DNA of 64,000 bases. Origin: a virus. Every line of letters begins with the position of its first letter. Within the stretch, counting starts at the first letter, position 1. A program made the translations under genes and the position numbers. The stretch is from UHGV virus genome UHGV-0332176; one strand, given 5' to 3'. Shown in pieces: positions 1 to 64,000 of the stretch. Below the pieces are notes generated by a model that had not been told where the DNA came from, searched no databases, and saw nothing but the letters and a program-made list of their open reading frames with translations.

Positions 1-623
1 AATTCAAATTTATTTTCTTTATCATAAAAATCATTATTATTAAAATCCTCAATGGATAAAATTGAATTTTCTAAAAATTGTTTATCATCATCATTATGAT
101 TATATTTAGAATGATACATTAATGGTGTACCTGTTAAAGTTATTTTTTTTAAATATTCAGAATTTAAATCAATTGTACGAAATTGTTTATTTAATTCTGT
201 TTGCTTTGTAGGATTAATTTCTCCACCATATTTTTTAAAAGCATCAGCAAATGTTATGGGTTTTTCTTTCTTTTTAATTTTTTTTAAAATTTTTTTTGTA
301 AAATCTTTAACTTTTGAAAAGAAAATATCTAATTTTTTATTATTTTTTGAAATTTTATTAATTGGATTTTTAAAATTAGAATTTTGATAATATTTTTCTA
401 ACGCATCCATAACATCATTATTAATATAATTTGTTATAATATCATTTGAAATACCTGAATTTACAATTTGTTCATATTCTATATTCTCTTTAATAGACTG
501 CGGTGATACTCCTGAATTATATAAAATTTTTGCAATAAGTTGAAGAAATTCATTTTTATATTTCTTCCATATTTTATCATCATTTTTATACATATTTTTA
601 TATACTTTAAATAAACTAAACAT
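1..623 (-). CDS. Hypothetical protein, partial (C-terminal part runs off the window start)
   Basis: ATG at 623-621 preceded by strong RBS (minus strand ...TTAAGGAGAGATAAAAAATG); long open frame to position 1; no complete ORF listed here on either strand. Confidence 0.5.
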   Translation of the reverse strand, partial: MFSLFKVYKNMYKNDDKIWKKYKNEFLQLIAKILYNSGVSPQSIKENIEYEQIVNSGISNDIITNYINNDVMDALEKYYQNSNFKNPINKISKNNKKLDIFFSKVKDFTKKILKKIKKKEKPITFADAFKKYGGEINPTKQTELNKQFRTIDLNSEYLKKITLTGTPLMYHSKYNHNDDDKQFLENSILSIEDFNNNDFYDKENKFE

Positions 624-813
624 TTTTTATCTCTCCTTAAAAAGTTAATAAGCAAAGTTAAACTTTTTACTCGTAAAAGTTAAATTTTAAATCTAACTTT
701 GCTCAATTAGTTTATTTAGTATAATAAATAGGAAAAAATTAATCAAAATAAAAAATAGTATTTTTTACTTCTATTTTTGCAAGTATATTGGGGAAATTAA
801 ATCAAAGATAAAA

Positions 814-900
814 TGGTGGGCATACCGAGAGTCGAACTCGGATGAGGATACCCCCGACAGATTTTAAGTCTGTTGCGTCTACCAATTCCGCCATACGCCC
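814..900 (-). tRNA. tRNA-Leu (anticodon TAA), type II with long variable arm, CCA encoded
   Basis: Reverse complement folds as a cloverleaf: acceptor GGGCGTA..., D-arm with GG, anticodon stem-loop ACAGA-CTTAAAA-TCTGT (anticodon UAA), long variable arm CGGGGGTATCCTCATCCG, T-arm GAGTTCGACTCTC, 3' ...CCCACCA. Confidence 0.8.
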
Positions 901-910
901 TTAATAATTT

Positions 911-918
911 TATTTATA
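911..918 (-). promoter_or_regulatory. T4-late-type promoter core TATAAATA (minus strand), 10 nt upstream of tRNA-Leu 5' end
   Basis: Plus-strand tatttata = minus TATAAATA, followed by AAAATTATTAA. The same extended motif (TTAATAATTTTATTTAT) precedes the second tRNA cluster at 3532-3549. Confidence 0.45.
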
Positions 919-1138
919 TTATATTTAAATATTATTATCAATATATTATAAATCACTTCTGCTCTGCAAAAACATTTTTGCTTGTATATTTAAATTATCA
1001 TCCTTATTTAACTGCTACCTCAATTAACGGACATATTATTTGCAAGAGTAATTAATCCTTGGAAAATAAATGGTAGCTTTATTTCTGTAACTAATTACTG
1101 TGATTACCTCTACGTTCATATATATAACATTATATTTT

Positions 1139-1669
1139 TTAATTGTCAATACTTTTTTTATTATTTTTTTTACTTACTAATTTATTTAAAAATTTCATTA
1201 ATTGTTGTTTATCACAATCCATTAAATCGTTAAAATTTTTATAACTCATATGATTAAGTAAATCGTGATAACATCCTTCACAAACCTCTATTCCAAATAA
1301 ATCAAATAAAGGTTCATCATCTTCATTCGGACATAAAAAACATCTTCCTTTTTTATTTAAATTATCTTTTTCATAAACAGTCTTTGTAAATAAATTTAAA
1401 AATTTATTAAACATTGATTTTTTCTCCTCTTTTACTTGATTCCATTCTTGAATATTACGATTATAATATTCAGTATCTGATTTATTTAATTGATTTGTAT
1501 ATATTTTAAAATTACAATCATTACAAATAGTATATGTATAAGCTAATGCTTTTTCAGGTTGCTGATAACATAAAGCTACAATTAAATCAATACCTGACCC
1601 AAAACCTAAATTTGTTGACCCACATTTAGGACAAGGTTTATATGGATAGATGTTACTATAATTATTCAT
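1139..1669 (-). CDS. Zinc-ribbon protein with four CxxC pairs; hypothetical
   Basis: 176 aa; CPKCG...CNDC...CFLCP...CEGC. Minus-strand TATAAT and GGAG RBS upstream of ATG at 1669. Confidence 0.6.
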   Translation of the reverse strand: MNNYSNIYPYKPCPKCGSTNLGFGSGIDLIVALCYQQPEKALAYTYTICNDCNFKIYTNQLNKSDTEYYNRNIQEWNQVKEEKKSMFNKFLNLFTKTVYEKDNLNKKGRCFLCPNEDDEPLFDLFGIEVCEGCYHDLLNHMSYKNFNDLMDCDKQQLMKFLNKLVSKKNNKKSIDN

Positions 1670-1713
1670 TAAAAATCTCCATAAATTATATATGGAGATT
1701 ACACTATATTTAA

Positions 1714-2550
1714 TTATTTGTCAACAATTTTTTCTTCCGTTTTTTTATTCCATAAACCTTTTGCTTTTCTTTCTGCAAACGTTTCTTTAACAAAATGTTT
1801 AGAAATTTCATTTTCATAAATTTCTTTTTCTTGTTCATAATTATTAATTCTTTCATTTGCCATATCAATATATTCTTGTGAATTATCAATACCAATATAA
1901 TTATGATTAAGAAATTTACAAGCTATCGCTGTTGTTCCTGAACCTATATATGGGTCAATAATTAATTTATTTGTTTCATTATCCAGTATAGAATATATGC
2001 ATCTTAATGGAATTTGTAATGGAAAAGGTGCAGGATGATTTGACTTTTTTTCTGGTGATATTTCCCATACTGATGTTAGTAATGAATGTTTTGATTTCAT
2101 TTCTGAACCAATTAAATTATTATTAATTGGTTTATATAGCCAATAAATTCGTTCTTCTATTTGCCAAAATCTATAACCTCTAATATTAGATGCTATTTTT
2201 CTATTCCAAATAATTTCTTGTCGTATTGTCCAATCAGTTTTTCTTAACCAATCCATTGGATGAATCATATACCCTTTATCCCATCTTAATTTATGATTAT
2301 AAAAAAATGAACCGCCAGGTTTTATTATTCTATATAATTCATTTAATACTTTAATTTGTAATTCTTGATAATTATTTTCAGGCATTGAATCATTATAAGA
2401 ATTGTATTGAACATCTTTAACTAACCAACCTTTATTTTTTTTCCCAAACTTATTATAAGGCGGAGAAGTTATACCCATATCTACACTATTAGAATCAAAT
2501 TGTTTTAATGTTTCTAATGTATCACCAAAATATATTTTATTTACATTCAC
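1714..2550 (-). CDS. DNA amino-methyltransferase, beta-class (motif IV SPPY before motif I DPYIGSGTT); likely N4-cytosine (or N6-adenine) MTase
   Basis: DMGITSPPYNK near N-terminus and FxGSGTT AdoMet motif near C-terminus; the order IV->I marks the beta class; SPPY is typical of N4C enzymes. Confidence 0.85.
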   Translation of the reverse strand: MNVNKIYFGDTLETLKQFDSNSVDMGITSPPYNKFGKKNKGWLVKDVQYNSYNDSMPENNYQELQIKVLNELYRIIKPGGSFFYNHKLRWDKGYMIHPMDWLRKTDWTIRQEIIWNRKIASNIRGYRFWQIEERIYWLYKPINNNLIGSEMKSKHSLLTSVWEISPEKKSNHPAPFPLQIPLRCIYSILDNETNKLIIDPYIGSGTTAIACKFLNHNYIGIDNSQEYIDMANERINNYEQEKEIYENEISKHFVKETFAERKAKGLWNKKTEEKIVDK

Positions 2551-3172
2551 TTAAAAGCCTTTCATATAAATCTTTAACAATATAAGATTTATAATATTCT
2601 AATTTAGTTTTTGATGCAATATAAATTAATTCTGCATCATCAATATAAGATTTATAATTAAATTGTAAACTTCGTAAATAATGATTTGGCTTTCTTGGTA
2701 AATGTGAATCACCAAAATAATTATATAACTTATTATAAAAATGTGTTTTTAATTTTGGAGAATCATACTTTATTTTAAAAATATAAATTAATTTTCCATC
2801 TATAAAACCACCTATTAATAATGTTGGATTTTCTTTTAAATGCTTATGGTATCTATCCCAAGTATAATCACTATAAGAACCAGACCCATTTAATTTTTCA
2901 GGTTTTTGCTTGGAAGTATCACAATTACTTAATTTAACTTCACAAAATCCTTCTTCATTTTGTCCATCATATCCTAATTTAGATAATAATGGTTGATAAT
3001 TACATTCATATAAAATAGTTCTTTCACGAGCAGTAGATGAATTTTTATCATTAATAAATTGCTTTATTAATTGTATAATAATTTCTTTATTATTTTCTTT
3101 ATTTAATGTTTGATTAAATTCTTGAATTTTATCAGTTGAATAAAAATATATTAATTTATCTATGATATTCAT
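2537..3172 (-). CDS. Hypothetical protein co-oriented with and overlapping the MTase start by 14 nt; candidate cognate restriction endonuclease (alternatively a small KxNG nucleotidyltransferase)
   Basis: 211 aa. Possible PD-(D/E)xK-like YDGQNEEGFCEVK segment and a KLNG motif. Operon-like overlap with the MTase. No recognisable family. Confidence 0.35.
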   Translation of the reverse strand: MNIIDKLIYFYSTDKIQEFNQTLNKENNKEIIIQLIKQFINDKNSSTARERTILYECNYQPLLSKLGYDGQNEEGFCEVKLSNCDTSKQKPEKLNGSGSYSDYTWDRYHKHLKENPTLLIGGFIDGKLIYIFKIKYDSPKLKTHFYNKLYNYFGDSHLPRKPNHYLRSLQFNYKSYIDDAELIYIASKTKLEYYKSYIVKDLYERLLSECK

Positions 3173-3202
3173 TTAATATCAATAACTCCCACATAAAAAT
3201 TT

Positions 3203-3289
3203 TGGAAGTCTGGACGAGATTCGAACTCGCATCATCTTTTCAGATATACGGTTTTGCAGACCGCTGTATAGCCATTCTACCACCAGACT
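3203..3289 (-). tRNA. tRNA with anticodon GCA (Cys) and U73 discriminator but type-II architecture (17-nt variable arm), CCA encoded
   Basis: RC: AGTCTGG/CCAGACT acceptor, GG in D-loop, anticodon stem-loop GCGGT-CTGCAAA-ACCGT, variable arm ATATCTGAAAAGATGAT, T-arm GCGAG-TTCGAAT-CTCGT, then U-CCA. Confidence 0.6.
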
Positions 3290-3296
3290 TATAAAA

Positions 3297-3371
3297 TGGT
3301 ACGGTAAGTGAGAATCGAACTCACATATTCAGCTTGGAAGGCTGACGTAATAGCCATTATACCATTACCGC
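3297..3371 (-). tRNA. tRNA-Gly (anticodon TCC)
   Basis: RC: GCGGTAA...TTACCGT acceptor (G1-U72 wobble), anticodon stem-loop TCAGC-CTTCCAA-GCTGA, T-arm GTGAG-TTCGATT-CTCAC, ACCA end. Confidence 0.75.
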
Positions 3372-3376
3372 ATTAA

Positions 3377-3451
3377 TGGAGCGACTTGCGAGAATCGAAC
3401 TCACATCTAAACCTTGGCAAGGTCTTGTATTAACCATTATACGAAAGTCGC
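3377..3451 (-). tRNA. tRNA-Gly (anticodon GCC)
   Basis: RC: perfect acceptor GCGACTT/AAGTCGC, D-stem GTAT/ATAC, anticodon stem-loop AGACC-TTGCCAA-GGTTT, T-loop TTCGATT, U73-CCA. Confidence 0.75.
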
Positions 3452-3457
3452 AAATAT

Positions 3458-3531
3458 TGGCAGGAGCATAGGGATTTGAACCCCAACAGACAGTTTTGGA
3501 GACTGTAATGCTACCGTTACATCATACTCCT
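3458..3531 (-). tRNA. tRNA-Trp (anticodon CCA)
   Basis: RC: AGGAGTA/TGCTCCT acceptor, U8, D-stem ATGT/GCAT, anticodon stem-loop ACAGT-CTCCAAA-ACTGT, T-loop TTCAAAT, G73-CCA. Confidence 0.75.
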
Positions 3532-3541
3532 TTAATAATTT

Positions 3542-3549
3542 TATTTATT
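3542..3549 (-). promoter_or_regulatory. Late-type promoter core AATAAATA (minus strand), 10 nt upstream of the tRNA-Trp 5' end; same spacing and flanks as the tRNA-Leu promoter
   Basis: Plus tatttatt; conserved 20-nt context tttaataattttatttat shared with 901-918. Confidence 0.4.
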
Positions 3550-3561
3550 ATAATAATATTT

Positions 3562-4098
3562 TTATTTAATAATATCAATATATTTTTTATTAATTTCTTT
3601 AACAAGCCAAACGTTATTATCAGAAATATAAAATTCAATACCATCAGCTAACATTTGTTTAGCATCAATAGATAAAATAATTGTTTTACCTTTTCTTCTA
3701 TCACCAACTTTTTTAGCTGTTTCAATATCATTTGATAAATGAACATATTGCCTTTTCATAGGTAATAATCCTTTTTTCATAATTGAAGGAATATTACTTT
3801 CTTGTGTTCCGTGATATAAAATAATTGGTGGGATAGATTTCTTAAAATGTATATCTACATCTTTTGTTGTATGTCCTTGATTAGCTCTAATTTTTGTACC
3901 ATCTTCTGATATAGAAAATCGTTTCTTATCATTTGTATCAACAATTTCTTTAATTATATCATAAGATAATTTCATTTCAGAATTATCAATAATATATTGT
4001 ATATCTCCCCATCCTTCTTTATCTAATTTCAATTTAATAATTTCTGGTTTATGGCGTAGAATATAACTCAAATACTTACTAATTTCTATATTATTCAT
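3562..4098 (-). CDS. kptA: RNA 2'-phosphotransferase Tpt1/KptA
   Basis: Near-colinear match to E. coli KptA: SKYLSYILRHKPE, DKKRFS, IRANQGHTT, LYHGT, YVHLS, TAKKVG.RR.G, NNVWL. Confidence 0.9.
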   Translation of the reverse strand: MNNIEISKYLSYILRHKPEIIKLKLDKEGWGDIQYIIDNSEMKLSYDIIKEIVDTNDKKRFSISEDGTKIRANQGHTTKDVDIHFKKSIPPIILYHGTQESNIPSIMKKGLLPMKRQYVHLSNDIETAKKVGDRRKGKTIILSIDAKQMLADGIEFYISDNNVWLVKEINKKYIDIIK

Positions 4099-4114
4099 AA
4101 TATATACCTATAAA

Positions 4115-4155
4115 AAAAATAATGAGTGATTCCTAAATAGTTAGGATTAAATCTG
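4115..4155. terminator. Compound stem-loop between convergent/tandem minus-strand genes
   Basis: tgagtga...tcactca outer stem with inner tcctaa/ttagga stem. Confidence 0.3.
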
Positions 4156-4174
4156 TCACTCACAGATTATAATA

Positions 4175-4414
4175 TTATTTTACACCAACAACTTCACGAT
4201 AATCTACAATGTCAGCGTCTTTAACATTTGGTACTTCATTATCTGTATAAATAGTTGCTTCTAGTAATGGACCAAAATTATTAGTATGAGCATTATAATA
4301 TGCAGAATATGCAATACCTTTTTTCTTCAATACAAGCATTGTTTTAGGACGTGTCCAATCAGCATTGCTTTTACCAATTTCACTCAATAATTTTTCTTTT
4401 ACTTCTTCAGTCAT
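4175..4414 (-). CDS. Hypothetical protein (79 aa)
   Basis: Intact ORF in tight minus-strand gene array. Confidence 0.55.
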   Translation of the reverse strand: MTEEVKEKLLSEIGKSNADWTRPKTMLVLKKKGIAYSAYYNAHTNNFGPLLEATIYTDNEVPNVKDADIVDYREVVGVK

Positions 4415-4426
4415 TTTATTCCTCTC

Positions 4427-4666
4427 TTATTTTGATATTTTAATATTTTCTTTTAAAAAACCTGTTACAAATCCTAAAAATGCTCCCACTTGAAACATAG
4501 TAACATTTGTAATACCTAATTGGGCTAAAATTCCAAGAATTGTATCTTCAAATGCAAGTCCAACAATCCAACCTGCAACTCCACCAAAAAATGTTGAAGC
4601 AATACAAGAAACTACAATTAGTATTGGAGTTAAAATAGCAAATAAAACAATCATCATTTTATTCAT
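4427..4666 (-). CDS. Small membrane protein (2 predicted TM helices)
   Basis: Hydrophobic 79-aa ORF; 4-nt overlap with upstream gene. Confidence 0.55.
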   Translation of the reverse strand: MNKMMIVLFAILTPILIVVSCIASTFFGGVAGWIVGLAFEDTILGILAQLGITNVTMFQVGAFLGFVTGFLKENIKISK

Positions 4667-5145
4667 TTTCTTTTAACCTTTTCTGTTACGACAAATGAAG
4701 TTGCTGTTTCAGTAATAACTTCATCTGTTTCCTGAACAATAAATCCTTTAAATTTAATATTATAAATGGTTTCATTTTTTTTAAATAGTTTTCCTTTTTT
4801 AGTTTCCTTAACTATAGAAGCTACTTCATCTTTATATTTGTAGTTTTCAATTATGTCAAGCATTTTTTTAAGTTTTGGATTTGAATTTAATTCAGTTTCA
4901 TCAATTTTAATTTCAACTACATTTTCAAGAATAGAACGAGCAAAATAATAACCATTAATTATTTCACATTTTTTTCCTTTAAAATAAAAGATAGGTGATT
5001 CATTATCTGTTGGAATATGAACAATATCTGCTTTATAAACTTCATATCTCCACCCAATTTTAGAATAAAATTTGTGAATATTTTCATTCCAAATCACTTC
5101 ATATGAAGGAGTTTTTGCTTCACAATCTTTAATTATCCAAACCAT
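4663..5145 (-). CDS. Hypothetical protein (160 aa)
   Basis: Intact ORF, operon-like spacing. Confidence 0.6.
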   Translation of the reverse strand: MVWIIKDCEAKTPSYEVIWNENIHKFYSKIGWRYEVYKADIVHIPTDNESPIFYFKGKKCEIINGYYFARSILENVVEIKIDETELNSNPKLKKMLDIIENYKYKDEVASIVKETKKGKLFKKNETIYNIKFKGFIVQETDEVITETATSFVVTEKVKRK

Positions 5146-5148
5146 TAA

Positions 5149-5442
5149 TTATTCTCCCAAATCATTGAAAGTTAATACACGATTAATATATCTTTCTAAT
5201 GGAACATATGAACCATCTTTCATTTGAATTAAACATTCAGAAAAAATTGGACGTTTTGTATTTTTTTCATATGTGTAACCAGTATAAGCACAAGATACTT
5301 TATCAACCATAAAATTTCCAAAACCAACAAGGCAAAGTAATGCAAGAACAGCAATTACACTAATTTTAAAATCACGTTTAGTAAATATGTCATCATCTTC
5401 CCAATCTTCTTCAATTTTTTTTCTCAAAAACCAATCAAACAT
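5149..5442 (-). CDS. Hypothetical membrane-anchored protein (97 aa)
   Basis: One central TM segment (ISVIAVLALLCLVGFGNF). Confidence 0.55.
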   Translation of the reverse strand: MFDWFLRKKIEEDWEDDDIFTKRDFKISVIAVLALLCLVGFGNFMVDKVSCAYTGYTYEKNTKRPIFSECLIQMKDGSYVPLERYINRVLTFNDLGE

Positions 5443-5830
5443 TTTCTTTACCTTTCTTTTTCAAAGTTGCACATTTCATAAATTCTTCATAAGTTGAATT
5501 CAATTTACCATTATAAAATTTTCGTGCCACATAATCAGATGTAAATGGTGATTTAAAAATACTTTTAAATACATCTTTAATCTGATTCAATGTTTCAGGA
5601 AAACCTACCATTATAACAGATGGAATAAACATCAAAGTCACCCATAATAGTAATAATGGTGTATACCAATGCTCAATTTCTAAATGTTCATCTTTTACAT
5701 AATAACGGTATTTTATCATACCATATCTAAATTTCCTTAAAGGAAATAATTTTTTATGGTCTTTCATTGATAAAGAATATTCATCATATCCTTTTTCTAA
5801 TAACGGAATATACTTATATTCTTTACCCAT
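5435..5830 (-). CDS. Hypothetical membrane protein (131 aa)
   Basis: TM segment WYTPLLLLWVTLMFIPSVIMVGF; 8-nt overlap with the next gene. Confidence 0.55.
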   Translation of the reverse strand: MGKEYKYIPLLEKGYDEYSLSMKDHKKLFPLRKFRYGMIKYRYYVKDEHLEIEHWYTPLLLLWVTLMFIPSVIMVGFPETLNQIKDVFKSIFKSPFTSDYVARKFYNGKLNSTYEEFMKCATLKKKGKENV

Positions 5831-5832
5831 TT

Positions 5833-6063
5833 TTAATTTCCTTCTTTTTTGTCAAGTGTAAAATATCTCTTTAAATCAAATCCTTTTAGAGATGGCATAT
5901 AATAACCATCTTTACCAGTATTTTTTACTCGGTATGTATTACCAGAAACGTCTTGCATCCATATACTTTTTTCAGTTACTTTAGTGACTGTTCTGGTGCT
6001 TATTACTCTATCAGACCAATCGTGATGACTTGAAAATGTATCTCCAACTTTAACTTCAACCAT
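5833..6063 (-). CDS. Hypothetical protein (76 aa)
   Basis: Intact ORF. Confidence 0.5.
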   Translation of the reverse strand: MVEVKVGDTFSSHHDWSDRVISTRTVTKVTEKSIWMQDVSGNTYRVKNTGKDGYYMPSLKGFDLKRYFTLDKKEGN

Positions 6064-6147
6064 TTTAATTTCCTTTCATTAAAAATATCATCATTTGATA
6101 TTGGTACTATAACATACAAAAATAACTTGTCAAGAACTTTTTTTAAT

Positions 6148-6681
6148 TTATTTTATATTTAATTTTTCTTTTATTTCTTCCCACGACCAAGGTTCATAAT
6201 TATGTGTATCAACCCCAATATCCATACAATTGATATTTTGATGTGGCATTAATTTCGTAAAATCAGCTAAATTAAATTTTCCGTGAGTATGACCATACAA
6301 ATGAATTGACCCGTGCCAAGCACAATCCCATTCTGCTATTGGATAATGAGATAATATAATTCTATTGTCATCAATAATAATTCGTTTATATGGAACAATT
6401 TCTGCCCATACATTTGATAATTGATGTGGTATAAGTTTATCGTGATTACCAATTATTAAATATTTAATACCATTCATTTTAGAAAATGTTTGTTGGATTT
6501 TATCAGAATTCCAACCCCAACAAACGTCTCCTAAAACATATATAATATCATTTACACCAACTTTTTTATTCCAACGCTTAATAATTTCTTCATTCATTTG
6601 CTGAACAGATGCAAATGGTCTATTTGAATGTCGTATACTATTTGTATGGTCTAAATGTAAATCACTTGTAAAAAATATCAT
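6148..6681 (-). CDS. Calcineurin-like metallophosphoesterase (binuclear-metal phosphatase); candidate RNA end-healing phosphatase
   Basis: Motifs SDLHLDH, GDVCWGW, GNHD, GHTHG. Start chosen at MIFFTSDLH (ATG 6681), giving a TAAAATG stop/start junction with the upstream gene; the ORF-track start at 6744 would overlap that gene by 62 nt. Confidence 0.8.
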   Translation of the reverse strand: MIFFTSDLHLDHTNSIRHSNRPFASVQQMNEEIIKRWNKKVGVNDIIYVLGDVCWGWNSDKIQQTFSKMNGIKYLIIGNHDKLIPHQLSNVWAEIVPYKRIIIDDNRIILSHYPIAEWDCAWHGSIHLYGHTHGKFNLADFTKLMPHQNINCMDIGVDTHNYEPWSWEEIKEKLNIK

Positions 6682-6682
6682 T

Positions 6683-7492
6683 TTATTCATCACCATACAT
6701 AATTGGTTCAGCATCATAAAAATAAGTTTCAACCTTATTTTCAACTTTTTTCATAATTGGTAATTGTAATTCTTGAACTTCACTACGCATTACCATATTA
6801 TTTTCAGGTCTTTTATCAGTAGGTATTTTAGATAATGTTTCTTCATCAAGAACTTTCATTACATTAACTCTTTTGAAATAAGACCCTCTTTTAAGAAATG
6901 GTTTAATATCATTAAAATTAATACCTTTTTCTTGAAATAGCATTTCATTCATTTCTGCTGTTGATTTACCTTGTAATTCTTTATGACTAAAATTTGCTTG
7001 TGCAACCATACTAACAGCATTTCGTGCAGCATCATTTTCTCGCCATACAAAAGCATTAGCTAATTCTATCATATTTGGTAATTGAAAGACACGACAATCA
7101 AAATTTGGTTTAAGATTTTCAACTTTTTCTTTTAATTTCGGATATTTCATACAATTTAAAACAAAAGATACAGTTGCCATTGATGCAAGAACAGATGTTA
7201 ATTTAAATAATCTTCCATCAAACGGTGCTTTACTCATATCTTCCCAAGCTAATGAAATTTCATCTGACTGAACATATCCAAGTTTTGCATTTGTCTGTTT
7301 TACTAAATCTTGACAAACCTCTCTCATAACTGCAACAAATTCCATATCAAATGGTTTATCTAATCCACGACAAAAAGTATGAAAAGCACGACCATCTAAT
7401 CTAACATATACAGGTAATCTTGGCATTAACATTGTTGATGTTGTTAATGCTTCATAAGTTTTCATACGGTCTCCCAAATTATCATTTATCAT
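6683..7492 (-). CDS. Thg1-like protein (tRNA-His guanylyltransferase family, 3'-5' nucleotidyltransferase)
   Basis: PVYVRLDGRAFHTF (Thg1 RxDGRxFHxF motif), VQSDEISLAW (GQSDEYSF), RLFKLTSVLASMATVSFV. Start placed at internal ATG 7492 (RBS AAGGA); 7465 (RBS GGGAGA) is also possible. The 7594 start in the ORF track would overlap the upstream gene by 100 nt. Confidence 0.8.
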   Translation of the reverse strand: MINDNLGDRMKTYEALTTSTMLMPRLPVYVRLDGRAFHTFCRGLDKPFDMEFVAVMREVCQDLVKQTNAKLGYVQSDEISLAWEDMSKAPFDGRLFKLTSVLASMATVSFVLNCMKYPKLKEKVENLKPNFDCRVFQLPNMIELANAFVWRENDAARNAVSMVAQANFSHKELQGKSTAEMNEMLFQEKGINFNDIKPFLKRGSYFKRVNVMKVLDEETLSKIPTDKRPENNMVMRSEVQELQLPIMKKVENKVETYFYDAEPIMYGDE

Positions 7493-7493
7493 T

Positions 7494-7844
7494 TTAATAT
7501 CCTTTAAATTTACTACAAAAACAAATCCGTTTTTTTCTTCTTTTTTCTCTTTTAAACATTGCAAAATCAATTCTTTTACAAATTGTATTTTCAAATATGT
7601 AATTTTCTAATTCAGTTAAAAAACTGTTATATAAATCATAATTCCAAATTTTACCTTTATATGGTTTTATCATATTTTTAATATGTGCCATTTGTTCTAC
7701 AGAAAAGTAATTTAGTCTAATATATAAACAAGTATTTTTCCATATTCTTAAAGATAAACAAGGTATATTATATGGAAACATTGTATTTGTTAATTTATTA
7801 ATATACCTATCACAAACAAAATTAACTTTTTTCTTATTTCTCAA
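7494..7844 (-). CDS. Hypothetical protein
   Basis: ORF immediately upstream of the Thg1-like gene; several possible internal starts. Confidence 0.4.
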   Translation of the reverse strand: MRNKKKVNFVCDRYINKLTNTMFPYNIPCLSLRIWKNTCLYIRLNYFSVEQMAHIKNMIKPYKGKIWNYDLYNSFLTELENYIFENTICKRIDFAMFKREKRRKKRICFCSKFKGY

Positions 7845-7853
7845 TTAAACTTC

Positions 7854-8012
7854 TCCGTTTATTTCTTTACATTCATATAATTTTAAAGTTAATTCTTTGT
7901 TTTCAAACATTTTCTTTGCTGTTTGAAATTCCTCTACTGAATCACAAGATAAAACTTCAGTATTTATATTACCAACATCATCTCTCATAATCATTTCAAT
8001 AACATATTTCAT
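7854..8012 (-). CDS. Small hypothetical protein (52 aa; MKYVIEMIMRDD...), not in the ORF track (<60 aa)
   Basis: Strong RBS GGAGGAGA; ATG overlaps the stop of the upstream gene (TGATG coupling). Confidence 0.45.
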
Positions 8013-8239
8013 CAGTTTATCTCCTCTCTAAGAGTTTTATTATATTTTGAAGCATTTTTTAAAACTTTATTAAATGTTTCAACTTCAACTTCACCTGTTT
8101 CAGGATTTAAATATTCCGAATAAGTTAAATCACATTTATCGTGATAACTTACATCAAGAATTAAAAGTTGTTTTTTTCCTTCTGTTATTAAACCACTTTC
8201 ACCAGCAGAAACACTATCAATTTTTATAAAGTATCTCAT
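8012..8239 (-). CDS. Hypothetical protein (75 aa)
   Basis: Intact ORF, translationally coupled to the downstream small gene. Confidence 0.5.
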   Translation of the reverse strand: MRYFIKIDSVSAGESGLITEGKKQLLILDVSYHDKCDLTYSEYLNPETGEVEVETFNKVLKNASKYNKTLREEIN

Positions 8240-8248
8240 AAAAACTCC

Positions 8249-8536
8249 TTAATTTGTTTTATAACGACAAGAACCAACTTCATAACCTTTTTCTTTTAAA
8301 AGATTATTAAAATTCCATTGATTTGTACCACCAGTATAATCTTTACGATGTTCAGCAGTCCGATACATAATAAACATTGAATGATTTAATGGACAACTTC
8401 TAACATCAGCAGTAGAAATATAATACAATTGTCCATTCCAATTAAAAAAACCAGAACAATAGTAATAATTGGCGTGCAATTCAATATCTGTTCCACCAAG
8501 AATCTCAATTGCTTTTTTTAAAGATACTTTTTTCAT
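8249..8536 (-). CDS. Hypothetical protein (95 aa)
   Basis: Intact ORF preceded by a sigma70-like promoter. Confidence 0.55.
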   Translation of the reverse strand: MKKVSLKKAIEILGGTDIELHANYYYCSGFFNWNGQLYYISTADVRSCPLNHSMFIMYRTAEHRKDYTGGTNQWNFNNLLKEKGYEVGSCRYKTN

Positions 8537-8572
8537 TGTTATAATCTTTCATTATTTGTTATTGATAAAGTT

Positions 8573-8600
8573 AATATAACATAGAAGAATTATTTGTCAA
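8573..8600 (-). promoter_or_regulatory. Sigma70-like promoter TTGACA-N16-TATATT (minus strand)
   Basis: Plus-strand tgtcaa at 8595-8600 and aatata at 8573-8578; one of many recurrent ATTTGTCAA (minus-strand TTGACAAAT) sites. Confidence 0.45.
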
Positions 8601-8612
8601 TAGAAAAAAATA

Positions 8613-8643
8613 AAAAATCCAAGAATTTTTCTTGGATTTTTAT
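8613..8643. terminator. Rho-independent terminator hairpin (aaaaatccaagaa/ttcttggattttt)
   Basis: Perfect inverted repeat flanked by A/T runs, downstream of the 8660..8959 gene. Confidence 0.6.
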
Positions 8644-8659
8644 AAAATATATTAATTTT

Positions 8660-8959
8660 TTATTTTGTTGGCTTAACTTTTGCATATGAAATAATTCTAA
8701 ATGGATTTTTAAGATACCAATCACGATTAAATTTATGTTTAATAGCGTGATAAAATTTTCCTTTTGATGGTGATTTAATCCATTCAAGATAATCGTGTCT
8801 TGTTAAACCTCTAACGATATATGTTTTTGGATTTTTTTTAACTTTGAAGGTAATTATTTCTTCACCAGGAAAATAACGATTTCTACGTCCATAATAAGAT
8901 ACATCTTGTAACCAAGATGAATTAACTAATTTTTCTTGTAATAATGTACTTATTTTCAT
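8660..8959 (-). CDS. Hypothetical basic protein (99 aa) immediately downstream of the tail fibre gene
   Basis: Intact ORF starting 13 nt after the tail fibre stop. Confidence 0.55.
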   Translation of the reverse strand: MKISTLLQEKLVNSSWLQDVSYYGRRNRYFPGEEIITFKVKKNPKTYIVRGLTRHDYLEWIKSPSKGKFYHAIKHKFNRDWYLKNPFRIISYAKVKPTK

Positions 8960-8971
8960 AAAAATCCTTAA

Positions 8972-11900
8972 TTATTCAATAATAATATTATTTTTTCCAC
9001 GTAAATAATCAATAGTTATCAAAATTGTTCCTGCTGTTGAAACTTGAATAACAGGTAAAGAACCTGCGTCATTTCCAACAGGAATAAATTTTGTAATTAA
9101 CTGCATATTTTCATCTAACAATTCCAAATATAATGTATAATCTGAAAAATTATATTCTAATGTATAATCAGAATCATCATCAATAATTTCAAAAGTTGTT
9201 GGGTCAACTTTCTGTAAATCTCTTTCAAAATTAAATACATATTCAAAACCTGTTTCAGGAATTACCATCCAATATGAAGGATTAAATAATTCGTGAGCAT
9301 CATTTGAAGTATGTGCTTGTTTACATTGATAATATCTATCTTGATAAGCAACTTTATCATCAACTTGATATTGAGTTGCTGTTACCCAATTTTGATAATA
9401 ACTTGAATTAATATCACGTTTAGTAACGTCTAATATATTTCTATTAAATAATAGGCGAGCTGAATCTTCATTATTACTTGCTACAATAGAAATATATTTA
9501 ATATCTTTTAAATCAACCGTTAAACCAGTATCTGAATCTTTACCTTGTTTATAAACATCTTCCCACATAGAAATTTTACCAGTACGTCCTGCATCTTCAT
9601 CAAATGATGTTGATGAAGTATGTGCTTGACTACACATATAATAATATGTTGATGTTACTCCATCATATTCTTCATCGTGTTTTATAATATCACCAACTGC
9701 ATAATATAAATTTGGTTCCCAAGTTAAAGTATTTTCATTAATTTTATTAACTATTGAATAAAATGGTCGTCTAATATTAAATGATAATTGTTTTAAATTT
9801 ACGAAATCTCCATAAATTCCTTTATCAAAAAAGATAATAGGGATTCTTGTTTTCATAATTGTTTGAATAGCTTGATAATCAATACCAACACGATTTTCTG
9901 TTGATGCTAATTTATTAACATATTCAACGTTTGGAATAGCATCATTATCTGAAGCAATTCTTTCGGCATATGATAAATTAGTGTGTGTAGAATCATCAAT
10001 AACTAAATAATTATCACGAGTTGTTTGAAATGTGATTTTTTGACCACTTTCATAGCTACGAATAACATTACCATTTAAGTCCAGAGCTTTATTTAATAAA
10101 ACAGATGGAGTATAATAATTTACTAATTGCCAATATTCAGCATTATTTGTGGTAATATCAGTTGATGAAGTGTGTTCTTTTAAACAAATATAAATATTAT
10201 AACCAATTTCAAAAGGTATTTGAACATAATCATTAACATTATATGTTACACCAACTTCCCAAGTTGAATAAGATGCATTATTTCCACCAAGTTCTAAATG
10301 TCCATAAAAACCAGAACCTAATTCAACATCTCCTGTTAAATTTGTACCACTTATTGTAACTTTATTATTATTAGAAGCATCTCCTTGTTCAATTGTAATA
10401 CCATTAGTTAATGGACGAACAACTTCTTTTCCATCAATAATTTCAGTATTATATAATCCTTTAACTAAATCATCCCCATTTGGAGTAGCTAAATAATCTA
10501 AAAATACCCATTTTGGTTGATAAAAATCAAATTGATAGATTCTTTTGGAACTCATTTCAGGGTCTAATGTGTCAATATTATTTAATGTTGAATTATTTGT
10601 AAAACGAGTAGCAATTGTATTACTTTCTGTAACGTTTTTATCAAATAAAGAATTAATAAATGTTAAATATTCAGTTCTTTCGCTTAAAGTAATAATAGAT
10701 TTTCCTAATGAACAATTACTAAATCTATTTCCAATAAATGAACCATTTGAAGTTTTATTATTTTCATTATAAGAAGTTATATTAATTGCTTGATTTGTAA
10801 TATCTTTAAATAAGCAATTATTAAATAAAAACCAACTTAAATTATTTGAAATATTTACACCATTTCTAGCATTTTCAAAAATGCAATTAAAGAAATGTAC
10901 ATAAGAAGAATCTTGTAAACCTTGTGATTTAAAAATATTAACTAATGTTGAACCATTACCATTTTGTATATCAGAATAACCAATGAATTTAACATTTCTA
11001 AACCAAACATCATATGTTGAACCTAACAATAAAACAGTTTCTAATGTACTTTCAGACACATCAAAAGTCATATCTTCAACAATAATATTGTGTGCAATTT
11101 CTCCATTAACACCATATTTGTTTGTTGATGATAAATCACTTAAAACATAATTACTATCTAATGTTGTTAATAAAACATTCAAACCATTTTCATAACTATT
11201 TGTTTTAATAATAGTTCTATCAATTCCTTCACCTTTTAAATGAATACCAGTTGGTAATGCTAATGGTTTAGAATTAATAATATATTCACCAGCAGGAACT
11301 AACATTGTTTTGAAGCAATCAGGTTTATTATCTGCACAATAAACAGTTAATATAGCATTATAAAAAGCATCTGAATCATCAGTTGTTCCATCGCCCAATA
11401 CACCAAAATTTTTAACTGAACAATAATCATCTAAAACTTCTTGAATTGTTCTATCAGAAGGTGGTGTAGCATTTTCTGTATAACTTGGTTCAGTTGTAAT
11501 ACCAATAATATCAAGAATTCCACCTTGTTCTTGACCTTCACCATTTTCTAAAACAAGTGTTTCTCCATTGCTAATAATTTGAATTTTTCCACCTTCAACA
11601 ACTTGTGCTTTAACACCTAAATTTAAAGAATTTATTTTATCACAAAATCCTTGAGCATCTGTTTCTTTATCAAATGTAATTGTTTGACCATTTATAACAA
11701 TTGTTGTTCCAGCTGGAATAGATGGATACAATTTGGAACCTGTTACAATTATAGGTAATTTACTACCATTACCATTTGAATAAACATATTTAATCATATC
11801 CAAATTATCACTAAATTCAGTTAAAACCTGAATATTACCATATGGAAATGTATTAGATTGAATTCTTTCTTTTAATTTTGGATTATTTGGATTACCAATA

Positions 11901-12016
11901 AACAAACTATTAGTATCAGTTGCTAAACCAAATTCACCTTCGTGTAAATCTGTTAATTCACTTTGATTACCACGTCTATGTTGTATTAATGCAATTTGTT
12001 TTGTATTTTTTGCCAT
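8972..12016 (-). CDS. Tail fibre / tailspike protein with right-handed parallel beta-helix (pectate-lyase-like fold)
   Basis: 1014 aa. Conserved phage-fibre N-terminal motif IALIQHRRGNQSELTDLHEGEFGLATDTNSLFIGN. Repeated N-x-C rung motifs (FNCIFENA, NNCLFKD, SNCSLGK) and Asn/Gly/Thr-rich C-terminal half. Confidence 0.7.
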   Translation of the reverse strand: MAKNTKQIALIQHRRGNQSELTDLHEGEFGLATDTNSLFIGNPNNPKLKERIQSNTFPYGNIQVLTEFSDNLDMIKYVYSNGNGSKLPIIVTGSKLYPSIPAGTTIVINGQTITFDKETDAQGFCDKINSLNLGVKAQVVEGGKIQIISNGETLVLENGEGQEQGGILDIIGITTEPSYTENATPPSDRTIQEVLDDYCSVKNFGVLGDGTTDDSDAFYNAILTVYCADNKPDCFKTMLVPAGEYIINSKPLALPTGIHLKGEGIDRTIIKTNSYENGLNVLLTTLDSNYVLSDLSSTNKYGVNGEIAHNIIVEDMTFDVSESTLETVLLLGSTYDVWFRNVKFIGYSDIQNGNGSTLVNIFKSQGLQDSSYVHFFNCIFENARNGVNISNNLSWFLFNNCLFKDITNQAINITSYNENNKTSNGSFIGNRFSNCSLGKSIITLSERTEYLTFINSLFDKNVTESNTIATRFTNNSTLNNIDTLDPEMSSKRIYQFDFYQPKWVFLDYLATPNGDDLVKGLYNTEIIDGKEVVRPLTNGITIEQGDASNNNKVTISGTNLTGDVELGSGFYGHLELGGNNASYSTWEVGVTYNVNDYVQIPFEIGYNIYICLKEHTSSTDITTNNAEYWQLVNYYTPSVLLNKALDLNGNVIRSYESGQKITFQTTRDNYLVIDDSTHTNLSYAERIASDNDAIPNVEYVNKLASTENRVGIDYQAIQTIMKTRIPIIFFDKGIYGDFVNLKQLSFNIRRPFYSIVNKINENTLTWEPNLYYAVGDIIKHDEEYDGVTSTYYYMCSQAHTSSTSFDEDAGRTGKISMWEDVYKQGKDSDTGLTVDLKDIKYISIVASNNEDSARLLFNRNILDVTKRDINSSYYQNWVTATQYQVDDKVAYQDRYYQCKQAHTSNDAHELFNPSYWMVIPETGFEYVFNFERDLQKVDPTTFEIIDDDSDYTLEYNFSDYTLYLELLDENMQLITKFIPVGNDAGSLPVIQVSTAGTILITIDYLRGKNNIIIE

Positions 12017-12118
12017 CTTAAATAAACCTTTAACATCATATATGATTATTTATTTAATAAATGTTTGAATAAACCTATTGATTGCATTAGAAAAATTAAA
12101 TCATTATTCTCTTTTTAT

Positions 12119-12715
12119 TTAAGTTAAATCAATCCCTAATTCTTTGGCTTTATTTAGTAATTGAACTCTATTATAACATTTCATTCTTTTTAAAATATTT
12201 GTTATATGAACTTTAACAGTAGATTCTGAAATATTCAATTCATATGCTATCTGTTTATTAGATAAACCTTTATTGATTAATTTAATAACATCAATCTGCT
12301 TATTTGTTACAATTTTCTTAAATGAATTAATTACTAAATTATTTGGAAAGTATGTTTCATTTAATAAAATCAAATTAATAATGTTAAAAATTTTATCATT
12401 GGAATACTTTTTAGAAATATATCCAGCAACATTATATCTCATATAATTAACTATATCAGTTGAAATATATTCTGATGTTAAAATAATTAATTTACCATTT
12501 AAATTTTGTTTTTGAAAAAATGATAAAATAGTTAAAATATCAATTTTTGGAGTTTTTGTAATAAAAATCAAATCATATTGGTTAGATAGAATATTATTTT
12601 TGATATTATTATAATCACAGCAAGCATTAATTTCACAATTTTCATCAATATGTGTTAATAATTCTTTTAATCCTGTAATATACAGTTCTTCATCATCTAT
12701 TATAAGTATTTTCAT
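12119..12715 (-). CDS. LuxR/FixJ-family transcriptional regulator with degenerate receiver domain (pseudo-response regulator)
   Basis: C-terminal HTH LSNKQIAYELNISESTVKVHITNILKRMK closely matches NarL/LuxR. N-terminal receiver-like MKILIIDDEE, but the phospho-acceptor position reads DLIFITK (Thr where Asp is expected). Confidence 0.8.
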   Translation of the reverse strand: MKILIIDDEELYITGLKELLTHIDENCEINACCDYNNIKNNILSNQYDLIFITKTPKIDILTILSFFQKQNLNGKLIILTSEYISTDIVNYMRYNVAGYISKKYSNDKIFNIINLILLNETYFPNNLVINSFKKIVTNKQIDVIKLINKGLSNKQIAYELNISESTVKVHITNILKRMKCYNRVQLLNKAKELGIDLT

Positions 12716-12950
12716 TTTTAACCTCTTTTCTGTTATGAAATTAACACAATAATTTAGAAGTTAATAATAATGCTTTTGGAAGTATAACATATAAGACTTA
12801 ATAATTAGTTTCCAATATATAAAAAATTTTATAAAAAAATTATGTAGTAAAATCAATAAGTTAATTAATTAAAGTTATATAAATGATAAAATATTAGACA
12901 ATAAATATTTTTGTAAAAAGAGAGCATCACAATATTTTGAAAGGTTAAAA

Positions 12951-13412
12951 ATGAATACATCTTATGAAAAATTATCATTTTATAATACATTTTTTGGTGG
13001 CTCAATTGATGGCGATAATATTATTTCTACCGATTTTTATGGGAATAAACAAGTCGTTGGTGTAACAATGAAAAAATATCAAGATACATTAGATTTATTA
13101 AACACATATTATAATAAATTAATTGAACTTGGTATTATTGAAAAAGAAAAAACTCCTGAAGATATTGCAAAAGAACAACAACAAATGATGCAAGCTATGT
13201 TTGCACAAATGCAAATGATGCAAGAAAAGTTAGATAGTTTACAATCAAAAAATAATGAAGAAATAATTATGAAAGGTGAAAATGATGAACGTGAATCAAA
13301 TAGCGAATATGTTAGCACAGAAATTCAATCTGAATCCAAATCAGCAGACAAACTTAACCCAGTCAATAGAAAAAGCAAGAACACTTCTAAATTCAGTAAA
13401 CAATCCGACTGA
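12951..13412 (+). CDS. Hypothetical Q/M-rich coiled-coil protein
   Basis: 153 aa; RBS GAAAGG; low-complexity C-terminus overlaps the next ORF. Confidence 0.5.
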   Translation: MNTSYEKLSFYNTFFGGSIDGDNIISTDFYGNKQVVGVTMKKYQDTLDLLNTYYNKLIELGIIEKEKTPEDIAKEQQQMMQAMFAQMQMMQEKLDSLQSKNNEEIIMKGENDERESNSEYVSTEIQSESKSADKLNPVNRKSKNTSKFSKQSD

Positions 13413-13677
13413 TGCATTATCAAAAGCTAATATTGACCAAGGATTTTTAGAAAAAATTAAAGGATACTTAAATAATCCAATGTATAGTTTTTTATTACCT
13501 ATGATTGGAATTGATAAAAAAGTTGCTTTACAAAAAATAGATTCATTAGAACAAATGTTAAATAATCAAACTAATAATCCTATGACATTGCCTAATGAAT
13601 CTCAACAATCATCACTCCCAATGAGTCAGAATGATGATTTAGAAAGATTTAGAAAAGGTCTAAATTCTTTCAAATAG
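13285..13677 (+). CDS. Hypothetical protein (N/Q-rich); start uncertain (ATG 13282/13285 after RBS AAAGGTGA)
   Basis: ORF in the +1 frame relative to the upstream ORF, overlapping it by ~130 nt. Confidence 0.45.
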   Translation: MNVNQIANMLAQKFNLNPNQQTNLTQSIEKARTLLNSVNNPTDALSKANIDQGFLEKIKGYLNNPMYSFLLPMIGIDKKVALQKIDSLEQMLNNQTNNPMTLPNESQQSSLPMSQNDDLERFRKGLNSFK

Positions 13678-13729
13678 GACTCAATTATTATTATGTATAT
13701 TATTCAAATATTATTAAAGGAGAATTATT

Positions 13730-14314
13730 ATGAATGAAATTATGTCAAATGATACAACATTTAGTTGGGGTTGGGTAATCTTCTTAATCTTAATTTTATG
13801 GTTCTTTGTTGGTGGTAATGGCTTTGGCTTTGGTTATGGAAACAGAGCAGGAAGTTTTTTAGCTGGTGATGTATTAGGTCAAATCCAAGGTCGTGATGCT
13901 TCATTAAGCTGTGGTGCTTCAAACTGTGAAGTTGAAAGACGTAGCTTAATTACTGCTGCTGATACAAACTTTAGAATTATTGACCAAGCTCAACAAACTC
14001 GTAGTGTTGTAGAAGCTACAAGTGCAACAACAAATGCTAAAATTGATTTCTATGCTTACCAAGATTTAAGAGATAAATTAGCTGAATCACAAAGAGAAAA
14101 TATGATGTTACAAAACAAATTATATTCTGATGCTAAATTCGGTGCAATTGAAGCTCAATTAGCTTCTATCTCTTGCAAAATGGCTAAACAACCAGAAGTC
14201 TATGCAACAAGTGCTGTTTGTCCAAATGCTGCTGTTGTAAATGGTTTAGGTTTTAATGGCTTTACATATCCTGCTCCATATTCTTATGGTTGCAATGGTA
14301 ATGTTTTAGCTTAA
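13730..14314 (+). CDS. Membrane-anchored Gly-rich protein with GC-rich (high-expression) codon usage
   Basis: N-terminal TM WGWVIFLILILWFFVGG followed by GNGFGFGYGN. Codon usage (GGT/GCT/CGT/AAC) matches the capsid and tube genes. Strong RBS AAAGGAG. Confidence 0.65.
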   Translation: MNEIMSNDTTFSWGWVIFLILILWFFVGGNGFGFGYGNRAGSFLAGDVLGQIQGRDASLSCGASNCEVERRSLITAADTNFRIIDQAQQTRSVVEATSATTNAKIDFYAYQDLRDKLAESQRENMMLQNKLYSDAKFGAIEAQLASISCKMAKQPEVYATSAVCPNAAVVNGLGFNGFTYPAPYSYGCNGNVLA

Positions 14315-14330
14315 TTTAAATAAACTTATC

Positions 14331-14354
14331 GGGTGATGAGTAACATCATCACCC
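14331..14354 (+). terminator. Perfect 9-bp stem-loop (gggtgatga-gtaaca-tcatcaccc) after the highly expressed gene; weak U-tract
   Basis: Inverted repeat read directly; lies between 13730..14314 and 14376..14714, which share identical RBS context. Confidence 0.4.
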
Positions 14355-14375
14355 TTGAATTAAAGGAGAATTATT

Positions 14376-14714
14376 ATGAATTGTTTTTGTGATATTTTAC
14401 ATATTAAAAGCACCTCTGTTGCATATAATGCTGCTACAGCAGATGCTCCATCAAACTTATTAATTACATTACCAAATGTTACTTTAACAAACGGTCAAGT
14501 ATTTACTTTGGATATTTGTCAATCAATACCTGAAATTCCAGCAAGTGATAATCCACAAGTAATGTTAGTAATTAATTCATCACCATATCCTGTTTATTTA
14601 CAAATGGGTAATTATGTGAGAGCAAATAGTTTAAAATGCCGTAGAAGATTAACAATGGTTTATGGAACAGACCCACTTCATATGACTGTTTTATCACCTT
14701 GTTTAAAATATTAA
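14376..14714 (+). CDS. Hypothetical protein (112 aa)
   Basis: Identical RBS context attaaaggagaattattATG to the previous gene. Confidence 0.55.
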   Translation: MNCFCDILHIKSTSVAYNAATADAPSNLLITLPNVTLTNGQVFTLDICQSIPEIPASDNPQVMLVINSSPYPVYLQMGNYVRANSLKCRRRLTMVYGTDPLHMTVLSPCLKY

Positions 14715-14782
14715 TTTAAAGGAATTAAGTTGTTGTATGCCTTTATTCATTTATTGAGTAAAGGCATCTAAAAGGATTAAAA

Positions 14783-15157
14783 ATGAGTTGTAAATTTAAT
14801 GTTAAAAATTGTATTACTTGTCCAAAATATAATGGTTGTTTATTACAAATTGTTTACACAAATACAATAAATTTATTAGATATGATAAATGAATTATCAA
14901 GTAATCAACAAAAAATTGTACAATCATTAATTCATATTCAAAATTCTGTTTATCCGAAATCATTAGAAGATAGTATTGAATTATTTTCAAATGTTGATGA
15001 AATTTCATCAAAGTTAGATATATTAACAAAAATGTTAGAAAATAATGAAGAAGATAAAAATGAAATGAATATTGATTTAAGTCAAATACAAACAGCATTA
15101 GCAAATATAAAATTAAGAATTGATAATCTTTTAATTGAAAGGGATAAAAATGCTTAG
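14783..15157 (+). CDS. Hypothetical protein, N-terminal CxxC pair and coiled-coil C-terminus
   Basis: 124 aa ORF. Confidence 0.55.
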   Translation: MSCKFNVKNCITCPKYNGCLLQIVYTNTINLLDMINELSSNQQKIVQSLIHIQNSVYPKSLEDSIELFSNVDEISSKLDILTKMLENNEEDKNEMNIDLSQIQTALANIKLRIDNLLIERDKNA

Positions 15158-15365
15158 ATTTATTGGAGATATGTTTATTGGATGGATTTTATTTACAGAT
15201 ACTGGTAAAAAAACTATTAATTCATTAGTTAATAAAGCATATAAACACGTTCAATCTAATGTTTTAAAATCTACTCAATTAAAAGAACTTATATCATTAA
15301 AAGATATTTTTATAAAGGGAAATGATGATGTTGAATCTACCGCTAACAACGGAACAAAAAATTGA
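15150..15365 (+). CDS. Small membrane protein (holin-like candidate), start at ATG 15150
   Basis: RBS GAAAGGGA; TM MLRFIGDMFIGWILF; overlaps the upstream stop (ATGCTTAG). Confidence 0.45.
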   Translation: MLRFIGDMFIGWILFTDTGKKTINSLVNKAYKHVQSNVLKSTQLKELISLKDIFIKGNDDVESTANNGTKN

Positions 15366-15579
15366 TGAAATACATAATGAAGTTGTTAAAAATGACAATA
15401 TGCTTGATGCATTAAATTTTATTTCTATTGCATTAGGATTTTATAACTCATATTTAAATATTCAACAAATTGATAATAATTCAATTATGGCAGAATTAAA
15501 TAAGCAAGATAAAATATATTTTGAAAAAATAATTAAATTACTTGAAGAAATTAAAGGAGTTAAAAATGATGATGAGTAA
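15322..15579 (+). CDS. Hypothetical protein (85 aa)
   Basis: ATG triplet after AAAGGGA. Confidence 0.5.
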   Translation: MMMLNLPLTTEQKIDEIHNEVVKNDNMLDALNFISIALGFYNSYLNIQQIDNNSIMAELNKQDKIYFEKIIKLLEEIKGVKNDDE

Positions 15580-15865
15580 TGGAATGATGCGTACTAATGT
15601 TCCTGAAATGTCAGAAGAAAAAACTGAAATTAAAGTTAAAGATGAAGATACAACACAAACTCAAATTTGTGAAAACAATGTTGAAATCAAAAAAGAAAAT
15701 TCATCTAATGAATGGATGGATATTATTAAACTTTATATTCCTATGATTACTTCTATGTATAATAGTAGTAATGAATCTTTTGAAATTAAATGCATAAACG
15801 AAAAGTTGCACGAATTAGATAAGAGAATTGCAGTTTGTGAAGCATTAATACATTCAGGAAAATAA
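15566..15865 (+). CDS. Hypothetical protein, start at ATG 15566 (RBS AAAGGAG)
   Basis: The ORF-track start 15542 is TTG; the ATG with a good RBS is 24 nt downstream. Confidence 0.5.
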   Translation: MMMSNGMMRTNVPEMSEEKTEIKVKDEDTTQTQICENNVEIKKENSSNEWMDIIKLYIPMITSMYNSSNESFEIKCINEKLHELDKRIAVCEALIHSGK

Positions 15866-15895
15866 AAGAAAGAGGGTTATAACCCTCTTTCTTTT
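15864..15895. terminator. Bidirectional Rho-independent terminator (aaaagaaagaggg-ttataa-ccctctttctttt)
   Basis: 13-bp perfect stem between convergent genes. Confidence 0.7.
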
Positions 15896-17132
15896 AAAAT
15901 TTATAATGTTGTGGATAAATGATATAAGGTGCAAGTTCATCTGCATATTTTTTTAATTTAGCATCTAAATCTTTATCTTCAATAATTTTATCAAATTTTT
16001 CAATAGAAATATAATCAATACTTAATGCACCATCTATTTTTCCATCATTATAAATAGGAGCTAATAATATCCCTTTAACACCACGTGTATTAAAACGTTC
16101 AATTGTATTAGCACCAAATTTACTAATATCAGCAGCAATATTACCACTTTTAGCCATAATATTTGTAATATTTTTTTCGTGGTCATCATTTATCATTTGA
16201 ACATTTTCAATTTCACTTGTTACACCAATAATTGTTGATTCATATACTGCGGAATGATAATGTTCTCCGTCTTTACTAAAATATTTAGAAACCATTGCAC
16301 GTGAACCATTAAATTCTCTTAATAAATTATCTAATTTTTCTTTTACAATCATTGTATGCGTTGGATGTGGTGGTTTTAATATTTTATGATAAGATTTACA
16401 CATTGGTTGTCCATCAAACATTTCATCTTTTAAATCTCCATTGATAACACCAATTGTTTCACAAAGATTATTAAAAATAATATTTAAATAACCATCAATT
16501 GTATTAAAAGCAAAATACATTTTAGTTGCAGGACTTGAGTCACACCCACGAGTAAACAAATTTTTTACCGAATTTGCAACTAATTTTTCAGTAATATCTG
16601 ACAACATATAAAATTTATTTAAAAATTTTACAGGTATTCCTCTTTCTAAAAATTTTCGTTTTTGATTAATATTATTTTTTGTTAAACATTCCATTAAATA
16701 AGAACACGCAACATCACAGTCTAAATTATCAATATCAATTTCATCTATAAATGTTTTAAAAGATTCACGAGCATTTTCATATATAATATGAATTACTTCT
16801 TTTGCCATTTTTTCTTTATTTTCCATATAATCTTCGTCTTCTGGATGAAGATTATTTTTTAATTTAATTGCATCAATTCCTGTATTTAACCAATAGTCTA
16901 AATTTCTAAAAATTGGGTGTTTTAATAAATCTTTCTTGGTATAACTTAAAGATGTTTTTTTAAAAGTTATTTTATTAATAATAGCCTTAAATAAGCCACA
17001 TATTTGTTCTTTAAAATAAACTAAACTAAAAATGGTCAAAAATGCCCAAAAAGATGGACCTAAATCTTTAATATCATTCCAAATTAAAAGCCAACCAGAA
17101 TCATTGGCTAATGTTGGTAAATCTGTCATCAA
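15894..17132 (-). CDS. Hypothetical protein (412 aa)
   Basis: Intact ORF; minus-strand TATAAATA late promoter upstream at 17161-17168. Confidence 0.65.
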   Translation of the reverse strand: MMTDLPTLANDSGWLLIWNDIKDLGPSFWAFLTIFSLVYFKEQICGLFKAIINKITFKKTSLSYTKKDLLKHPIFRNLDYWLNTGIDAIKLKNNLHPEDEDYMENKEKMAKEVIHIIYENARESFKTFIDEIDIDNLDCDVACSYLMECLTKNNINQKRKFLERGIPVKFLNKFYMLSDITEKLVANSVKNLFTRGCDSSPATKMYFAFNTIDGYLNIIFNNLCETIGVINGDLKDEMFDGQPMCKSYHKILKPPHPTHTMIVKEKLDNLLREFNGSRAMVSKYFSKDGEHYHSAVYESTIIGVTSEIENVQMINDDHEKNITNIMAKSGNIAADISKFGANTIERFNTRGVKGILLAPIYNDGKIDGALSIDYISIEKFDKIIEDKDLDAKLKKYADELAPYIIYPQHYKF

Positions 17133-17160
17133 ACTATCCTATAATTTCATATACTAAAAG

Positions 17161-17168
17161 TATTTATA
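17161..17168 (-). promoter_or_regulatory. T4-late-type promoter TATAAATA (minus strand)
   Basis: Plus-strand tatttata, ~30 nt upstream of ATG 17132. Confidence 0.45.
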
Positions 17169-17197
17169 CAATATATTTTTTTCTAATTTTTTAAAAA

Positions 17198-17205
17198 TAT
17201 AAATA
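17198..17205 (+). promoter_or_regulatory. T4-late-type promoter TATAAATA (plus strand) upstream of the M15 peptidase gene
   Basis: Exact tataaata 33 nt upstream of ATG 17238; divergent from the minus-strand late promoter. Confidence 0.45.
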
Positions 17206-17237
17206 ATTTAAAGAAACATAAATTTTAAGGATATAAT

Positions 17238-17699
17238 ATGGAAAATCAAATTACAAAAAATTTTACTTTAGCTGAATTAACATATTCTGATACAGCAAAT
17301 ATTAAAAAAATACCAAATATTCCAACAGAAATTGAATATAATAATATGAAAAATTTATGTGAAAATGTTTTACAACCATTAAGAGATGCATTAAAAAAAC
17401 CAATAAGAGTTAATTCTTGTTACCGTGGAAAACAATTAAATGAAGCCGTTGGTGGTTCTAAAACATCTCAACATTGTAAAGGTCAAGCTGCTGATATTGA
17501 AATTATTGGTATGAGTAATTATGATTTAGCTTGTTATATACGTGATAATTTTGATTTTGACCAATTAATTTTGGAATTTACAGATAATATTAAAAACGAT
17601 ATTAATGCTGGTTGGGTTCACGTATCTTATGTATCACCAATAGCAAATCGTAAGCAATGTTTAACTATTAATAAATCAGGAACAAAACTTGGTTTTTAA
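17238..17699 (+). CDS. Peptidase M15 family (zinc D-Ala-D-Ala carboxypeptidase-like) cell-wall hydrolase; endolysin candidate
   Basis: FTLAELTYSDTA...IPN.P N-terminal motif; SCYRGKQLNEAVGGSKTSQHCKGQAADI (SxHxxGxAxD zinc-binding core). Confidence 0.75.
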   Translation: MENQITKNFTLAELTYSDTANIKKIPNIPTEIEYNNMKNLCENVLQPLRDALKKPIRVNSCYRGKQLNEAVGGSKTSQHCKGQAADIEIIGMSNYDLACYIRDNFDFDQLILEFTDNIKNDINAGWVHVSYVSPIANRKQCLTINKSGTKLGF

Positions 17700-18082
17700 T
17701 AACCACATACATACCACATACAAGTATTTTGTCCATTGTTTCTCATACAACAAACTACAGAATTAGTTGTAAATTGTTGAAATGTATAACCATTAACATA
17801 TGGGTCTTGACCAGTATGTCCAATTTCTGATTGGGTTATTGTATAATTAATTGTTGTATAAGGTTTTTTAAAATTAATAGTTATATTTACATCATTACCA
17901 GTAACTCGTCCACCTTGCTCAATCCACCCATCTGACCACACACGATACCATTCAGTTCCTTCTGACCAGGTTTCAATTATATATCTTCTATTTTCTAAAT
18001 TAGTTAATCTTGTATTAATTTCATCTAATTTATTTAATAATTCATCAACACGTGAAATAGGTAATTTACTTGTATCTGTCAT
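17696..18082 (-). CDS. Small protein with N-terminal coiled coil and W-rich WYRVWSDGWIEQGG motif; paralogue of 63579..63974 (tail-fibre-tip/adhesin-like)
   Basis: 128 aa. Shares WY[RK][IV]WSDGWIEQGG, INY[ST]I and C-terminal GY with the other copy. Confidence 0.6.
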   Translation of the reverse strand: MTDTSKLPISRVDELLNKLDEINTRLTNLENRRYIIETWSEGTEWYRVWSDGWIEQGGRVTGNDVNITINFKKPYTTINYTITQSEIGHTGQDPYVNGYTFQQFTTNSVVCCMRNNGQNTCMWYVCGY

Positions 18083-18125
18083 ATTTTATCCTTTATTTCT
18101 ATTTAATAAATAGAAATAAACAATT

Positions 18126-18152
18126 AAAAACCGCCTTTAATAGGCGGTTTTT
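18126..18152. terminator. Rho-independent terminator (aaaaaccgcc-tttaata-ggcggttttt) downstream of groEL
   Basis: GC-rich stem flanked by A and T runs. Confidence 0.7.
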
Positions 18153-18169
18153 ATAAATAATTAAGTATT

Positions 18170-19807
18170 TTACATATTAGGTGTATTTTGTCTTATTGCT
18201 GACATTAACTTTAAATTAGTTTCAGTATCATCAATAATTAATCCTTCAACCGTTAATAATGAACCTGCAATTGAAGACCCATTTTCCAAAGCACAACGAA
18301 CAACTTTGGTTGCATCTAAAATACCTGCATCAACTAAATTACAGAATTTATCGCATTTAGCATCATATCCCCAAGAATAATCATCATTATCTAATACTTT
18401 TTCAACAATGACTTCACCAGATTTTCCAGCATTTTCTGCAATTTTTTTCATTGGAGCACTTAAAGATTTTAATACAATTTCATATCCAACATTTTCATCA
18501 TCTGTTATAACAATATTATTTAATTCCTTAATAAGGTCTTTTTGTGCTCTTACTAATGATACTCCACCACCAGGTAAAATACCTTCTTCTAATGCTGCTC
18601 TCGTTGCACAAACGGCATCATCAACACGGTCTTTCTTTTCTTTAACTTCTGTTTCAGTTGCTCCACCAACTTTAATAACAGCAACACCGCCAATTAATTT
18701 AGCAAGTCTTTCACGAAGTTTTTCTTTATCATATGATGAATCAGTATTTTCAATTTCTTCAGAAATTTGTTTTGCTCTTTCATCAATAGCTTCTTTACTT
18801 CCGTGTCCACCAATAATAATTGTTTCAGTTGGTGTAATTCTAATTTTATCGCAAGAACCCAAATCATCAATAGTTACTTTTTCTAATTGAGCACCAAATT
18901 GAGTTGAAATAAAATTACCACCTGTTAAAATTGCAATATCTTCCATTTGAAATCTACGAATATCACCAAATGAAGGAGCTTTAACAGCACAAACTTTTAA
19001 TCCTGCTTTAATTCTATTAATAACCAATGCTGATAATGGGTCATCTGCCATTTCATCGGCAATCATAATTAATGGACGACCAATTTCCATAACATTTTCT
19101 AACAAAGGAATAATAGATTGAAGATTGTTAATTTTACCATCATATAAGAAAATATATGGATTATCATACTCAACTAATTGTCTTTCTGGATTAGTCATAA
19201 AATATGGTGAAAGATAACCTTGGTCAAATTGTAAACCATCAACAATTTCTAATTCTGTCTTTAATCCCTTTGCTTCTTCAACAGTAACTACACCTTTTTC
19301 ACCAACAACTTCAATTGCTTTAGCAATAAAATCACCAATTTCTGTATCACCATTTGCAGAAATAGTTGCCAATTGACGAATTTCTTCATTTGTTGTTACT
19401 TTTTTTGAATGTGATTTTAATGATTCAACTACAACCTTAACTGCATTTGAAATACCTTTTTGAATTTCAGTAGATTTACGACCTTTAGAAATTGACTTTA
19501 AACCTTCTTCAGCAATTGTAGATGCAATTATACAAGTTGCTGTTGTACCATCACCTGCATCTCTACCAGTTTTTTCAGATGCTTGAATAATCATTTTTGC
19601 ACCTTCACCTTCAGAGTCCATTAGTGTAACAGATTTTGCAACAGTTACACCATCTTTTGTAACTTTTGGTGAACCCCAAGATTGTTGAATAGCAATTGTT
19701 CTACCAGCAGGACCAGCAGTAGCAGAAACAACATCTGCAACTGTTTTCATACCAGAATATAACGTACTACGAGCTTCATCACCTTTAATTACTTTTTTAA
19801 TTGTCAT
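18170..19807 (-). CDS. groEL: Chaperonin GroEL (Cpn60) homologue, no C-terminal GGM repeats
   Basis: 545 aa. N-terminus MTIKKVIKGDEAR; AVKAPSFGDIRRFQMEDIAILTGG; GGGVSLVRA. Ends ...RQNTPNM. RBS AAGGAGA. Confidence 0.93.
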   Translation of the reverse strand: MTIKKVIKGDEARSTLYSGMKTVADVVSATAGPAGRTIAIQQSWGSPKVTKDGVTVAKSVTLMDSEGEGAKMIIQASEKTGRDAGDGTTATCIIASTIAEEGLKSISKGRKSTEIQKGISNAVKVVVESLKSHSKKVTTNEEIRQLATISANGDTEIGDFIAKAIEVVGEKGVVTVEEAKGLKTELEIVDGLQFDQGYLSPYFMTNPERQLVEYDNPYIFLYDGKINNLQSIIPLLENVMEIGRPLIMIADEMADDPLSALVINRIKAGLKVCAVKAPSFGDIRRFQMEDIAILTGGNFISTQFGAQLEKVTIDDLGSCDKIRITPTETIIIGGHGSKEAIDERAKQISEEIENTDSSYDKEKLRERLAKLIGGVAVIKVGGATETEVKEKKDRVDDAVCATRAALEEGILPGGGVSLVRAQKDLIKELNNIVITDDENVGYEIVLKSLSAPMKKIAENAGKSGEVIVEKVLDNDDYSWGYDAKCDKFCNLVDAGILDATKVVRCALENGSSIAGSLLTVEGLIIDDTETNLKLMSAIRQNTPNM

Positions 19808-19879
19808 AATTATTTTTTCTCCTTAACTTAAATTTATTTTTAATAATAACAAAAATTTTATAATTTTACAAAAATAATT

Positions 19880-20182
19880 TTAATGTATAATACCTAAAAT
19901 ATCTGTTTCTCTTAAAATTGTTTTTTCTTCATCGTTTAATTTAATAATTTGACCTGCAAATTTTCCAAATAAAACTCTATCTCCAACTTTAACTGTCATT
20001 GGTTGAATTTTTCCTGTTTCTTCATTATATAAACCATTTCCACACGCAATTACAACACCTGTTGATGGTTTTTCTTTTGCATTATCAGGAATAATAATTC
20101 CGCCGTTAGAAACACTTTTTTCTTCATCTTTTTCAATAACAACGAAATTAAATAAAGGTTGAATTTCTAATTTTTTTTCCAT
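19880..20182 (-). CDS. groES: Co-chaperonin GroES (Cpn10) homologue
   Basis: LEIQPLFNFVVIEK...GGIIIPDNAKEKPSTGVVIACGNG...VGDRVLFGKFAG...ILGI. Start placed at the second ATG (20182), which has RBS GGAG; the ATG at 20194 abuts the terminator U-tract. Confidence 0.88.
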   Translation of the reverse strand: MEKKLEIQPLFNFVVIEKDEEKSVSNGGIIIPDNAKEKPSTGVVIACGNGLYNEETGKIQPMTVKVGDRVLFGKFAGQIIKLNDEEKTILRETDILGIIH

Positions 20183-20198
20183 TTTTTTCTCCATAAAA

Positions 20199-20226
20199 AA
20201 TAAGCTAACTTGTTTGTTAGCTTATT
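20199..20226. terminator. Terminator hairpin (aataagctaac-ttgtttg-ttagcttatt) followed by a T-run on the minus strand
   Basis: Downstream of 20263..20817 and directly upstream of groES. Confidence 0.55.
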
Positions 20227-20262
20227 ATATAGGAGAATAAAAATAATTGTCAAAAATAAAAA

Positions 20263-20817
20263 TTAATTTTTTATTTCAAAACCCATTGTTGATAAATCAA
20301 AATCATCAGATGGAGATTTCATAAATGTTTGATTTGATAAATTTAATTCATCATCTATTAACATATTTTTATAATTATTATATACTCGTTCAAAGTATGT
20401 AATTAATTGTTCTCTGCACGGAAATTTTTTATATTTTCTAAAGAATATAGATAATTTTGGTAAAATAAATTCTTCATCAAATTTCATAAAACAATTATTC
20501 TTAATATAAACATTATTACCTGTTGTTGTCAAATAAAATAAAGGAATAATAAATTTATAATCAACAATAAACTTATGAAATCTTGAACCATAAATACTTC
20601 CTTTTCCATAACGACCAAGACCAAATTGAATTTTAATATTAGTTGTCTGAAAAACTTCACAAATAATTTCATTAATTAAATCAAGTTTTTCCTGTGATAT
20701 AAGTTTAGATAAATTTTTATATTTCTGGTTCGTTTTATAAGCAGTTTTAAATTTTATTTTATTAAAATATTTTGACCCATCATATTTATTATGCCATATA
20801 TTCTTAATTTTTAACAT
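20263..20817 (-). CDS. Hypothetical basic protein (184 aa)
   Basis: Intact ORF preceded by the 37-bp repeat cassette. Confidence 0.6.
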   Translation of the reverse strand: MLKIKNIWHNKYDGSKYFNKIKFKTAYKTNQKYKNLSKLISQEKLDLINEIICEVFQTTNIKIQFGLGRYGKGSIYGSRFHKFIVDYKFIIPLFYLTTTGNNVYIKNNCFMKFDEEFILPKLSIFFRKYKKFPCREQLITYFERVYNNYKNMLIDDELNLSNQTFMKSPSDDFDLSTMGFEIKN

Positions 20818-20826
20818 ATTTAGTAA

Positions 20827-20863
20827 CTTTCATAAAAAAATTAGCACCATTGCTGATGCTAAT
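20827..20863 (-). repeat. Copy 1 of an exact 37-bp intergenic cassette (minus-strand terminator hairpin ATTAGCA-N10-TGCTAAT + T7 + RBS context)
   Basis: ctttcataaaaaaattagcaccattgctgatgctaat identical to 21472-21508. Confidence 0.7.
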
Positions 20864-20895
20864 TTATGATTAAATTTTTAATTTGTCAAGTATTT

Positions 20896-21171
20896 TTAAC
20901 ATAATCTTGTATAAGTAATTGTTGAATCAAGCGAATCAACCATTGAAGAATCAATATTTAGATTAATTAAATCTGAATAGAAACCATCTTCATCTTCAAT
21001 TTCAAAATTTTCAATTGTGTCCAAATCCATTTCTGTTTCATCATCATCAAAAGTATCCATTAAAAATTCTTTAAGGGTAACATTTTCAGAAGATTCAACT
21101 CCTTCGCTGTTATCTGTAATATTATAAATTTGGTTAAGTTGTTCGTTAGAAATAGTAAGAGTTTTAGTCAT
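20896..21171 (-). CDS. Hypothetical acidic protein (91 aa)
   Basis: Intact ORF. Confidence 0.5.
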   Translation of the reverse strand: MTKTLTISNEQLNQIYNITDNSEGVESSENVTLKEFLMDTFDDDETEMDLDTIENFEIEDEDGFYSDLINLNIDSSMVDSLDSTITYTRLC

Positions 21172-21252
21172 TATTTAATCCTTTCAAAAATAAGTTAATA
21201 TCCAATTACGAATATTAACTTATCATAAAAAAATTAAATGTCAAGGATTTTT

Positions 21253-21462
21253 TTATAAATTTTCAATTAAATTTCCTTTTTCTTGCAAATTTTTCATTTG
21301 AGTTTTAATAATTTCTTTTGTTTTGTCATCAATTTCATCATAATATACAAAACCCCACGCACTTGCTTGAGTTACCATATGAATTAATGGCAAGGAATTA
21401 AGAGCATCATCATTAATTTTTAAAATTTTTTTAATTGCATTTTTTGTTTTTTCAAAAGCCAT
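21253..21462 (-). CDS. Hypothetical protein (69 aa)
   Basis: RBS AAAGGAAAC directly after the repeat-cassette terminator. Confidence 0.5.
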   Translation of the reverse strand: MAFEKTKNAIKKILKINDDALNSLPLIHMVTQASAWGFVYYDEIDDKTKEIIKTQMKNLQEKGNLIENL

Positions 21463-21471
21463 TAAAGTTTC

Positions 21472-21508
21472 CTTTCATAAAAAAATTAGCACCATTGCTG
21501 ATGCTAAT
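21472..21508 (-). repeat. Copy 2 of the exact 37-bp terminator/RBS cassette
   Basis: Identical to 20827-20863; flanks differ. Confidence 0.7.
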
Positions 21509-21539
21509 ATAAAAGAAAATATTTGTCAATAAAAATACA

Positions 21540-23354
21540 TTAATTCCATTGCAAATGCCAATAAAATGTTGTTCCTGTATTTTCATTTGTAACTCTTGCT
21601 ATTGAAAATTTTTTAGTTGATTCAAAATAATCAATTACTTGTTGCATTTCATCTTGCAATACATCATTTTCAATTAATTGCTTCCAAACTTGATAATACT
21701 TTTTAGACATAGTTGGAGCTTCCATTACATAATTAATTTCTGGTACTTCAGTATATATACCACCATTAATTAATTTTGTTTCTAAAATTTTATCATTAGT
21801 AATTCTAACAGTTGCACTTGCATCACCCTCATTAAATACAACACTTGTTGGATACATATATCCATCTCCATAATTATCCATAACAATATATTTAATTGTC
21901 CACTCTAAATCACTATCAACTGGAATTCTACCTAATAAATAATCATTTAAATTCCAAACTTTATTAACAAGAGTCCAATGTCCAGCAATTTTAACATAAG
22001 TTGTATAAGGTTCTAATTTACCTGAATAAGCAACAACATCGTGGTCTTCTCCCCAATCATCATAAAGTTTAATTTGGTCAAATCTATATTCATTATTTGT
22101 TTCAACCCATTTATCATTTATTTTAACTCTATAACGACCTTCATCCCAAATGAATATATCTAAATTATTTCCAAATACATCAGGTGGTAAATTATTCCAA
22201 TCATATTCAACTACTATTTCTTGCCAAATTCTATGACAACATTTATAGACTTTATGTGGAATACGATTTATAATATTTCCTTCATCGTCATAAATTAATT
22301 CATTATAATAACCAATATCATAATCTAAACCATCTTCAGCTGTTGGTGTTCTATCTCCAAAATTCCAAATATTATGAGATAAATTCCATCCACAATTTGT
22401 TTTAACATAATTTTTTCCAAACACATTATAACAAACTGTTCCTTCAACTCCAAAATTAAATGGTAATTTAAATGTTTTATAATCATAAATTGTAGAAACT
22501 TCAACCCAACCATTTTCTGTTTTAACATAAATTTTATCTTGTTCCTTTGTATAAGTATCACTTATCATACCAAATGCTTCGGGCGGTAAAGAATTAATAT
22601 CATAAATTGTGTTAATTGGGAACCAATCTGTTTGACCTGGATAAGAAGGATTACCATTTAAATCTTTAACTTGTTGTTCATTATTTCTTGTTATTTGTAA
22701 ATCTGAAATTAATCCATAATCAGAATCTATATCTAACCAAACTGAATCTCCTGGTTTAATTGTTTCATCTGTCCAATATTTCATATTTTTATAAACTAAT
22801 TTTGCAGTATCAAAAATTGTAGTATATTCCCCACGATTAACAATTTCTAAATTAATAATATCTCCATTATTATTAATTTCAGATACTCTGAATTCTAAAG
22901 GTATTGGATTAGTATCATTTTGAACTTGTAAAATTTCACCAACACGAAAATAATTTATTGGATGAACTCTACCTAATGAATCTCCGCCATTAGCAAATAA
23001 CATAAAATCAGTTGTTGTAGAATCTCCACCATAAATATTAGGTTCTTCAAAAGTTTCAGTTGAAGATAATCCACCATATACATATTTTAATAATGGGGTT
23101 TCAATAATATCTTCAAGTTCATAATCTTTATGAATAGTAATTTTAGACAATTCCATAACACAATGAGATTTTGCTTCTTTAATTGGTTCAGCCATTTCAC
23201 GAGCATCGGTCATAACAGTATTATATACATCACATTCAAATTGATTTTCATCAACAGCTTGCATAATATATTCTTCAATATCATTAATTTCTTTTAATAT
23301 ACGAGATTTATTTCGGGCATATTGTTTTGCACTTGTGGCATCATAAAAATCCAT
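21540..23354 (-). CDS. Hypothetical large protein (604 aa), Trp/Asn-rich beta-type composition; possible virion/fibre component
   Basis: Intact ORF; AATAAATA late-like motif upstream; no recognisable catalytic motifs. Confidence 0.6.
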   Translation of the reverse strand: MDFYDATSAKQYARNKSRILKEINDIEEYIMQAVDENQFECDVYNTVMTDAREMAEPIKEAKSHCVMELSKITIHKDYELEDIIETPLLKYVYGGLSSTETFEEPNIYGGDSTTTDFMLFANGGDSLGRVHPINYFRVGEILQVQNDTNPIPLEFRVSEINNNGDIINLEIVNRGEYTTIFDTAKLVYKNMKYWTDETIKPGDSVWLDIDSDYGLISDLQITRNNEQQVKDLNGNPSYPGQTDWFPINTIYDINSLPPEAFGMISDTYTKEQDKIYVKTENGWVEVSTIYDYKTFKLPFNFGVEGTVCYNVFGKNYVKTNCGWNLSHNIWNFGDRTPTAEDGLDYDIGYYNELIYDDEGNIINRIPHKVYKCCHRIWQEIVVEYDWNNLPPDVFGNNLDIFIWDEGRYRVKINDKWVETNNEYRFDQIKLYDDWGEDHDVVAYSGKLEPYTTYVKIAGHWTLVNKVWNLNDYLLGRIPVDSDLEWTIKYIVMDNYGDGYMYPTSVVFNEGDASATVRITNDKILETKLINGGIYTEVPEINYVMEAPTMSKKYYQVWKQLIENDVLQDEMQQVIDYFESTKKFSIARVTNENTGTTFYWHLQWN

Positions 23355-23403
23355 TGTAATATTCCTTATATCATAAACTATATACTATTATTTATTGATA
23401 TGA

Positions 23404-23436
23404 AAAAACCGAGAAGTTATAACTTCTCGGTTTTTA
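23404..23436. terminator. Rho-independent terminator (aaaaaccgagaagtt-ataa-cttctcggttttt)
   Basis: Perfect 10-bp stem with flanking A/T runs. Confidence 0.7.
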
Positions 23437-23985
23437 TTATTTTTTAAATGCCTTTAATGGTATATCAATTGTAATTGGCTTGCCTTCAAGCTGACAAGAA
23501 ATAAATGATTCATTTAAAGTTAAGCAAGGTTTAATTTCTGTTACAATATAATTAATTTTTGATAATCTTGCTCCTTTATGTATATAATAATTATCATCGT
23601 TTTCTGTTAATATAATATCACAAGCAGGAATAATATCTCCAACTTTAACATTTTCTGAAATTTTAATTACTTCAGAATATTCTTTTGATTCAGAAGTTAA
23701 ATTTTCACCAGCTTGGTCAACAGCTGTATCGTGTATATCATTTTGAGTATTATCTTCTTCGTCTTGTTTTTTACCATCAATAATAATTTTATCATCAATT
23801 ATTTCAGTTACTGCACTATTATCTGATAGAACATCTTCTAAACCTTGTTCATCTAATTCAATACGATATTTTTTATTTAATAAGAATAAAAATTTAATAG
23901 TTGAAATTGCTTTTATTCCTTGAGAACGTAACAAATAAATTAAACTATTAATATTTTGAATAATTCTATCTTCAAATGCAGCCAC
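23437..23985 (-). CDS. Hypothetical protein (182 aa)
   Basis: Intact ORF. Confidence 0.55.
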   Translation of the reverse strand: MAAFEDRIIQNINSLIYLLRSQGIKAISTIKFLFLLNKKYRIELDEQGLEDVLSDNSAVTEIIDDKIIIDGKKQDEEDNTQNDIHDTAVDQAGENLTSESKEYSEVIKISENVKVGDIIPACDIILTENDDNYYIHKGARLSKINYIVTEIKPCLTLNESFISCQLEGKPITIDIPLKAFKK

Positions 23986-23987
23986 GA

Positions 23988-24434
23988 TTATTTTTCCTCT
24001 CTATTAATTTCTTCAATTTCAATATCACCTAAATCAATATCATCTTCTGCATTTGGGTCAAAGTCTTCAAAATCTTCTCCACCAAAATCATCTTCAAAGT
24101 CGCCCATATCATCAGATGAATCATCAAGATTTTCACCATTAAATAATTTAACAACTTCATTATCAATTTCACCTTTAATATCGGTAATTGAATTAATAAT
24201 TGTATCTAATTTTTGACTGATTGAATCATTAAAAGCATCTGCTTTTTCAATATCACCATCATATTTAATTTTTTTAACTAAATTTGCTAAATCTTTGGTT
24301 TTAATATTTGAAATTTTTTCAATCATATTTTGTAATTCATCAGAAATTGATTCAACAGCTAAAGCTAATTCAGTTGATTTAATTTCAGATTCACATAAAT
24401 GTTTAATAAAATTTGATTTCATTTGTTTCTCCAT
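23988..24434 (-). CDS. Hypothetical coiled-coil protein with strongly acidic C-terminal tail
   Basis: 148 aa; DDSSDDMGDFEDDFGGEDFEDFD tail. Confidence 0.55.
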   Translation of the reverse strand: MEKQMKSNFIKHLCESEIKSTELALAVESISDELQNMIEKISNIKTKDLANLVKKIKYDGDIEKADAFNDSISQKLDTIINSITDIKGEIDNEVVKLFNGENLDDSSDDMGDFEDDFGGEDFEDFDPNAEDDIDLGDIEIEEINREEK

Positions 24435-24504
24435 ATCAATTTTAATATTATAATTATATTTATATAAAAATTTCTAAACAATATTAACCAAAAATAAAAA
24501 CTTA

Positions 24505-24533
24505 TTGACTTTTATTATTAGATATTTTATTAT
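24505..24533 (+). promoter_or_regulatory. Sigma70-like early promoter TTGACT-N17-TATTAT upstream of the primase/helicase block
   Basis: Read directly, 26 nt upstream of ATG 24560. Confidence 0.5.
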
Positions 24534-24559
24534 GAAAATAAAATTTAAGGTAAAATAAT

Positions 24560-25567
24560 ATGCATACTATTTTAGAAACAATATATAATTTACTACCATC
24601 AGATAAAAAACAACGAAATAATGGTTGGATATATTTTAATTGTCCGTCTTGTTATCATACAGAAAATCCTGATACAAAACATCGGGGTAATATTCTATTT
24701 ACTGATGATGGTTTTGTATATCAATGTTTTAACTGTAAATTTAAATGCGGTTTTTCCTTAGGTCAATATCTTTCTAAAGATACAACTCAATGGTTAAAAG
24801 ATTTAGGAACTTCAACAAAAGATTTAAATGATTTAAGATTATTAATTCGTGAATATAATGAAGCTAATAATGATAATTTAACTTCTAATGAACATAAAAT
24901 TATTATAAAAAAGAGAGAAATTAAGCAAATACCTGTTGGATATAAATCAATTCTTAAATCTTTAAATGAAGGAGAAAATTCTTACACATTTAATGAAGTT
25001 ATAAAATATATTAATAACCGTAATCCATATCTACTTGAATGGACAGATTTATTATGGTGTCCAAAACAATTTAATTTTTTAATACCTTGCTATGAATATG
25101 ATGAAATTGTTGGTTATTCGCTAAGAAAATTACGAGATGATGTAGATAGTAAATATATTCATTATATTCCGCAAGGATATATTTTTAATTATGATAATTT
25201 ATTAAAAGAAAGAAAATATGAAATTGTTTGCGAAGGTCAAACTGATGCATTAGCAATAAATGGGACATCTATATTAAGCAATGTATTTACACCTGATAGA
25301 TTAAAAAGAATTTTACCATTTACAAAAGATAAAGAAATTATACTATTACCCGATAGAGATAAATCTGGGAAAAAAATGATTACACAATTATTAGAAGAAA
25401 ATTTACCATTTAGTGTTGCTTTTCCTAATTGGGAAAGAGGTATAAAAGATGCTGAACAAGCTGCAAAAAAATATGGAAGATTATATACATTATATAGTAT
25501 ATTATCAACAAAAGAACAAAATAAAGAAATAATTAAATTAAAATCAATGAAATGGTTTAATATATGA
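24560..25567 (+). CDS. gp61: DNA primase (T4 gp61-like; zinc-ribbon + TOPRIM)
   Basis: CPSCYH...CFNCKFKCG zinc finger; TOPRIM EIVCEGQTDALAI ... LLPDRDKSGKKM. Confidence 0.8.
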   Translation: MHTILETIYNLLPSDKKQRNNGWIYFNCPSCYHTENPDTKHRGNILFTDDGFVYQCFNCKFKCGFSLGQYLSKDTTQWLKDLGTSTKDLNDLRLLIREYNEANNDNLTSNEHKIIIKKREIKQIPVGYKSILKSLNEGENSYTFNEVIKYINNRNPYLLEWTDLLWCPKQFNFLIPCYEYDEIVGYSLRKLRDDVDSKYIHYIPQGYIFNYDNLLKERKYEIVCEGQTDALAINGTSILSNVFTPDRLKRILPFTKDKEIILLPDRDKSGKKMITQLLEENLPFSVAFPNWERGIKDAEQAAKKYGRLYTLYSILSTKEQNKEIIKLKSMKWFNI

Positions 25568-25797
25568 AAAGTATGTTATTAAATAGTAATATAGCTTATG
25601 AAAAAATTAAAAAAAATTTATCTAAAAATATTACTGATGAAAAATTAAAAAAATTATTTAATGATTTTTTAGATAAACTACGGAACGAATTTAAAAATCA
25701 AAATTTAAATTCATATGATATATCATTTTTTAATAAAATTATATTACCACTAACAAAAAGAGTTTATTATTTAGGAGATATTAATGATGAAAGTTAA
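25564..25797 (+). CDS. Hypothetical protein (77 aa)
   Basis: Overlaps the primase stop by 4 nt. Confidence 0.45.
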   Translation: MKSMLLNSNIAYEKIKKNLSKNITDEKLKKLFNDFLDKLRNEFKNQNLNSYDISFFNKIILPLTKRVYYLGDINDES

Positions 25798-26062
25798 AGA
25801 TAGAAAATTAACAGAAAAAGAATGTATTAATTCTGGTGGACATTTTTGGAAATATTGGGATTCTACACAAGGAATTAATGAAGATACCTTTGAAAAAAAT
25901 GGATATATTTTTGATGTTTATTATCCAAATGGAGCACCAAATTATAGAGGTTGTCCTTTATGTGGAAGAATTGAATCAATGATTCCTGCCCAATGGATAG
26001 AATGCATAAAAGGTAAAGAAGATGAGGAAAATAAAGAAGATGAGGAAAATAAGGGGAAATAA
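25784..26062 (+). CDS. Small Cys-rich protein with tandem EDEENK repeat at the C-terminus
   Basis: CPLCG motif; 18-bp tandem DNA repeat x2 at 26020-26058. Confidence 0.5.
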   Translation: MMKVKDRKLTEKECINSGGHFWKYWDSTQGINEDTFEKNGYIFDVYYPNGAPNYRGCPLCGRIESMIPAQWIECIKGKEDEENKEDEENKGK

Positions 26063-26580
26063 TGAATTTATTTACTATAAGTGATAATACTCAATATTGT
26101 GCTCGGAATTTAGATGATGTTTTATTACGTAAAACAATCGTGGAATCAGCTCAAATGCTTTCAACAGCAATTATTTTAAATGATAAAATTAAAGAAAAAC
26201 CTGAAGGAATCTATAAAAAATATAATGCTAATGAAGAACATAATAAGTGGGTAAGAGAATCTAAATATAACTATAAATGGACATATATGTATCTTATTGA
26301 TTGTTTAAAAGAATATCAATATAGATTTAGTAAAACTCACGATACTCATAAATTAGCATATATTTTTCCTCAATATGAAAATGATTTTCCATTAATTGAT
26401 ATGACACCTTTTACAAGAAAATTTAATCAATCTTATGAAAATTATCAAGAATTAATGAATATGAAAGATACGTGTAATGCTTATAAAACATATTTAATTA
26501 CAAAATGGAAAAAAGAAACAATTGATGGAAAAGAACCATTATGGACTAATAGAGAAAAACCTGATTTTTATAAAGGATAA
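26062..26580 (+). CDS. Hypothetical protein; weak resemblance to the T4 DenV pyrimidine-dimer glycosylase family
   Basis: ARNLDDVLL...E segment and C-terminal EPLW...FYKG loosely resemble DenV; not conclusive. Confidence 0.5.
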   Translation: MNLFTISDNTQYCARNLDDVLLRKTIVESAQMLSTAIILNDKIKEKPEGIYKKYNANEEHNKWVRESKYNYKWTYMYLIDCLKEYQYRFSKTHDTHKLAYIFPQYENDFPLIDMTPFTRKFNQSYENYQELMNMKDTCNAYKTYLITKWKKETIDGKEPLWTNREKPDFYKG

Positions 26581-26582
26581 AA

Positions 26583-26849
26583 ATGAATAATTTATATTTG
26601 TTTTTAAAATATAAATGGTATGATTTAATTGAATCTGGTCAAAAAACATCCGAATATAGAGAAATAAAACCATATTGGATTAATAGATTAGAAAATAAAC
26701 ATTATGATACCGTTACATTTCAAAGAGGATTTACAAAAAATCCACCAAAAATGATGTTTAAAATACTTGAAATTAAAAAAACAACTTTGCCTAATGATTT
26801 AAAAAAAGCAGAAGTTTATGAAATTAAATTAGGAGAAAGGATAAAATAA
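26583..26849 (+). CDS. Small ASCH/PUA-like protein (hypothetical)
   Basis: LIESGQKTSEYREIKPYW pattern resembles the ASCH beta-barrel. Confidence 0.45.
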   Translation: MNNLYLFLKYKWYDLIESGQKTSEYREIKPYWINRLENKHYDTVTFQRGFTKNPPKMMFKILEIKKTTLPNDLKKAEVYEIKLGERIK

Positions 26850-27067
26850 TGTTAGATACACGAACAATAAAATGCCCTAAATGTGGATGGGATTCTTTAT
26901 TTCCTTTAAATCAACCTATGTTAATTGTTTTAACGCACGATATTATATGCCCTCATTGCGGAACTATTGTAATTCAAGCGTTTTCTACAACAATTTTATC
27001 AGATGGTTATTTTTTAGATGAACATAATGATTATTATAAACATAATCCTATAACCCGAAAATTTTAA
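26849..27067 (+). CDS. Zinc-ribbon protein (CPKCG...CPHCG)
   Basis: 72 aa. Confidence 0.45.
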   Translation: MLDTRTIKCPKCGWDSLFPLNQPMLIVLTHDIICPHCGTIVIQAFSTTILSDGYFLDEHNDYYKHNPITRKF

Positions 27068-27077
27068 GGAATAATGA

Positions 27078-27533
27078 ATGAGTAATTTTACAAATGATTT
27101 ACATAAACATAAATTAATTTTACAAGCACTTTTATATAATTTAGCTAATCAATTAAAAGAAAGAGCTGATAATCACGATAATTCAAAATTAGACCCAAAA
27201 GAAAAAGAAGTTTTTGAAAGTATTGATAATATTAAAAGAGAAGATTTTGATTCATATGAAGAATATTATAATTGTACAAAACCTCTTATTCAAAAGGCAT
27301 TAGACCATCATTATGCTAATAATAGACATCATCCTGAACATTTTGAACACGGGATTGAAGATATGAATTTATTAGATATTTTAGAAATGATTGTAGATTG
27401 GGATACATCAGCATCTTGCAGAGGAACTAAATTAGACCCTGAATATTCTTTTAAACGCTTTAAAATTGAGCCACAACTTCAAAAAATTATTTTAAATACT
27501 TTAAAAATTCTTTATGATGAAGATGAAAAATAA
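27078..27533 (+). CDS. Small His-rich protein, possible HD-domain phosphohydrolase
   Basis: H...NHDNSK (HDxxK-like), HHYANNRHHPEHFEH, IVDWD. Confidence 0.45.
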   Translation: MSNFTNDLHKHKLILQALLYNLANQLKERADNHDNSKLDPKEKEVFESIDNIKREDFDSYEEYYNCTKPLIQKALDHHYANNRHHPEHFEHGIEDMNLLDILEMIVDWDTSASCRGTKLDPEYSFKRFKIEPQLQKIILNTLKILYDEDEK

Positions 27534-27587
27534 TGAAAAAGTATTATAAATTATATATAATACTACCAATTTAATGAAGGATTTAAA

Positions 27588-28934
27588 ATGATTATACCAA
27601 ATAATTTTGATGAACAAGACCAAAAAACACTAATTCAATTTTTGTTTAGTGAACCTTCTTTATTTGTTCGTGCAAAACCAATTTTAAAACCTGAATATTT
27701 TGATAAAAAATTTCAAGAAACAATTCAATATTTGTTAGATTTTTCTACTGAATATGGAATTTTACCAACAATTGAACAATTAAATAATAATTCTCGTTTA
27801 GAATATCAAAAAATTAATAACCTATCTGATGAAAATATTCAACAATCTATTTTGGATATGGCAGAATGGTTTTGTAAAAAAAGAGGATTAGAATTAGCAA
27901 TTGAAGAATGCTATGAAAGGATTGCTAAAGGAGATACTTCTGGTATTGACCAAAGAATTCGTGAAGCTCAAATGATTTCATTAAGTCGTGATTTAGGTAT
28001 TAATTATTGGGAAAATACTGCTGAATGGTTACATAAAATTGATAAAGAAATGGGAGTTATTCCAACAGGATGGACAGAATTTGATAGATTATTTAACGGT
28101 GGTTTTTCTTGGGGTCAATTAAATTATGTAGTTTCACCTTCGGGTGGTGGTAAATCTCTTTGTATGGCAAATTTAGCTTTAAATTGGTCATTAATGGGCT
28201 ATAATGTTTTATATTTTACATTAGAATTAGATAGGGAACTTGTTGGTAAAAGAATAATGGCAATGGAAAGAAATATTGCATATTCTGAAATTACTCCAAA
28301 AGCTGATGCTTTATGTGAACAAGTTCAAATTAGAAAAATCAAAGAACATCCAGGAATTATTCAAATTATTGATTTACCACGTGGAGCAACACCCACAGAT
28401 GTTCGTTCTCAAATTCAAAATTTTGAATTAGAAACTAAAATTATTCCTGAAATTTTAATTTTTGATTACGCTGGTATTATGAATCCAAGTGATAGAAAAA
28501 TTGATGTTAATAATATTCATTTAAGAGATAAACACGTAGCTGAAGAATTAAGAGAAATTGCAAGAGAAAGAACACATAAAAACAAAAGAACTATGTGCAT
28601 ATCAGCAAATCAAATTACAAAAGACGGAGCTTCAGAAATGGAATTTACACAAAGTGATATTGCTGGTGGTTCAACATTAGTTCATACTTGTGATAATTTA
28701 TTTTCTGTTAGAACAAATGATAGTATGCGACAACGTGGAGAATATGAATTCAAAATTATTAAAAGTCGTAATGCTGGATGTACAGATGTTAAATTCAAAA
28801 TGGGTTATAATGCTAAAACTTTAAGAATTTCTGATTTTCAAATGATAGGTAAAAATACTCCTGAAATTCAAAATAATTCATCGGTTTTATCGGCTTTACA
28901 AACATTAGAACAATATAAAGAAAAGGGGGAATAA
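27588..28934 (+). CDS. gp41: Replicative DNA helicase, DnaB/T4 gp41 family
   Basis: Walker A SPSGGGKSL; Walker B ILIFDYAGIM; RecA-like C-terminal domain. Confidence 0.88.
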   Translation: MIIPNNFDEQDQKTLIQFLFSEPSLFVRAKPILKPEYFDKKFQETIQYLLDFSTEYGILPTIEQLNNNSRLEYQKINNLSDENIQQSILDMAEWFCKKRGLELAIEECYERIAKGDTSGIDQRIREAQMISLSRDLGINYWENTAEWLHKIDKEMGVIPTGWTEFDRLFNGGFSWGQLNYVVSPSGGGKSLCMANLALNWSLMGYNVLYFTLELDRELVGKRIMAMERNIAYSEITPKADALCEQVQIRKIKEHPGIIQIIDLPRGATPTDVRSQIQNFELETKIIPEILIFDYAGIMNPSDRKIDVNNIHLRDKHVAEELREIARERTHKNKRTMCISANQITKDGASEMEFTQSDIAGGSTLVHTCDNLFSVRTNDSMRQRGEYEFKIIKSRNAGCTDVKFKMGYNAKTLRISDFQMIGKNTPEIQNNSSVLSALQTLEQYKEKGE

Positions 28935-28947
28935 ATCCCCCTTTTTC
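28922..28947. terminator. Bidirectional terminator (aaaggggg-aataaat-cccccttttt)
   Basis: Between convergent helicase and 577-aa genes. Confidence 0.65.
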
Positions 28948-28950
28948 TTA

Positions 28951-30684
28951 TTAAATTTCAATACCTGCTATTCTTAATGTTTCAGTTATTTCATCATCAA
29001 AATCTTCTGATTCAGAAACTTTATAACCATTAGCAAACATTGCTTTACGTTGAGCATCAGCCCCTTTTTTAGTTTTAAATTTACCGTGAGTTCCTTCTTT
29101 TCCTTTATTAGTCCATCCAGAACCAGATTTAACAGTATCTTCGTCTAATTCATCATCTTTTTCAAATAATTCTTCTTTATTTGTTTCTCTTTTATTTTTA
29201 TAATCAGCAAAATCTTTTTTTAATTTATTATGTTTTTCTTTAATTCTTTTCATTTGTTCATCTTCACAAGAATTACATTCTTCATCAGAATTTTCTGCTT
29301 CATCAAAAGGTTGTGTAGCACCATCATAATATGGGTCTTCACCATTAATTAAATCTTGTAATTCTTCATCGGATAAACCTTGTTCTTTTTGAATTTGTTT
29401 TAATTCTGGCATTGTATATTCAATTCCATTAATTTCATAAACTTGTTCATAAGAACTATCAGGTTGTGTAGCACCATCATAATATGGGTCTTCCATACCG
29501 TGTGCATTTCCAGCTAAAGCACCAGCCATAGCAGCACCAGCAATTGCACCCTTAGCAAATTTACCAGCTTTTTTTAAACCACTTTTAAAATCTTCATCTA
29601 AATTAGAATTTTGATGTTGCTTAGATTGTTCATATTTTTTACGAAAATATTCAACTTTTTCTCTATCACCATCTTTTGTTCCTAATTTTTTAACTTCATC
29701 TTCAAACCATTTTTTCCAAGTTTCTGGTTCAATATCATCATATCCTAAATAAGATTGTGTAACATATGATTTATCATCTAAATGATTAGCTTCATTTAAT
29801 TCATTACCAAAAATTTGTTTATATTGACGATAATACTCATCAAAATTATCTAAATCTTCATTAGTAACTCTACCCATTCTATCGCCATTGGCAAATTTAA
29901 CTTTAGCAATAATTTTAGCTTTTCTTAATTGTTCATCTGTTCCTTGTCCAGCAAATGCTCCTATTTTTTTAGAAGATTTATCATTATCATCATTTCTAAT
30001 AAAACCTGCTCTTGGAAGATAATCTTTAATTCCTTCATCTAATTCTTCATCAGATTTATCTTTTTCTTTATTTTTATTTTTTTCTTTATCTTTTTGTTTT
30101 TTAATAAATTCATTTGATGACTTAAAGAAATCATCAATATCTTTATCCATATCATCAAAAACTGATTCTTTAACTTCATCAGATTTATCTTTATCTTTTT
30201 CTTTTTCTTTATTGTTATCTTCTTTATTATCTTCTTTTGAATCTGATTTATCTTCATATTTAAATTCTGAAAAATTTGGGCTTGTTTTTTCAGATTTTGA
30301 AGAATTAGAATTATCAGTTTTAACAGGAGAATTTTCAATTTTTGGAGTTTCAGCTTTATCAGCTGTTTCACTTGATTTTGAAAATTCAAAAGATGCATTA
30401 TTTTTAAATACACCTTGTGAACATTTAGGTAAAATTTGTTCACCTTTTTCTCCATCACCATCAATATCTCCAAATGCAGAAGCATCTAATTGTTCCCAAC
30501 CTTTTGATTGAGATACTTTTGGTAATTTAACTGGTTTATCATTATAAGGCATATCTGCTTCCATAACAGCTTTAATTTTATGATTATTATTTGTCATAAA
30601 ATCAACAAATTCATTTAAGTCATTGAATTTTTTAATTCCTTTACGACCAGAATTTGTTTCAAAAATCATTTTAAATTTACTCAT
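28951..30684 (-). CDS. Low-complexity K/D/E-rich protein with duplicated DPYYDGATQP module; possible packaged/internal protein
   Basis: 577 aa; ~38-bp direct DNA repeats at ~29303 and ~29462 encode the duplicated module. Confidence 0.6.
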   Translation of the reverse strand: MSKFKMIFETNSGRKGIKKFNDLNEFVDFMTNNNHKIKAVMEADMPYNDKPVKLPKVSQSKGWEQLDASAFGDIDGDGEKGEQILPKCSQGVFKNNASFEFSKSSETADKAETPKIENSPVKTDNSNSSKSEKTSPNFSEFKYEDKSDSKEDNKEDNNKEKEKDKDKSDEVKESVFDDMDKDIDDFFKSSNEFIKKQKDKEKNKNKEKDKSDEELDEGIKDYLPRAGFIRNDDNDKSSKKIGAFAGQGTDEQLRKAKIIAKVKFANGDRMGRVTNEDLDNFDEYYRQYKQIFGNELNEANHLDDKSYVTQSYLGYDDIEPETWKKWFEDEVKKLGTKDGDREKVEYFRKKYEQSKQHQNSNLDEDFKSGLKKAGKFAKGAIAGAAMAGALAGNAHGMEDPYYDGATQPDSSYEQVYEINGIEYTMPELKQIQKEQGLSDEELQDLINGEDPYYDGATQPFDEAENSDEECNSCEDEQMKRIKEKHNKLKKDFADYKNKRETNKEELFEKDDELDEDTVKSGSGWTNKGKEGTHGKFKTKKGADAQRKAMFANGYKVSESEDFDDEITETLRIAGIEI

Positions 30685-30819
30685 AAGTATTATCCTTTAA
30701 CATATATGTTATTTGATATTAATATTTATAATAAATTCTATTGTTTATATATTTTTTTAGATTTATAATAAATATATTCAGATACAAAAAATTGTATCAT
30801 TATTTTAAGGAGAAATACT

Positions 30820-31227
30820 ATGGATTACGGTTTTGGAAAAACTTATACATTACCTAATAAATTTACTGCTTTAAACGGTTGTGCTCAATATTATACAGTA
30901 GTTTTCACAAATGTTATTATTGATAAAACACAATCTTCATTAGATACAGATGCTAAAAAAGCAGAAGCAGAAGCAAACTTATTAAGAGTTTTAGAAGTAT
31001 TAAGAACTTATGGTGGTCAACCAATTATCACAACTGTTGATAATAAAACTCTTAAATTCACATTAGAACAAGCAAATGTTTATGGTGATGCTTCTAAAAA
31101 ACAACCATCTGCAAAAGATTTATTAGCAGATGCAAAAGTTCAAATTGAAGCATTATTTGCTAACTTAAAAGCAGTTGATGGTTCTACATCACTTGCTTGC
31201 ACAGCTACTGTTGAAGCAGTATTTTAA
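30820..31227 (+). CDS. Small abundant protein (GC-rich codon usage), hypothetical virion/decoration protein
   Basis: 135 aa; RBS AAGGAG; followed by a very strong terminator. Confidence 0.6.
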   Translation: MDYGFGKTYTLPNKFTALNGCAQYYTVVFTNVIIDKTQSSLDTDAKKAEAEANLLRVLEVLRTYGGQPIITTVDNKTLKFTLEQANVYGDASKKQPSAKDLLADAKVQIEALFANLKAVDGSTSLACTATVEAVF

Positions 31228-31254
31228 TTTAGATTTATAAGTTAAAATAATTTA

Positions 31255-31288
31255 AAAAGAGAGAGTTTAATAACTCTCTCTTTTATTT
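31255..31288 (+). terminator. Rho-independent terminator (aaaagagagagtt-taat-aactctctctttt + T-run)
   Basis: 13-bp perfect stem then ttttatttta. Confidence 0.75.
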
Positions 31289-31349
31289 TATCTCACAATG
31301 TATTAAATAAATAATTCTATATAGAATAAATTTTATTAGAGGATTAATT

Positions 31350-33839
31350 ATGAATCAATTATATAAACTTTTTAATGTTAAATCTGATAGAGAATATCAA
31401 AAAATTATGGAGCAATTAGATTTAACACCATATTATATGTTTAAAATTGAAGATATTGCTAATAATGGTCAAGATTTAATGGAACAACGTCAATCAATTT
31501 TAAGTTTATTAGCATTAACAACAGGAGAAAATTATAATTTTTGTAAAAAACAATTTAATAGAACACCAAGAATTAAAAAACTTAAAGAAAATATTAATAC
31601 TCCAAATCAACAATCATTAACATTAAATGATATTATGGAATTAAACGATTTAATTGATTCGGTTGCAAAAAAATGCCAACATAATAAAATGGCATATCAA
31701 CAATTATATCAAATGATTGTTAAATCTACTAATAAAAATATTGCAAATGCATTTTTTAATATGGCTTTTAACGCTCAAAATACTGATGATAATTTAAAAT
31801 TTAATACAGATTTAGTTATTAATGGTCAAAATGTTGCACAAACAATTTATCCATTAAAAACATCAATTATTTCTGCTCTTAATTCTATACAAGAACCAAA
31901 AAAAGAGCAACCTGTTACTGAATCAGTATTAAATGAAGAACAATTTATTGATACAATAAAAAATATTCATTTATTATTTCATAAGAGCAATAATGAAAAT
32001 GAATTAGAAAATATTATAAAATTATTAGATAAAAAAATTGTTAATTCAAAATCAACAAAAGAAAAAAATACTTTTAATTCAATTAAAACAAATGTTATTG
32101 CTAAATTAAATAAATTAAAAGAAAATATTAATGAATGTTTAGCAAGTAATGTTGTTGCAAGTGCAGTTGAAGAAGATACATTTGATGGGTTATTAGATTC
32201 ATTAACCACTCCAACAGTTATTAATATTACTGTTAATAAAGAAACTGGTGATTGTGAAAACATTGAAACACAACCAGTTTTAAATAATACACTAAATATG
32301 GATTTAATTAATGGAATTCAGTCAGTTCAACCATTAACTTTATCTCCAACTGCAATTGATGCTCCAATTTTACAAAAACCTGATTCAGCATCTGTTGTAT
32401 CAGCTATTTCTGCTCTATCTTCGCACGTTAATGATGTTAAATCAGATTCACGAGAAAATAATATTGAATGTCTGCAAACTATTAATACTCTCTTAAACCA
32501 AATATCAACTTACTTTAATAGTTTGTTATCAGAAAATAAAAAACCTAATATTACTTACGTAACTTCTGAATCAAAATACAGTCCTATATTATCTAATAAT
32601 ATTAAAAGAATGTTTGAAACAGGCAGAGCAACTGTTAATAATGATGGTGTATTAATAATTGATGAAGCTATATTTGATGCTTATGAAAAAAAACCATATT
32701 TCACATATACTTTTAAAACACCAACTGATGATTATTTTGAATTTACGGGTTATAAAATTGATGATGAATCTGTTGATGTTGATTTAATGGATGCAGATTA
32801 CAAATATATTGAAACCTCTGAATTTACAGAAAATGGTGCTAAAGATAATTATATTAAAGAATATTTTATTAAAAATAATTTAGGTAAATATTGGTCAACA
32901 ATTGAAAAATCTATTATTAACAAAATTAAAACTGCTAAAGAAGATAATCAAATAACTGAAACTATTAATTCTGAAAAATTATTTAAAAATGATGATGCAA
33001 TAGCTTCTTTACAAAATGAAATTATTAATTTAAAACAAAAATTAAATAATCGTACATCAAATAAAGAAGAAATTATGATGAGATTATCAATAGCTCAATC
33101 AAAATTAAAAAAATTACAAAATAAAAACGAACAATTAATGAATGAGGAAACAGTTTTTGACCATTCTTGGTATGAAAATGATGATGGTGATTTTCCAAAA
33201 AGAACAAAAGAAGGAGTAATTATTGAAGATGAACAAGTTGATGAAACTTGTTCAGCAGGTGCAACTTGTGCAGGAAATGTAGCAACAATTTCTCGTCCTG
33301 TTGGTAAAAAGAAAAAAAGAAAATTATCAATTGACGAATCTTTATTATTAACATTTGTAAAAGAAGGTCGTGATTGTACATCTTCGTTTAATGGTCATCA
33401 TTATATGTTAAAAAATGGTTATCTTTATAAAGATGACCAATTAGTTAAAACAAAAAATTTAAATGAAATGGTTGAATTTATACAAGGTAATATTGATTTA
33501 CCAATTCTTGAAGGATTTTTACCAATGCATTTAGATATGATGTTAGAAGATATTAATAATCCAAATGAACTTTCAGATATGGATTTAACTCCTGAACAAC
33601 GACAATTAAAACAAAAACAAGAACAAAATTTAGATTCTCAACTTAATGCAGGAGCTAATCCAAAAGTATCTGTTGAAGATTCAAAAGATACTAATAAAAT
33701 TGAAACAAATCAAGAATTAGTTGGTGTAGATGATACAGATATTAATAATAAACAATATGTTGTTAAAAATCCAGCTACAAATAAAATAAAAATTGTAAAA
33801 TCAAATCAAATAAAAACTAATGATGAACAAGGAATTTAA
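31350..33839 (+). CDS. Large hypothetical protein (829 aa), N/Q-rich with coiled-coil segments
   Basis: Intact ORF; no recognisable catalytic motifs. Confidence 0.6.
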   Translation: MNQLYKLFNVKSDREYQKIMEQLDLTPYYMFKIEDIANNGQDLMEQRQSILSLLALTTGENYNFCKKQFNRTPRIKKLKENINTPNQQSLTLNDIMELNDLIDSVAKKCQHNKMAYQQLYQMIVKSTNKNIANAFFNMAFNAQNTDDNLKFNTDLVINGQNVAQTIYPLKTSIISALNSIQEPKKEQPVTESVLNEEQFIDTIKNIHLLFHKSNNENELENIIKLLDKKIVNSKSTKEKNTFNSIKTNVIAKLNKLKENINECLASNVVASAVEEDTFDGLLDSLTTPTVINITVNKETGDCENIETQPVLNNTLNMDLINGIQSVQPLTLSPTAIDAPILQKPDSASVVSAISALSSHVNDVKSDSRENNIECLQTINTLLNQISTYFNSLLSENKKPNITYVTSESKYSPILSNNIKRMFETGRATVNNDGVLIIDEAIFDAYEKKPYFTYTFKTPTDDYFEFTGYKIDDESVDVDLMDADYKYIETSEFTENGAKDNYIKEYFIKNNLGKYWSTIEKSIINKIKTAKEDNQITETINSEKLFKNDDAIASLQNEIINLKQKLNNRTSNKEEIMMRLSIAQSKLKKLQNKNEQLMNEETVFDHSWYENDDGDFPKRTKEGVIIEDEQVDETCSAGATCAGNVATISRPVGKKKKRKLSIDESLLLTFVKEGRDCTSSFNGHHYMLKNGYLYKDDQLVKTKNLNEMVEFIQGNIDLPILEGFLPMHLDMMLEDINNPNELSDMDLTPEQRQLKQKQEQNLDSQLNAGANPKVSVEDSKDTNKIETNQELVGVDDTDINNKQYVVKNPATNKIKIVKSNQIKTNDEQGI

Positions 33840-33848
33840 GGATATAAA

Positions 33849-36377
33849 ATGAAATTAGAACATATTATCACAGAAAACTTTCAAACTGTTTCAATAAATG
33901 GTATTCTTTATTCATTAAATACAGATGAAAAAGCAATTTATGATAAAATTAAAAATAATGAAAATAAAAAATTATTTAAAAAAGATTTAGATGAATTTAA
34001 TCAACGTATTGCTTCTGGATTAGTTACAAAAGGGATTTTACAAAGAAGAAAAAATCCTCAACACGAAATTTATTTTACAACTCGTGGAAGAAGAAAAAAT
34101 GCTGTTTATAATAGACCATTAGATGAAGTTGCTCCACCTGATACTGCAAGTGAAAAATGGATTAATAAAAATAAAGATAAATTTAAAGAAAAATATGGTA
34201 AAGATTATAAAAAATATTTATATGGCAAGGCTTGGAATATGTATAATGGTTCAACCATTAAAGAAACTTATGAATTACAAGCTATTTTAGACCGTTATAC
34301 ACTTATGGAAGCAACAACAGCTTATCACGGCTCACCTTATGATTTTGATGAATTTAATGTTAAATTTATTGGTAAAGGTGAAGGACATCAAGTTCACGGT
34401 TGGGGATTATATTTCGCAGAAGATATGAATACATCTAATTCATATTATAGAGATATGGGAAAAATTGATGCTATTAAATCTTTTACTTTAAATGGTAAAA
34501 GTTATGCAAAAGGTACTGTAATGTATAAAATATTATCTCTTATCTCACAAACAGGTAAAAAGAAATATGCTGTTGATAAATTAAATGAAATATTAAATAA
34601 TAAAGAATGGATTGATGCTCATCCAGATTATAAAACTAAAATTAAAGATTTAATTAAATTTATTCGTGGCATTAAGCAAAATGATTTAAAAGCCAATATT
34701 TCTATGAAAACTGGACAATTATTTACAGTTGAATTACCAGATAAGCAATACTATTTAGATGAAGATTTGCCTTTTGATAAACAATCACCAAATGTTCAAA
34801 AAGCAATTACAAATATATATAAATCTAATTCTAAATTTGATTTTTCATATTTAAAAAAATCCTCTTATACTGGTGACCAAATTTACAAATATATGTCTAA
34901 TGTATTGGGGGGGGATAAAAACGCTTCTTTGGCATTATATAACGAAAAAGTTCCAGGCATTCGTTATGATGGTTATCGTGATAATTTTTGCTTCGTAATA
35001 TTTAATGGCAAAGATGTTAAAATTGTTAATAAAGAAATTAATATATCTGATAATCTTTTATTACCAGAAAAAGAAATGATTGATGATGACCCATTTTTAA
35101 TTGCAAATATTGATAATCCTTCAGAAGAATTACAGTTATATGCATTAAATAGAAATTTTTCTGTATTTAAATATATTAAAAATCCAACAGAAAAAGTAAT
35201 TGAAAAAGCATTAGAATTAGATAGTAATAATTTAGTATATGTTCAAAATCCAACTTCTGAACAAATTTCTATTGCTATTAAAGATAATTATGATTTAGCA
35301 GTAGATATAGCTCCTAAATTAACTAAAGACCAAATATTTAATATTATTAAGGATGATGATACTTATTTTCCTCTTTTTTATAATAAAGTTCCAGAAATAT
35401 TTGATTTACAATTTTTTAAAAAATGCTTAAACCAAATTAACTCTTTTTCATATGATTTAAGTGAACAAATATTCCCATTAGAATATTTTGAATTAATAAT
35501 TGATAAACTTTTTGATAAAGATATTAATAATAACTTTTCATATATGGTAAAATTTGTTGAAAAAAATATTGACAATAATAATATTGATATTAATAATTTA
35601 TCAGATAAATTACGTTATATTTATATATACACAAATTATAAAAACATTACAACCTTTAAAGAAATTAAAGACCAAGATGTTCAAGCAATTATTGATTATA
35701 TAAATAACAATGGTAGTATTTATGATTATATTGTTTTAAATGAAAATCAAGCTAAATCACTTTCAATATCTATTGTTAATAAATTATTAAAATTAGTTAA
35801 AGTATTAAAAACAGATGCATCTAAGTTAAAAGCTGATTTATTTGTTCCATATTTAAATATGAAACAAATTGTTGCTTTTACTGAAGCCTATTTTTATTAT
35901 TTTCCTTCTTTTGTTTATCAATTATCTCATAATGATGAAACTAAATATATTGAATATTTAAATGAATTTTTTACTTACATTTATAATAAAGATAAAAAAA
36001 TAGTTAAGCAATTTTGTATATCAAATTCACAATGTAGAGAAATTATTAAAAATAATATATTACCAATTAAAGATAAATTAGATGCTGATGCATTACAAAA
36101 TTTTATGTCTATTATTATTTCTTTAATAACTACTGTTGCTTCAAAAACAAGAAAAGAATTAATATCTCAACTTGGGGAATTATCTTATCCACTTCAAAAA
36201 CAATTAGTTAATCAAAATATTATATATTCATTAGATATTCCAAATTTAGATAAAAGAATTCAAATGAAGTTGATTGAAAAAAATCCATTTAATATTAAAT
36301 ATATAAACAATCCGCTTCCTGAAATTGTTAAATTAGCTTATGAAAAAAATCCAGAAACTAAAAATTATATTAGATAG
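33849..36377 (+). CDS. Large hypothetical protein (842 aa) with internal ~30-aa helical repeats resembling DUF4116-type repeats
   Basis: Repeats LYALNRNFSVFKYIKNPTEKVIEKALELDSNNLVYVQNPTSEQISIAIKDNYDL and C-terminal NIKYINNPLPEIVKLAYEKNPE. Confidence 0.6.
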   Translation: MKLEHIITENFQTVSINGILYSLNTDEKAIYDKIKNNENKKLFKKDLDEFNQRIASGLVTKGILQRRKNPQHEIYFTTRGRRKNAVYNRPLDEVAPPDTASEKWINKNKDKFKEKYGKDYKKYLYGKAWNMYNGSTIKETYELQAILDRYTLMEATTAYHGSPYDFDEFNVKFIGKGEGHQVHGWGLYFAEDMNTSNSYYRDMGKIDAIKSFTLNGKSYAKGTVMYKILSLISQTGKKKYAVDKLNEILNNKEWIDAHPDYKTKIKDLIKFIRGIKQNDLKANISMKTGQLFTVELPDKQYYLDEDLPFDKQSPNVQKAITNIYKSNSKFDFSYLKKSSYTGDQIYKYMSNVLGGDKNASLALYNEKVPGIRYDGYRDNFCFVIFNGKDVKIVNKEINISDNLLLPEKEMIDDDPFLIANIDNPSEELQLYALNRNFSVFKYIKNPTEKVIEKALELDSNNLVYVQNPTSEQISIAIKDNYDLAVDIAPKLTKDQIFNIIKDDDTYFPLFYNKVPEIFDLQFFKKCLNQINSFSYDLSEQIFPLEYFELIIDKLFDKDINNNFSYMVKFVEKNIDNNNIDINNLSDKLRYIYIYTNYKNITTFKEIKDQDVQAIIDYINNNGSIYDYIVLNENQAKSLSISIVNKLLKLVKVLKTDASKLKADLFVPYLNMKQIVAFTEAYFYYFPSFVYQLSHNDETKYIEYLNEFFTYIYNKDKKIVKQFCISNSQCREIIKNNILPIKDKLDADALQNFMSIIISLITTVASKTRKELISQLGELSYPLQKQLVNQNIIYSLDIPNLDKRIQMKLIEKNPFNIKYINNPLPEIVKLAYEKNPETKNYIR

Positions 36378-36386
36378 GAAATAACA

Positions 36387-37445
36387 ATGATTAGAATGTC
36401 AAAATTAATTAATAAAAAATTTTTAAAAGAAGATTGGGGTGATTTAATTGCAATAAGTCCAAGTATTCGTAGTTCATTAAAAAATAGATTTGGTAGTCGG
36501 TATAGTAATAAAACATTTGGAAAAAATTCAACTGTTAAAGTATTACATTTATCAGGAAAAGAATTATATGAATTATTAACAGCAGGCGAAGATAATGGAC
36601 GTAACAATGATATATTAAGTGTTGTAATTCGTTATGGTCAACAAGATATGATTTTATTAATCAATGATTCATCCAGTTGGAAAGTAGAAATTGATGTTAG
36701 AATGGCAGATGATTTAGATGACATATGTGATGAACTTTCTTGGCAAGACCGTATTAGTTTACCTAACACCGTTAAAAGTGAATCTGGTTGTGTTAAATTA
36801 TGTAATAATTTAATAAACTTTTTATATGGTATATCTCATTTAGATAATTTTTCATATATTCCATACGATAAAAAAGCAATTGCACAAAAAATTAATTTTC
36901 AAGTAATATATAGTGATAAAGATAAAATTGCTATACGACAAAATCGTGAAAAATTAAAAAATAATAATTATTATGCAACTGTTAATAATATTCGTACACC
37001 ATCTAATACAACTCTTTTACAAAAAGATTTAAAATTAAGATTAAAAAATTATATTCAAAGTAAACTTCCACAATATGATGATGTATCTAAATTACCAAAA
37101 GATATGAAATTATTTAAAGAAAATTCACAATTTAAATTATTTGGATGTGTTTATAAATATGATGATAGTGAAACAAAATTGAAAAATCTTCTTAATACTC
37201 AAAAAGGATATGTGGCATTTGAAAATGAATTTAGATACCAAAGTAATATTTTTAGTGACTATCCAAGATATATTATTTTTGAAATTATTTTAAATAACCA
37301 ATATCAACTTTCTGTTGGAGATATTTTCTTTAATAAAGATACTGGTCGTTATTCAGTAGATTTAGATGACCTTCATCCTATTAATGAATTGCCTGAATAT
37401 ATTAAACAAATTAAAAGTAAATATTCAGATGAATATTCAAATTAA
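36387..37445 (+). CDS. Hypothetical protein (352 aa)
   Basis: Intact ORF 10 nt after the previous gene. Confidence 0.55.
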   Translation: MIRMSKLINKKFLKEDWGDLIAISPSIRSSLKNRFGSRYSNKTFGKNSTVKVLHLSGKELYELLTAGEDNGRNNDILSVVIRYGQQDMILLINDSSSWKVEIDVRMADDLDDICDELSWQDRISLPNTVKSESGCVKLCNNLINFLYGISHLDNFSYIPYDKKAIAQKINFQVIYSDKDKIAIRQNREKLKNNNYYATVNNIRTPSNTTLLQKDLKLRLKNYIQSKLPQYDDVSKLPKDMKLFKENSQFKLFGCVYKYDDSETKLKNLLNTQKGYVAFENEFRYQSNIFSDYPRYIIFEIILNNQYQLSVGDIFFNKDTGRYSVDLDDLHPINELPEYIKQIKSKYSDEYSN

Positions 37446-37493
37446 TAAATTATTCTAATTAAAAAATATAAAAAATCCATCATAAATAATTTT

Positions 37494-37934
37494 ATGATGG
37501 ATTTTTCTGAAATTAAACATAAAATTTTAACTGATGACAAGATTGCATCAGCTTTTGAATATATGCTTTCTAAAATGGTTTTTGAAAACCCAATAAAACC
37601 TTTAAAATTCATATATAAAAAATGTAAAATTGTAACTGAAAGAAATAATTTATATTCAATTTATGATACAAAAACAGGAATTAAATTATATAGTAAAATT
37701 CACTTTCAAGAAGTAGCTAAATATATCGTTGATAATTTAAAAAGTTATGGTAAAGTATCATATATAATATTTTTAGAAAATGAATTATTTAGATATAAAG
37801 AAAAAATTGATTTTTTTAAAAATTATTATTTACAAAAAAAGACAGATATTTTAGAAATTAAATTATCTGCAATGTATGATTCATATTATAAAATAAAAAA
37901 TAGTTTATTAAATACTCTTAAAGAGAATACTTAA
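37494..37934 (+). CDS. Hypothetical protein (146 aa)
   Basis: Intact ORF; 3' end overlaps the convergent greA-like gene by 17 nt. Confidence 0.45.
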   Translation: MMDFSEIKHKILTDDKIASAFEYMLSKMVFENPIKPLKFIYKKCKIVTERNNLYSIYDTKTGIKLYSKIHFQEVAKYIVDNLKSYGKVSYIIFLENELFRYKEKIDFFKNYYLQKKTDILEIKLSAMYDSYYKIKNSLLNTLKENT

Positions 37935-38397
37935 TATCAACTATCTCATATTCAGTATCATTATATTCAAAATAATCATTAAATGTTAATCCAAGCATTT
38001 CTTTAACAAATGGAGCTTGAATAGATATTAATCCATTATTTATATCTGTTTCATACGTACTAACAATTGTATATGTTTTATTTACATTTGTCTCTGTATT
38101 AACAAAAGTAACTGTTGCCCCAAAACCAACTTTGTAATCTCCATAACTATTGTAACTAATCATTGATTTATCCCATAAAACACAATCACTTAAAATTAAT
38201 TGTAAATCATTAATTTTTCTTTCAATGCGGTCTTGGCATTCAATAGCTTGCAAATATTCAGGTGGAAATTCATCAGATACCCCTATTGGTCGTGTTTCTT
38301 CCAATAATTGATATGCTTGTGGACGTTCAACACGAATTAATTCATTTAATTCATTATTTAATTTATCAAATCCTTTTTTCGTTATAATTGTTTTCAT
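37918..38397 (-). CDS. Transcript cleavage factor GreA/GreB-family homologue
   Basis: Colinear with E. coli GreA: ITKKGFDKLNNELNEL..RP (TLRGAEKLREELDFL..RP), EYLQAIECQDRIERKINDL, GATVTFVN...TYTIVS, EYEIVDIKY. Confidence 0.7.
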   Translation of the reverse strand: MKTIITKKGFDKLNNELNELIRVERPQAYQLLEETRPIGVSDEFPPEYLQAIECQDRIERKINDLQLILSDCVLWDKSMISYNSYGDYKVGFGATVTFVNTETNVNKTYTIVSTYETDINNGLISIQAPFVKEMLGLTFNDYFEYNDTEYEIVDIKYSL

Positions 38398-38477
38398 AAA
38401 AATAAACCTTTAAAAACAATGATTGGAAATTAATTTGAATCCCCAATCATTGTAAACTCAAATTATGGTAGTATTTA

Positions 38478-38777
38478 TTATAAATTGTAAATAAGTTCTA
38501 AACCTGTTTCAACTTCATCTAATGCAGTTTTAGATTTTTCAATATCTTCTTTATTTTTCATTTTAGATTTAGCCATTTTTTTAATTAATGCTGGCTTAAT
38601 CATTAAATCTTTATCATCAATTCCTTCATTTAATGCTTCACAGCGAGATTTAATATCGTCATTCATACTATCTGTTAAATCTTTAATTTCTTCCATAGCA
38701 ACAATAACACTTTCAATGACATTTTTTAATTTATTTCTGTCATCTACATTAAAATTTCTTTCTTCAAAAATATTCAT
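38478..38777 (-). CDS. Hypothetical coiled-coil protein (99 aa)
   Basis: Intact ORF. Confidence 0.5.
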   Translation of the reverse strand: MNIFEERNFNVDDRNKLKNVIESVIVAMEEIKDLTDSMNDDIKSRCEALNEGIDDKDLMIKPALIKKMAKSKMKNKEDIEKSKTALDEVETGLELIYNL

Positions 38778-38786
38778 ATTATTCCT

Positions 38787-39098
38787 TTATTCTAAATTTG
38801 TAGTAATCCAGTTCTCTAAATCATCTTCATCCATCGCAATTGAACTATCAGTCAATTCAATTTTTTTATGTGGAGTTAAAAGCATAATAACAGGAACTGC
38901 ATTATATCCTAATTTCGTGATAATATTTATATCAGAACATTCATAATAAATCAAATTAAATTTATTATTTTTCTCAAAATTATCTAAATTTTCTTGTGTC
39001 ATTTTACAAGGAATGCAATTTGGTTGTCCAAATTTAATAATTGATGGTTCTTGACCAGTAATTGCATTTAATTCATCCATTGTTTTAATTTCTTTCAT
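38787..39098 (-). CDS. Thioredoxin-fold protein (CxxC active site C-I-P-C)
   Basis: IIKFGQPNCIPCK (cf. FWAEWCGPCK) and VPVIMLL (cf. VPTLLLF). Confidence 0.65.
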   Translation of the reverse strand: MKEIKTMDELNAITGQEPSIIKFGQPNCIPCKMTQENLDNFEKNNKFNLIYYECSDINIITKLGYNAVPVIMLLTPHKKIELTDSSIAMDEDDLENWITTNLE

Positions 39099-39605
39099 TT
39101 AAAATTCTCCATATTTAATTTTATTATAACTGTTGCAAATAAGAGTAACCATATTAAATATATCATCTTTACCATTATGAACTTTTTTAATCATTGGAAA
39201 TCCAGCCATCCACGATAATGTACTTATATCTTTAAATTTATACATTGTTGGTCCTTTAAAATTTAATGTATTATAAGCATTTAATATAATAGGAGCATCA
39301 AATGCAGTATTACACCAAACATTTGTTTCCCATATATTATCTTTATTAAGTTCATTTAAAACATTAAAAAATATTTGTGGATTTTCAACAAAAGTTTGTT
39401 GAATTTTTACATCTAATTTACTTATCCAATCTAAAACTTCCATATCAAAATCAAATAATGTTTCATCAACCGTATTTGAATCAATAACTAAATGCTTTTC
39501 AAGAAATATTTCAGATGTTTCAATATCAAATTGTGCATATGATATACGGGCTATTGCAGCATTTCTTTTTAAAGAATAAGTTTCCAATGTTAAGACAGTT
39601 TCCAT
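39099..39605 (-). CDS. Hypothetical protein; weak DEDD-type 3'-5' exonuclease (T4 DexA-like) resemblance
   Basis: FDIETSE (Exo I-like DxE) and FDAPIIL; incomplete motif set. Confidence 0.5.
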   Translation of the reverse strand: METVLTLETYSLKRNAAIARISYAQFDIETSEIFLEKHLVIDSNTVDETLFDFDMEVLDWISKLDVKIQQTFVENPQIFFNVLNELNKDNIWETNVWCNTAFDAPIILNAYNTLNFKGPTMYKFKDISTLSWMAGFPMIKKVHNGKDDIFNMVTLICNSYNKIKYGEF

Positions 39606-39612
39606 AAATATT

Positions 39613-39813
39613 TTAATCCTTTAATTGTGATTTTATTCTATTTAAAATATCAAAGTCAATATTTTCTAAATAATTATCAGAATTTTCTTTTTTAACAATC
39701 CATCCTAATGTTTTTTTCCCATTACCTTTATCTATTCTTCTTCGTAAAAATAAATAATTTTCTCTTTTTGATGTTTGTTTTAAATACTTAATTGTTTTTT
39801 CTAAATCATTCAT
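39613..39813 (-). CDS. Hypothetical basic protein (66 aa)
   Basis: Intact ORF. Confidence 0.45.
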   Translation of the reverse strand: MNDLEKTIKYLKQTSKRENYLFLRRRIDKGNGKKTLGWIVKKENSDNYLENIDFDILNRIKSQLKD

Positions 39814-39825
39814 TTTATTCCTTTT

Positions 39826-40110
39826 TTAATGTAAATGTAAATAACTATTAATTGAATATGCTTCAATTTTTAATTCAAGAATATCAGCATCATCACCAAA
39901 AAATTTATAAGTATTTGTACTTTCATCATATTTTATTCCTTGAAGCCAAGTACCATTACTACAAATATCTAATTCTTCATTATAAAGCTGAATTAAGTGT
40001 TTATTTGCTAATTCAAATGTTGAAAATACACCAATAATTTTTGTGTAATTTAAATCCCCAGTATAAGATTTTATTAAAACAAAAGCTAAATCACCTTCAA
40101 ATGTAATCAT
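39826..40110 (-). CDS. Hypothetical protein (94 aa)
   Basis: Intact ORF. Confidence 0.45.
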   Translation of the reverse strand: MITFEGDLAFVLIKSYTGDLNYTKIIGVFSTFELANKHLIQLYNEELDICSNGTWLQGIKYDESTNTYKFFGDDADILELKIEAYSINSYLHLH

Positions 40111-40242
40111 TTAATAATCCTTTGAGAAAGTTAATATATTTATATATAATATATGTGAATATTAACAAAGAATAAAAAAAACTTCAATATTAATATAAAA
40201 AAATAAGTAATAAATATATCTATAAAGAATTAAGGAAATTCA

Positions 40243-41427
40243 ATGGGGACAAATAATTATCATTTATACCAAAAAGAAAGAAGTCAAAATTATAATTATA
40301 TTGACCGTGTTGTTAAAAGTTATTTAGAACAAGGTGGTGGTTTATTTCATATATATCCAATGAAAGCTATTGTTGATAATAATGGTAAAGAACACGAAAT
40401 TGGTTCATCGGGATTTTATGTAACAGACGCTGTATTTAATGAAAATTCTAAACGTAAATATTCAAGAGAAACATTTGATTTATGGGGTGTTACAATGATG
40501 AATACTCCAACATTTTCATTTAATTTTGATGGATTATCTTTATTAGATGGTGACCAAAAAGAAATTTCATTTCATTATAACTCAATGGTAGCTCAATTAG
40601 GAAGAAAAATTTTAGTTGGTGATGTTATTGAATGGTCTTGGTTACGAGATTTAGATATTCTTGGTTATGATGAAGCAGCTAATAAATTTTATCAAGTTAC
40701 ATCTTCCGAAAGAGATGAAAAAGGATGGGCAGCCAATTATAAATATCATTTATGGAAAGTTAAATGTAAACCTATTACTAATTCTCCTGAATTTGAAGAT
40801 TTATTTAATCACGATAAAGAAAATGATTTTTATGAAGATGTTAATTCACCTAATGGTGGTGGTGGATTAGACCCAAATAATACAGCTGAAGAAAATGAAT
40901 TAAATATTAATGACCAAGTATTAGAAGAAGCTGAATTAAATGGTCCTTCATTTAGATTACACGATGAACATCATATCTATTTAGATGAAAATAATTGTTT
41001 ATATGATACTCACGGACGATTTATTCCACAAGGAATAGATGGTATTCCAAATATTGATAATTGTGTTGATATTCCTTTTGGAAAATTCTTTCCAGATTCA
41101 TCAACCGTTAAAGATGGTGATTATTTCTTACGTGTTGATATAAATCCACCACGCTTATTTAAAAGATTTACAAATGAAACAACAAAAGAAGGTGGTTGGA
41201 GAATGGTTGAATATGATAATAGAGAAAAATGGACAGGTGTTCCTGTTATTCTTCGTAGTGTTATTAATAATGATACTACTGTTAAATTTGAAGATGGAGA
41301 AATACAACCTGCTCGTCAAAATATTAAAGATTTGGTTAAAGCAAGAGTTAAAAAAGAACACAATAAACCAAGACCTTGGAAAGATATTACAATTATTGAG
41401 CCAGATAAAACTCCAACTGGTATTTAA
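40243..41427 (+). CDS. Hypothetical protein (394 aa), possibly virion-associated
   Basis: Intact ORF with RBS AAGGAAA; no family recognised. Confidence 0.6.
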   Translation: MGTNNYHLYQKERSQNYNYIDRVVKSYLEQGGGLFHIYPMKAIVDNNGKEHEIGSSGFYVTDAVFNENSKRKYSRETFDLWGVTMMNTPTFSFNFDGLSLLDGDQKEISFHYNSMVAQLGRKILVGDVIEWSWLRDLDILGYDEAANKFYQVTSSERDEKGWAANYKYHLWKVKCKPITNSPEFEDLFNHDKENDFYEDVNSPNGGGGLDPNNTAEENELNINDQVLEEAELNGPSFRLHDEHHIYLDENNCLYDTHGRFIPQGIDGIPNIDNCVDIPFGKFFPDSSTVKDGDYFLRVDINPPRLFKRFTNETTKEGGWRMVEYDNREKWTGVPVILRSVINNDTTVKFEDGEIQPARQNIKDLVKARVKKEHNKPRPWKDITIIEPDKTPTGI

Positions 41428-41429
41428 TT

Positions 41430-41460
41430 AAAAGGTCAGGCATTGCCTGACCTTTTAAAA
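41430..41460. terminator. Bidirectional terminator (aaaaggtcaggc-attg-cctgacctttt)
   Basis: Between convergent genes. Confidence 0.7.
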
Positions 41461-42027
41461 TTCTTCTAATTCTGTTTCCCAATATTCTTTAGAAAACCAA
41501 TCATTTTCATCATATTCTTTAAATTTACGATTTTTACGATTGTTTTCTTCTAATTGTCTAATTGTTGGTACTTTTGGTTCGTGAATTAATTTCATATGCG
41601 ATTCTTCAAGCGTTTTTCCACCTTTTTTACCATTACATTCACGACAAGCAGTAACAATATTATCCCACGTTGTTTTTCCACCTTTACATCTTGGCATTAC
41701 GTGGTCAAATGTTAAATCATCGGCTTTAAATTTATTTCCACAATATTGACAAATATAATTATCTCTTAAATATACATTTCTTCGAGAAAATTTTGGTGTA
41801 TGTGTTACATTAATATACTTTTTCAAAACAACAATTTTTGGCAATTTCATTTCTTTGTTTTGAATAATAATTGTATCATCATATTCTTTAACAACCGATA
41901 ATCTTCCTTTAAGGAGAGATTTAATAACCTTTTTCATACTATTTAAAGATAAAGGATATTTACTTAATGGTTGATAATCACCATTAAGAATTAAAACTGG
42001 TCTATTCATAATATTTTTATTTGTCAT
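41455..42027 (-). CDS. HNH endonuclease (phage HNH family with N-terminal RPVLILNGDYQPL motif)
   Basis: CQYCGNKFKADDLTFDHVMPRCKGGKTTWDNIVTACRECNGKKG. N-terminal motif typical of phage terminase-associated/homing HNH proteins. Confidence 0.85.
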   Translation of the reverse strand: MTNKNIMNRPVLILNGDYQPLSKYPLSLNSMKKVIKSLLKGRLSVVKEYDDTIIIQNKEMKLPKIVVLKKYINVTHTPKFSRRNVYLRDNYICQYCGNKFKADDLTFDHVMPRCKGGKTTWDNIVTACRECNGKKGGKTLEESHMKLIHEPKVPTIRQLEENNRKNRKFKEYDENDWFSKEYWETELEEF

Positions 42028-43222
42028 TGTTAATCATCTTTTCAAAATCTGTTATTGTTATTTTTTTCCATTTTACCTGTCTAATTAATTCTTGTAATGT
42101 TGCAGGATTAATTGAACATTTTTTAAATAAATTGTCAAGTCCTAATTTATCATATATCATTTTATTTGCTGTTATATTATCTAAATTAGATAATTCAACC
42201 TTATAATCCATTCTTCCATCTCGTAAGAAAGCATCATCTAAATGCTCAATATGATTAGTTGTAAAAAAGCAAATTGCTCCTTCAGATGTATAAAGACCAT
42301 CTAAAACATTTAAAATATCTGATAATGTTAATTTATCTTTATTATTTCCAGCTACACCAAAATCATCAGAAGATTCATTTCTTTCAAGAACTAAATTAGA
42401 CATTGCATCAATATCTTCAAAAACATAAAATGTCTGCTTTGTATCTTTAATAGAATATAATAAACTATTAACATCAGTAATTGATTTTAAATTAATAACA
42501 TTTATTTTAAAATTCAATTCACTTGCTAATGCTAATATTAAAGAACTTTTTCCTGTACCAGGTGAGCCATAAAGTAAATAATTTCTTTTATAAAGAATAT
42601 TATCATTAATATATTCATTTTGTGAAGATAGAAAATATTTAATATCCTTTAATAAATCAGCAGCAATATTATTATTAGTATAAATTGTTGAAAGAGGTCT
42701 TTTATTTCTTTTAATAGAATTATAATCATATTTAATTGTAATTTTATTCTCATAAATTTCAGATACATTTTTCATTTGAGAAGTCATTTTTTTAATAAAC
42801 TTCTTTTTATTAGCAAAAAATACTCTCATAGTTGTATAAATTGTCAACGATGATGATGCTGGTTCTTCTTTATATTCTTTATTAACTATGACAATGTGAT
42901 TAAAAATCCAATACCAAGTTTTTCCATATCCTTCTTTAATTTTATTTGTATTAGTAATTTCATATGAACGTTGGATTAAATGTTTTTGATTTTGTAAAAA
43001 TGTATCTAAATCTGTACATTCATTCATTCCAAAATCTAATGCTTTTGAAACATTCGTTATATTAAAAGAAATTAAATTAATTAAATGTTGCCAAATAAAT
43101 TCAAGGATTATACGACTGTGCATTACTAAAATAGCAATTATACCGCCACTATACATTGTTGTTATTAAAGGATTATTTTTAATTAATTCTTGAATAAAAC
43201 TTAACATTAAATATCTCCACAA
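42017..43222 (-). CDS. AAA+ ATPase, BCS1-like
   Basis: Walker A LLYGSPGTGKSS; Walker B YVFEDID; second region of homology DAFLRDGRMDYKVEL; hydrophobic N-terminal segment; 11-nt overlap with the HNH gene. Confidence 0.8.
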   Translation of the reverse strand: MWRYLMLSFIQELIKNNPLITTMYSGGIIAILVMHSRIILEFIWQHLINLISFNITNVSKALDFGMNECTDLDTFLQNQKHLIQRSYEITNTNKIKEGYGKTWYWIFNHIVIVNKEYKEEPASSSLTIYTTMRVFFANKKKFIKKMTSQMKNVSEIYENKITIKYDYNSIKRNKRPLSTIYTNNNIAADLLKDIKYFLSSQNEYINDNILYKRNYLLYGSPGTGKSSLILALASELNFKINVINLKSITDVNSLLYSIKDTKQTFYVFEDIDAMSNLVLERNESSDDFGVAGNNKDKLTLSDILNVLDGLYTSEGAICFFTTNHIEHLDDAFLRDGRMDYKVELSNLDNITANKMIYDKLGLDNLFKKCSINPATLQELIRQVKWKKITITDFEKMINNDK

Positions 43223-43238
43223 AAATTATTTTTATTAC

Positions 43239-43266
43239 ATAATAATCTAAAAATATTATTTGTCAA
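43239..43266 (-). promoter_or_regulatory. Sigma70-like promoter TTGACA-N16-TATTAT (minus strand) for the AAA+/HNH operon
   Basis: Plus tgtcaa 43261-43266 and ataata 43239-43244; RBS GGAGATATTTAATG follows. Confidence 0.45.
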
Positions 43267-43275
43267 GTATTATAT

Positions 43276-43313
43276 AAAAAAAGAGGTTGATTTTTATAAC
43301 CAACCTCTTTTAA
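43276..43313. terminator. Terminator downstream of the major capsid gene (aagaggttg-N11-caacctctt, T-run on minus strand)
   Basis: Inverted repeat read directly. Confidence 0.6.
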
Positions 43314-43331
43314 AACACTCTTTTCAGCTAA

Positions 43332-44537
43332 TTAGATGAAACGTAAGTTAGCAACTTTAATTTTAGCTAAGAAGTCACCAGCGTTACCTAAAGAGTTAGC
43401 TGGGTTAGTTAAAGCAAAGAAACCATAACGTGTGCTTAATGCCATAACGTGTTCGAATGTATTAGGGTCTAAGATAGTACCTGATGACATTACTGGAATG
43501 TATGGGCAGTAATAAGCAGCAGCATCAATTTCATCTGAACCTTTATAACCAATTAAGATGTCGTCATCTTTTGCATATGTGTTAACATATACTTTTAATG
43601 TGTTATTTAAAGTACCAACGTATTTGTTATTTGTTGGAGCTTCAAATGTACCTTCTGTAGTTCTTACGAATTGAGAAGCAGTAGCTGATTGTAATACTGA
43701 TAATACTGTATGTGAAACTACTGACCAGTTAGCTGATGCTTTTCTGATTTTACGAGCAATTTCATTTGAGTATCTGTTAATCATAACAGCTAAAGCAGCG
43801 TGTTCGTCAACAACTGATGTAGCAACACCTGAAATTTTGTTTTGGTCATATGTTGCAACTGGTAAACCAGCAATAGCTTGTAATTTACCTAAAATTTCTT
43901 GGTCAATATCTAATACGATTTCTTGAGCTAAAGCAGAAGTTAATTCTTGTTCAATATTAGCACCGTATTGAGATTGAGCATCTTGCATAGCTTCTAATGT
44001 AAATCTTGCTTTTAATTTACGTGAGCCAGCTTTAACATCTTCTTTTACGAATTCAATGTTAATATCGTTACCACCTGTACCTTCTAATACAGCTGTATCA
44101 GCAGCACCTGGGTTAACCATATCTTCATTACCAGAATACCAAGCACCAACTAAGAATGGTGATAATGCTTCTTGACCAGCGATGATACCAGAACCATCAA
44201 CAGGAGAATTTGTAGCATATCTAATTCTCATAGTTGTAATTGTACCAGAAGGACCTGATAATGGTTGAACACCTACTAATTCGTGAGCCATAACTGTTGG
44301 CATAATACGTTTAATTAAAGGCATCATAACTTTGTTAATAATTGCTACGTTAGCAGCAACTGTTGAACCTTGTGTTGCGTGTTCTGCTAAGAATTGTCTA
44401 CGAACATTTTCTAAAACAGATTCTGTGATACGTCTACGAGATGCACCTTTAATATCAGAAACCATACCTTTTTTCAATCTATTCCAAGCGGTTGGGCTTT
44501 CTAATAATAACACGCCTTTATCAATATTTGTTGTCAT
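43332..44537 (-). CDS. gp23: Major capsid protein, T4 gp23 family
   Basis: HELVGVQPLSGPSG (cf. T4 FDICGVQPMNSPTG); GYKGSDEIDAAAYYCPYIP (cf. GYKGPNEMDAGIYYAPYV); GC-rich codon usage; RBS AGGAGAAAAAA. Confidence 0.93.
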   Translation of the reverse strand: MTTNIDKGVLLLESPTAWNRLKKGMVSDIKGASRRRITESVLENVRRQFLAEHATQGSTVAANVAIINKVMMPLIKRIMPTVMAHELVGVQPLSGPSGTITTMRIRYATNSPVDGSGIIAGQEALSPFLVGAWYSGNEDMVNPGAADTAVLEGTGGNDINIEFVKEDVKAGSRKLKARFTLEAMQDAQSQYGANIEQELTSALAQEIVLDIDQEILGKLQAIAGLPVATYDQNKISGVATSVVDEHAALAVMINRYSNEIARKIRKASANWSVVSHTVLSVLQSATASQFVRTTEGTFEAPTNNKYVGTLNNTLKVYVNTYAKDDDILIGYKGSDEIDAAAYYCPYIPVMSSGTILDPNTFEHVMALSTRYGFFALTNPANSLGNAGDFLAKIKVANLRFI

Positions 44538-44562
44538 TATTTTTTTCTCCTAAAAAATTACT

Positions 44563-45822
44563 TTAAAATTTACAGTTAGCAATAACTTTATTAATTTCTT
44601 CTTCTAAGTCACTACTTAGACTTCCTTCATTTAAGTCTATTGCATTTTTATTTTTATTTTCACCTGTTAAAAATGTAACTTTCTTACCCTCTTTTAACAC
44701 CTTGTCATTTTTATTTATTTGTTTTTGTGAAGAATTGCCTAAAATCATAGGAATGTATCTTTTAATTGATTCATTCAATTTTTCTGTAGGTACTTCTTTA
44801 ACCAAATTTTTAATCATATCTTGTTTATCAATGCCTAAATGTGCAATTGATTCATTAATGATTTTATCTCTTGACAATTTATTATTTAATTCAGTCAATT
44901 GATTAATTTGATTTTTTGATTCATTTAATTGCTTTTCTAACACTTTATTTGAATGCATTAATTTATTTTGTGATGCTTTTACTGATTCAAACATTGATTT
45001 AACAATTTTATCTTCATTAAAGAATTTAACAGCATATTCTCTTGCAAATGATTCAAAAATTTTCATACCAAATGCTTTTTTACGATTTTCAGCAATATCT
45101 TGACGGAATTGTTTTAATTCACGTGTAATAGTTTCTTGCATAAATTGTTGCATTTTGTTTGATGCATTTGCAAAAAATTCTTTTTTAGCATCAGAAATTT
45201 TTTCTTTTTGTTCTTGAACCAAACGAACACGTAATGAATCTAATGATTTCATTTCTTCTTTATGTGCTTTTGTTTGCATAGCAACTTGTTCAGAAATAAA
45301 TTTACCAAATTGATTTAATGCTTCACCTAATTGTTTACGGTCATTATAATGTTCAGTCATTTCTTTTTTAACTGATTCATTTAACCATTTAGATGCAGTA
45401 TCAATAAATTTTGATTTTTCTTCATCTAATTTATGTTGCATTGATTCTTGAATATTTTTTAATTTGCGATTAAAGTTTTCTTTAATCATTGCAGCTTTAT
45501 CAGCAACTTCTTTTGCAACATTTGCTTTTGCTTTTTGTAATGCAAGTTTTTCTTCAATTAATTTTTTTCTATGAATATCAATTTTTTTCATTTCTTCATT
45601 AATAGTTTGACGAGTTAATGTATCCATAGATTCAATAATTTTTTCTTTATCTTGTTTAGCTTGTTTAGATAATTCTTCATAAACTTCTTTACGAGCTTCA
45701 TTTTTAAGTTCTTTATATTTTTCTGTCATTAAAGCATTAAATGCATTTTTAGCATCAGCAGTTGTGATATTTAAACTTTCCATAAGTTTTTCATTTAATT
45801 CTTTATCTGTTAATCTTGCCAT
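44563..45822 (-). CDS. gp22: Prohead core scaffold protein (T4 gp22-like)
   Basis: 419-aa K/E-rich all-helical protein immediately upstream of gp23, in T4 order. Confidence 0.75.
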   Translation of the reverse strand: MARLTDKELNEKLMESLNITTADAKNAFNALMTEKYKELKNEARKEVYEELSKQAKQDKEKIIESMDTLTRQTINEEMKKIDIHRKKLIEEKLALQKAKANVAKEVADKAAMIKENFNRKLKNIQESMQHKLDEEKSKFIDTASKWLNESVKKEMTEHYNDRKQLGEALNQFGKFISEQVAMQTKAHKEEMKSLDSLRVRLVQEQKEKISDAKKEFFANASNKMQQFMQETITRELKQFRQDIAENRKKAFGMKIFESFAREYAVKFFNEDKIVKSMFESVKASQNKLMHSNKVLEKQLNESKNQINQLTELNNKLSRDKIINESIAHLGIDKQDMIKNLVKEVPTEKLNESIKRYIPMILGNSSQKQINKNDKVLKEGKKVTFLTGENKNKNAIDLNEGSLSSDLEEEINKVIANCKF

Positions 45823-45845
45823 TGTAATGGTCTCCTTTAAACCTT

Positions 45846-46529
45846 TTATTTACAACTCCAATTTCTAAACCAAGATACAATATCTTCATTTAGTTTTGAT
45901 TCATATTTATTGGAATTACTTTTTATTAAATCTTGTGCATTGTTTAATAATTTTTGACCTGCTCCTGTATACATTAATTTTTCATAAATTGGAGTTGGTC
46001 TTGCATCTTGAGCCGAAGGAGTTGCCACAATATCAACTGTAACAATTTCAAAATCTGAAACTGTGTTATCATAATCACTTACATTTCCTGAACCACGTGA
46101 TGAAACACCAAGTGGAACACCATCTTGTAATAATCCTTCAACTATTTTACCTGATGGAGTGCTTGATAAAATTCTCATTTTACCAATACCATCATTTCCT
46201 CTCATATGAATTTCTTCAATCGTATGAGAAACATTATGAACATTGATAACTAATGTATCTGGGTGGTCTAATTCTCCCAAAACACCACCGTAACTTTGGA
46301 TTTGTTCAGACAAATCATTTACTGCTCGTTCAATTTCGTGTCTTGGGTAAATACGACCATTAAGATTTTGAATTTCTCCTTGAATAAAGATACCTTTCAA
46401 ATACCAATGTTTTTTTCTATTACCATTTGCATCAACATAATCAGTTGGGTCAGCCATCATTTGTGACTGACCTGAACTGATATATTCTTGAAGAACTGGT
46501 TTATTTAAAATATTACCCATTCTTATCAA
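45846..46529 (-). CDS. gp21: Prohead protease (T4 gp21 family)
   Basis: YLKGIFIQGEIQNLNGRIYPRHEIERAV (cf. T4 YIEGIFLQAEVVNRNKRLYPKRILEKAV), GELDHP, GVSSRGSG. Confidence 0.88.
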   Translation of the reverse strand: MIRMGNILNKPVLQEYISSGQSQMMADPTDYVDANGNRKKHWYLKGIFIQGEIQNLNGRIYPRHEIERAVNDLSEQIQSYGGVLGELDHPDTLVINVHNVSHTIEEIHMRGNDGIGKMRILSSTPSGKIVEGLLQDGVPLGVSSRGSGNVSDYDNTVSDFEIVTVDIVATPSAQDARPTPIYEKLMYTGAGQKLLNNAQDLIKSNSNKYESKLNEDIVSWFRNWSCK

Positions 46530-46535
46530 TCCTTA

Positions 46536-47579
46536 TTAGTTACCCATCATTGATTTACCAGCAGCAGGTTTATTTGCTGGTTTTTCAACTTTATGCCATT
46601 GTTTAGTGCCTTTATTTTCAATAGAATCAACTTTTGGTTTTTTATCTGCTGATTGACCTTTTGAATCTGTTGAACTTACACCTAAACGTGGTTTTTTATT
46701 TAATTTCATATCAGGTAATTTACCAAAGTTCATTGTGCCTTTTTTATTAACACCTTCTTCTTCAGAAGTCATTTTTTTACGAGGGTCTGGAATATTTGAC
46801 CAACCTTCTTCAATGGCATCATCTGAACCATTTTCAGCTTCTAAACGATTTAAAATATCTAATAAATCGTCATAAGTTTCTTCTTTAATTTCAACTGTAT
46901 CATCTTCTGCTTCTGAATCTGATTCCATATCACCAGCTTCTAATTCATCTTCAATGCCAGCATTAATATCAGCTTCACCTTCTGCTTCTAAATCAGAAGC
47001 TAAATCATCACCTTCAGCTTCATCAACTTCAACATCAGTTTCAACATCTAAATCTGAATCATCATCTTCAACATCAATTTCTTCAATATCTGAATCACCT
47101 TGTAATTTTGATACAATTTCATCAAATAAATCATTGATTTCATCTGAATCAGCACCAGCTACTTCATAATCACTTCTTAAATCTTCAATAATTACCATTG
47201 CATCATCAATAGAAGCACCTTCTTCGCCATCACTTAATTTTAATTCATCAACAATATTTCTTAATTCATCTAATCTACCACGAACTTCATCAGGCATTTC
47301 ACCAGGGAATTTATCTTCTAATTCATCAATAGCTACTAAAACTTGGTCATATTGTTCATTTTTATCATCAATTACATCACCAGAAATTTCACTATTTAAA
47401 TCATCTCCCATATCAGAAACTTCCATACTTTCATCTTCTGCTTCTAATAAAGAATAACAATTTTTAGCTTTTAAATCCCATTGACGTTTGAAAAGACGTG
47501 TAGCCTTAGCTATATCATTATCATTAACCAAAGCATCAAATGCTTCTGCTAATAATTTTCTTTCTAATTCATTAGTCAT
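46536..47579 (-). CDS. Highly acidic prohead core/internal protein (gp68/gp67/internal-protein-like position)
   Basis: 347 aa; D/E-rich tracts; positioned between the portal and protease genes as in T4. Confidence 0.6.
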   Translation of the reverse strand: MTNELERKLLAEAFDALVNDNDIAKATRLFKRQWDLKAKNCYSLLEAEDESMEVSDMGDDLNSEISGDVIDDKNEQYDQVLVAIDELEDKFPGEMPDEVRGRLDELRNIVDELKLSDGEEGASIDDAMVIIEDLRSDYEVAGADSDEINDLFDEIVSKLQGDSDIEEIDVEDDDSDLDVETDVEVDEAEGDDLASDLEAEGEADINAGIEDELEAGDMESDSEAEDDTVEIKEETYDDLLDILNRLEAENGSDDAIEEGWSNIPDPRKKMTSEEEGVNKKGTMNFGKLPDMKLNKKPRLGVSSTDSKGQSADKKPKVDSIENKGTKQWHKVEKPANKPAAGKSMMGN

Positions 47580-47622
47580 TTAATTAACTCCTTAATTGTT
47601 AAAAAATTTTTTGTTCTATTTG

Positions 47623-47630
47623 TATTTATA
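47623..47630 (-). promoter_or_regulatory. T4-late-type promoter TATAAATA (minus strand) upstream of the core-protease-scaffold-capsid gene block
   Basis: Plus tatttata; 43 nt upstream of ATG 47579. Confidence 0.5.
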
Positions 47631-47715
47631 AAAACTTATTAAGTTTTAATGGAAATTAGTATTTTTTCATTGACAATTAAAATTTATATGTTATATTTCT
47701 TCATATAAGGAGATA

Positions 47716-48027
47716 ATGACAATGAAAAAACACATAGTTATTAAAAAGAATGATAATGAAAAACTTTATCAAGAGATTTTTAAAAAAGTTAAAAATCAAT
47801 ATGATTGGGCAATGAAAAATTCTGCTGAATGTCATTTTCCTTGGATGCCTTATTTTCAACAATATTTCTTTTCCAATATGGAAAAACCAAACTTTAATTC
47901 GGAAAAAATTAAAGATAAATTATATATTAAAGCATTAAGAGAGCTTAAAATTCTTCCTAGTGAAGGTGAAAAAGTTCGTGAATATATGTATAATGCATAT
48001 GAAACAAAATTTGGAAAGGATAACTAA
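47716..48027 (+). CDS. Hypothetical protein (~100 aa)
   Basis: Sigma70-like TTGACA-N17-ATATTT upstream; RBS AAGGAG. Confidence 0.5.
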   Translation: MTMKKHIVIKKNDNEKLYQEIFKKVKNQYDWAMKNSAECHFPWMPYFQQYFFSNMEKPNFNSEKIKDKLYIKALRELKILPSEGEKVREYMYNAYETKFGKDN

Positions 48028-48028
48028 A

Positions 48029-48373
48029 ATGCTATTTCATTATCAACTGGGTTTACCAAAAATTATTAATACAAATTTTGGTATTATGACATTAAAATAC
48101 GGAAAACATTCTTTAAAAGAATCTATATCAGACAAATATAGTAAAATTAATTTACCATTAACATTAGATACTTCAAAAGCAAAAGTAATTGAAATTGAAG
48201 CCAAAAATCGTTACGCTGAAAAAATATTGTATAGAATTCCGTACAATGATAATTATGATTTATTGTTAGCTGTTATGCCTGCTACTCAATTTGTTAAAAC
48301 TGTTTGGTTAAATAATAAAAATGATAAACATTATACATTAGATAAAACAAAATATGTTAATTTATTAAAATAA
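48029..48373 (+). CDS. Hypothetical protein, start at ATG 48029 (RBS AAGGA)
   Basis: The ORF-track start 47960 would overlap the upstream gene by 68 nt; an internal ATG with a good RBS follows the upstream stop. Confidence 0.5.
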   Translation: MLFHYQLGLPKIINTNFGIMTLKYGKHSLKESISDKYSKINLPLTLDTSKAKVIEIEAKNRYAEKILYRIPYNDNYDLLLAVMPATQFVKTVWLNNKNDKHYTLDKTKYVNLLK

Positions 48374-48396
48374 AGAGGGGAATTTCCCCTCTTTAT
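48372..48396. terminator. Bidirectional terminator (aaagagggg-aattt-cccctcttt)
   Basis: Between convergent genes. Confidence 0.7.
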
Positions 48397-48677
48397 TACA
48401 TTGGTATTCCTGCTCCTAAATCACCACCCATTTCTTCAGGATTTTCCAAAGAAGGTCCATATAAAATAGGAACAAAAACAGAATCTTGTGCTAATTCTTC
48501 TCTTTTTTGATTACGAATTTTTTTTAATCTGTTAATATCAGATAATTTTAATACTTTTTTTCTTTTTTTATACATTTGAGGAACATTTTTATCATCAATT
48601 CTATTATATGGTGAATCATTATTTGAATTATTATCTGTTTCTAATAAAATTGTTAATTCTTTTAACATTTCTTTCAT
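48396..48677 (-). CDS. Small protein between portal and acidic core gene (gp67-like position)
   Basis: 93 aa; 12 nt after the portal stop. Confidence 0.55.
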   Translation of the reverse strand: MKEMLKELTILLETDNNSNNDSPYNRIDDKNVPQMYKKRKKVLKLSDINRLKKIRNQKREELAQDSVFVPILYGPSLENPEEMGGDLGAGIPM

Positions 48678-48688
48678 TTTAATTTCCT

Positions 48689-50476
48689 TTATACAACTGG
48701 ATTTCCAGAAACACCTGTTGTTGGAGCTACACCCATACCACCTGCTTCTCCTGCTGGCATACCATTACCCATTTCTCCACCAAGCATACCACCTGCTTCT
48801 CCTGCTGGCATACCACCTAATGATTCTATGCCAGCATTCATATCAGCAGCCATATCATTTAAATAATCCATTGAAATATCTTCAATACCAACAGTTCTTA
48901 ATCCAGGAATTTGATTTTTATCTTCTGTTGGCAATTCAACATCTTCATTTTTAAATCTTTCTTGATTTTCAATAATTAATAAACGTTGATTTTCATTAAA
49001 TTCTTCTTCTGAAAGTTTTAAATAAAATTTTAATGCAAATTGTTTTGAAATATATTGATTTCCTGAAGCTGTAATAAAAGCATTTAATCTATTAAGTTTT
49101 ATTTCATCTTCTGATATTTCGGTAATATTTGATGGTTCATTAAAACTTAAATTAAAGCTATCTTCATTAACATTAACACCACGATGCTGTAAAAATTTTT
49201 TAAATTCTATATCTAATTCTGGACTTAAAATTTCTTGAATACGACAACATAATTTAAAAAATCTTAATTCTTGAACATATGTATTTGTTTTATTTGTTGG
49301 AAGTGTTCTTTCTCCATCAGTAGGTCCATAAGGAACCCAACATTGTGGAACATTCATTCCACGGATTAATAAATTTTCCCAATAAACCATATCATTGATT
49401 TCACCAAGAGCTTGTCCACCAGGTAATTTTTCAATTTTTGGCTGAATACCATCTGAATCAACAGGCAACCAATAATCTTCATTCATTGGAATAGAATTAT
49501 AAGCTACATCAATAGTATTAAATACACCATCTGTATCTTTTGCTGGCATACGTCTTTGAGATAATTCATTTTTTGCTTTTTCAAGCATTTGCTTACGTTT
49601 ATAACGTGGAATTCCACCAACAGGTATATAAAATACTAATTTTTCTGTTGCATTTTTAATTCTATATAATAAAATACAATCTTGTAAAAGCATTTTTTGA
49701 ATATAGATTTTATAAATTTTTTCTAATATTGATAAACCAAATGGAAAAAGTAAAACGTTATCTACATTCATTGATAAATGAATGACATTATCAGCAGAAA
49801 CTGGTAAAGTTGTATTATCATCTGTTGGATTTGGTGATGTAGATGCATTTGCTGTATTGCTTGCATTAACAACACCTGGAAAATTAGAGTTAATTGTATT
49901 TAATAAATTACGAGTAGTAACATCTGATTGGGCTGTTGTTGCAACTTTTAAAGGCACATTTAATTCAACATTTTTAATAACATAATGTGTTGGATTTTTC
50001 AAATCATCAACTACAACACCCAATACATCATATATATTAACTTTTTGTAATTCAAATGTATCTGGGTCACGAACAAAAAATACATCCCCGTATTTTAAAA
50101 CATCTCTAATGGTTGGATACATTCTTTTTTTCCATTCATTTGTTTTAATCCAATCATCCAATTCTTTTTCAATTGTTAATGTTTGAGAATCAGGTAATTT
50201 TTCATTAGCTACATAATTAATTTTAAATGGCTTATCTTTATCTGCTTGAATAATATAATCAACAATAGTATCTAATGACCACGAAATAATAGGGTCTTGT
50301 TCCATACCATCATAAATTGTATATCTTTCGCAACGATTATTTGGTCCTTGATAAACAACAGGAAGATAATTTTTATATCTATCATAAATAGAAGTCGTAC
50401 CATCTCCTGAATTACTTCTTACACCAAGTTTTGCTTTTGGTAATGTTACCGCTTTTAAAAATTTTTTATAAGACAT
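48689..50476 (-). CDS. gp20: Portal vertex protein (T4 gp20 family) with Gly/Met-rich C-terminal repeats
   Basis: LLYRIKNATEK...MNEDYWLPVDSDG (cf. T4 VIYRITRAPDRR...MTEDYWLQRRDG); C-terminal GMPAGEAGGM x2. Confidence 0.88.
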   Translation of the reverse strand: MSYKKFLKAVTLPKAKLGVRSNSGDGTTSIYDRYKNYLPVVYQGPNNRCERYTIYDGMEQDPIISWSLDTIVDYIIQADKDKPFKINYVANEKLPDSQTLTIEKELDDWIKTNEWKKRMYPTIRDVLKYGDVFFVRDPDTFELQKVNIYDVLGVVVDDLKNPTHYVIKNVELNVPLKVATTAQSDVTTRNLLNTINSNFPGVVNASNTANASTSPNPTDDNTTLPVSADNVIHLSMNVDNVLLFPFGLSILEKIYKIYIQKMLLQDCILLYRIKNATEKLVFYIPVGGIPRYKRKQMLEKAKNELSQRRMPAKDTDGVFNTIDVAYNSIPMNEDYWLPVDSDGIQPKIEKLPGGQALGEINDMVYWENLLIRGMNVPQCWVPYGPTDGERTLPTNKTNTYVQELRFFKLCCRIQEILSPELDIEFKKFLQHRGVNVNEDSFNLSFNEPSNITEISEDEIKLNRLNAFITASGNQYISKQFALKFYLKLSEEEFNENQRLLIIENQERFKNEDVELPTEDKNQIPGLRTVGIEDISMDYLNDMAADMNAGIESLGGMPAGEAGGMLGGEMGNGMPAGEAGGMGVAPTTGVSGNPVV

Positions 50477-50527
50477 TTAAATTCCTTATTATTTAATAAA
50501 AATATTTATTTTATAAAATTTTTATTT

Positions 50528-52729
50528 TTAAATTACACCAGTATTCTTTTCTCTTGCAACAAATCCAAGATTTTCTAATTGTTGTGTTTGTCTTTGTTGT
50601 CCTCTTTCAATTCTTTCTAATGCATCTAACATTAATGAATTTAATTCTTTTATATCTTTTTGAATATTATTAGAATTATTAAAACGTTGAGCTTCAACAT
50701 TTTGATTTGTTTGGTTACTTGTTGATGAACTATTTGAATTAAATGAAGGTTGTGAAGGTGGTACAACATTTTGAGATTGTAAAAACTGTTGTCTTTGTTT
50801 AAATAATTCTTCATTTTTTCTCATTAAGGCAGCTCGTTCTTCAGCTGACATTGTTTTTTGACCAGTTAATGCTAATTGAATTTTAGCAATTGATTCACCA
50901 ATCCAATTACCAGCTATATCTGCTCCTTCACCAGCCATTCCTAATAATGGACCATTAGCCCATAAATAAGCCTTTAAAGCATCAGAAGTTGCATCCAAAT
51001 AATTACCTTGACGAATATTTTGATAAGCCGAATAACCTTCTAATCCAACTCCCGCAACTGTTGCAGCTCCACCAACCATTTTTCCTATTCCAGCAAGTCT
51101 GCCCATTTTACCAATTTTGCCTATTTTTCCACGACCACCTTTTTTCCCTCTTTTTTTAGAATTTCCAAATAAATCCCCAATACCATCTAACGCACTATTA
51201 ACTGTAACTGTACCTGCATTAACTATCATTGAACCGACAGATTTAAATAAACTTGTTAATAAATTACCACCTAGAGTAGCACCAATTGTTAAAAATAAAT
51301 CTGTCCAATAATTACGTGAAAAATCATCTTTCATACGACTTATTGATAACAATACATCATTAACTTTATCTAATCCATTAGCTAAAACATCTAATTCTTT
51401 TCCAAAATTTTGTAAACTTTGTGTTTTAATATTTTCAATAGCAAGTGTTGCTCTATCTAATTCATCAGAAAAATGACGAGCAGATGATAATATTTGACTA
51501 TCAGTTGAATTTTCATTGTATGTTGAAAGTTTTTGACCCCTTGTTCCAACTGTTATTTGACCAAATAAAGCACTATTTTCAGGTCTATAAACTAAATTTG
51601 AATTTAATGCATCATTAACTAATGCTTGATTCATACGATTTCGTTCACTTTGATTTCTTTCAATTGAAGCATTAATAAATGCTATCATATCATTCATTTG
51701 CATATTTGGATTCCGAGCAACCATATTTCTTAATTGAGCATAATCTCTACCTTGCTGAGTTGCCATTGCTCCTAAATACTTTTCACTTGTAACATCATTT
51801 AGTATTAATGCACGAGCCATTTCTGGTCCAACTTGCTGTATAAGTAATTTTTCAAGCATTTCCATTGCAGGATTTGCATTACGTAATGCCTGAACTGCAA
51901 ATTCATCTTCTTTTAATTTATTTTCTTGCAAAATTAATTCAATACTTTTACCAGTTGCCATACTTAATTGTTTAAGATTTTTAGTATATAATTCAGTTTC
52001 TTTTCTTAAACGGTCTCTATCTAATTGTTCTAAGTTAGCATATTTTGTTCGGGTTTCAATATATTCTGATAAAATTGCTTCTTCTTCTTGACGGGTTGTA
52101 TTAAATTTACCAGAAATATCACCTAATGTTTGATTAAAAAAATTAACTCCGTCACCAAAAGAAGCGTTTAATCGTTGAATTGTTTGTGAATTTTTTGTAT
52201 ATAATTTAACTAATTGTTCTTGTGGTCTTGCTAATTCTTCTGATGCTTTACGTAAACTATCAAATCCTTGAGTAACTGAAACACCAGCACTTTCTAAATC
52301 TCTTAAAAAGCCCATTCTTTCCATATTTTTTTGGAAACTTGTTGCAAAACTTTCAACAATACCTTGAACAATTTTTGCTCCAATAGCTTTATTTCCAGCA
52401 TCTTCTTTAGTTTTATCTTTTTTCTTATTATCTTTATCTTCTTTAATGGCATTGTTAATATTATTAACAGCAGAAACAATTTTTTCAAAAGAAGTTTTTC
52501 TTTCATTTTTTTCAATATCAGATAATTTAATATATTTGTTCAAATTAACTGTTAATTCTTGAACATTCTTTTGTAAATCCTTACCATATTTTTTTGGAAA
52601 ATAACGACTTAATAATTCATCTAGTGGTTGAATTGAACCTAAATCATTAAAGCCAACAGCAACTTCTTTTCCTCTATGTAATACAGGAATACGAGAAGAA
52701 GTTTCCATTTCAATATAATCTTCTGCCAT
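50528..52729 (-). CDS. Coiled-coil structural protein with Gly/Lys-rich C-terminal segment (tape-measure-like or internal virion protein)
   Basis: 733 aa; long heptad-like helical regions; GKKGGRGKIGKIGKMGRLAGIGKMVGGAATVAGVGLEG. Confidence 0.6.
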   Translation of the reverse strand: MAEDYIEMETSSRIPVLHRGKEVAVGFNDLGSIQPLDELLSRYFPKKYGKDLQKNVQELTVNLNKYIKLSDIEKNERKTSFEKIVSAVNNINNAIKEDKDNKKKDKTKEDAGNKAIGAKIVQGIVESFATSFQKNMERMGFLRDLESAGVSVTQGFDSLRKASEELARPQEQLVKLYTKNSQTIQRLNASFGDGVNFFNQTLGDISGKFNTTRQEEEAILSEYIETRTKYANLEQLDRDRLRKETELYTKNLKQLSMATGKSIELILQENKLKEDEFAVQALRNANPAMEMLEKLLIQQVGPEMARALILNDVTSEKYLGAMATQQGRDYAQLRNMVARNPNMQMNDMIAFINASIERNQSERNRMNQALVNDALNSNLVYRPENSALFGQITVGTRGQKLSTYNENSTDSQILSSARHFSDELDRATLAIENIKTQSLQNFGKELDVLANGLDKVNDVLLSISRMKDDFSRNYWTDLFLTIGATLGGNLLTSLFKSVGSMIVNAGTVTVNSALDGIGDLFGNSKKRGKKGGRGKIGKIGKMGRLAGIGKMVGGAATVAGVGLEGYSAYQNIRQGNYLDATSDALKAYLWANGPLLGMAGEGADIAGNWIGESIAKIQLALTGQKTMSAEERAALMRKNEELFKQRQQFLQSQNVVPPSQPSFNSNSSSTSNQTNQNVEAQRFNNSNNIQKDIKELNSLMLDALERIERGQQRQTQQLENLGFVAREKNTGVI

Positions 52730-52739
52730 TTATTAACCT

Positions 52740-54143
52740 TTATAGTTTTTTATCTAAATTATTATAAGCATTTTTTAAACCAGAAGTGTCAATACCTTTA
52801 AAAAATTGTTTTAATGCACCGAATGTTGGTTCAATAACTAATATAAACATTACTTCACGTGTTGAATTATCAGTAAAAGTTAAAATAGTTCTTTGCTGAC
52901 CCATTGTTGTTGCACGTTCTGTTCTTGTAACAGTAAAAATACCATCTAAAACATCATCATAACGAATAACTTTAATATATTCATTTATATCTCCGTGAAC
53001 TAATAATCTTTTTGAAATTTGTTTAAATAATTCATTATCAGCTTCTCTAATTTCATCAATTTTTTTAAGTTCAATCTCTCTATCTTCTCCAAAAGAAGCA
53101 CTTGTTTGCAATTCAGACAAATAATATTTTTTAACTGTGCTTAAATTTGGAACATCTGTAAATATATAATTAACATAATTAACTTTACCAACATTTCTCA
53201 TAATATCTTTAATACGTTTAATAATATCATTTGCTGCTTTCCCTTTTAAAGCAAATTCTTGTTGTAAATCATAATCTTCATCTTCTTTACGAGTAGTTCC
53301 AACTAATTGATTAAGTAATTTAACCTGATTTGGCTTTTTTTCTTCAATAATTTCATATACATTATTAAACCATTTTTTTGTTACATTATCAAATAAATCT
53401 TGGGTTAAATTATTTTTATTTTTAACATATTCTTCTAAATTATCACCATACTTATTTTTTAATTCATTTAATTTAGCTTTTGATTCTGCTAAAGATGCTC
53501 CGCAATAATATAACTCATTATATGCTTTAATTAAATTTTCAATATTATCTCTACCAACAATATCTTGAAATTGTTCATTTGTTAAAGGAATTTTATTATT
53601 TGATAATGCCTGTTTAACAAATACCAATCTTTTATCATTTTCAATATCACTATCTTTATCAAATTCTTTATTATCAACATTTTCAATATTTTCATCAGAC
53701 GTATTTAAATTATCTTCATCTTTAAACAAATTTTGTTGAGAATTTTTAATTTGTTGTTCTTCTTCAGCAGCTTTTCTTTTATCATTTAAACGATTCATTG
53801 ATGCATCAGCCAAACGAGATGCTTGTTTATATAATGTTTTATAAACTTCTCGTTGGTTATTTGATTTAAATAAATTTGGTGTAACCATTTTATTGATTTC
53901 ATATTGAATTGCTTGTGGTTCTTCCATATCAATTAATTCATTTAATGTATTAACATCGTAACCTGCTCGTTCTTTTAATTTACCCCAAGCATAATCATAT
54001 AAATCTCTTTTATATTCTTTGATTTCATCATCAGACAATGTAATATCTTCCAATAAAAATTTATTACCATTTTTTTGTAATGCTTCATACAATTCATCGG
54101 TAACAACAAATTTTTCTTCATTTTTTAAGATATATTTAACCAT
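52740..54143 (-). CDS. Hypothetical structural-module protein (467 aa)
   Basis: Intact ORF between the 312-aa and 733-aa genes; AATAAATA late-like motif upstream. Confidence 0.6.
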   Translation of the reverse strand: MVKYILKNEEKFVVTDELYEALQKNGNKFLLEDITLSDDEIKEYKRDLYDYAWGKLKERAGYDVNTLNELIDMEEPQAIQYEINKMVTPNLFKSNNQREVYKTLYKQASRLADASMNRLNDKRKAAEEEQQIKNSQQNLFKDEDNLNTSDENIENVDNKEFDKDSDIENDKRLVFVKQALSNNKIPLTNEQFQDIVGRDNIENLIKAYNELYYCGASLAESKAKLNELKNKYGDNLEEYVKNKNNLTQDLFDNVTKKWFNNVYEIIEEKKPNQVKLLNQLVGTTRKEDEDYDLQQEFALKGKAANDIIKRIKDIMRNVGKVNYVNYIFTDVPNLSTVKKYYLSELQTSASFGEDREIELKKIDEIREADNELFKQISKRLLVHGDINEYIKVIRYDDVLDGIFTVTRTERATTMGQQRTILTFTDNSTREVMFILVIEPTFGALKQFFKGIDTSGLKNAYNNLDKKL

Positions 54144-54208
54144 TATATTTCCTCAATTTTATATGTATATGAATATTTATTACATCTAATTAAAATAAAA
54201 AAGCACCT

Positions 54209-54406
54209 TTAAGTGATGCTTTTTGCTTTTGCTTCATTAATTTTTTTATCATAATCAGTTTTTAATTTTATATATCTTTCTCTTAATTTATAGGGCATTC
54301 CATATAATTCTTGTAATGTTATTTGACCATTAGAATATATTTGTATATTTAATAAAGAATTTTCAATTTCATCTCGTTGTTTATCTAAACGCTCAATAAA
54401 TTCCAT
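54209..54406 (-). CDS. Small hypothetical protein (65 aa)
   Basis: Intact ORF. Confidence 0.45.
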   Translation of the reverse strand: MEFIERLDKQRDEIENSLLNIQIYSNGQITLQELYGMPYKLRERYIKLKTDYDKKINEAKAKSIT

Positions 54407-54426
54407 AACTTGTTCATCATTGGAAT

Positions 54427-55365
54427 TTAAGAGCTTAAACCGAAAAAATCAGATTGATTAAATCCATAAAAAACATCTTTCCATTTATAATTACAATAAG
54501 GACATATATACTCTAATTCTTTTGGTAATCCAATATCATTCAATTCTTTAATTTTTGTATGTATTTCACTAACAAATGATGCACTTGAATTAGATACAAA
54601 TTCATAAATTAAATTTTTATCATCAACAAAACTACCATCTGGTAATTCAACTTTTTTTATACCATTTGTAACAATTTTATTTCCAATTTCACTAATATTC
54701 ATATAAATTCCAGAAACAGTTGAAACAAATTCTTTTCTATCATTTTCAGTCTGATTATCATTATCAAATTTATAATCTTTAAATTGTTTTAAAATAGATT
54801 TTTCTTTAAAATTTAATAAATTAAATAAATTCTTATCTTTTGTTGTATTTGGACTAATATAAATTTGTAATCCATTTTCTGCTTTTATTATATATTCTTT
54901 CTCTAATAAAGATATTTGTTCTAAAATTTCACGGCAAGAATATGTAAACATTTGAGGATGGAGACAAATTCTATTTTCTTTTTCTAATTTTGTTATTTCT
55001 TCAGGTTTATCTTTTAATTGTTCTTTAATTTCTAAACAATGTGGACAAGTTATTTCTAATTTTAATTCATCTCCATATGTTGCTGCCTTAATAGCTAACA
55101 ATAACACATTTAAATCAGGATATAATAATAATTCTGGATTTGAAATAGCTGGAACACAAGATTTAATAACATCTATATTTGCTTGACCTGACAATAAAGC
55201 ATCAGGATTAATAAGAGTTAATTCATCTTTTGGTAACATTGGATATACTTCAACTTCTTTTAATGGATTTAATTTAACAATATCAGAAGTATACCAATTA
55301 CCGTCTGATGGTAATTTAACTGAAAGTTCTGCTTTACGTGCATAATCAAGTAATGGATTATTCAT
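54427..55365 (-). CDS. Hypothetical protein with two CxxC pairs (CPHC...CPYC), structural-module position
   Basis: 312 aa; exact late promoter TATAAATAAAAT upstream. Confidence 0.6.
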   Translation of the reverse strand: MNNPLLDYARKAELSVKLPSDGNWYTSDIVKLNPLKEVEVYPMLPKDELTLINPDALLSGQANIDVIKSCVPAISNPELLLYPDLNVLLLAIKAATYGDELKLEITCPHCLEIKEQLKDKPEEITKLEKENRICLHPQMFTYSCREILEQISLLEKEYIIKAENGLQIYISPNTTKDKNLFNLLNFKEKSILKQFKDYKFDNDNQTENDRKEFVSTVSGIYMNISEIGNKIVTNGIKKVELPDGSFVDDKNLIYEFVSNSSASFVSEIHTKIKELNDIGLPKELEYICPYCNYKWKDVFYGFNQSDFFGLSS

Positions 55366-55392
55366 ATTATCTCCTTTTAAACATTTTATTTT

Positions 55393-55400
55393 ATTTATAT
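55393..55400 (-). promoter_or_regulatory. T4-late-type promoter TATAAATA (minus strand)
   Basis: Plus tatttata; extended match TATAAATAAAAT identical to the tRNA-Leu promoter context. Confidence 0.5.
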
Positions 55401-55423
55401 CAAAAAAAATTTAAAAAAACAAT

Positions 55424-55449
55424 AAAAAAGGAGTTTAAACTCCTTTTTT
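55424..55449. terminator. Terminator palindrome aaaaaaggagttt/aaactcctttttt downstream of the giant ORF
   Basis: Perfect 13-bp palindrome. Confidence 0.65.
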
Positions 55450-58400
55450 ATTGTTCAAAATATTCTAATATTTTTTGAATAACAATTGCACTTTCAGTAT
55501 TCAAATAATCATATTTTGTTTGATTACCAATGAAAATTGAATCATCTCTTAAATCATATTCACCATTCCAGAAATTTAATGTTACATTAAATCCTTCAGC
55601 AACTGTAATTTTACTTCCACTTGGAACAGTTGATTTAGTAAATGGTAATTCATTACTTAAATATTCAAGAGTATCATTGCTTCCTGTTTTTAATCCTAAC
55701 ACAATAGCAGGAGTTGAAACACCAGAAACTAATGAAAATGTAATAGGATATTGATTAAATCCTTCTCCTGAAATATCAGGAATATAAATTTTAACGTTAT
55801 TAGCAAAACTATTTTTCATATAAGATGCATCTAAAACGCCATCTTTTGTAATATTAATACCCATATAATCATAACTATTCCATAAATCATCAGTAACTAT
55901 AAAATCAGATGTTCTTGGTTTTTCATCTCTATACCAATTAGGAACATTATTTTTTAATTCGGCATCTTCCATATAAGTATATAAAGATTCAGATACATTA
56001 ATTGTACCATCCTGCAAACCAACTGTATGGAAAATTGGTGAATTTCCTTGCATACCTTCATATTGTTTTAATATCCATTTACCATCAGAATATATTTTAA
56101 CAATATCTCCTGATTCAAAATGATATTCTTCAAAATGTTCTTGTAAATCTATTTCTGATTCAAATGTTGCTCTTGGAGTTATCATTGGAATTGAATCGTC
56201 AGCATATAAATCTTTATATGTCCAATATTTTGAAACGTCATATGTTTGATATTTTATTAACGTATAATCATTTAAATTATCCATTCTCCATAATGTCCAA
56301 ATATTATCATAAACTTCATCAGTTTTTACTAAAATATTTTTTCCAATTAATGCAGTATCTTCACTTGAAATCATCTCTAAATGAGTATCAAATGAAAAAT
56401 CATATTCTGGATATGGTTCTTTACTTAAAAAGATATTATTAAATTCTGTTGAACCAACATCAATATCAGATAAGACATCACGAGTATTAAAAATATGATT
56501 TAAAATATCAACTAAATTTTGTCTTGCTCTAACAATATTTTCAAACATTGTTTGTCTTGGTCTAATATATATACCAATTTTATTTCTTGGTAATAATTCT
56601 GGGTCAGGAACAGTTTGTCCTAAACTATCATATCCAACTAAACTTGCTTTCATTTTATCCCATAATGAATCAGGAATTTCAGCATCAGTATTTTCTTTAA
56701 CTAATACCCATTCTTCGTGTTCAGTTACATCATTATCACCTAAGAAATTTAATTGAATAACAAAATCTCTACCTGCATTTAATGTATCAAAATTACCAAC
56801 AATCATTGAACTATATTGAGTTTCTCCATCATATGCATATATTGGAGAATACCAAATAACTCCTTCATCTTGTGGTGAATTAATTATTTGTGAAATATAT
56901 AATGCACTTGTATGTCTAAATGAAACATTTGGTATACTTGATGGATTCTTTACCCAATAATAGTAATAAATTTCATTCTTTTCAGTAGCTTTATTATAAA
57001 TTTCTTTTTTAACATAAGAAGTTACTGTTTGTGGAAGATTAATTGATTTAGTCCATTCCATAATAGCTATTTCTGAACCAGGCATTTGTTTACCCCAATT
57101 ATTTCTTCTATAAGTAATATCTCCTTGTGAATAATCTAAATATTTAACTTTTGAAATATCCCACCATAATTGACCAACTTTATTATCTCCCCAAGTTGAA
57201 TAATTATTATAATCAGCAGGGTCTTGGGCAATTATATAATTTACTTCTTTTAATAAATTATTTGGAATAATACCTTGAATTGGGTCAAATGGTTGAATAA
57301 TTGCCATTGTTTTATTATTATCATCGTTTACCATATAACAAGATTTAATTTCTTTAATATTAATTTTTCTATTTTGTAAACGATATAATGAATAAGTTTT
57401 ATCAATAGTTGGTTTATAATCTATATCTGTTTCTATTTCATTATAAACTTCACCTTGTTGTTCATCAATAAATTTAAAAACTGACCACGCCATTTTATCA
57501 ATAATATTTTGTGAATCATTGATTAAATAAGAAGGGTCATATATTTTCTTTAAATTATCAACATTATTAATAACATCTCTTAAAACATAAATTAAATCAC
57601 CAATCTCTAAATGAGTTTTATCAAAAGAATATACATCAGAAATTTTATTAACAACCATTGAAATATAATCATCATCAGATATTTTCTTTCTAATATCCCA
57701 ACCTTGATTTGTTTCAGCAAAAGATACCCAAACTTTTTCTCCAACTTTCATATTTTCAAAAGTTGTCTTAAAAGTTGCTTCATTATCTACTATATAATTT
57801 GTTTCTCCAATTTGTGCAAATCCTGCTGTTGGATAAAATTTAAAATCATTTGTGAAATTAAATTTATTTTCAGATTTATTCTCTTTTTGCTTTAACCAAT
57901 CTTGATTATTCCAAGTAATATCAACAATTGAACTATTAGCTTTAACATTATCAGCAGTTGTAAATGAAATAATTTGAGGGTCTTGAGTAATTAAATCTGG
58001 TTGAATTTTTAATTCAATTACTGAACTATTTGATGTATATCCAAATTCTCCAATTTTAAATGCCCAGTTTTCAAATAATTCTATTTCATTATTTTCAGCA
58101 TCCATAATATAAGTTGAACGATTTAATTTACCAAATGAACGTTTTGTTCCTTTTTCTTTTAGTAATCCTTTATAGAAATCAAATATATTTCTATCATCAA
58201 TTAAAAGTCTTTCCATAGATGGTAATTTTTGAAAACCTATTGTTCTTTTAGCATAATCACCAAATACACCTTGTGAACGTACATCATCTGTATTATAAAA
58301 ATATTTAAAATCATTAGCTAATTTATCGTAGTTTGGATATGCTCCATCTTTATCAATTAAATAACCTGGTGCAAAATAAGTTCCATTCCATCCATCAACT

Positions 58401-61400
58401 TTAATTCCTAAAAGTTTTAATCTTTGAGCTTTAATACAAAGTAGTGGGTCATAAATAACATCACCATAAATTGTTTGATTATCAAATAAAATGATATGTT
58501 CATTTTCAATTTCTTTAATTTTTAAACAAGTAACGGCTTTATCTAATGACATTATATAAGTATCGCCATCTTTACGATATACATCTAAATCCTCGTTAAA
58601 AATTGGTAATGATGCAGTATTTAAAATTGACCAATAACCATTTATATATTGTCCAACTTTATCAATAAATGCATCGTGAAAAATACCAATACCATCAGCA
58701 CCAGGATTTAACATAATAATAGAATCAATATCAATTTGAGTTGTTGTCCACAATAAGAAATCTCTTGATTTACTTCTAAAATTAATAATTTCTCCATTTG
58801 CATCTAATATATTAAAATACCAACCTTCAACATCCTCTAAATATTTTCCATACCCATTAATAACATTATAAACATCTTGAATTGAAGAATATACTGTTTT
58901 ATAATTTACTTTTTGAAGATTATCTGTCCATTCATTATAATAAATAATATTTCTTCCTGAAATATTAACAGTTGACTTTTTACCATTATATTGAGGAACT
59001 TTAACTATAAAATATGGTTTTTCATAATCAAATCCATCAATCATATATCCTGATTCAACTTTTTGAATAACAATAGCTGAATAAGAATATTGTTTATCAG
59101 TAATAGTTTTATATAAATCTAATTCATAATTTTGTGATGGAATTACTCCAAAATTATCAGATAATATTTTAATACTATCATACTTATAAAAGCCTGCACA
59201 TTTATATGATAATTTCATAGAAATATCACGAATAGATTTAGCAATATAATTTGTTATATCAACATTTTCGTGTAATAAAAAGTCTGAAATCCATTGTTGA
59301 ATACCTATTTTTTGAACATATTCATTATCAATATACTCATTATGCATAATTATATCAGAAGGTGAAGGACGTTTACCTAAATCATCATAAATAATTTGTT
59401 CATATGAAGTATCTTTAAAAATTGTTTTAATATTTTTAGTATCCCAATTATTTTCAACCCATTCTGTTGGTCTCATCATATATAAAATTGTTTGTATTGA
59501 ATATCTATATTCAGATGTATACATCCAAGCGAATTCCCAACGACCTATATCACCAACTTTCCAAGATTGTTTAGCATAATATGGAATTGGTGCATTTAAA
59601 ACAATACCAATTTCAACTGGATTTAATAATTCACCATTTTCATTAACTGGTAAATACTTTTCAATTAAATTTGGACGTTTTAAAAATTCATATATACCTT
59701 TTGATTCACCATCAGCAACATATCCATTTTCAATATCTTGCCACATAGGTAAATTTGAAGATGTATAAGGAGCAGAACCATAATGGTCTTCCCACCAAGA
59801 TGGTTGTGAACCAAAACCTAACATTTCCCAAGGATGTGTATGTGGTCTATAAGTATCATAATAATATATATAAATTGATTTATATGAACCATATAATTGT
59901 TCACCATCCGCATCTACACAAGTTGAATAATTCCAACTAAATGGGTCATTTTGGTCAAAACCATCATTAATAGTGTAGTCAACTCCTTTATCTTGACACC
60001 ATTTTTCAAAAATTGGAGTTAAAAATTCTTTATATTCAACTTGATTATAATCTGTTGTTCTAAATTTTCCTGGTATATATTCCAATTTATTATATGAAGG
60101 CAAACTATTTTTAAACTTATCTAAAATAGAATTGTAAATTGCTGTTTCAATTTCTATTAAAGCATTATCACGATAATCATTAAATAACATTTGATATGAA
60201 CCATCGTGGCATAATAATACTTTTGGTTTATTAGGATTTTCTTCAAATGTAATAATTTGTGGTTTATAATAAGAATCTAAACCTAAATATGCAGGAGTTG
60301 CTGGAATATAACAATCTCCATATTCAGATGCAACTCCATTATTATAAAATGAATCTAATCCTTCCTTACCTAGATTAATTTTATTTAATGCACTTTGAAC
60401 AATTTTTTTAACATCCGTTTCTTGAGTTACGTGTGAAATTGAACCACTTGGACTTACAATATCAACTGTTTCAAATTCATCATATTCACCATTATTACTC
60501 ATTGTTGTAATAATATTTTTAAATTTAGTTTTAAATTTAGTATATTCATTAGTTATATATGTTAAAACAGTTCTAATATTAGAAAATTCTCTTGAATTTA
60601 ATAACATTGTTTTAAGTGCTGGACTTTCGTGTTGTAAAATTTCTGTACCTAATGATAAATCTTTTTTTGTATTATTATAATTATTATTTCCTGAAGAATT
60701 ACCACTAAATGCACTTTGGTTTTCAATGATACTTCTTAATTGGTCAAAACATTCATTATAATTAATTTGTGAAATATCTTCATTCATCGCATTTGATGTT
60801 ATTGTTAAAGGCAAATCATAAAAATAACCATCAGCAATTGTATTAGTTAATTTTTTAACTAATAATTTAATATATAAATTATCATCTGCATTTAAAATAC
60901 TTGTTTCAGAAATCATAAGTTTTTTATTTTTGATAATATAATCTGTACCATCATTTAATAAAACACCATTTAAATAAACAAAAGATGATTTTTTATTTGA
61001 AACTTCATCTGGCTGATATGCTAAATTAAATACAGTATATTTAACATCATCAATTATTTCATAAATTTTATTATCTGTAACAGTTATTTCAGTTGTAATA
61101 TATTGTGTTGTTGTATCTTTAGATATATACCAGTTATTTAAATATATATCTTGACCATTTAATTTAAAAAATTTAAAACCTTCATAATCTTTTAATATTG
61201 TATAATCATAATATGTAAAAGTTTGAGTTCTAATTATATTATCAAAAATGTAATTTCCATAGCCATCAGTAACAATTGCTTTATTTAAATCTTCATCAAT
61301 TGTTGCACCAGAATCATCAGTTGTAACATAATCAAATAATTTACTACCTTTAAATGATGATTGATTGTAATATAATTGATTATCTAATGCATTTTTTTCA

Positions 61401-62809
61401 TCATCATAAAGTTGAAATAAAGGTGATTGGTTAACACTAACTTTTTGTTGTCCAGTTACCCATTCTCCATTATTATAGTAATAATAAACACCTGCATAAC
61501 GTCCTTTACGAACAGTTATACCTTCTCCTTCAACTGGTGAGCCATCAGTTGATAAACCATTAATCACAGGTTGTAAAATAACAGTATTAATAGATGAAAC
61601 ACCTGATACTTGATAAATTCTATTATTAGACATTTCATCAGAATCACCAGTAATTAAAACAGTCATTCCATCTTTTAAATCAACACCTTGAATAGGTTGA
61701 GGAACAATACCATTTAAATCATTTTTTCTTGTGTTAACAATTAAATCTACAAATCCTCTATTATATGTGCCATAATTATATAATTGAATATCTTTATTAA
61801 AGCATAAAATTGGTTTTTTAGCTTGAATATATTGAATTTTACGTGTATTATCAGTATATTGAATATTTTCAAATTCTCCAAAAGTTTTAACTTTAATAGT
61901 TAAATCCATATCAGCATAAATCATTGTATCATCAGTCATATCTTCAGGAGAAGAATTTGTATAATATAATACATTATTACTAATTAATTGATATATAATT
62001 GTATTTTCAATTTTATCTAAAACAGAACGATGAAACCATCTATTTCTTAATGACCACGCATTACCATCAATAGCTCCTCTTTCCATTACATAATAATCAG
62101 GCATTTTTGATGTTGAAGAAAGAATTTCACTATCATTAATTAATTGTATTGATTTTCCAACACCTTCAACAATAAAAGGAATATTATTATATTCTGGATT
62201 TTCATCATTAATAAATAAAATTCTCATACCTGATGAAAAATTAATTGTTACTTCATTTTCATTTTCATCTACACCTTTATAAGTATAATTTTCTTTACCA
62301 ATAATATCTGTTACAGCATTAGTTTTAGATAATAATTCAACTGGTGGCTGTCCATCTTCAACCCAATAATAAAAATTATAATTTAAAAACATATCAACAT
62401 TAATTGGCGGACACCAAGACCAATATGTATCAGATAATAATCTATTTTGGTCATTAATTTCACAACCTTGTAATTTTAATGTATTTAAAAAATTACTAAA
62501 ATCAACAACTGAATTATTTGATTCTAAAGAAGTATCATTTGGATTAGTTGTTACTAATACAGGCGATAATTGATATGTTTTTCTTTCACTTGATGGTTCA
62601 GGAAGATAAAAATCTCCTTCTTCTAAAGCTACAGACTTTTTACCAATATATCCGTTAATATAACTTTCATATGATTTTTGAAAAAATGGATTTAAAACAT
62701 AATCAATATATTTGCTAATTAATCTTCTATTTGAAAATTCTGCTGGAAAAATTTCTTTTAAATCTTTTTTAACAATTTGTTTAACAGAAGTTGATTCATT
62801 AATTGCCAT
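55448..62809 (-). CDS. Giant virion protein (2453 aa), probable tail fibre/baseplate-associated
   Basis: Uninterrupted 7.4-kb ORF heading the minus-strand structural block; Asn/Tyr/Trp-rich beta-type composition. Confidence 0.75.
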   Translation of the reverse strand: MAINESTSVKQIVKKDLKEIFPAEFSNRRLISKYIDYVLNPFFQKSYESYINGYIGKKSVALEEGDFYLPEPSSERKTYQLSPVLVTTNPNDTSLESNNSVVDFSNFLNTLKLQGCEINDQNRLLSDTYWSWCPPINVDMFLNYNFYYWVEDGQPPVELLSKTNAVTDIIGKENYTYKGVDENENEVTINFSSGMRILFINDENPEYNNIPFIVEGVGKSIQLINDSEILSSTSKMPDYYVMERGAIDGNAWSLRNRWFHRSVLDKIENTIIYQLISNNVLYYTNSSPEDMTDDTMIYADMDLTIKVKTFGEFENIQYTDNTRKIQYIQAKKPILCFNKDIQLYNYGTYNRGFVDLIVNTRKNDLNGIVPQPIQGVDLKDGMTVLITGDSDEMSNNRIYQVSGVSSINTVILQPVINGLSTDGSPVEGEGITVRKGRYAGVYYYYNNGEWVTGQQKVSVNQSPLFQLYDDEKNALDNQLYYNQSSFKGSKLFDYVTTDDSGATIDEDLNKAIVTDGYGNYIFDNIIRTQTFTYYDYTILKDYEGFKFFKLNGQDIYLNNWYISKDTTTQYITTEITVTDNKIYEIIDDVKYTVFNLAYQPDEVSNKKSSFVYLNGVLLNDGTDYIIKNKKLMISETSILNADDNLYIKLLVKKLTNTIADGYFYDLPLTITSNAMNEDISQINYNECFDQLRSIIENQSAFSGNSSGNNNYNNTKKDLSLGTEILQHESPALKTMLLNSREFSNIRTVLTYITNEYTKFKTKFKNIITTMSNNGEYDEFETVDIVSPSGSISHVTQETDVKKIVQSALNKINLGKEGLDSFYNNGVASEYGDCYIPATPAYLGLDSYYKPQIITFEENPNKPKVLLCHDGSYQMLFNDYRDNALIEIETAIYNSILDKFKNSLPSYNKLEYIPGKFRTTDYNQVEYKEFLTPIFEKWCQDKGVDYTINDGFDQNDPFSWNYSTCVDADGEQLYGSYKSIYIYYYDTYRPHTHPWEMLGFGSQPSWWEDHYGSAPYTSSNLPMWQDIENGYVADGESKGIYEFLKRPNLIEKYLPVNENGELLNPVEIGIVLNAPIPYYAKQSWKVGDIGRWEFAWMYTSEYRYSIQTILYMMRPTEWVENNWDTKNIKTIFKDTSYEQIIYDDLGKRPSPSDIIMHNEYIDNEYVQKIGIQQWISDFLLHENVDITNYIAKSIRDISMKLSYKCAGFYKYDSIKILSDNFGVIPSQNYELDLYKTITDKQYSYSAIVIQKVESGYMIDGFDYEKPYFIVKVPQYNGKKSTVNISGRNIIYYNEWTDNLQKVNYKTVYSSIQDVYNVINGYGKYLEDVEGWYFNILDANGEIINFRSKSRDFLLWTTTQIDIDSIIMLNPGADGIGIFHDAFIDKVGQYINGYWSILNTASLPIFNEDLDVYRKDGDTYIMSLDKAVTCLKIKEIENEHIILFDNQTIYGDVIYDPLLCIKAQRLKLLGIKVDGWNGTYFAPGYLIDKDGAYPNYDKLANDFKYFYNTDDVRSQGVFGDYAKRTIGFQKLPSMERLLIDDRNIFDFYKGLLKEKGTKRSFGKLNRSTYIMDAENNEIELFENWAFKIGEFGYTSNSSVIELKIQPDLITQDPQIISFTTADNVKANSSIVDITWNNQDWLKQKENKSENKFNFTNDFKFYPTAGFAQIGETNYIVDNEATFKTTFENMKVGEKVWVSFAETNQGWDIRKKISDDDYISMVVNKISDVYSFDKTHLEIGDLIYVLRDVINNVDNLKKIYDPSYLINDSQNIIDKMAWSVFKFIDEQQGEVYNEIETDIDYKPTIDKTYSLYRLQNRKINIKEIKSCYMVNDDNNKTMAIIQPFDPIQGIIPNNLLKEVNYIIAQDPADYNNYSTWGDNKVGQLWWDISKVKYLDYSQGDITYRRNNWGKQMPGSEIAIMEWTKSINLPQTVTSYVKKEIYNKATEKNEIYYYYWVKNPSSIPNVSFRHTSALYISQIINSPQDEGVIWYSPIYAYDGETQYSSMIVGNFDTLNAGRDFVIQLNFLGDNDVTEHEEWVLVKENTDAEIPDSLWDKMKASLVGYDSLGQTVPDPELLPRNKIGIYIRPRQTMFENIVRARQNLVDILNHIFNTRDVLSDIDVGSTEFNNIFLSKEPYPEYDFSFDTHLEMISSEDTALIGKNILVKTDEVYDNIWTLWRMDNLNDYTLIKYQTYDVSKYWTYKDLYADDSIPMITPRATFESEIDLQEHFEEYHFESGDIVKIYSDGKWILKQYEGMQGNSPIFHTVGLQDGTINVSESLYTYMEDAELKNNVPNWYRDEKPRTSDFIVTDDLWNSYDYMGINITKDGVLDASYMKNSFANNVKIYIPDISGEGFNQYPITFSLVSGVSTPAIVLGLKTGSNDTLEYLSNELPFTKSTVPSGSKITVAEGFNVTLNFWNGEYDLRDDSIFIGNQTKYDYLNTESAIVIQKILEYFEQ

Positions 62810-62880
62810 CTTTATTATCCTTTAATATTCATAATAATATTTATGAAATCCAAATGATGAATTTCATAGTATAAAATAAT

Positions 62881-62888
62881 CATAAATA
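62881..62888 (+). promoter_or_regulatory. Late-promoter-like CATAAATA upstream of the tail-tube-like gene
   Basis: 7/8 match to TATAAATA, ~50 nt upstream of ATG 62940. Confidence 0.3.
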
Positions 62889-62939
62889 CAAGTAGAAACA
62901 ATTTAATAAATATGTTTATACAGATTAATGGAGAAAATT

Positions 62940-63548
62940 ATGGTAGATTATGTAAATACTCTTTCTAAGTTCGGTACAAAATTAGCTGACCGAAATCAAA
63001 GAACTAAATTTAATCACTTAAAAACTCGTTATAGAGTTACTTTTGAAGGATTTGCTGCACCTATTGGTGGTGAAAATATTACTATGGATATGAGAAGTTT
63101 TACAACACCAAAAGGAGCATTTGAAGAACAAGTTATTGAAACAGTTAACGGTCCAATTTATTATCCAGGTAAATGGACTTGGGAAGCAACAAACTTTACT
63201 GTTTATGATTCTTATGATAATATGAATTATAAAGAATTATATCGTCAAATTCAATTACAAAGAGATTTATCTGAACAAGTTACTGGTACTGTTTCAGAAA
63301 ACTACAAATATACAACATTATTTGAATATACCGATGGTCACCAAAATGCAATTGCAACTTGGGTAATGGAAGGTTGTTGGTTAATGCAAGCTCAACCTGA
63401 AGATGGTGATAATGGTAATCACGAATCAATGTTAATTAACTGTTCACAACGTTTTGATAATGCTTGCTTATATGACTATGATGGAACATTAATTACTGGT
63501 GATGGTGCTGTATCAACCTTAATGTCAAAAGTTTTAGCTTACAATTAA
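62940..63548 (+). CDS. Tail tube protein family (T4 gp19/gp48/gp54-like)
   Basis: RSFTTPKGAFEEQVIETVNGPIYYPGKWTWEATNFTVYD parallels T4 gp19 ATALPAGIVEKIPVGFMNRKINVAGDRTFDDWTVTVMN. GC-rich codon usage. Start placed at ATG 62940 (RBS GGAGAAAATT) rather than 62928. Confidence 0.65.
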   Translation: MVDYVNTLSKFGTKLADRNQRTKFNHLKTRYRVTFEGFAAPIGGENITMDMRSFTTPKGAFEEQVIETVNGPIYYPGKWTWEATNFTVYDSYDNMNYKELYRQIQLQRDLSEQVTGTVSENYKYTTLFEYTDGHQNAIATWVMEGCWLMQAQPEDGDNGNHESMLINCSQRFDNACLYDYDGTLITGDGAVSTLMSKVLAYN

Positions 63549-63550
63549 TA

Positions 63551-63580
63551 AAAAAGAGAGGTTTAAAACCTCTCTTTTTT
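63551..63580. terminator. Bidirectional terminator (aaaaagagaggtt-taaa-aacctctctttttt)
   Basis: Between convergent genes. Confidence 0.7.
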
Positions 63581-63974
63581 AATATCCTTTTACTTCCCAA
63601 TAAAATGGAACTGGATAACTACCATTCCAACTATCTAAATTAGATGCCCCAGTTCTAACCATAAAAGTTGAATTTGTTTTATTTCCTACTGATAAAAAAC
63701 GACCTGTTAAATTTGAATCGTGAGCATATTGACATTGTATACTATAATTAATATTATTATAAGATTTTAATAATGTAACTGTTTCATTTGAAGATGGATT
63801 ACTAACATATCCACCTTGTTCAATCCAACCATCGCTCCATATCTTATACCATTGTGTTCCTGAATGATATTCTTCAATAATATGTTTCATTGAATTAAGA
63901 TTATTGGATACTTCTTCTAATTTATCAAGTAATCCATTGATTCTTTCCATATCTATTTTACTTATATCAGCCAT
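63579..63974 (-). CDS. Paralogue of 17696..18082 (coiled-coil N-terminus + WYKIWSDGWIEQGG motif)
   Basis: 131 aa; RBS AGGGGA; conserved motif shared with the other copy. Confidence 0.6.
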   Translation of the reverse strand: MADISKIDMERINGLLDKLEEVSNNLNSMKHIIEEYHSGTQWYKIWSDGWIEQGGYVSNPSSNETVTLLKSYNNINYSIQCQYAHDSNLTGRFLSVGNKTNSTFMVRTGASNLDSWNGSYPVPFYWEVKGY

Positions 63975-64000
63975 CATTTATCCCCTTTGTTTGTATTTAA

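What the first reader, a model, noticed from the sequence alone, without database searches (positions are those of the whole stretch)
814..7492. Phage-borne tRNA processing/repair island: five tRNAs + Tpt1 + metallophosphoesterase + Thg1-like polymerase
Within ~6.7 kb on one strand lie two tRNA clusters (Leu-TAA; Cys-like-GCA, Gly-TCC, Gly-GCC, Trp-CCA). Next come an RNA 2'-phosphotransferase (Tpt1/KptA), a calcineurin-type metallophosphoesterase and a Thg1-like 3'-5' nucleotidyltransferase. Small membrane ORFs are interspersed. Thg1-like proteins rebuild damaged tRNA 5' ends. Calcineurin-type phosphoesterases act as the 2',3'-cyclic-phosphate/3'-phosphate healing module in Pnkp-type RNA repair enzymes. 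Tpt1 removes the junction 2'-phosphate left by Trl1-type ligation. Together with the tRNA genes this looks like a coherent counter-defence module against host tRNA-targeting nucleases (PrrC/RloC-like anticodon nucleases or tRNA-cleaving toxins/defence systems). It differs from the T4 Pnk/Rnl1 solution. No ligase or kinase is visible in the window, so the pathway is either incomplete here or uses a non-canonical sealing step.
Basis: partly seen in the sequence, partly recalled or inferred. Interest (0 to 1): 0.85.

Follow-up and report, generated by a model that had tools for sequence, protein, structure and literature searches.

The report
Phage tRNA genes plus RNA-end repair enzymes
A large gut phage carries five tRNA genes beside three enzymes that can rebuild or clean damaged RNA ends, a gene set already described for giant phages as a likely answer to bacterial defences that cut tRNA, so this is a good but unsurprising example.

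Summary
On the minus strand of window 814-7492 lie five tRNA genes, an RNA 2'-phosphotransferase (Tpt1/KptA, catalytic Arg-His-Arg-Arg present), a metallophosphoesterase (MPE, all five metal-binding motifs present) and a bacterial-type Thg1-like 3'-5' polymerase (TLP, catalytic carboxylates present).

The window is part of a ~286-kb, 25% GC, T4-like jumbo myovirus from human gut metagenomes.

- Thg1-MPE and Tpt1-MPE adjacency recur more often than expected in unrelated viral and genomic contigs (p about 0.003-0.007).
- One unrelated phage contig (L102) has Macro-Tpt1-Thg1-MPE in a row.
- Tpt1 abuts tRNA arrays in several phages.
- Related gut phages keep the same locus with varying Thg1/Tpt1/TROVE content.

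Points against the reading:
- The window's MPE is not the Pnkp/lambda-phosphatase type; it belongs to an uncharacterised COG4186/aq_1665-like family found in 1,522 phage records.
- No ligase, polynucleotide kinase or 2H enzyme is in the window or the ~8-10 kb read past its left edge in relatives.
- The Tpt1-Thg1 link alone is only suggestive statistically.
- Substrates and a counter-defence role are inferred.

The concept (jumbo-phage tRNAs, KptA, Thg1 and calcineurin-like phosphatases as RNA repair against host RNases) is already published. Verdict: new member of a known kind, moderate interest.

The parts
6683..7492 (-). Thg1-like protein (TLP), 269 aa; template-dependent 3'-5' nucleotidyltransferase of the bacterial type
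   Evidence: PF04446 at 4e-31 plus PF14413; phrog_4717 at 3e-81. Best PDB match is the B. thuringiensis TLP 4KGK at 5e-41, against 4e-18 for eukaryotic Thg1. D33 (RLDG) and D77-E78 (SDE) are present, and there is no HINNLYN motif. 93-96% identical in L006/L007.
6148..6681 (-). Metallophosphoesterase, 177 aa, COG4186/aq_1665-like (phrog_547). The start codon lies 1 nt after the Thg1 stop; an alternative upstream ATG at 6717 is used by one gene caller.
   Evidence: phrog_547 at 4.5e-44; PDB 1XM7 at 2e-11 only. Motifs DLHLDH(7), GD(51), GNHD(78), SHYP(111), GHTH(130). 348 stand-alone homologues with no domain fusions. Found in 1,522 phage records.
3562..4098 (-). Tpt1/KptA NAD+-dependent RNA 2'-phosphotransferase, 178 aa; its stop lies 30 nt before tRNA-Trp
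   Evidence: PF01885 at 3e-50; NF002014 at 227 bits against a cut-off of 239. Best PDB match is Runella Tpt1 7KW8 at 5.5e-48. R15, H16, R60 and R116 align with the essential R16, H17, R64 and R119.
3458..3531 (-). tRNA-Trp (CCA)
   Evidence: ARAGORN; Rfam 56.6 bits
3377..3451 (-). tRNA-Gly (GCC)
   Evidence: ARAGORN; Rfam 61.6 bits
3297..3371 (-). tRNA-Gly (TCC)
   Evidence: ARAGORN; Rfam 67.9 bits
3203..3289 (-). tRNA-Cys (GCA), 87 nt, with U73 and an unusual 17-nt stem-loop variable arm
   Evidence: ARAGORN; Rfam 53.8 bits; manual reading. The arm is kept by compensatory changes in L133.
814..900 (-). tRNA-Leu (TAA); duplicated in relatives L006/L007
   Evidence: ARAGORN; Rfam 58 bits
4175..6063 (-). 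Six tightly packed small ORFs of unknown function: orf76 5833-6063, orf131 5435-5830, orf97 5149-5442, orf160 4663-5145, TM79 4427-4666 and orf79a 4175-4414. Three have membrane segments. Whether they belong to the repair function is unknown.
   Evidence: No Pfam hits; PHROG families of unknown function only. orf160 has only close homologues. 40-82% identical in L006/L007. TM segments and gaps of 12 nt or less.
1714..3172 (-). Two overlapping genes between tRNA-Cys and the zinc-finger ORF: a 211-aa ORF (phrog_3210) and an N4/N6 DNA methyltransferase. Probably not part of the RNA function. Present in L126, absent at this position in L006/L007.
   Evidence: PF01555 at 4e-33; phrog_3210; presence and absence in relatives
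1139..1669 (-). 176-aa Cys-rich (zinc-finger) ORF between the two tRNA clusters; function unknown
   Evidence: Only a weak Lar-family hit, 18 bits against a cut-off of 39.6. C-terminal half 70% identical in L006/L007.

Best explanation
This is the local version of a modular accessory locus for tRNA supply and RNA-end repair, found in a clade of human-gut jumbo myoviruses.

Proposed working (inferred):
- The phage brings its own copies of a few tRNAs (Trp, Gly x2, Cys, Leu-UAA).
- It also brings three enzymes that restore damaged tRNA ends. The bacterial-type Thg1-like polymerase refills missing 5' nucleotides of the acceptor stem, using the 3' strand as template.
- The adjacent metallophosphoesterase prepares ends. 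It either removes 2',3'-cyclic or 3'-phosphates, or trims the 5' end to a 5'-phosphate that the polymerase can activate.
- Tpt1 uses NAD+ to remove a 2'-phosphate, either one left when a cyclic phosphate is opened or one at a ligation junction.
- Any kinase or sealing step would have to come from genes elsewhere in the ~286-kb genome or from the host (for example RtcB), or would not be needed if the damage is at tRNA termini.
- The likely selective pressure is host tRNA-cleaving defence or toxin RNases.

Shown: gene identities, intact catalytic residues, tight packing, and recurrent gene linkages in other phages.
Inferred: the substrates, the order of steps and the counter-defence role.
For: Identities and active sites. 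The closest characterised relative of the polymerase, BtTLP, prefers repair of 5'-truncated tRNAs of any identity (PMC3061083).

Packing: Thg1 and the MPE are 1 nt apart, and Tpt1 ends 30 nt before the tRNA array.

Locus conservation: the order is identical in L126-L128 and conserved with indels in L006/L007. In more distant relatives (MPE 64-79% identical) the locus reads Thg1...MPE (L131), TROVE...Thg1...MPE (L132), TROVE...MPE...Tpt1-tRNA-Trp (L133) and TROVE...MPE (L129/L130). The same Trp/Gly/Cys/Leu tRNA set follows it.

Independent lineages: L102 has a NADAR-tRNA_bind fusion, Macro, Tpt1, Thg1 and a lambda-phosphatase-like MPE in a row. L045 has Thg1 with an MBL-fold hydrolase 1.6 kb from Tpt1. 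L051 has Tpt1 next to a P-loop kinase fused to a Pnkp-type phosphatase (4J6O, 4e-22).

Enrichment:
- MPE within 1.5 kb of Thg1: 5 in 71 kb against 3 in 378 kb, p=0.0037 (0.003-0.007 after collapsing lineages).
- All 4 MPEs in the 25 Tpt1 lineages lie just downstream of Tpt1, p=0.004.
- Metallophos is the commonest immediate neighbour of 79 TLP genes in GTDB genomes (5 of 148 ORFs), followed by RNA_ligase 3, AAA_33 2 and RtcB 1.
- Thg1 neighbours in 22 viral lineages: RNA_ligase 4, CCA-enzyme head domain 3, Metallophos 3, RlaP 2, HD 2.
- tRNA arrays lie within 6 kb of Tpt1 in 5 of 25 lineages and abut it in three.

The window's MPE family lies near an Rnl1-type RNA ligase, an HD hydrolase and NAD-salvage genes in phage PaP1.

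Published comparative genomics reaches the same functional reading.
Against: - There are no experimental data for any of these proteins.
- No ligase, Pnk-type kinase, 2H, Macro or CCA-adding enzyme is in the 64-kb window or in the ~8-10 kb read past its left edge in relatives. The only kinase there is a dNMP kinase.
- The window's MPE family is uncharacterised, occurs in 1,522 phage records mostly without Thg1 or Tpt1, and shows no sequence match to Pnkp or lambda phosphatase.
- Six ORFan genes separate the MPE from Tpt1.
- Homing endonucleases split Thg1 from the MPE, and Tpt1 from the tRNAs, in L006/L007 without apparent harm.
- Tpt1 was absent from all 33 distant viral Thg1 loci and from 78 of 79 genomic ones, so the Tpt1-Thg1 link is weak on my numbers (p 0.02-0.12).
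- Tpt1's other recurrent neighbours are NAD+/ADP-ribose enzymes rather than RNA enzymes.
- Runella Tpt1, the closest solved relative, cannot remove terminal 2'/3'-phosphates (PMC6573784).
- Promoter-like sites occur at chance frequency, and the hairpin before Tpt1 is not significant, so co-expression is unproven.
Confidence: 0.55

Rival explanations
1. Coincidental neighbours in a plastic accessory region. On this reading the genes act independently. The tRNAs boost translation of an AT-rich genome. Tpt1 acts in NAD+/ADP-ribose metabolism or as an ADP-ribosyltransferase that caps 5'-phosphate ends of nucleic acids. The MPE is a generic nucleotide or DNA phosphoesterase. The Thg1-like enzyme matures tRNA-His.
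For: - TTA makes up 80% of Leu codons and is the 6th commonest codon. GGT and GGA make up 59% and 33% of Gly codons, matching the Leu-UAA, Gly-GCC and Gly-UCC tRNAs.
- The region is plastic: a Mtase cassette is present or absent, and homing endonucleases are inserted in relatives.
- ORFan genes are interspersed.
- The MPE family is in 1,522 phage records.
- Tpt1 neighbourhoods in three cultured phages are uninformative.
- In IMG/VR, Tpt1 neighbourhoods are rich in NADAR, NUDIX, SLOG, nicotinamidase and NAPRTase.
- Bacterial Tpt1 ADP-ribosylates 5'-phosphorylated RNA in vitro (PMC8120803).
Against: - Thg1-MPE and Tpt1-MPE adjacency is enriched, with at least three non-orthologous MPE subfamilies.
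- The contiguous trio recurs in unrelated L102.
- Tpt1 abuts tRNA arrays repeatedly.
- Cys and Trp codons are rare (0.9% and 1.2%), so demand does not explain those tRNAs.
- No tRNA-His is in the window.
- BtTLP-type enzymes prefer repair over G-1 addition.
Confidence: 0.25
2. A maturation system rather than a repair system. The Thg1-like polymerase, with the MPE as a trimming enzyme, edits or completes the 5' ends of the phage's own tightly packed tRNA transcripts. This would be analogous to mitochondrial tRNA 5'-editing by TLPs. Tpt1 would process a 2'-phosphate arising during that maturation.
For: - The four clustered tRNAs are separated by only 5-8 nt and carry encoded CCA, so precursor processing must be precise.
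- The tRNA set travels with the locus across the clade.
- TLPs carry out templated 5'-end completion.
Against: - All five acceptor stems are fully paired at positions 1-7 as encoded, with only G-U wobbles (manual reading). There is therefore no encoded 5' mismatch that would need editing.
- Thg1-bearing phage loci often lack nearby tRNAs: about half of 35 loci have none within 10 kb.
- Thg1 neighbours are RNA ligases, RlaP and RtcB, which are typical of repair.
Confidence: 0.1

Closest known systems
RNA-repair and tRNA gene complements of jumbo phages (Iyer, Anantharaman, Krishnan, Burroughs, Aravind 2021, PMC7824862; Iyer et al. 2022, PMC9503650)
   Same: The host type of element is the same: a jumbo tailed phage. 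The components are the same: phage tRNAs, KptA/Tpt1, Thg1 and calcineurin-like phosphatase, with TROVE in relatives. The proposed purpose is the same: repair of tRNA cut by host endoRNases.
   Different: Those surveys describe KptA and Thg1 as sporadic and mostly alongside RNA ligases, Pnk-HAD, 2H and Macro. Here the three enzymes sit together beside the tRNA array, with no ligase, kinase, 2H or Macro in 64 kb. The phosphatase belongs to the uncharacterised COG4186/aq_1665-like MPE family.
Phage T4 PseT (Pnk) + Rnl1 repair of PrrC-cleaved tRNA-Lys
   Same: A phage-encoded answer to tRNA damage, carried by a T4-like myovirus that also encodes tRNAs.
   Different: T4 uses a 5'-kinase/3'-phosphatase of the HAD type and an ATP-dependent ligase. 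None of these was detected here. T4 has no Tpt1 or Thg1-like enzyme (own knowledge).
Bacterial Pnkp-Hen1 RNA repair system (PMC3675462)
   Same: It uses a binuclear metallophosphoesterase to remove 2',3'-cyclic phosphate from RNA ends. A Pnkp-type kinase-phosphatase sits next to Tpt1 in viral contig L051.
   Different: The window's MPE shows no sequence match to the Pnkp phosphatase 4J6O or to lambda phosphatase at E<=1. It lacks the GDxHG motif. It is a 177-aa stand-alone protein without kinase or ligase modules and with no Hen1 partner.
Bacterial Thg1-like operons with Pnk-type kinase, Macro and RNA ligase (Anantharaman, Iyer, Aravind 2010, PMC2904730), and KptA-Thg1 operons (PMC8120803)
   Same: The same bacterial-type TLP. 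An association of TLP with KptA and Macro is also seen here in the window lineage and in L102.
   Different: The persistent partner reported there is a polynucleotide kinase, and none is present here. In my samples the most frequent immediate partner was a metallophosphoesterase, which that paper does not mention.
Fungal/plant tRNA splicing: Trl1 ligase + Tpt1
   Same: Tpt1 with the same catalytic tetrad. Runella Tpt1, 166 bits to the window protein, complements yeast tpt1-delta.
   Different: No Trl1-type ligase with cyclic phosphodiesterase and kinase domains was detected, and there are no intron-containing tRNAs. The source of any 2'-phosphate substrate is therefore unknown.

Membership tests
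Tpt1/KptA RNA 2'-phosphotransferase (PF01885) | Full-length profile match above the curated threshold | tested here: met
   171 bits against a cut-off of 26, covering residues 3-167 on profile positions 3-176 of 177. The NCBIfam equivalog NF002014 scores 227 bits, just under its strict cut-off of 239.
Tpt1/KptA RNA 2'-phosphotransferase (PF01885) | Essential Arg-His-Arg-Arg active-site residues (Runella R16, H17, R64, R119) | tested here: met
   R15, H16, R60 and R116 align with them. They are invariant in the five-sequence phage alignment. Essentiality is documented in PMC6097658.
Tpt1/KptA RNA 2'-phosphotransferase (PF01885) | NAD+-dependent removal of an RNA 2'-phosphate | not testable with these tools
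   Needs an enzyme assay.
Thg1 superfamily, bacterial/archaeal TLP branch | Thg1 catalytic domain plus C-terminal domain above thresholds | tested here: met
   PF04446 at 108 bits against 29.2; PF14413 at 31 bits against 26.3.
Thg1 superfamily, bacterial/archaeal TLP branch | Palm-domain metal-binding carboxylates (the Asp of RxDG and the Asp-Glu of SDE) | tested here: met
   D33, D77 and E78 are present and aligned to BtTLP, Candida and human Thg1. They are invariant in the eight-sequence alignment.
Thg1 superfamily, bacterial/archaeal TLP branch | TLP type rather than eukaryotic tRNA-His-specific Thg1: closer to BtTLP and lacking the HINNLYN motif | tested here: met
   BtTLP 4KGK scores 5e-41 against 4e-18 for Candida Thg1. 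The window has WRENDAARN where human Thg1 has DCHINNLYN. The significance of that motif is from my own knowledge.
Thg1 superfamily, bacterial/archaeal TLP branch | Templated 3'-5' nucleotide addition to 5'-truncated tRNA | not testable with these tools
   Needs an enzyme assay. It has been shown for BtTLP (PMC3061083).
Calcineurin-like metallophosphoesterase superfamily | Pfam match above the gathering threshold | tested here: not met
   Only Metallophos_2 at 17 bits against 27, and no PF00149 hit. Many homologues do carry PF00149 or PF12850.
Calcineurin-like metallophosphoesterase superfamily | Five conserved metal/phosphate-binding motifs: DxH, GD, GNH[DE], H, GHxH | tested here: met
   DLHLDH at 7, GD at 51, GNHD at 78, SHYP at 111 and GHTH at 130. 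phrog_547 scores 4.5e-44 and 1XM7 scores 2e-11.
Pnkp / lambda-phosphatase-type RNA 2',3'-phosphatase module | Sequence relationship to the Pnkp phosphatase (4J6O) or lambda phosphatase (1G5B), with the GDxHG and GDxxDRG motifs | tested here: not met
   No PDB match other than 1XM7 at E<=1. The motif is DLHLDH, not GDxHG. By contrast the L051 MPE matches 4J6O at 4e-22 and the L102 MPE matches 1G5B at 5e-8.
Healing-and-sealing RNA repair pathway (T4 Pnk/Rnl1, Pnkp/Hen1, RtcA/RtcB) | An RNA ligase (Rnl1/Rnl2/Rnl-type or RtcB) encoded with the healing enzymes | tested here: not met
   None was found in window ORFs of 90 aa or more by Pfam or PHROGs. None was found in L042 or L126 beyond the left edge. 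The remaining ~220 kb of the genome could not be read.
Healing-and-sealing RNA repair pathway (T4 Pnk/Rnl1, Pnkp/Hen1, RtcA/RtcB) | A polynucleotide 5'-kinase | tested here: not met
   The only Walker-A match at 1-9000 lies inside Tpt1. The P-loop protein beyond the left edge is a dNMP kinase, PF21448.
Phage tRNA genes as counter-defence (nuclease-resistant or replacement tRNAs) | Phage tRNAs differ from the host's at the nuclease recognition site, or replace a depleted host tRNA | not testable with these tools
   The host is unknown. The concept is established for T5-like and other phages (PMC10264068, PMC11555353).

The most novel reading that the evidence does not exclude
The Tpt1-TLP-MPE trio may be a self-sufficient, ligase-independent system that repairs both ends of the tRNA acceptor stem.

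On this reading the metallophosphoesterase trims or cleans ends. The Thg1-like polymerase refills the 5' strand. Tpt1 uses NAD+ to clear a 2'- or 3'-phosphate from the 3' end, so that the host CCA-adding enzyme can finish the repair.

It would counter defences that attack tRNA termini rather than anticodon loops. Examples are HEPN nucleases cutting at A|CCA as reported for LbaCas13a, acceptor-stem toxins, or 3'-end pyrophosphorylating toxins.

The recurrent TLP-MPE gene pair, which I did not find described in the searchable literature, would be its core.
Probability: 0.15. Interest if true: 0.7.

Novelty: new member of a known kind. Interest (0 to 1): 0.4.

Why it matters
The physiological roles of bacterial and phage Tpt1/KptA and of Thg1-like polymerases are still open questions: the enzymes are well studied in vitro but have no known natural substrates in bacteria.

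A phage clade that keeps these genes next to its tRNA array, and swaps Thg1, Tpt1 and TROVE in and out around a constant phosphoesterase, offers natural variants for testing what damage they repair.

The recurrent Thg1-like/metallophosphoesterase pairing is a concrete, cheap biochemical lead: does the phosphoesterase make the 5'-phosphate or clean 3' end that the polymerase or CCA enzyme needs?

If the ligase-free reading were right, it would add a new type of phage counter-defence aimed at tRNA termini.

As it stands the locus fits an already published picture. It comes from an uncultured phage with an unknown host, which limits immediate impact.

Tried and rejected
1. Megablast of window 1-12000 against GenBank phages found no match. 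The capsid is only 53% identical to Rak2/121Q/GAP32-type jumbo phages.

2. Synteny with GAP32 and CBB: only Thg1 and a weak downstream methyltransferase match. The 168-aa gene overlapping Thg1 there is not an MPE homologue.

3. Tpt1 neighbourhoods in three cultured phages (fHe-Yen9-02, phiCD211, FBKp24) contain only hypothetical proteins and were uninformative.

4. A hairpin plus T-run between orf79a and Tpt1 looked like a terminator, but its z-score is -1.1. It is not claimed.

5. Sigma-70-like promoter sites occur at chance frequency, 117 against 120.7 expected. Two 11/12 sites in the intergenic gaps (8600->8573 and 6133->6106) are noted only as possibilities.

6. orf160 was tested as a possible hidden Macro, 2H or kinase. 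It has only close homologues and no Pfam or PHROG family. Regex scans for Walker-A, 2H and ligase KxDG motifs in the island found nothing independent.

7. The P-loop protein beyond the left edge was considered as a polynucleotide kinase. It is a dNMP kinase.

8. The tRNA-Cys copies in L006/L007 are identical, so they give no covariation. Covariation came only from L133.

9. Burroughs & Aravind 2016 (RNA repair systems) could not be read because it is not held.

10. Searching the whole ~286-kb genome for a ligase was not possible, because tools return at most 10 kb around a match.

11. Structure prediction and fold search of the MPE were considered and skipped. Any MPE fold would match the whole superfamily and would not settle the substrate.

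Full report
**What is in the sequence**

ARAGORN and Rfam agree on five tRNA genes, all on the minus strand:
- Leu-TAA, 814-900
- Cys-GCA, 3203-3289
- Gly-TCC, 3297-3371
- Gly-GCC, 3377-3451
- Trp-CCA, 3458-3531

All five encode their CCA ends, and the four clustered genes are only 5-8 nt apart. On the same strand lie three enzymes.
- **Tpt1/KptA (3562-4098):** PF01885 at 3e-50.
- **Metallophosphoesterase (6148-6681):** Pfam is below its cut-off, but phrog_547 scores 4.5e-44, PDB 1XM7 scores 2e-11, and all five MPE motifs are present.
- **Thg1-like protein (6683-7492):** PF04446 at 4e-31 plus PF14413.

Six small ORFs, three with membrane segments, lie between the phosphoesterase and Tpt1. A 211-aa ORF with an N4/N6 DNA methyltransferase, and a zinc-finger ORF, lie between the two tRNA clusters. 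Island G+C (0.263) matches the window (0.255), so nothing suggests a recent foreign insertion.

**Context**

The window is 25% G+C. It encodes a T4-type capsid, portal, prohead protease and baseplate protein, a GroEL, a DnaB helicase and a 2453-aa ORF. Its capsid is 53% identical to those of Rak2/121Q/GAP32-type jumbo myoviruses, and no close relative is in GenBank phages.

Near-identical islands occur on a 286,172-bp NCBI metagenome contig and two Logan assemblies. Related ones occur on IMG/VR contigs of 287 and 206 kb. One also occurs on a 283.5-kb contig filed as an 'uncultured bacterium' bin in GTDB. The element is an uncultured jumbo phage. The human-gut origin is my inference from the sample and assembly accessions, not something a tool reported.

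**Family membership**

- **Tpt1.** The window protein aligns end to end with Runella Tpt1 (5.5e-48). It keeps R15, H16, R60 and R116 at the positions of the four residues shown to be essential.
- **Polymerase.** It is of the bacterial Thg1-like (TLP) type. B. thuringiensis TLP scores 5e-41 against 4e-18 for eukaryotic Thg1. The palm carboxylates D33, D77 and E78 are present, and the eukaryotic HINNLYN segment is absent. BtTLP prefers to rebuild 5'-truncated tRNAs of any identity (PMC3061083).
- **Phosphoesterase.** It belongs to a family of stand-alone ~175-190-aa proteins (COG4186/MJ1445/aq_1665-like) without informative fusions, present in 1,522 phage records. It has no detectable sequence relationship to the Pnkp phosphatase (4J6O; PMC3675462) or to lambda phosphatase.

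**Is there a ligase or kinase?**

None was found among window ORFs of 90 aa or more by Pfam or PHROGs, and no motif scan of the island found one. Past the window's left edge the two sets of relatives differ.
- **L042 (the IMG/VR relatives):** a PD-(D/E)XK endonuclease, a helicase-Eco57I-type methylase, a dNMP kinase, a second metallophosphoesterase and a DNA methylase.
- **L126/L127 (nearly identical to the window):** the dNMP kinase and the second metallophosphoesterase.

The other ~220 kb of the genome could not be read with these tools.

**Is the clustering meaningful?**

Each gene is individually known in phages: Thg1 in 164 records, Tpt1 in 98. The first tests looked negative. GAP32 and CBB share only Thg1 and a downstream methyltransferase. 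Tpt1 neighbourhoods in three cultured phages are uninformative. None of 33 more distant viral Thg1 loci had Tpt1 within 10 kb.

Broader sampling changed the picture.

1. Around Thg1 in 22 non-redundant viral lineages, the most recurrent Pfam families are RNA_ligase (4), the CCA-enzyme head domain (3), Metallophos (3), RlaP (2) and HD (2).

2. MPE genes are about nine times denser within 1.5 kb of Thg1 than elsewhere in the same loci: 5 in 71 kb against 3 in 378 kb. The binomial p is 0.0037, or 0.003-0.007 after collapsing related lineages. At least three MPE subfamilies are involved.

3. Of 25 non-redundant viral Tpt1 lineages, four have an MPE, each 0.5-1.3 kb downstream of Tpt1 (p=0.004). 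One of these (L051) is a P-loop kinase fused to a Pnkp-type phosphatase.

4. Two of those 25 lineages also have Thg1 within a few kb. L102 reads NADAR-tRNA_bind fusion ... Macro - Tpt1 - Thg1 - lambda-phosphatase-like MPE, with Thg1 abutting the MPE as in the window. L045 has Thg1 followed by an MBL-fold hydrolase, 1.6 kb from Tpt1.

5. Five of the 25 lineages have tRNA arrays within 6 kb of Tpt1, and three abut it.

6. In GTDB genomes, the single most frequent immediate neighbour of 79 TLP genes is again Metallophos (5 of 148 ORFs). RNA_ligase (3), AAA_33 kinase (2) and RtcB (1) follow. Two gut Clostridia contigs pair Thg1 with the window's own MPE subfamily.

7. In related gut phages (MPE 64-79% identical) the same locus holds Thg1+MPE, TROVE+Thg1+MPE, TROVE+MPE or TROVE+MPE+Tpt1. 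The same small tRNA set follows it.

The Tpt1-Thg1 link taken alone is only suggestive on my numbers (p 0.02-0.12), although it has been noted for bacterial operons (PMC8120803).

**Anatomy within the window**

Genes from 8536 down to 3562 fall into three blocks, with internal gaps of 12 nt or less:
- [orf95 ... orf116 - Thg1 - MPE]
- [orf76 ... orf79a]
- [Tpt1 - 30 nt - tRNAs]

The blocks are separated by gaps of 84 and 76 nt. Promoter-like sites are no more frequent than chance, and the hairpin before Tpt1 is not significant, so transcription units remain unknown. In L006/L007 a NUMOD3 homing endonuclease separates Thg1 from the MPE, and a PD-(D/E)XK gene separates Tpt1 from tRNA-Trp. Strict translational coupling is therefore not required.

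**Most likely function**

This is a modular accessory locus for tRNA supply and RNA-end repair.
- The TLP refills 5'-truncated acceptor stems. This is inferred from BtTLP.
- The adjacent phosphoesterase prepares ends. It either removes 2',3'-cyclic or 3'-phosphates or trims to a 5'-phosphate. This is inferred from superfamily chemistry and the recurrent pairing.
- Tpt1 removes a 2'-phosphate with NAD+. This is inferred from the intact active site.
- Kinase and ligase steps, if needed, must be supplied from elsewhere.

The likely pressure is host tRNA-targeting nucleases. That role is well documented for phage tRNAs and T4 repair enzymes (PMC10264068, PMC11555353) and is proposed for exactly these gene families in jumbo phages. 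I give this 0.55.

The main rival, independent functions in a plastic region, gets 0.25. It is supported by codon usage (TTA is 80% of Leu codons; GGT and GGA dominate Gly), the ORFan genes, the indels, and the NAD+/ADP-ribose company that Tpt1 usually keeps. A tRNA-maturation role for the TLP gets 0.1. The encoded acceptor stems are fully paired, which argues against 5' editing.

**Comparison with the known, and novelty**

The framework is published:
- Thg1 with Pnk-type kinase, Macro and RNA ligase in bacteria, and RNA-repair roles in large DNA viruses (PMC2904730).
- KptA, Thg1, calcineurin-like phosphatases, TROVE and tRNAs in jumbo phages as counter-measures to host RNases (PMC7824862, PMC9503650).

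No experimental study of a phage TLP or Tpt1 as counter-defence turned up. This locus is therefore a new member of a known kind.

Two modest points may be new. One is the recurrent TLP-metallophosphoesterase gene pair. The other is the mix-and-match locus of this gut phage clade. I did not find either described in the searchable library, but one key review could not be read.

**The most novel reading not excluded**

The trio could form a ligase-independent system that repairs tRNA termini, for example after A|CCA cleavage of the kind reported for LbaCas13a. Against it, Runella Tpt1, the closest solved relative, cannot remove terminal phosphates, whereas the Clostridium and Aeropyrum enzymes can. 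I put this reading at 0.15.

**Scores**

Interest is 0.4. The finding is correct and coherent and offers testable leads on two enzymes of unknown bacterial function. It would not surprise a specialist, and it comes from an uncultured phage with an unknown host.

Noticed in passing
window 3203-3289 (-); L133 6054-6143; L131 9954-10041: tRNA-Cys(GCA, U73) carries a 17-nt stem-loop variable arm, like a class II tRNA, which is unusual for Cys. The arm is kept by compensatory base changes in the more divergent relative L133 (90 nt). A relative (L131) has a similar insertion in tRNA-Trp (88 nt). Other phage tRNA-Cys genes seen here are a normal 74-76 nt. The meaning is unknown; mischarging by SerRS, or evasion or decoy of a tRNA-targeting nuclease, are conceivable.
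   Followed up: partly
L129-L133 (relatives found through the phosphoesterase): TROVE/Ro60-like proteins (~435 aa) occupy the same locus as Thg1/Tpt1 in related gut phages, once split by an HNH gene. Rfam's gathering-threshold scan found only tRNAs there, and no Y RNA partner.
   Followed up: partly
window 1714-3172 (-): A 211-aa ORF (phrog_3210, unknown function) overlaps an N4/N6 DNA methyltransferase by 14 nt. The pair is present in the window and L126 but absent at this position in L006/L007, so it behaves as an insertion/deletion cassette between tRNA-Cys and the zinc-finger ORF.
   Followed up: partly
L042 6191-7439 and 10650-11090 (= L006/L007): In the 75-95% identical relatives, a NUMOD3-type homing endonuclease (293 aa, plus a 97-aa ORF) sits between Thg1 and the phosphoesterase. 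A PD-(D/E)XK endonuclease sits between Tpt1 and tRNA-Trp. The locus is a hotspot for mobile endonuclease genes.
   Followed up: partly
L134 (CASEYV010000001.1, 283,511 bp): A GTDB species-representative 'uncultured bacterium' bin contains a 283.5-kb contig whose Thg1 is 90% identical to the window's. It is almost certainly a phage genome mis-binned as a bacterium.
   Followed up: no
window 12119-12715 (-) and 18170-19807 (-): The phage encodes a complete LuxR/GerE-type response regulator (receiver plus HTH domains) and a GroEL-type chaperonin (PF00118, 1.8e-70).
   Followed up: no
window 31350-33839 (+) and 33849-36377 (+): Two adjacent large ORFs of 829 and 842 aa. The second has a weak match to the ADP-ribosyltransferase domain of polyvalent proteins (PF18760, 26 bits against a cut-off of 31) and to PHROG families of unknown function. 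They may be injected or virion proteins.
   Followed up: no
window 55448-62809 (-): A 2453-aa ORF next to the baseplate and tail genes. It was not analysed.
   Followed up: no
L102 3580-4380; L051 7511-8884: Two notable architectures lie next to phage Tpt1 genes elsewhere. One is a NADAR domain fused to a tRNA-binding domain (PF01588). The other is a 458-aa P-loop kinase fused to a Pnkp-type 2',3'-phosphatase without the ligase module.
   Followed up: partly
window 41455-42027 (-): An HNH endonuclease gene (phrog_16726, 1.5e-37) is inserted beside the AAA ATPase and major capsid genes. It is another sign of mobile endonucleases in this genome.
   Followed up: no

Follow-up and report, generated by a model that had tools for sequence, protein, structure and literature searches.

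The 64,000-nucleotide stretch of phage DNA analysed here (the window) carries a gene for tRNA-Cys(GCA) in which the variable region forms a hairpin, as in a class II tRNA. Judging from sequence comparison, this tRNA is probably a functional, phage-encoded cysteine isoacceptor that is charged by the host cysteinyl-tRNA synthetase (CysRS). Long-armed tRNA-Cys with the 7/5 layout (acceptor stem/T stem) is apparently a recurrent form in phages that has gone undescribed. To our knowledge, textbooks limit the long-variable-arm (class II) tRNAs of bacteria to Leu, Ser, Tyr and Sec, and the only long-armed tRNA-Cys described is selC*, a rare mimic of tRNA-Sec. Our results suggest that phages depart from this rule, for there a 7/5 tRNA-Cys bearing a variable-arm hairpin recurs, at ~8-10% of the sampled tRNA-Cys genes.

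Structure and conservation of the tRNA-Cys gene

The window comes from an AT-rich jumbo phage often encountered in metagenomes of the human gut. ARAGORN identified an 87-nt tRNA-Cys(gca) at exactly 3203-3289, and added the minus strand to a first-pass annotation that had given none. The general tRNA model of Rfam (RF00005) matched 3206-3289 with full model coverage and a score of 53.8 bits (E=9e-9; gathering score, 29), and the cloverleaf, together with the conserved U8, A14, G18 G19, U33 and T-loop UUCRA, places the gene in this family. In the alignment, the anticodon occupied the canonical positions with high posterior probability, and 14 nt were inserted within the variable region. That annotation had read the locus as a GCA anticodon and U73 on a long, stem-forming variable arm, a combination that is unusual for tRNA-Cys, and ARAGORN, Rfam and the sequence all agree with it. 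Neither of the two outcomes that it had named as refuting this reading occurred: the covariance model did not shift the anticodon to another loop register, and the locus is no pseudogene.

The anticodon (G34, C35 and A36) and the discriminator (U73) are those of a tRNA-Cys, the layout is 7/5 with an anticodon stem of 5 bp, G2:C71 is present, and the 3' CCA is encoded (Table 1). Positions 15 and 48 are occupied by A15 and U48 instead of the G15:G48 pair of the E. coli type. The variable region (AUAUCUGAAAAGAUGAU, 17 nt) is composed of one unpaired nucleotide, a 5-bp stem containing one U.G pair, a GAAA loop and two unpaired nucleotides, in place of the short variable loop (4-5 nt) that is typical of class I. 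This short loop is usual in tRNA-Cys but is not known to determine its identity. This 17-nt region is an expansion of the variable loop by roughly 11 nt.

Table 1. Positions in the window of the tRNA-Cys gene, its structural elements and the neighbouring tRNA genes
Feature	Positions	Strand	Evidence
Whole tRNA-Cys(GCA) gene, long variable arm, 87 nt including CCA	3203..3289	-	ARAGORN; RF00005, 53.8 bits
Acceptor stem, 5' strand AGUCUGG; first pair A1:U72	3283..3289	-	Sequence; 7/7 paired
D arm GUA-G-AAUGGCU-A-UAC; 3 Watson-Crick pairs and G13.A22, 7-nt loop with G18 G19	3266..3280	-	cmscan alignment
Anticodon arm GCGGU-CUGCAAA-ACCGU; GCA at 3255-3257; U33, A36-A37-A38	3248..3264	-	ARAGORN, Rfam, sequence
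Variable region: A, UAUCU-GAAA-AGAUG hairpin (3233-3246), AU	3231..3247	-	Sequence, folding
T arm GCGAG-UUCGAAU-CUCGU	3214..3230	-	Rfam alignment; pairing kept in L178 by 2 double compensatory changes
Acceptor stem, 3' strand CCAGACU	3207..3213	-	Sequence
Discriminator U73	3206	-	Sequence
Encoded 3' CCA	3203..3205	-	Sequence; relative L001 has ACC instead
Upstream array: Trp(CCA) 3458-3531, Gly(GCC) 3377-3451, Gly(UCC) 3297-3371; spacers 5-7 nt	3297..3531	-	ARAGORN, Rfam

Folding of the single sequence yielded a minimum free energy structure (-26.2 kcal/mol) that was not the cloverleaf (-21.8 kcal/mol). Single-sequence folding often misses the cloverleaf of AT-rich tRNA transcripts, and support for the cloverleaf was therefore taken from covariation. 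The tRNA-Cys gene is identical in eight related contigs (among L001-L004 and L404-L409; L001 does not encode the CCA), and it is 100% identical across L404-L409, six strains of the same phage that were recovered from different samples. In two relatives the gene is identical even though the neighbouring protein is only 82% identical, and the tRNAs beside tRNA-Cys share 71.6-98.7% identity between the window and L002. A diverged allele, L178, is 83% identical when the variable region is left out. Comparison of L178 with the window tRNA-Cys showed that every stem is kept, with 5 double compensatory changes and 98% of the positions paired; slid controls of this comparison gave 0-2 double compensatory changes. 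The stem of the variable arm in L178 has 2 double changes and 1 single change, all of which preserve pairing. Across the subfamily of the window tRNA-Cys (16 related sequences), 96.9% of the positions were paired and 16 of 20 pairs had double changes, a covariation score that was reached by none of 500 shuffles. The variable-arm hairpin is under selection as a structure.

The tRNA-Cys gene is the last of an array in the order Trp-Gly-Gly-Cys, which directly adjoins genes for a Tpt1/KptA RNA 2'-phosphotransferase, a Thg1-like enzyme and a phosphoesterase. Promoter hits were about as frequent as expected by chance (20 versus 18.1), and the scan detected no terminators. Sibling strains carry a tRNA-Trp allele with a long variable region. 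Recoding of a stop codon or of the Cys codons was considered and rejected: 91% of the window is coding under the standard code, most open reading frames (ORFs) end in TAA, and the Cys motifs are intact.

Isotype of the tRNA body

We scored the tRNA body against isotype profile hidden Markov models made from phage tRNAs, with the anticodon arm, the variable region and the discriminator removed. The body of the window tRNA-Cys scored highest with the class I Cys profile (Cys_I, 24.5 bits), which led the class I Asp profile (Asp_I, 23.2 bits) by only 1.3 bits; the class II profiles gave lower scores, with Ser at 14.0 bits, Leu at 11.9 bits and Tyr lowest at 7.0 bits. Cys_I also ranked first for the body of L178 (33.5 bits). 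As controls, the window's tRNAs for Leu, Gly and Trp were each assigned to the right isotype. By the profiles the body resembles tRNA-Cys, with a small margin over Asp. The isotypes were separated only by the profile approach; pairwise body identity was non-discriminating, at 0.78 for Cys_I and 0.79 for both Leu_II and Ser_II, with a peak of 0.71 for Tyr.

The D arm is one base off that of the class I tRNA-Cys of the T4-like Acinetobacter phages Acj61 and AC4. Its D-loop is small (7 nt), not long as in tRNA-Tyr and tRNA-Ser, and it contains G13.A22. With its small D-loop and its 7/5 layout of acceptor and T stems, the body corresponds to an ordinary class I tRNA-Cys. Apart from the long variable arm, the sequence does not fit the class II isotypes. 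tRNA-Tyr has A73, which was present in all 49 phage tRNA-Tyr sampled, and GUA, in place of the U73 and C35 seen here. The tRNA also lacks a Leu anticodon and the A73 of tRNA-Leu (seen in 100 of 101 class II tRNA-Leu from phages). It departs from tRNA-Ser in U73, in the 7-nt D-loop and in the geometry of the variable arm, which has 1/2 unpaired nucleotides (5'/3') versus 1/1 in Ser.

Long-armed GCA tRNAs across phages and known relatives

We collected 130 distinct GCA tRNAs with the 7/5 layout, U73 and a long variable region. A less biased sample of 104 phage tRNA(GCA) genes contained 8 that were long-armed. Long variable regions made up a larger share of Cys tRNAs than of other class I isotypes (9.5% versus 2.9%, p=0.005). 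U73 was present in 119 of 122 viral long-armed GCA tRNAs; at the loci of such tRNAs, A73 is found in the Tyr and Leu tRNAs and G73 in most Ser tRNAs, and 17 of the 69 class II tRNA-Ser of sampled phage loci have U73. The A1:U72 pair is rare, being found in 2 of the 130 unique long-armed GCA tRNAs. A hairpin at a minimum free energy of <= -2 kcal/mol was formed by 63% of the variable regions versus 10% of their shuffled versions. The largest group of long-armed GCA tRNAs has a long D-loop and a variable arm of Tyr-like geometry (1 unpaired nucleotide 5', 3 unpaired 3' and stems of 3-4 bp), and the variable arm of phage tRNA-Ser is mostly of 1/1 geometry with stems of 5-7 bp. A GNRA cap as a special signal was rejected, as it is equally common in the variable arms of phage Ser and Leu tRNAs (33% and 42%, respectively; Tyr, 0 of 37 hairpins). 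At eight other loci a long-armed GCA tRNA adjoins a canonical tRNA-Cys, and the presence of the two side by side suggests that the long form may do something that the canonical form does not.

A megablast search of cultured phages with the region gave no match, distant blastn with the array gave only generic tRNA-Gly genes, and INPHARED, searched by blastn with three other long-armed GCA tRNAs as queries, contained no annotated tRNA-Cys with a long variable region. The tRNA-Cys of Bacillus phage G is canonical. No description of a 7/5 phage tRNA-Cys with a long variable region was found in the literature outside subscription journals. The tRNA-Cys of the window is not a one-off chimera, but a member of a recurrent phage form. 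Annotation pipelines and isotype models should not mark such tRNAs as chimeric or as pseudogenes. They constitute a natural experiment in tRNA identity, on which synthetases tolerate a variable arm, and are ready scaffolds for tRNA engineering, for example by tagging of the variable arm.

We compared the window tRNA-Cys with the known systems that it resembles. With the class I tRNA-Cys of bacteria and phages (e.g., Acj61 and AC4), it has in common GCA, U73, the 7/5 layout, A36-A37-A38, the small D-loop and a purine-purine 13.22 pair, and the 3' end of the variable region and the T arm of the Acj61 and AC4 tRNAs align with it. Canonical class I tRNA-Cys, however, has a variable region of 4-8 nt and usually G1:C72, whereas the window tRNA-Cys has a 17-nt hairpin and A1:U72. 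The bacterial class II tRNAs (Ser, Leu and Tyr) have a stem-loop variable arm of similar length, but they carry G73 (Ser) or A73 (Leu and Tyr) rather than U73, and the tRNA studied here has a small D-loop and a variable-arm geometry unlike that of Ser and Leu.

The selC* tRNA-Cys combine cysteine identity elements (U73, and GCA or UCA) with a long variable arm, as does the window tRNA-Cys (PMC5389517). They differ in being tRNA-Sec-like: their acceptor and anticodon stems are longer, some groups have the 8/4 layout, and the variable region measures 22-27 nt. They are chromosomal genes of anaerobic bacteria with sel genes, some members needing a dedicated CysRS* or SelB* (PMC5389517). In contrast, the window tRNA-Cys is phage-borne, with a 7/5 layout, a 5-bp anticodon stem, a 17-nt variable region and no sel genes found nearby. 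The allo-tRNAs and the phage (8/4) tRNA-Ser and tRNA-His are likewise non-canonical tRNAs with a long variable arm, partly from phages or metagenomes, and some have U73 and non-serine anticodons (Mukai et al. 2017). The allo-tRNAs have an 8/4 or 9/3 layout (12-bp acceptor branch) and a tRNA-Sec-like D arm and are proposed serine acceptors; none of these features applies to the window tRNA-Cys. An allo-tRNA identity was ruled out by the 7/5 layout, the D stem of 3-4 bp and the 7-nt D-loop. Nematode nev-tRNAs also join a variable arm to the anticodon of a class I amino acid, with anticodons other than those of Leu and Ser; they are reported to be class II tRNAs with a link to alternative decoding for leucine, whereas the discriminator of the window tRNA-Cys matches the amino acid of its own anticodon (PMC3333845).

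Proposed function and alternative explanations

As a working tRNA-Cys, the tRNA would probably be transcribed together with the other members of the Trp-Gly-Gly-Cys array, and processing of the transcript would release an 87-nt tRNA whose CCA end is already encoded. Charging by the host CysRS would proceed through the two major determinants, GCA and U73, and the charged tRNA would decode the UGU and UGC codons of the phage as cysteine. Cys codon use is normal (211 of 19,407 codons, 1.09%), and UGU encodes zinc-ligand cysteines in HNH and CxxC proteins of the window, which is indirect evidence for decoding as cysteine. Scans of ORFs in the window, 64 kb out of a genome of 204-288 kb, revealed no synthetase gene. 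Class I synthetases contact the tRNA from the side opposite the variable region; because of this approach side and the precedent of selC*, CysRS would probably tolerate the variable-arm hairpin. The long-armed selC* tRNA-Cys works in translation with suitable CysRS variants, and a selC* tRNA-Cys(UCA) with A1:U72 required a specialised CysRS (Mukai et al., PMC5389517). U73 is an identity element for CysRS, and G15:G48 is a determinant in the lineage of E. coli and H. influenzae that is conserved in few bacteria only (PMC9976931). Several points count against a functional tRNA-Cys: the unusual A1:U72, the lack of G15:G48, the small margin over Asp_I, the coexistence with canonical tRNA-Cys at other loci, and a risk to translocation, as a long variable arm whose geometry is wrong can hinder this step on the ribosome (PMC11231383).

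The hairpin may be kept by neutral tolerance, or by an advantage such as escape from a host tRNA-targeting nuclease or recognition by phage enzymes. A wider reading, which we regard as rather unlikely, is that phages keep class II-shaped versions of class I isoacceptors (Cys above all, and Trp, Asn, Asp, Pro, Thr, Ile, Val and Met), each with its cognate anticodon and discriminator, and with an adaptive hairpin that marks or protects the phage tRNAs. Such a hairpin would either block a host tRNA-targeting nuclease or toxin, or act as a handle for RNA-repair or modification enzymes, for which the adjacent Tpt1 and Thg1-like genes are candidates. If this were true, the window tRNA-Cys would be one case of an unrecognised layer in the tRNA conflict between phage and host, and a hairpin adaptive against tRNA-targeting defences would constitute a new phage counter-defence mechanism. 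If the hairpin is merely tolerated, it is a modest structural curiosity.

We also considered a non-translational or accessory role, as a decoy for a tRNA-targeting nuclease or toxin, as a substrate or guide for RNA-repair-type enzymes, or as a regulatory tRNA-like RNA, and found it unlikely. The neighbouring Tpt1/KptA, Thg1-like and phosphoesterase genes would fit such a role, as would the eight loci with adjacent long-armed and canonical GCA tRNAs, the long-armed tRNA-Trp allele of the sibling strains and the enrichment of long variable regions in Cys. However, the features used in translation are all kept and covarying (7/5 stems, U33, A37, T-loop, G18 G19, CCA and the cognate discriminator), and neither the window nor the 20-kb related loci contained a canonical tRNA-Cys twin. 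No nuclease or defence context was found, and the proximity of the repair genes is circumstantial. The suggestion in the first-pass annotation of a decoy or nuclease substrate gained no direct support.

A serine-accepting missense tRNA, charged by seryl-tRNA synthetase (SerRS) through the long variable arm and inserting Ser at UGU and UGC fully or ambiguously, appears very unlikely. SerRS identity depends mainly on the long variable arm, and a role as Ser acceptors has been proposed for allo-tRNAs with G73 or U73 (PMC5389517; PMC7609411); the minority of phage class II tRNA-Ser with U73 and the G2:C71 pair of the window tRNA-Cys are also consistent with serine acceptance. Against it stand the geometry of the variable arm, with 1 unpaired nucleotide 5' and 2 unpaired 3' versus the 1/1 predominant in phage Ser tRNAs, the 7-nt D-loop without 20a/20b insertions, and the lower score with the Ser profile than with the Cys profile. 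U73, nearly constant among viral long-armed GCA tRNAs, is the cysteine discriminator and a minority state for Ser. In an HNH endonuclease the four cysteines that serve as zinc ligands are encoded by UGU, as are paired CxxC motifs in two other ORFs, and the substitution of Ser for Cys at such zinc ligands would therefore be damaging.

Descent from a class II scaffold (Tyr or Leu), in which the anticodon and the discriminator mutated to cysteine identity, is more improbable still. A single change turns GUA into GCA, the largest group of long-armed GCA tRNAs combines Tyr-like variable-arm geometry with a long D-loop, and the D arm of the window tRNA-Cys is also like those of phage tRNA-Leu, with A15/U48 matching Leu. 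The profile scores of Tyr and Leu, however, are far below that of Cys_I, the Tyr body identity peaks below that of class I Cys, and the window tRNA-Cys has a GAAA loop, a GNRA type that was absent from the Tyr hairpins. A Tyr scaffold with one anticodon change, as had been put forward, is not supported, given the lowest-ranking Tyr profile, the D arm like that of Acj61 and AC4, and the A73 found in every phage tRNA-Tyr sampled. This alternative concerns origin only, and the present identity set is that of cysteine even if it were true.

A selC*-type or tRNA-Sec-like tRNA with a specialised elongation factor or synthetase would likewise have a long variable arm, U73 and GCA, and A1:U72 recalls the selC* tRNAs of Desulfobacterales, but this explanation is effectively refuted by the stem lengths, which are 7/5 rather than 8/4 with a normal 5-bp anticodon stem; moreover, no selA, selB, selD or cysS homologue was present among the window ORFs scanned with Pfam and PHROG (64 kb of the 204-288 kb genome), the selC*-type sequences recovered from Nitrospirota had variable regions of 22-27 nt and failed the 7/5 parse, and Rfam clan competition retained the general tRNA model over that of tRNA-Sec.

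Structure and conservation of the long-armed tRNA(GCA)

The GCA tRNA of the window is a conserved, covarying tRNA in canonical register, with Cys identity elements and a Cys-like body. ARAGORN identified five tRNA genes in the window, every one on the minus strand, and placed this gene exactly where the first-pass annotation had put it. The features described there, a 7-bp acceptor stem, the GCA anticodon, U73 and a 17-nt variable (V) stem-loop, are all real and can be read from the sequence (AGUCUGG-UG-GUA-G-AAUGGCU-A-UAC-A-GCGGU-CUGCAAA-ACCGU-A-UAUCU-GAAA-AGAUG-AU-GCGAG-UUCGAAU-CUCGU-CCAGACU-U-CCA). The Rfam tRNA model matched 3206-3289 with complete model coverage and a score of 53.8 bits (E=9e-9; gathering score 29), and in its alignment the anticodon loop CUGCAAA sits in canonical register while 14 nt are inserted in the variable region. 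ARAGORN and Rfam both place GCA canonically, and neither another anticodon register nor a pseudogene was found. The first pair, A1:U72, is unusual, being present in 2 of the 130 distinct long-V GCA tRNAs listed.

Features of the window, with the supporting search or placement
Feature	Position	Strand	Evidence or placement
tRNA-Leu(UAA)	814-900	-	ARAGORN
tRNA-Cys(GCA)	3203-3289	-	ARAGORN; tight array
tRNA-Gly(UCC)	3297-3371	-	ARAGORN; tight array
tRNA-Gly(GCC)	3377-3451	-	ARAGORN; tight array
tRNA-Trp(CCA)	3458-3531	-	ARAGORN; tight array
Tpt1/KptA RNA 2'-phosphotransferase	3562-4098	-	Pfam 3e-50; directly upstream of tRNA array
Phosphoesterase	6148-6744	-	phrog_547; upstream of tRNA array
Thg1-like, tRNA-His guanylyltransferase-family protein	6683-7594	-	Pfam 4e-31; upstream of tRNA array
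LuxR-type response regulator (receiver + GerE domains)	12119-12715	-	
Cpn60/GroEL-type chaperonin	18170-19807	-	
842-aa protein	33849-36377	+	weak ADP-ribosyltransferase (ART-PolyVal) match
GreA/GreB-like transcript cleavage factor	37918-38397	-	
HNH endonuclease	41455-42027	-	Pfam HNH
AAA ATPase	42017-43222		
Major head protein	43332-44537		
2453-aa ORF	55448-62809	-	

Six strains of the window's phage from different samples (L404-L409) carried the GCA tRNA with 100% identity, as did two relatives in which Tpt1 identity was only 82%. Comparison of the window with another collected locus, L002, gave tRNA identities of 71.6% for Trp, 98.7% for Gly(GCC), 94.7% for Gly(UCC) and 100% for the GCA tRNA. 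A diverged allele was carried by CASEYV010000001.1 (L178; 283,511 bp), which was deposited in a bacterial bin ('uncultured bacterium bin.81') but almost certainly represents the genome of a jumbo phage close to that of the window, given its Tpt1 (96% identical), its G+C content (~27%) and its matching size. The pairwise alignment of the window and L178 tRNAs comprised 25 pairs including the V stem, 98% paired, and contained five double compensatory changes (one in the D, two in the V and two in the T stem) plus three pairing-preserving single changes; slid controls gave 0-2 compensatory changes. In a 16-sequence alignment of the subfamily, the cloverleaf was 96.9% paired, double changes occurred at 16 of 20 pairs, and the observed score was reached by none of 500 shuffles. 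The identity across strains, the compensatory changes in L178 and the covariation in the subfamily show that purifying selection maintains the gene as a tRNA and that the selected structure includes the V hairpin.

The tRNA region of L178 is rearranged, with an HNH-like homing endonuclease ORF (817-1563) separating tRNA-Trp from the diverged GCA tRNA. No Gly tRNAs were found in this region.

Charging, decoding and scaffold origin

In the sampled loci, A73 was the discriminator of all 49 tRNA-Tyr and of 100 of 101 tRNA-Leu, tRNA-Ser contained G73 (66/91) or U73 (23/91), and class I tRNA-Cys, with a short variable region, contained U73. Long-V Asn, Asp, Pro, Thr and Trp tRNAs had the same discriminator as their class I counterparts. 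The usual discriminator is thus kept for each isotype, long-V forms included, as expected if they are charged by the cognate synthetase. The major CysRS determinants are U73 and GCA, and minihelices gain cysteine acceptance from U73 alone (PMC9976931). No aminoacyl-tRNA synthetase was found in the 64-kb window. The GCA tRNA would probably be charged by the host CysRS and would decode UGY. Class I synthetases generally bind tRNA away from the variable region, and this rule, together with the selC* precedent, suggests that CysRS may tolerate the V hairpin.

UGU (170) and UGC (41) together accounted for 1.09% of the codons in 72 ORFs covering 91% of the window. All four zinc-ligand cysteines of the HNH endonuclease, in the motifs CQYC and CREC, are encoded by UGU, and the paired CxxC motifs of two ORFs (1139-1669 and 26849-27067) are UGY-encoded. 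These cysteines disfavour a Cys-to-Ser missense role, and the codon data support ordinary cysteine decoding of UGY in the phage, which, judged from sequence, is most likely the function of the window tRNA.

Serylation by SerRS was weighed on the geometry of the V arm, given as unpaired bases 5'/3' of the V stem. tRNA-Ser was mostly 1/1 with 5-7 bp stems, tRNA-Leu 0/1, tRNA-Tyr 1/3 with 3-bp stems and the main GCA group 1/3 with short stems; the window GCA tRNA is 1/2 with a 5-bp stem. In tRNA-Ser a long D-loop packs against the V arm, and this loop is absent from the window GCA tRNA. Geometry and D-loop argue against serylation, which nevertheless keeps some probability because a quarter of phage tRNA-Ser contain U73.

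The closest described tRNA, selC* tRNA-Cys (PMC5389517; PMC7609411), resembles the window tRNA in its GCA anticodon, its U73 and the length of its V arm. The tRNA-Sec-like architecture that defines selC*, with extended acceptor and anticodon stems (8/4, acceptor/T-stem bp), was tested for and is absent from the window tRNA, and no sel genes were found near the gene. Allo-tRNA identity was ruled out, as allo-tRNAs are 8/4 or 9/3 and the window tRNA is 7/5. It is most probably a tRNA-Cys, and differs from all described tRNA-Cys in joining a canonical 7/5 class I body to a variable-arm hairpin; we found no description of 7/5 long-V phage tRNA-Cys in the literature outside subscription journals. 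A long-armed tRNA-Cys bends a structural rule found in textbooks, and such tRNAs are widespread and easy to test, but the likeliest function of the window tRNA is ordinary cysteine decoding.

The first-pass annotation was right about Cys identity on a long-armed tRNA, but its suggestions of a Tyr scaffold and of a decoy gained no support. In Acinetobacter phages Acj61 and AC4, annotated class I tRNA-Cys genes match the 5' half of the window tRNA, with a one-base difference in the D-arm; the T-arm aligns too, as does the V region at its 3' end. Set against these genes, the window tRNA resembles a tRNA-Cys whose variable loop has gained ~11 nt. The best pairwise body identities were not decisive (Cys_I 0.78, Leu_II 0.79, Ser_II 0.79, Tyr_II 0.71; _I, short variable region; _II, long variable arm). 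Isotype profile HMMs, built from the collected phage tRNAs minus the anticodon arm, variable region and discriminator, correctly assigned the Leu, Gly and Trp tRNAs of the window, and Cys_I was the top profile for both the window and L178 GCA tRNAs. By these scores Tyr is the least likely scaffold of the window tRNA; the low Tyr_II score and the D-arm likeness to class I tRNA-Cys argue against conversion of a Tyr scaffold by a single anticodon change. A class I Cys origin is probable, and not proven, because the margin over Asp is small.

Isotype profile scores (bits) of the two GCA tRNAs
Profile	Window	L178
Cys_I	24.5	33.5
Asp_I	23.2	27.3
Gly_I	18.9	23.3
Cys_II	16.7	28.9
Ser_II	14.0	29.7
Leu_II	11.9	13.8
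Tyr_II	7.0	21.8

Recurrence of long variable arms in phage tRNAs

IMG/VR was scanned for GCA anticodon arms whose distance to the following T-loop demands a long variable region, with ARAGORN and a structural parse, and at least 122 long-V GCA tRNAs were found in viral contigs. Among the matches listed, 119 of 122 contained U73 and 109 of 122 G1:C72; nearly all were 7/5, with V regions of 9-22 nt. The same scan of bacterial genomes returned mostly Nitrospirota and Thermodesulfovibrionales sequences with V regions of 22-27 nt that failed the 7/5 parse, which are the published selC* type, and also 7/5, U73 long-V GCA tRNAs within multi-tRNA arrays of the kind usual in phages or prophages. A targeted scan for the window's subfamily (small AAUGG D-loop type) gave ~18 distinct sequences, all with U73, and at least 130 distinct 7/5, U73, long-V GCA tRNAs were collected overall. 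The window tRNA is not unique but one member of a recurrent phage form.

The bacterial chromosomes carrying long-V GCA tRNAs are complete or draft assemblies. Long-V, U73, 7/5 genes, prophage-borne or the cell's own, were present in the Anaerococcus sp. DFU013_CI05 chromosome NZ_CP175954.1 (L204 2430-2513) and, as a near-identical 83-nt gene in a multi-tRNA array, in four Chryseobacterium spp. assemblies (L150, L175, L185, L201).

A less biased sample of 104 phage tRNA(GCA) genes was obtained with a pattern accepting any V length. The V region was 4-8 nt in 96 and 14-19 nt in 8 (7.7%), and 103 contained U73. In the same loci, a long V region was found in 9 of 95 Cys tRNAs vs 20 of 687 of other class I isotypes (Fisher p=0.005). 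The long variable arm that makes bacterial tRNA-Leu a class II tRNA was kept in only 62% of phage tRNA-Leu in these loci. Gain and loss of the variable arm both appear common in phage tRNAs. V hairpins at MFE <= -2 kcal/mol were formed by 63% of the V regions of GCA tRNAs vs 10% of their shuffled versions; GNRA caps occurred on 44% of GCA V arms, a frequency matched on the V arms of phage tRNA-Ser and tRNA-Leu. Short-V tRNA-Leu (V 4-5 nt, ~75 nt total) made up ~38% of the phage sample (loci L288-L402; e.g., L001 17281-17355 and L038 2941-3015).

Long-V and canonical GCA tRNAs were adjacent in eight loci (L038, L010, L026, L044, L111, L116, L127 and L324). L038 (3841-4716; 12820-13241) contained canonical/long-V twins for Asn(GUU), Cys(GCA), Pro(UGG) and Asp(GUC), each pair with the same anticodon and the cognate discriminator kept in each member. 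In four strains of the window's phage (L404, 11293-11380; also L405, L406 and L408), whose Tpt1 protein is identical to that of the window, an 88-nt tRNA-Trp(CCA) replaces the 74-nt one. The acceptor stem (AGGAGUA/UGCUCCU) is common to both, as is G73; the sequence differences lie in the D and T arms and the anticodon stem, and the 88-nt allele contains a 16-nt variable hairpin (Rfam, 54.2 bits). Strains with identical Tpt1 and different tRNA-Trp therefore demonstrate class I-shaped and class II-shaped alleles of one isoacceptor within one phage population. The adjacent twins, the L038 pairs, the Cys enrichment, the RNA-repair-type neighbours and the long-V Trp allele hint that retention of the V hairpin is more than neutral. 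The 88-nt allele accompanies a 229-aa ORF inserted between Tpt1 and the array, for which no Pfam match was found.

Source phage and gene neighbourhood

The window has a G+C content of ~25% and encodes a T4-like portal, major head protein, prohead protease, baseplate protein and Cpn60-type chaperonin. Within the assembly collection, 187 blocks contained its exact Tpt1 protein; the contigs were 204-288 kb long, with sample names pointing to human-gut cohorts, and an identical copy of the GCA tRNA was found on a human-gut metagenome contig (L278). On these grounds the source is a common jumbo phage and probably gut-dwelling.

The Tpt1/KptA, phosphoesterase and Thg1-like genes form an RNA-repair-type set adjoining the tRNA array; the small ORFs between them yielded no identifiable RNA ligase or kinase. 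The LuxR-type regulator, the chaperonin, the GreA/GreB-like factor and the 842-aa and 2453-aa proteins are host-like or unusual. The major head protein gene is followed by the AAA ATPase gene, with the HNH gene just downstream of the latter, an arrangement suggestive of a homing endonuclease inserted into the structural module.

Follow-up and report, generated by a model that had tools for sequence, protein, structure and literature searches.

It has long been asked which natural substrate the Tpt1/KptA RNA 2'-phosphotransferases of bacteria, and so also those of phages, act on, and an open reading frame (ORF) in the viral genome UHGV-0332176 raises the question again. What would a phage do with such an enzyme? 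Within the window, the 64,000-nucleotide stretch of that genome analysed here, the ORF runs from 3562 to 4098. The initial annotation had proposed a complete Tpt1/KptA gene at exactly these coordinates, with no strand given; the gene lies on the minus strand. It starts with ATG, preceded by an AGG about 10 nt upstream, and encodes a protein of 178 amino acids that matches the Pfam family PF01885 (PTS_2-RNA) from end to end, residues 3–167 covering profile positions 3–176 of 177 (score 171.2 bits, gathering cut-off 26; E = 3e-50). It also matches phrog_5470, the PHROGs family named 'RNA 2'-phosphotransferase' (E = 7e-63). The best sequence match in the PDB is Tpt1 from Runella slithyformis (7kw8; 47% identity over 169 aligned residues, E = 5.5e-48), followed by Tpt1 from Clostridium thermocellum (6e3a; 43% identity, E = 1.1e-34). 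Direct BLASTP comparison with E. coli K-12 KptA gave 44% identity over 174 amino acids with two small gaps (E = 1e-54), bearing out the colinearity with that enzyme that had been claimed, and the six conserved segments claimed are all present in the order proposed: RHKP (the RHxP motif) at residues 15–18, DKKRFS at 57–62, QGH at 74–76, HGT at 96–98, YVHLS at 118–122 and NNVWL at 161–165. The protein narrowly misses the equivalog cut-off of NCBIfam PRK00819 (227.2 bits versus 239 for the best model, NF002014, with lower scores for the other models), which leaves its family membership intact because that cut-off is a strict sub-family naming threshold and not the boundary of the family.

The initial annotation had staked this assignment in advance on the catalytic R-H-R-R tetrad, and all four residues are present. 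In pairwise alignments, R15, H16, R60 and R116 of the phage protein correspond to R16, H17, R64 and R119 of R. slithyformis Tpt1, to R18, H19, R68 and R121 of C. thermocellum Tpt1 and to R21, H22, R69 and R125 of E. coli KptA, where these four residues are essential. The tetrad is invariant across an alignment of 24 homologues that extends down to 51% identity. R15 and R60 would grip the transferred phosphate, and H16, R15 and R116 would grip the neighbouring 3'-phosphate. The third tetrad arginine is R60 within DKKRF; R71, within KIRANQGH, is also invariant but lies outside the tetrad. Using the set of NAD+ and RNA contact residues defined by the C. thermocellum Tpt1 structure and the alanine scan of the Runella enzyme, we found S7, K8, K58, H96, G97, T98, I106, P113 and R134/R135 to be retained. 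Q74 matches Q78 of the Runella enzyme, the C. thermocellum protein having a tyrosine at this place, and the differences in the set are N102 in place of C. thermocellum F107 and K136 in place of Runella H138.

The AlphaFold2 model of the protein (mean pLDDT of 93.9, pTM of 0.82) is predicted to adopt the two-lobe fold of the family, with a winged-helix lobe for RNA at the N terminus and, at the C terminus, an NAD+ lobe that resembles ADP-ribosyltransferases. A Foldseek search of the PDB with this model returned ligand-bound Tpt1/KptA structures at TM-scores of 0.87–0.90 and r.m.s.d. values of 1.7–2.0 Å (0.89 and 1.9 Å for 6e3a; 0.90 and 1.7 Å for 9ld6), and the top 21 matches were Tpt1, KptA or TRPT1 without exception. 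Pairwise Nei–Gojobori dN/dS was 0.15–0.22 between the window gene and orthologues at 77–82% protein identity and 0.25–0.46 against more distant viral copies; these low ratios indicate that the gene is maintained by purifying selection. Both E. coli KptA and Runella Tpt1 are active, and bacterial homologues complement a yeast tpt1Δ strain (PMC6097658). Judged by its sequence, the ORF almost certainly encodes an active Tpt1/KptA enzyme, and its 44–47% identity to active enzymes predicts NAD+-dependent removal of internal RNA 2'-phosphates.

The host genome of this gene had been described as that of a T4-like phage. The window does carry a T4-type virion module, with genes for the major capsid protein gp23, portal gp20, prohead protease gp21 and a baseplate protein, but the genome is that of an uncultured jumbo phage of around 285 kb, a size indicated by the 280–290 kb reached by contigs that carry an identical or close Tpt1. 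The same Tpt1 protein, unchanged, occurs in 187 indexed blocks of an assembly collection; the contigs examined come from ENA metagenome assemblies and one of them measures 284 kb, and relatives at 74–98% identity lie on contigs of 280–290 kb. The window has a GC content of 25.5% and also encodes GroEL/GroES, a DnaB-like helicase, a primase and a GreA-like factor; a weak ART-PolyVal match occurs elsewhere in the phage. One step further past the window start, along a related IMG/VR contig (10 further ORFs), we found genes of a clamp loader and of a diversity-generating retroelement, but none for RNA repair. We found no nucleotide-level relatives of the first 12 kb among 50,697 GenBank phage records (INPHARED). 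Presumably the phage comes from the human gut, as the ENA sample labels resemble names of human gut cohorts.

From 8959 down to 814, every gene lies on the minus strand, in the order small ORFs, Thg1-like gene, phosphoesterase gene, six small ORFs of unknown function, Tpt1, four tRNA genes, a 211-aa ORF and a DNA methyltransferase gene. The initial placement of Tpt1 between tRNA genes (3203–3531) and a Thg1-like gene (6683–7492) was correct. Co-directional with Tpt1 and only 30 nt beyond its stop codon, the cluster of four tRNAs runs from 3531 to 3203: a 74-nt tRNA-Trp(CCA) (3458..3531; 56.6 bits to Rfam RF00005), tRNA-Gly(GCC) (3377..3451), tRNA-Gly(UCC) (3297..3371) and an 87-nt tRNA whose anticodon is GCA ('Cys') and whose predicted fold has a long variable arm (3203..3289; 53.8 bits in Rfam). 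A tRNA-Leu(UAA) follows 2.3 kb 3' of the cluster (814..900), also on the minus strand. All five were identified by ARAGORN and Rfam, neither of which detected an intron in any of them.

On its 5' side, Tpt1 directly adjoins a 79-aa ORF with no Pfam match (4175..4414, minus strand), from which it is separated by 76 nt (4099..4174). Read on the minus strand, this region holds an AT-rich hairpin (GAGUGA...UCACUC), a run of U and then the AGG that precedes the start codon; it folds weakly (−12.7 kcal/mol, z = −1.1) and may possibly combine the terminator of the upstream gene with the Tpt1 ribosome-binding site. A consensus scan called no terminators around Tpt1, including between Tpt1 and tRNA-Trp, and found 60 sigma-70 promoter-like sites there against 62 expected from shuffled sequence; being at the level of the shuffles, the scan is uninformative on transcription units in a genome of 25% GC. 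With the arrangement of the genes as a guide, Tpt1 and the downstream tRNAs are probably co-transcribed.

The arrangement extends to related phages. The 79-aa ORF adjoins the 5' side of Tpt1 in L001–L008, L011 and L012, which span all three sublineages (45–100% identity by tblastn). The sublineage at 82% identity (L005, L011 and L012) has the same arrangement as the window, and the order Tpt1, tRNA-Trp, tRNA-Gly, tRNA-Gly recurs in L005 and L008. In L008, which represents a sublineage at 79% identity, this order is kept together with the 79-aa ORF and the phosphoesterase, whose orthologue lies about 0.85 kb 5' of Tpt1; the genes 5' of Tpt1 differ and include those for a TROVE/Ro-like protein and a His_Phos_1 histidine phosphatase, and no Thg1 gene was found within 10 kb of Tpt1. 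In L001–L003, around 740 extra nucleotides separate Tpt1 from the tRNAs, and the site is taken up by a 229-aa ORF and by a different tRNA(CCA), which is 88 nt long and has a long variable arm. For these three we considered a homing-endonuclease intron in tRNA-Trp and ruled it out, as the 5' portion of the 74-nt tRNA is missing.

The Thg1-like gene lies 2.6 kb 5' of Tpt1 (6683..7492, minus strand) and encodes, from its ATG, 269 amino acids of a 3'–5' nucleotidyl transferase of the bacterial Thg1-like protein (TLP) type; an alternative TTG start further 5' would lengthen the ORF to 7594. It matches Pfam Thg1 PF04446 at 108 bits (cut-off 29.2; E = 4e-31) and Thg1C PF14413 at 31 bits (cut-off 26.3; E = 3e-7), and in the PDB it comes closest to 4kgk, the Thg1-like protein of Bacillus thuringiensis (E = 5e-41). 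Thg1-like proteins are described as adding nucleotides in a template-dependent manner at truncated tRNA 5' ends (PMC4820378). Overlapping the 3' end of this gene is the start of a gene for a calcineurin-like metallophosphoesterase (6148..6717, minus strand; 189 aa from ATG), which matches phrog_547, 'phosphoesterase' (E = 8e-46), PDB 1xm7 (E = 2.8e-11) and, weakly, Metallophos_2 and PdeM. The product is a candidate RNA-end or ADP-ribose-phosphate phosphoesterase.

How far this context is shared by other viral Tpt1 genes could be judged from IMG/VR, in which 336 contigs carry a Tpt1 relative; we surveyed the neighbourhoods of the best 80 of these 336 loci, which group into 29 lineages when clustered at 80% identity. 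A tRNA gene lies within 10 kb of Tpt1 at only 11 of the 80 loci, and within 1 kb only in the window clade and in L021 among these best 80 of 336. Adjacency to tRNAs was thereby ruled out as a general trait of viral Tpt1 genes and is specific to the lineage of the window. In 4 of the 29 lineages, a Thg1 homologue lies no more than 10 kb from Tpt1: the window clade, L013 (416 kb), L015 (212 kb) and L020 (389 kb). This recurrent proximity in metagenomic jumbo phages is suggestive, with the limit that two of these lineages, L015 and L020, may be non-independent. Among the 50,697 GenBank phage records, Thg1 matches 164 and Tpt1 98, and among the matches listed only Bacillus phage G has both, about 87 kb apart. 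RlaP, a family of RNA-repair nucleotidyltransferases, is encoded within 5 kb of Tpt1 in L015, and the L015 RlaP shares a BLAST cluster with ORFs of L025 and L033 that likewise lie no further than 5 kb from Tpt1.

No conserved viral Tpt1 operon emerged across the lineages, whose neighbourhoods are heterogeneous. Recurrent neighbours are DnaJ-domain proteins, thymidylate synthase, topoisomerase IV/gyrase subunit A, AAA_28, CYTH, VWA/PP2C, RlaP and Thg1, with a weak isochorismatase-like match also among them. The set of thymidylate synthase, topoisomerase and DnaJ genes is found in L018, L019, L022, L027 and L062, all higher-GC contigs, which may form one related group. In L020, a Pkinase/RIO-like gene near Tpt1 stands beside VWA and PP2C genes and looks more like part of a protein-phosphorylation signalling set than like an RNA kinase. 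The GenBank homologues, many of them annotated as 'RNA 2'-phosphotransferase', come mostly from large or jumbo genomes, among them Erwinia Ea35-70-like, Dickeya, Klebsiella FBKp24-like and Clostridioides phiCD211-like phages, Bacillus phage G and Yersinia fHe-Yen9-02, and share at most 44% identity with the window protein. Around Tpt1 of phiCD211 and of fHe-Yen9-02, the annotation out to 8 kb shows neither a tRNA nor an RNA-repair gene, and the neighbours are mostly hypothetical proteins.

We searched for enzymes that might act together with Tpt1 among the roughly 62 ORFs of the window (Pfam and PHROGs), in the 6.5 kb past the window start (precomputed Pfam) and in the 10 ORFs of the related contig, about 80 kb of the approximately 285-kb genome. 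In this part of the genome we detected no RNA ligase (Rnl1, Rnl2, RtcB or Trl1 type), no polynucleotide kinase, no 2H/LigT cyclic phosphodiesterase and no Macro or NADAR domain, and among the window ORFs scanned we detected no tRNA splicing endonuclease. Among the genes of these 80 kb, we likewise saw no enzyme that would be a source of an internal 2'-phosphate. The calcineurin-like phosphoesterase is the sole candidate end-healing enzyme in the region scanned.

Known systems help to place the locus. In fungal and plant tRNA splicing, in which Trl1 ligase is followed by Tpt1, the chemistry expected of the phage enzyme would be the same, namely NAD+-dependent removal of the junction 2'-phosphate, but the window tRNAs have no intron, and no splicing endonuclease, Trl1-type ligase, kinase or cyclic phosphodiesterase was detected among the window ORFs scanned. 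The Pnkp–Rnl1 pair of phage T4, with which the window phage shares the type of its virion module, follows the same proposed logic of a phage restoring nuclease-damaged tRNAs; however, the T4 junction is clean and Tpt1 unneeded, and we found no homologues of Pnkp or Rnl1/Rnl2 in the 80 kb examined. Runella Tpt1 has the same size (178 aa), tetrad and auxiliary residues as the phage protein and, like it, candidate nucleic-acid repair genes nearby. The Runella cluster comprises HD-Pnk, a ligase-like protein and MTase-HIT, whereas the phage has tRNAs, a Thg1-like gene and a calcineurin-like phosphoesterase, with no ligase or kinase seen in the 80 kb. E. coli KptA, in turn, is chromosomal and has no known substrate in E. 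coli, whereas the phage copy has a tRNA-related context.

We propose that the phage enzyme serves tRNA maintenance or repair by clearing a 2'-phosphate left by the healing and sealing of cleaved tRNA, a reading to which we assign a probability of roughly 55%, with substrate and pathway deduced from context. Most likely, the phage tRNAs, the Thg1-like 3'–5' polymerase, the calcineurin-like phosphoesterase and Tpt1 would form a toolkit that sustains translation while the host attacks tRNAs: the Thg1-like polymerase would rebuild tRNA 5' ends, and Tpt1 would clear the 2'-phosphate at or beside the repaired break. Several observations support a repair role. The tRNA cluster lies 30 nt 3' of Tpt1, in an order that is kept in L008, where the upstream context differs; the Thg1-like protein is of the bacterial type; Thg1 is linked to Tpt1 in 4 of 29 lineages although it matches so few of the GenBank phage records; and RlaP lies near Tpt1 in L015, as do genes for a TROVE/Ro-like protein, a His_Phos_1 phosphatase and the phosphoesterase 5' of Tpt1 in L008. 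Against it stand the failure to detect a ligase, kinase, 2H enzyme or source of an internal 2'-phosphate in the 80 kb, the intronless tRNAs, the 69 of 80 viral loci with no tRNA within 10 kb and the heterogeneous viral neighbourhoods, which share no conserved operon.

A role in RNA-end repair or modification, as the initial annotation had suggested, is plausible and agrees with the published comparative-genomic reading of KptA and Thg1 in jumbo phages (PMC7824862, PMC9503650). In that reading, KptA-family proteins of a few jumbo phages may clear 2'-phosphates left by metal-independent RNases, and Thg1, sporadic in jumbo phages, restores tRNA 5' ends (Iyer et al. 2021, PMC7824862); the same view was later widened to 21,191 viral proteomes (Iyer et al. 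2022, PMC9503650). In the searchable literature we found no experimental work on a phage Tpt1 or a phage Thg1, only genome annotations and these two comparative surveys.

Studies of orthologues have established the chemistry. Runella Tpt1 removes internal 2'-phosphates completely and is inert both in 5'-phosphate ADP-ribose capping and on terminal 2'- or 3'-phosphates, whereas C. thermocellum Tpt1 carries out 5'-capping and terminal phosphate removal, both slowly (PMC6573784). The authors of that study saw no clear link between taxonomy and these side activities (PMC6573784), so similarity to the Runella enzyme only weakly predicts an internal 2'-phosphate substrate.

One reading that departs from the proposed clearing of a repair junction is that Tpt1 acts as an NAD+-dependent end-healing phosphatase on terminal 2'- or 3'-phosphates, passing the ends to a ligase or to the Thg1-like polymerase with no 2'-phosphate junction ever formed. 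The Tpt1 enzymes of C. thermocellum, Aeropyrum pernix and Chaetomium do remove terminal phosphates (PMC6573784), and the clearing of RNase-generated 2'-phosphates envisaged in the jumbo-phage surveys (PMC7824862, PMC9503650) would suit such a role. We nevertheless regard it as unlikely: the nearest characterized enzyme, that of Runella, is inert toward terminal phosphates (PMC6573784), and the adjacent calcineurin-like phosphoesterase could already perform end-healing.

The initial annotation had also stated that Tpt1 enzymes ADP-ribosylate 5'-phosphate ends of RNA or DNA. That is true in vitro of several orthologues, but not of the closest characterized one, Runella Tpt1, which is inactive (PMC6573784) and on whose account 5'-ADP-ribosylation is the weaker branch. 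Were the phage protein a nucleic-acid ADP-ribosyltransferase that caps 5'-monophosphate RNA or DNA, it might shield phage RNA ends or block host nucleic-acid processing. Capping by the enzymes of A. pernix, C. thermocellum, Chaetomium, Streptomyces coelicolor (KptA) and Thermococcus kodakarensis in vitro uses the same active site (PMC6573784, PMC12678800), the fold and NAD+ pocket appear intact in the model, and the weak ART-PolyVal match elsewhere suggests that the phage may use ADP-ribosylation. This role is doubtful all the same, as the protein is closer to the non-capping Runella enzyme than to the C. thermocellum one (47% identity, with E = 5.5e-48 versus 1.1e-34; PMC6573784), capping is many-fold slower than 2'-phosphate removal where it is present at all (PMC6573784), and the ORFs scanned nearby include no Macro or NADAR enzyme for its reversal.

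The adjacency to tRNA genes and the strict specificity of Runella Tpt1, the closest characterized enzyme, for internal 2'-phosphates (PMC6573784) would also suit an eraser of a 2'-phosphate installed in RNA deliberately, either as a tRNA mark made by a host kinase or as a tRNA-stabilizing mark of phage or host. Such a pair has a documented precedent in the kinase ArkI and archaeal KptA, described as writer and eraser of 2'-phosphouridine-47 in tRNA (PMC9095486, PMC12678800). However, that mark is described for thermophiles, no kinase-like ORF was detected among the window ORFs scanned, and the Pkinase/RIO-like gene of L020, which reads as protein-phosphorylation signalling, offers no evidence of an RNA kinase; we consider a role of this kind improbable. 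We likewise see little prospect that Tpt1 was gained horizontally as an accessory gene without a role specific to tRNA, acting on NADP(H)-type small molecules, as has been suggested in the literature (PMC12678800), or producing ADP-ribose cyclic phosphate, and lying by the tRNAs through clustering of accessory genes, for although viral Tpt1 neighbourhoods are heterogeneous and the AAA_28 kinase-like, weak isochorismatase-like and CYTH neighbours could point to nucleotide or NAD+ metabolism, purifying selection and the conserved RNA-lobe residues S7, K8, R15, H16 and R60 argue for a retained RNA substrate, and the linkage to Thg1 and RlaP recurs.

Phage KptA is already known as a named PHROG family, is annotated in GenBank phages of Erwinia, Dickeya, Klebsiella, Clostridioides, Yersinia and Bacillus and has been read as RNA repair. 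Because it has been catalogued and interpreted in this way, and because the present phage is uncultured, the window copy alone leaves that knowledge unchanged. What is new here is a well-preserved Tpt1 in a phage lineage absent from GenBank phage records; the near-abutting, probably co-transcribed arrangement of Tpt1 and tRNAs and the recurrent proximity of Tpt1 to Thg1 add a little to this.

The proposed role in tRNA maintenance has a bolder form, in which Tpt1, the Thg1-like protein and the phosphoesterase beside phage tRNAs, re-associated in several unrelated jumbo-phage lineages, would constitute an undescribed tRNA repair route with a 2'-phosphorylated RNA intermediate arising in bacteria. 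We consider this a long shot; if true, it would give Tpt1 enzymes of the bacterial type a substrate in nature. At its more modest strength, a Tpt1 gene that is under purifying selection, lies directly 5' of phage tRNAs and is found repeatedly near a tRNA 5'-end repair polymerase provides circumstantial support for tRNA maintenance during infection, and its context of tRNAs and Thg1 points to partner genes worth testing jointly.

The GCA tRNA at the distal end of the tRNA cluster beside Tpt1 (positions 3203–3289, minus strand; 87 nt), annotated as a 'Cys' tRNA and matching the Rfam tRNA model at 53.8 bits, has a variable arm of 17 nt with an AUCU/AGAU stem, U as its discriminator base and an encoded CCA. 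With these features at a length of 87 nt, it is a class-II-shaped tRNA with a Cys anticodon, a combination that is unusual in bacteria and phages. A long variable arm was also found in three related IMG/VR contigs with a Tpt1 100% identical to that of the window (L001, at 10538–11380, and likewise L002 and L003), in which an 88-nt tRNA(CCA) stands where the window has a 74-nt tRNA-Trp (the stretch compared in the window is 3458–3561). The two share an acceptor stem, and in the three contigs the longer tRNA is preceded by an additional Cys-rich ORF of 229 aa, for which a Pfam search gave no match. An intron was rejected as the cause of the difference, which is a presence/absence polymorphism.

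Next to the tRNA cluster, the window encodes an N6/N4 DNA methyltransferase overlapping a 211-aa ORF (1714–3172, minus strand; the ORF is phrog_3210, with no assigned function). In L005, a contig of the 82%-identity sublineage, this slot holds a 1,342-aa DEAD/ResIII/Eco57I-type enzyme (11884–15912), and the slot therefore looks like a swappable restriction-modification-like cassette. Some genomes only carry a 241-aa free-standing HNH endonuclease directly upstream of the Thg1-like gene (L002, 5603–6328; L005, 4661–5386), and the window has a free-standing HNH gene within its structural region (41455–42027, minus strand). L008, from the 79%-identity sublineage, encodes a short way upstream of Tpt1 (5695–9185) a TROVE/Ro60-like protein, a His_Phos_1 phosphatase and the calcineurin-like phosphoesterase, with nine tRNA genes farther upstream and a SAM synthetase gene downstream.

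Elsewhere in the window, an 842-aa ORF (33849–36377, plus strand) weakly matched ART-PolyVal, the ADP-ribosyltransferase of polyvalent proteins, at an E value of 1.8e-5, under the Pfam threshold; it would possibly be a second NAD+-using enzyme of this phage. The adjoining 829-aa ORF gave no match. A 168-aa ORF (39099–39605, minus strand) likewise had a weak, sub-threshold match (E = 5e-5), to an Rv2179c-like 3'-5' exoribonuclease domain.

The minus strand further encodes a GroEL and GroES pair (18170–20194; Cpn60, E = 2e-70; Cpn10, E = 7e-28), a GreA/GreB-like transcription elongation factor (37918–38397), a response regulator whose DNA-binding domain is of the LuxR/GerE type (12119–12715) and, adjoining the baseplate and tail genes, a 2,453-aa ORF (55448–62809) that had no match in a Pfam search. 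A tail-fibre-like protein of 1,014 aa (8972–12016, minus strand) showed a weak match to Mtd_N, together with matches to pectate-lyase and CBM_5_12 domains. In the related contig L092 (16589–19078), a reverse transcriptase (RVT_1, E = 1e-15) adjoins an Mtd-second-domain protein. Together, the Mtd_N match in the window and the Mtd/RVT_1 pair in L092 suggest that this phage group carries a diversity-generating retroelement.
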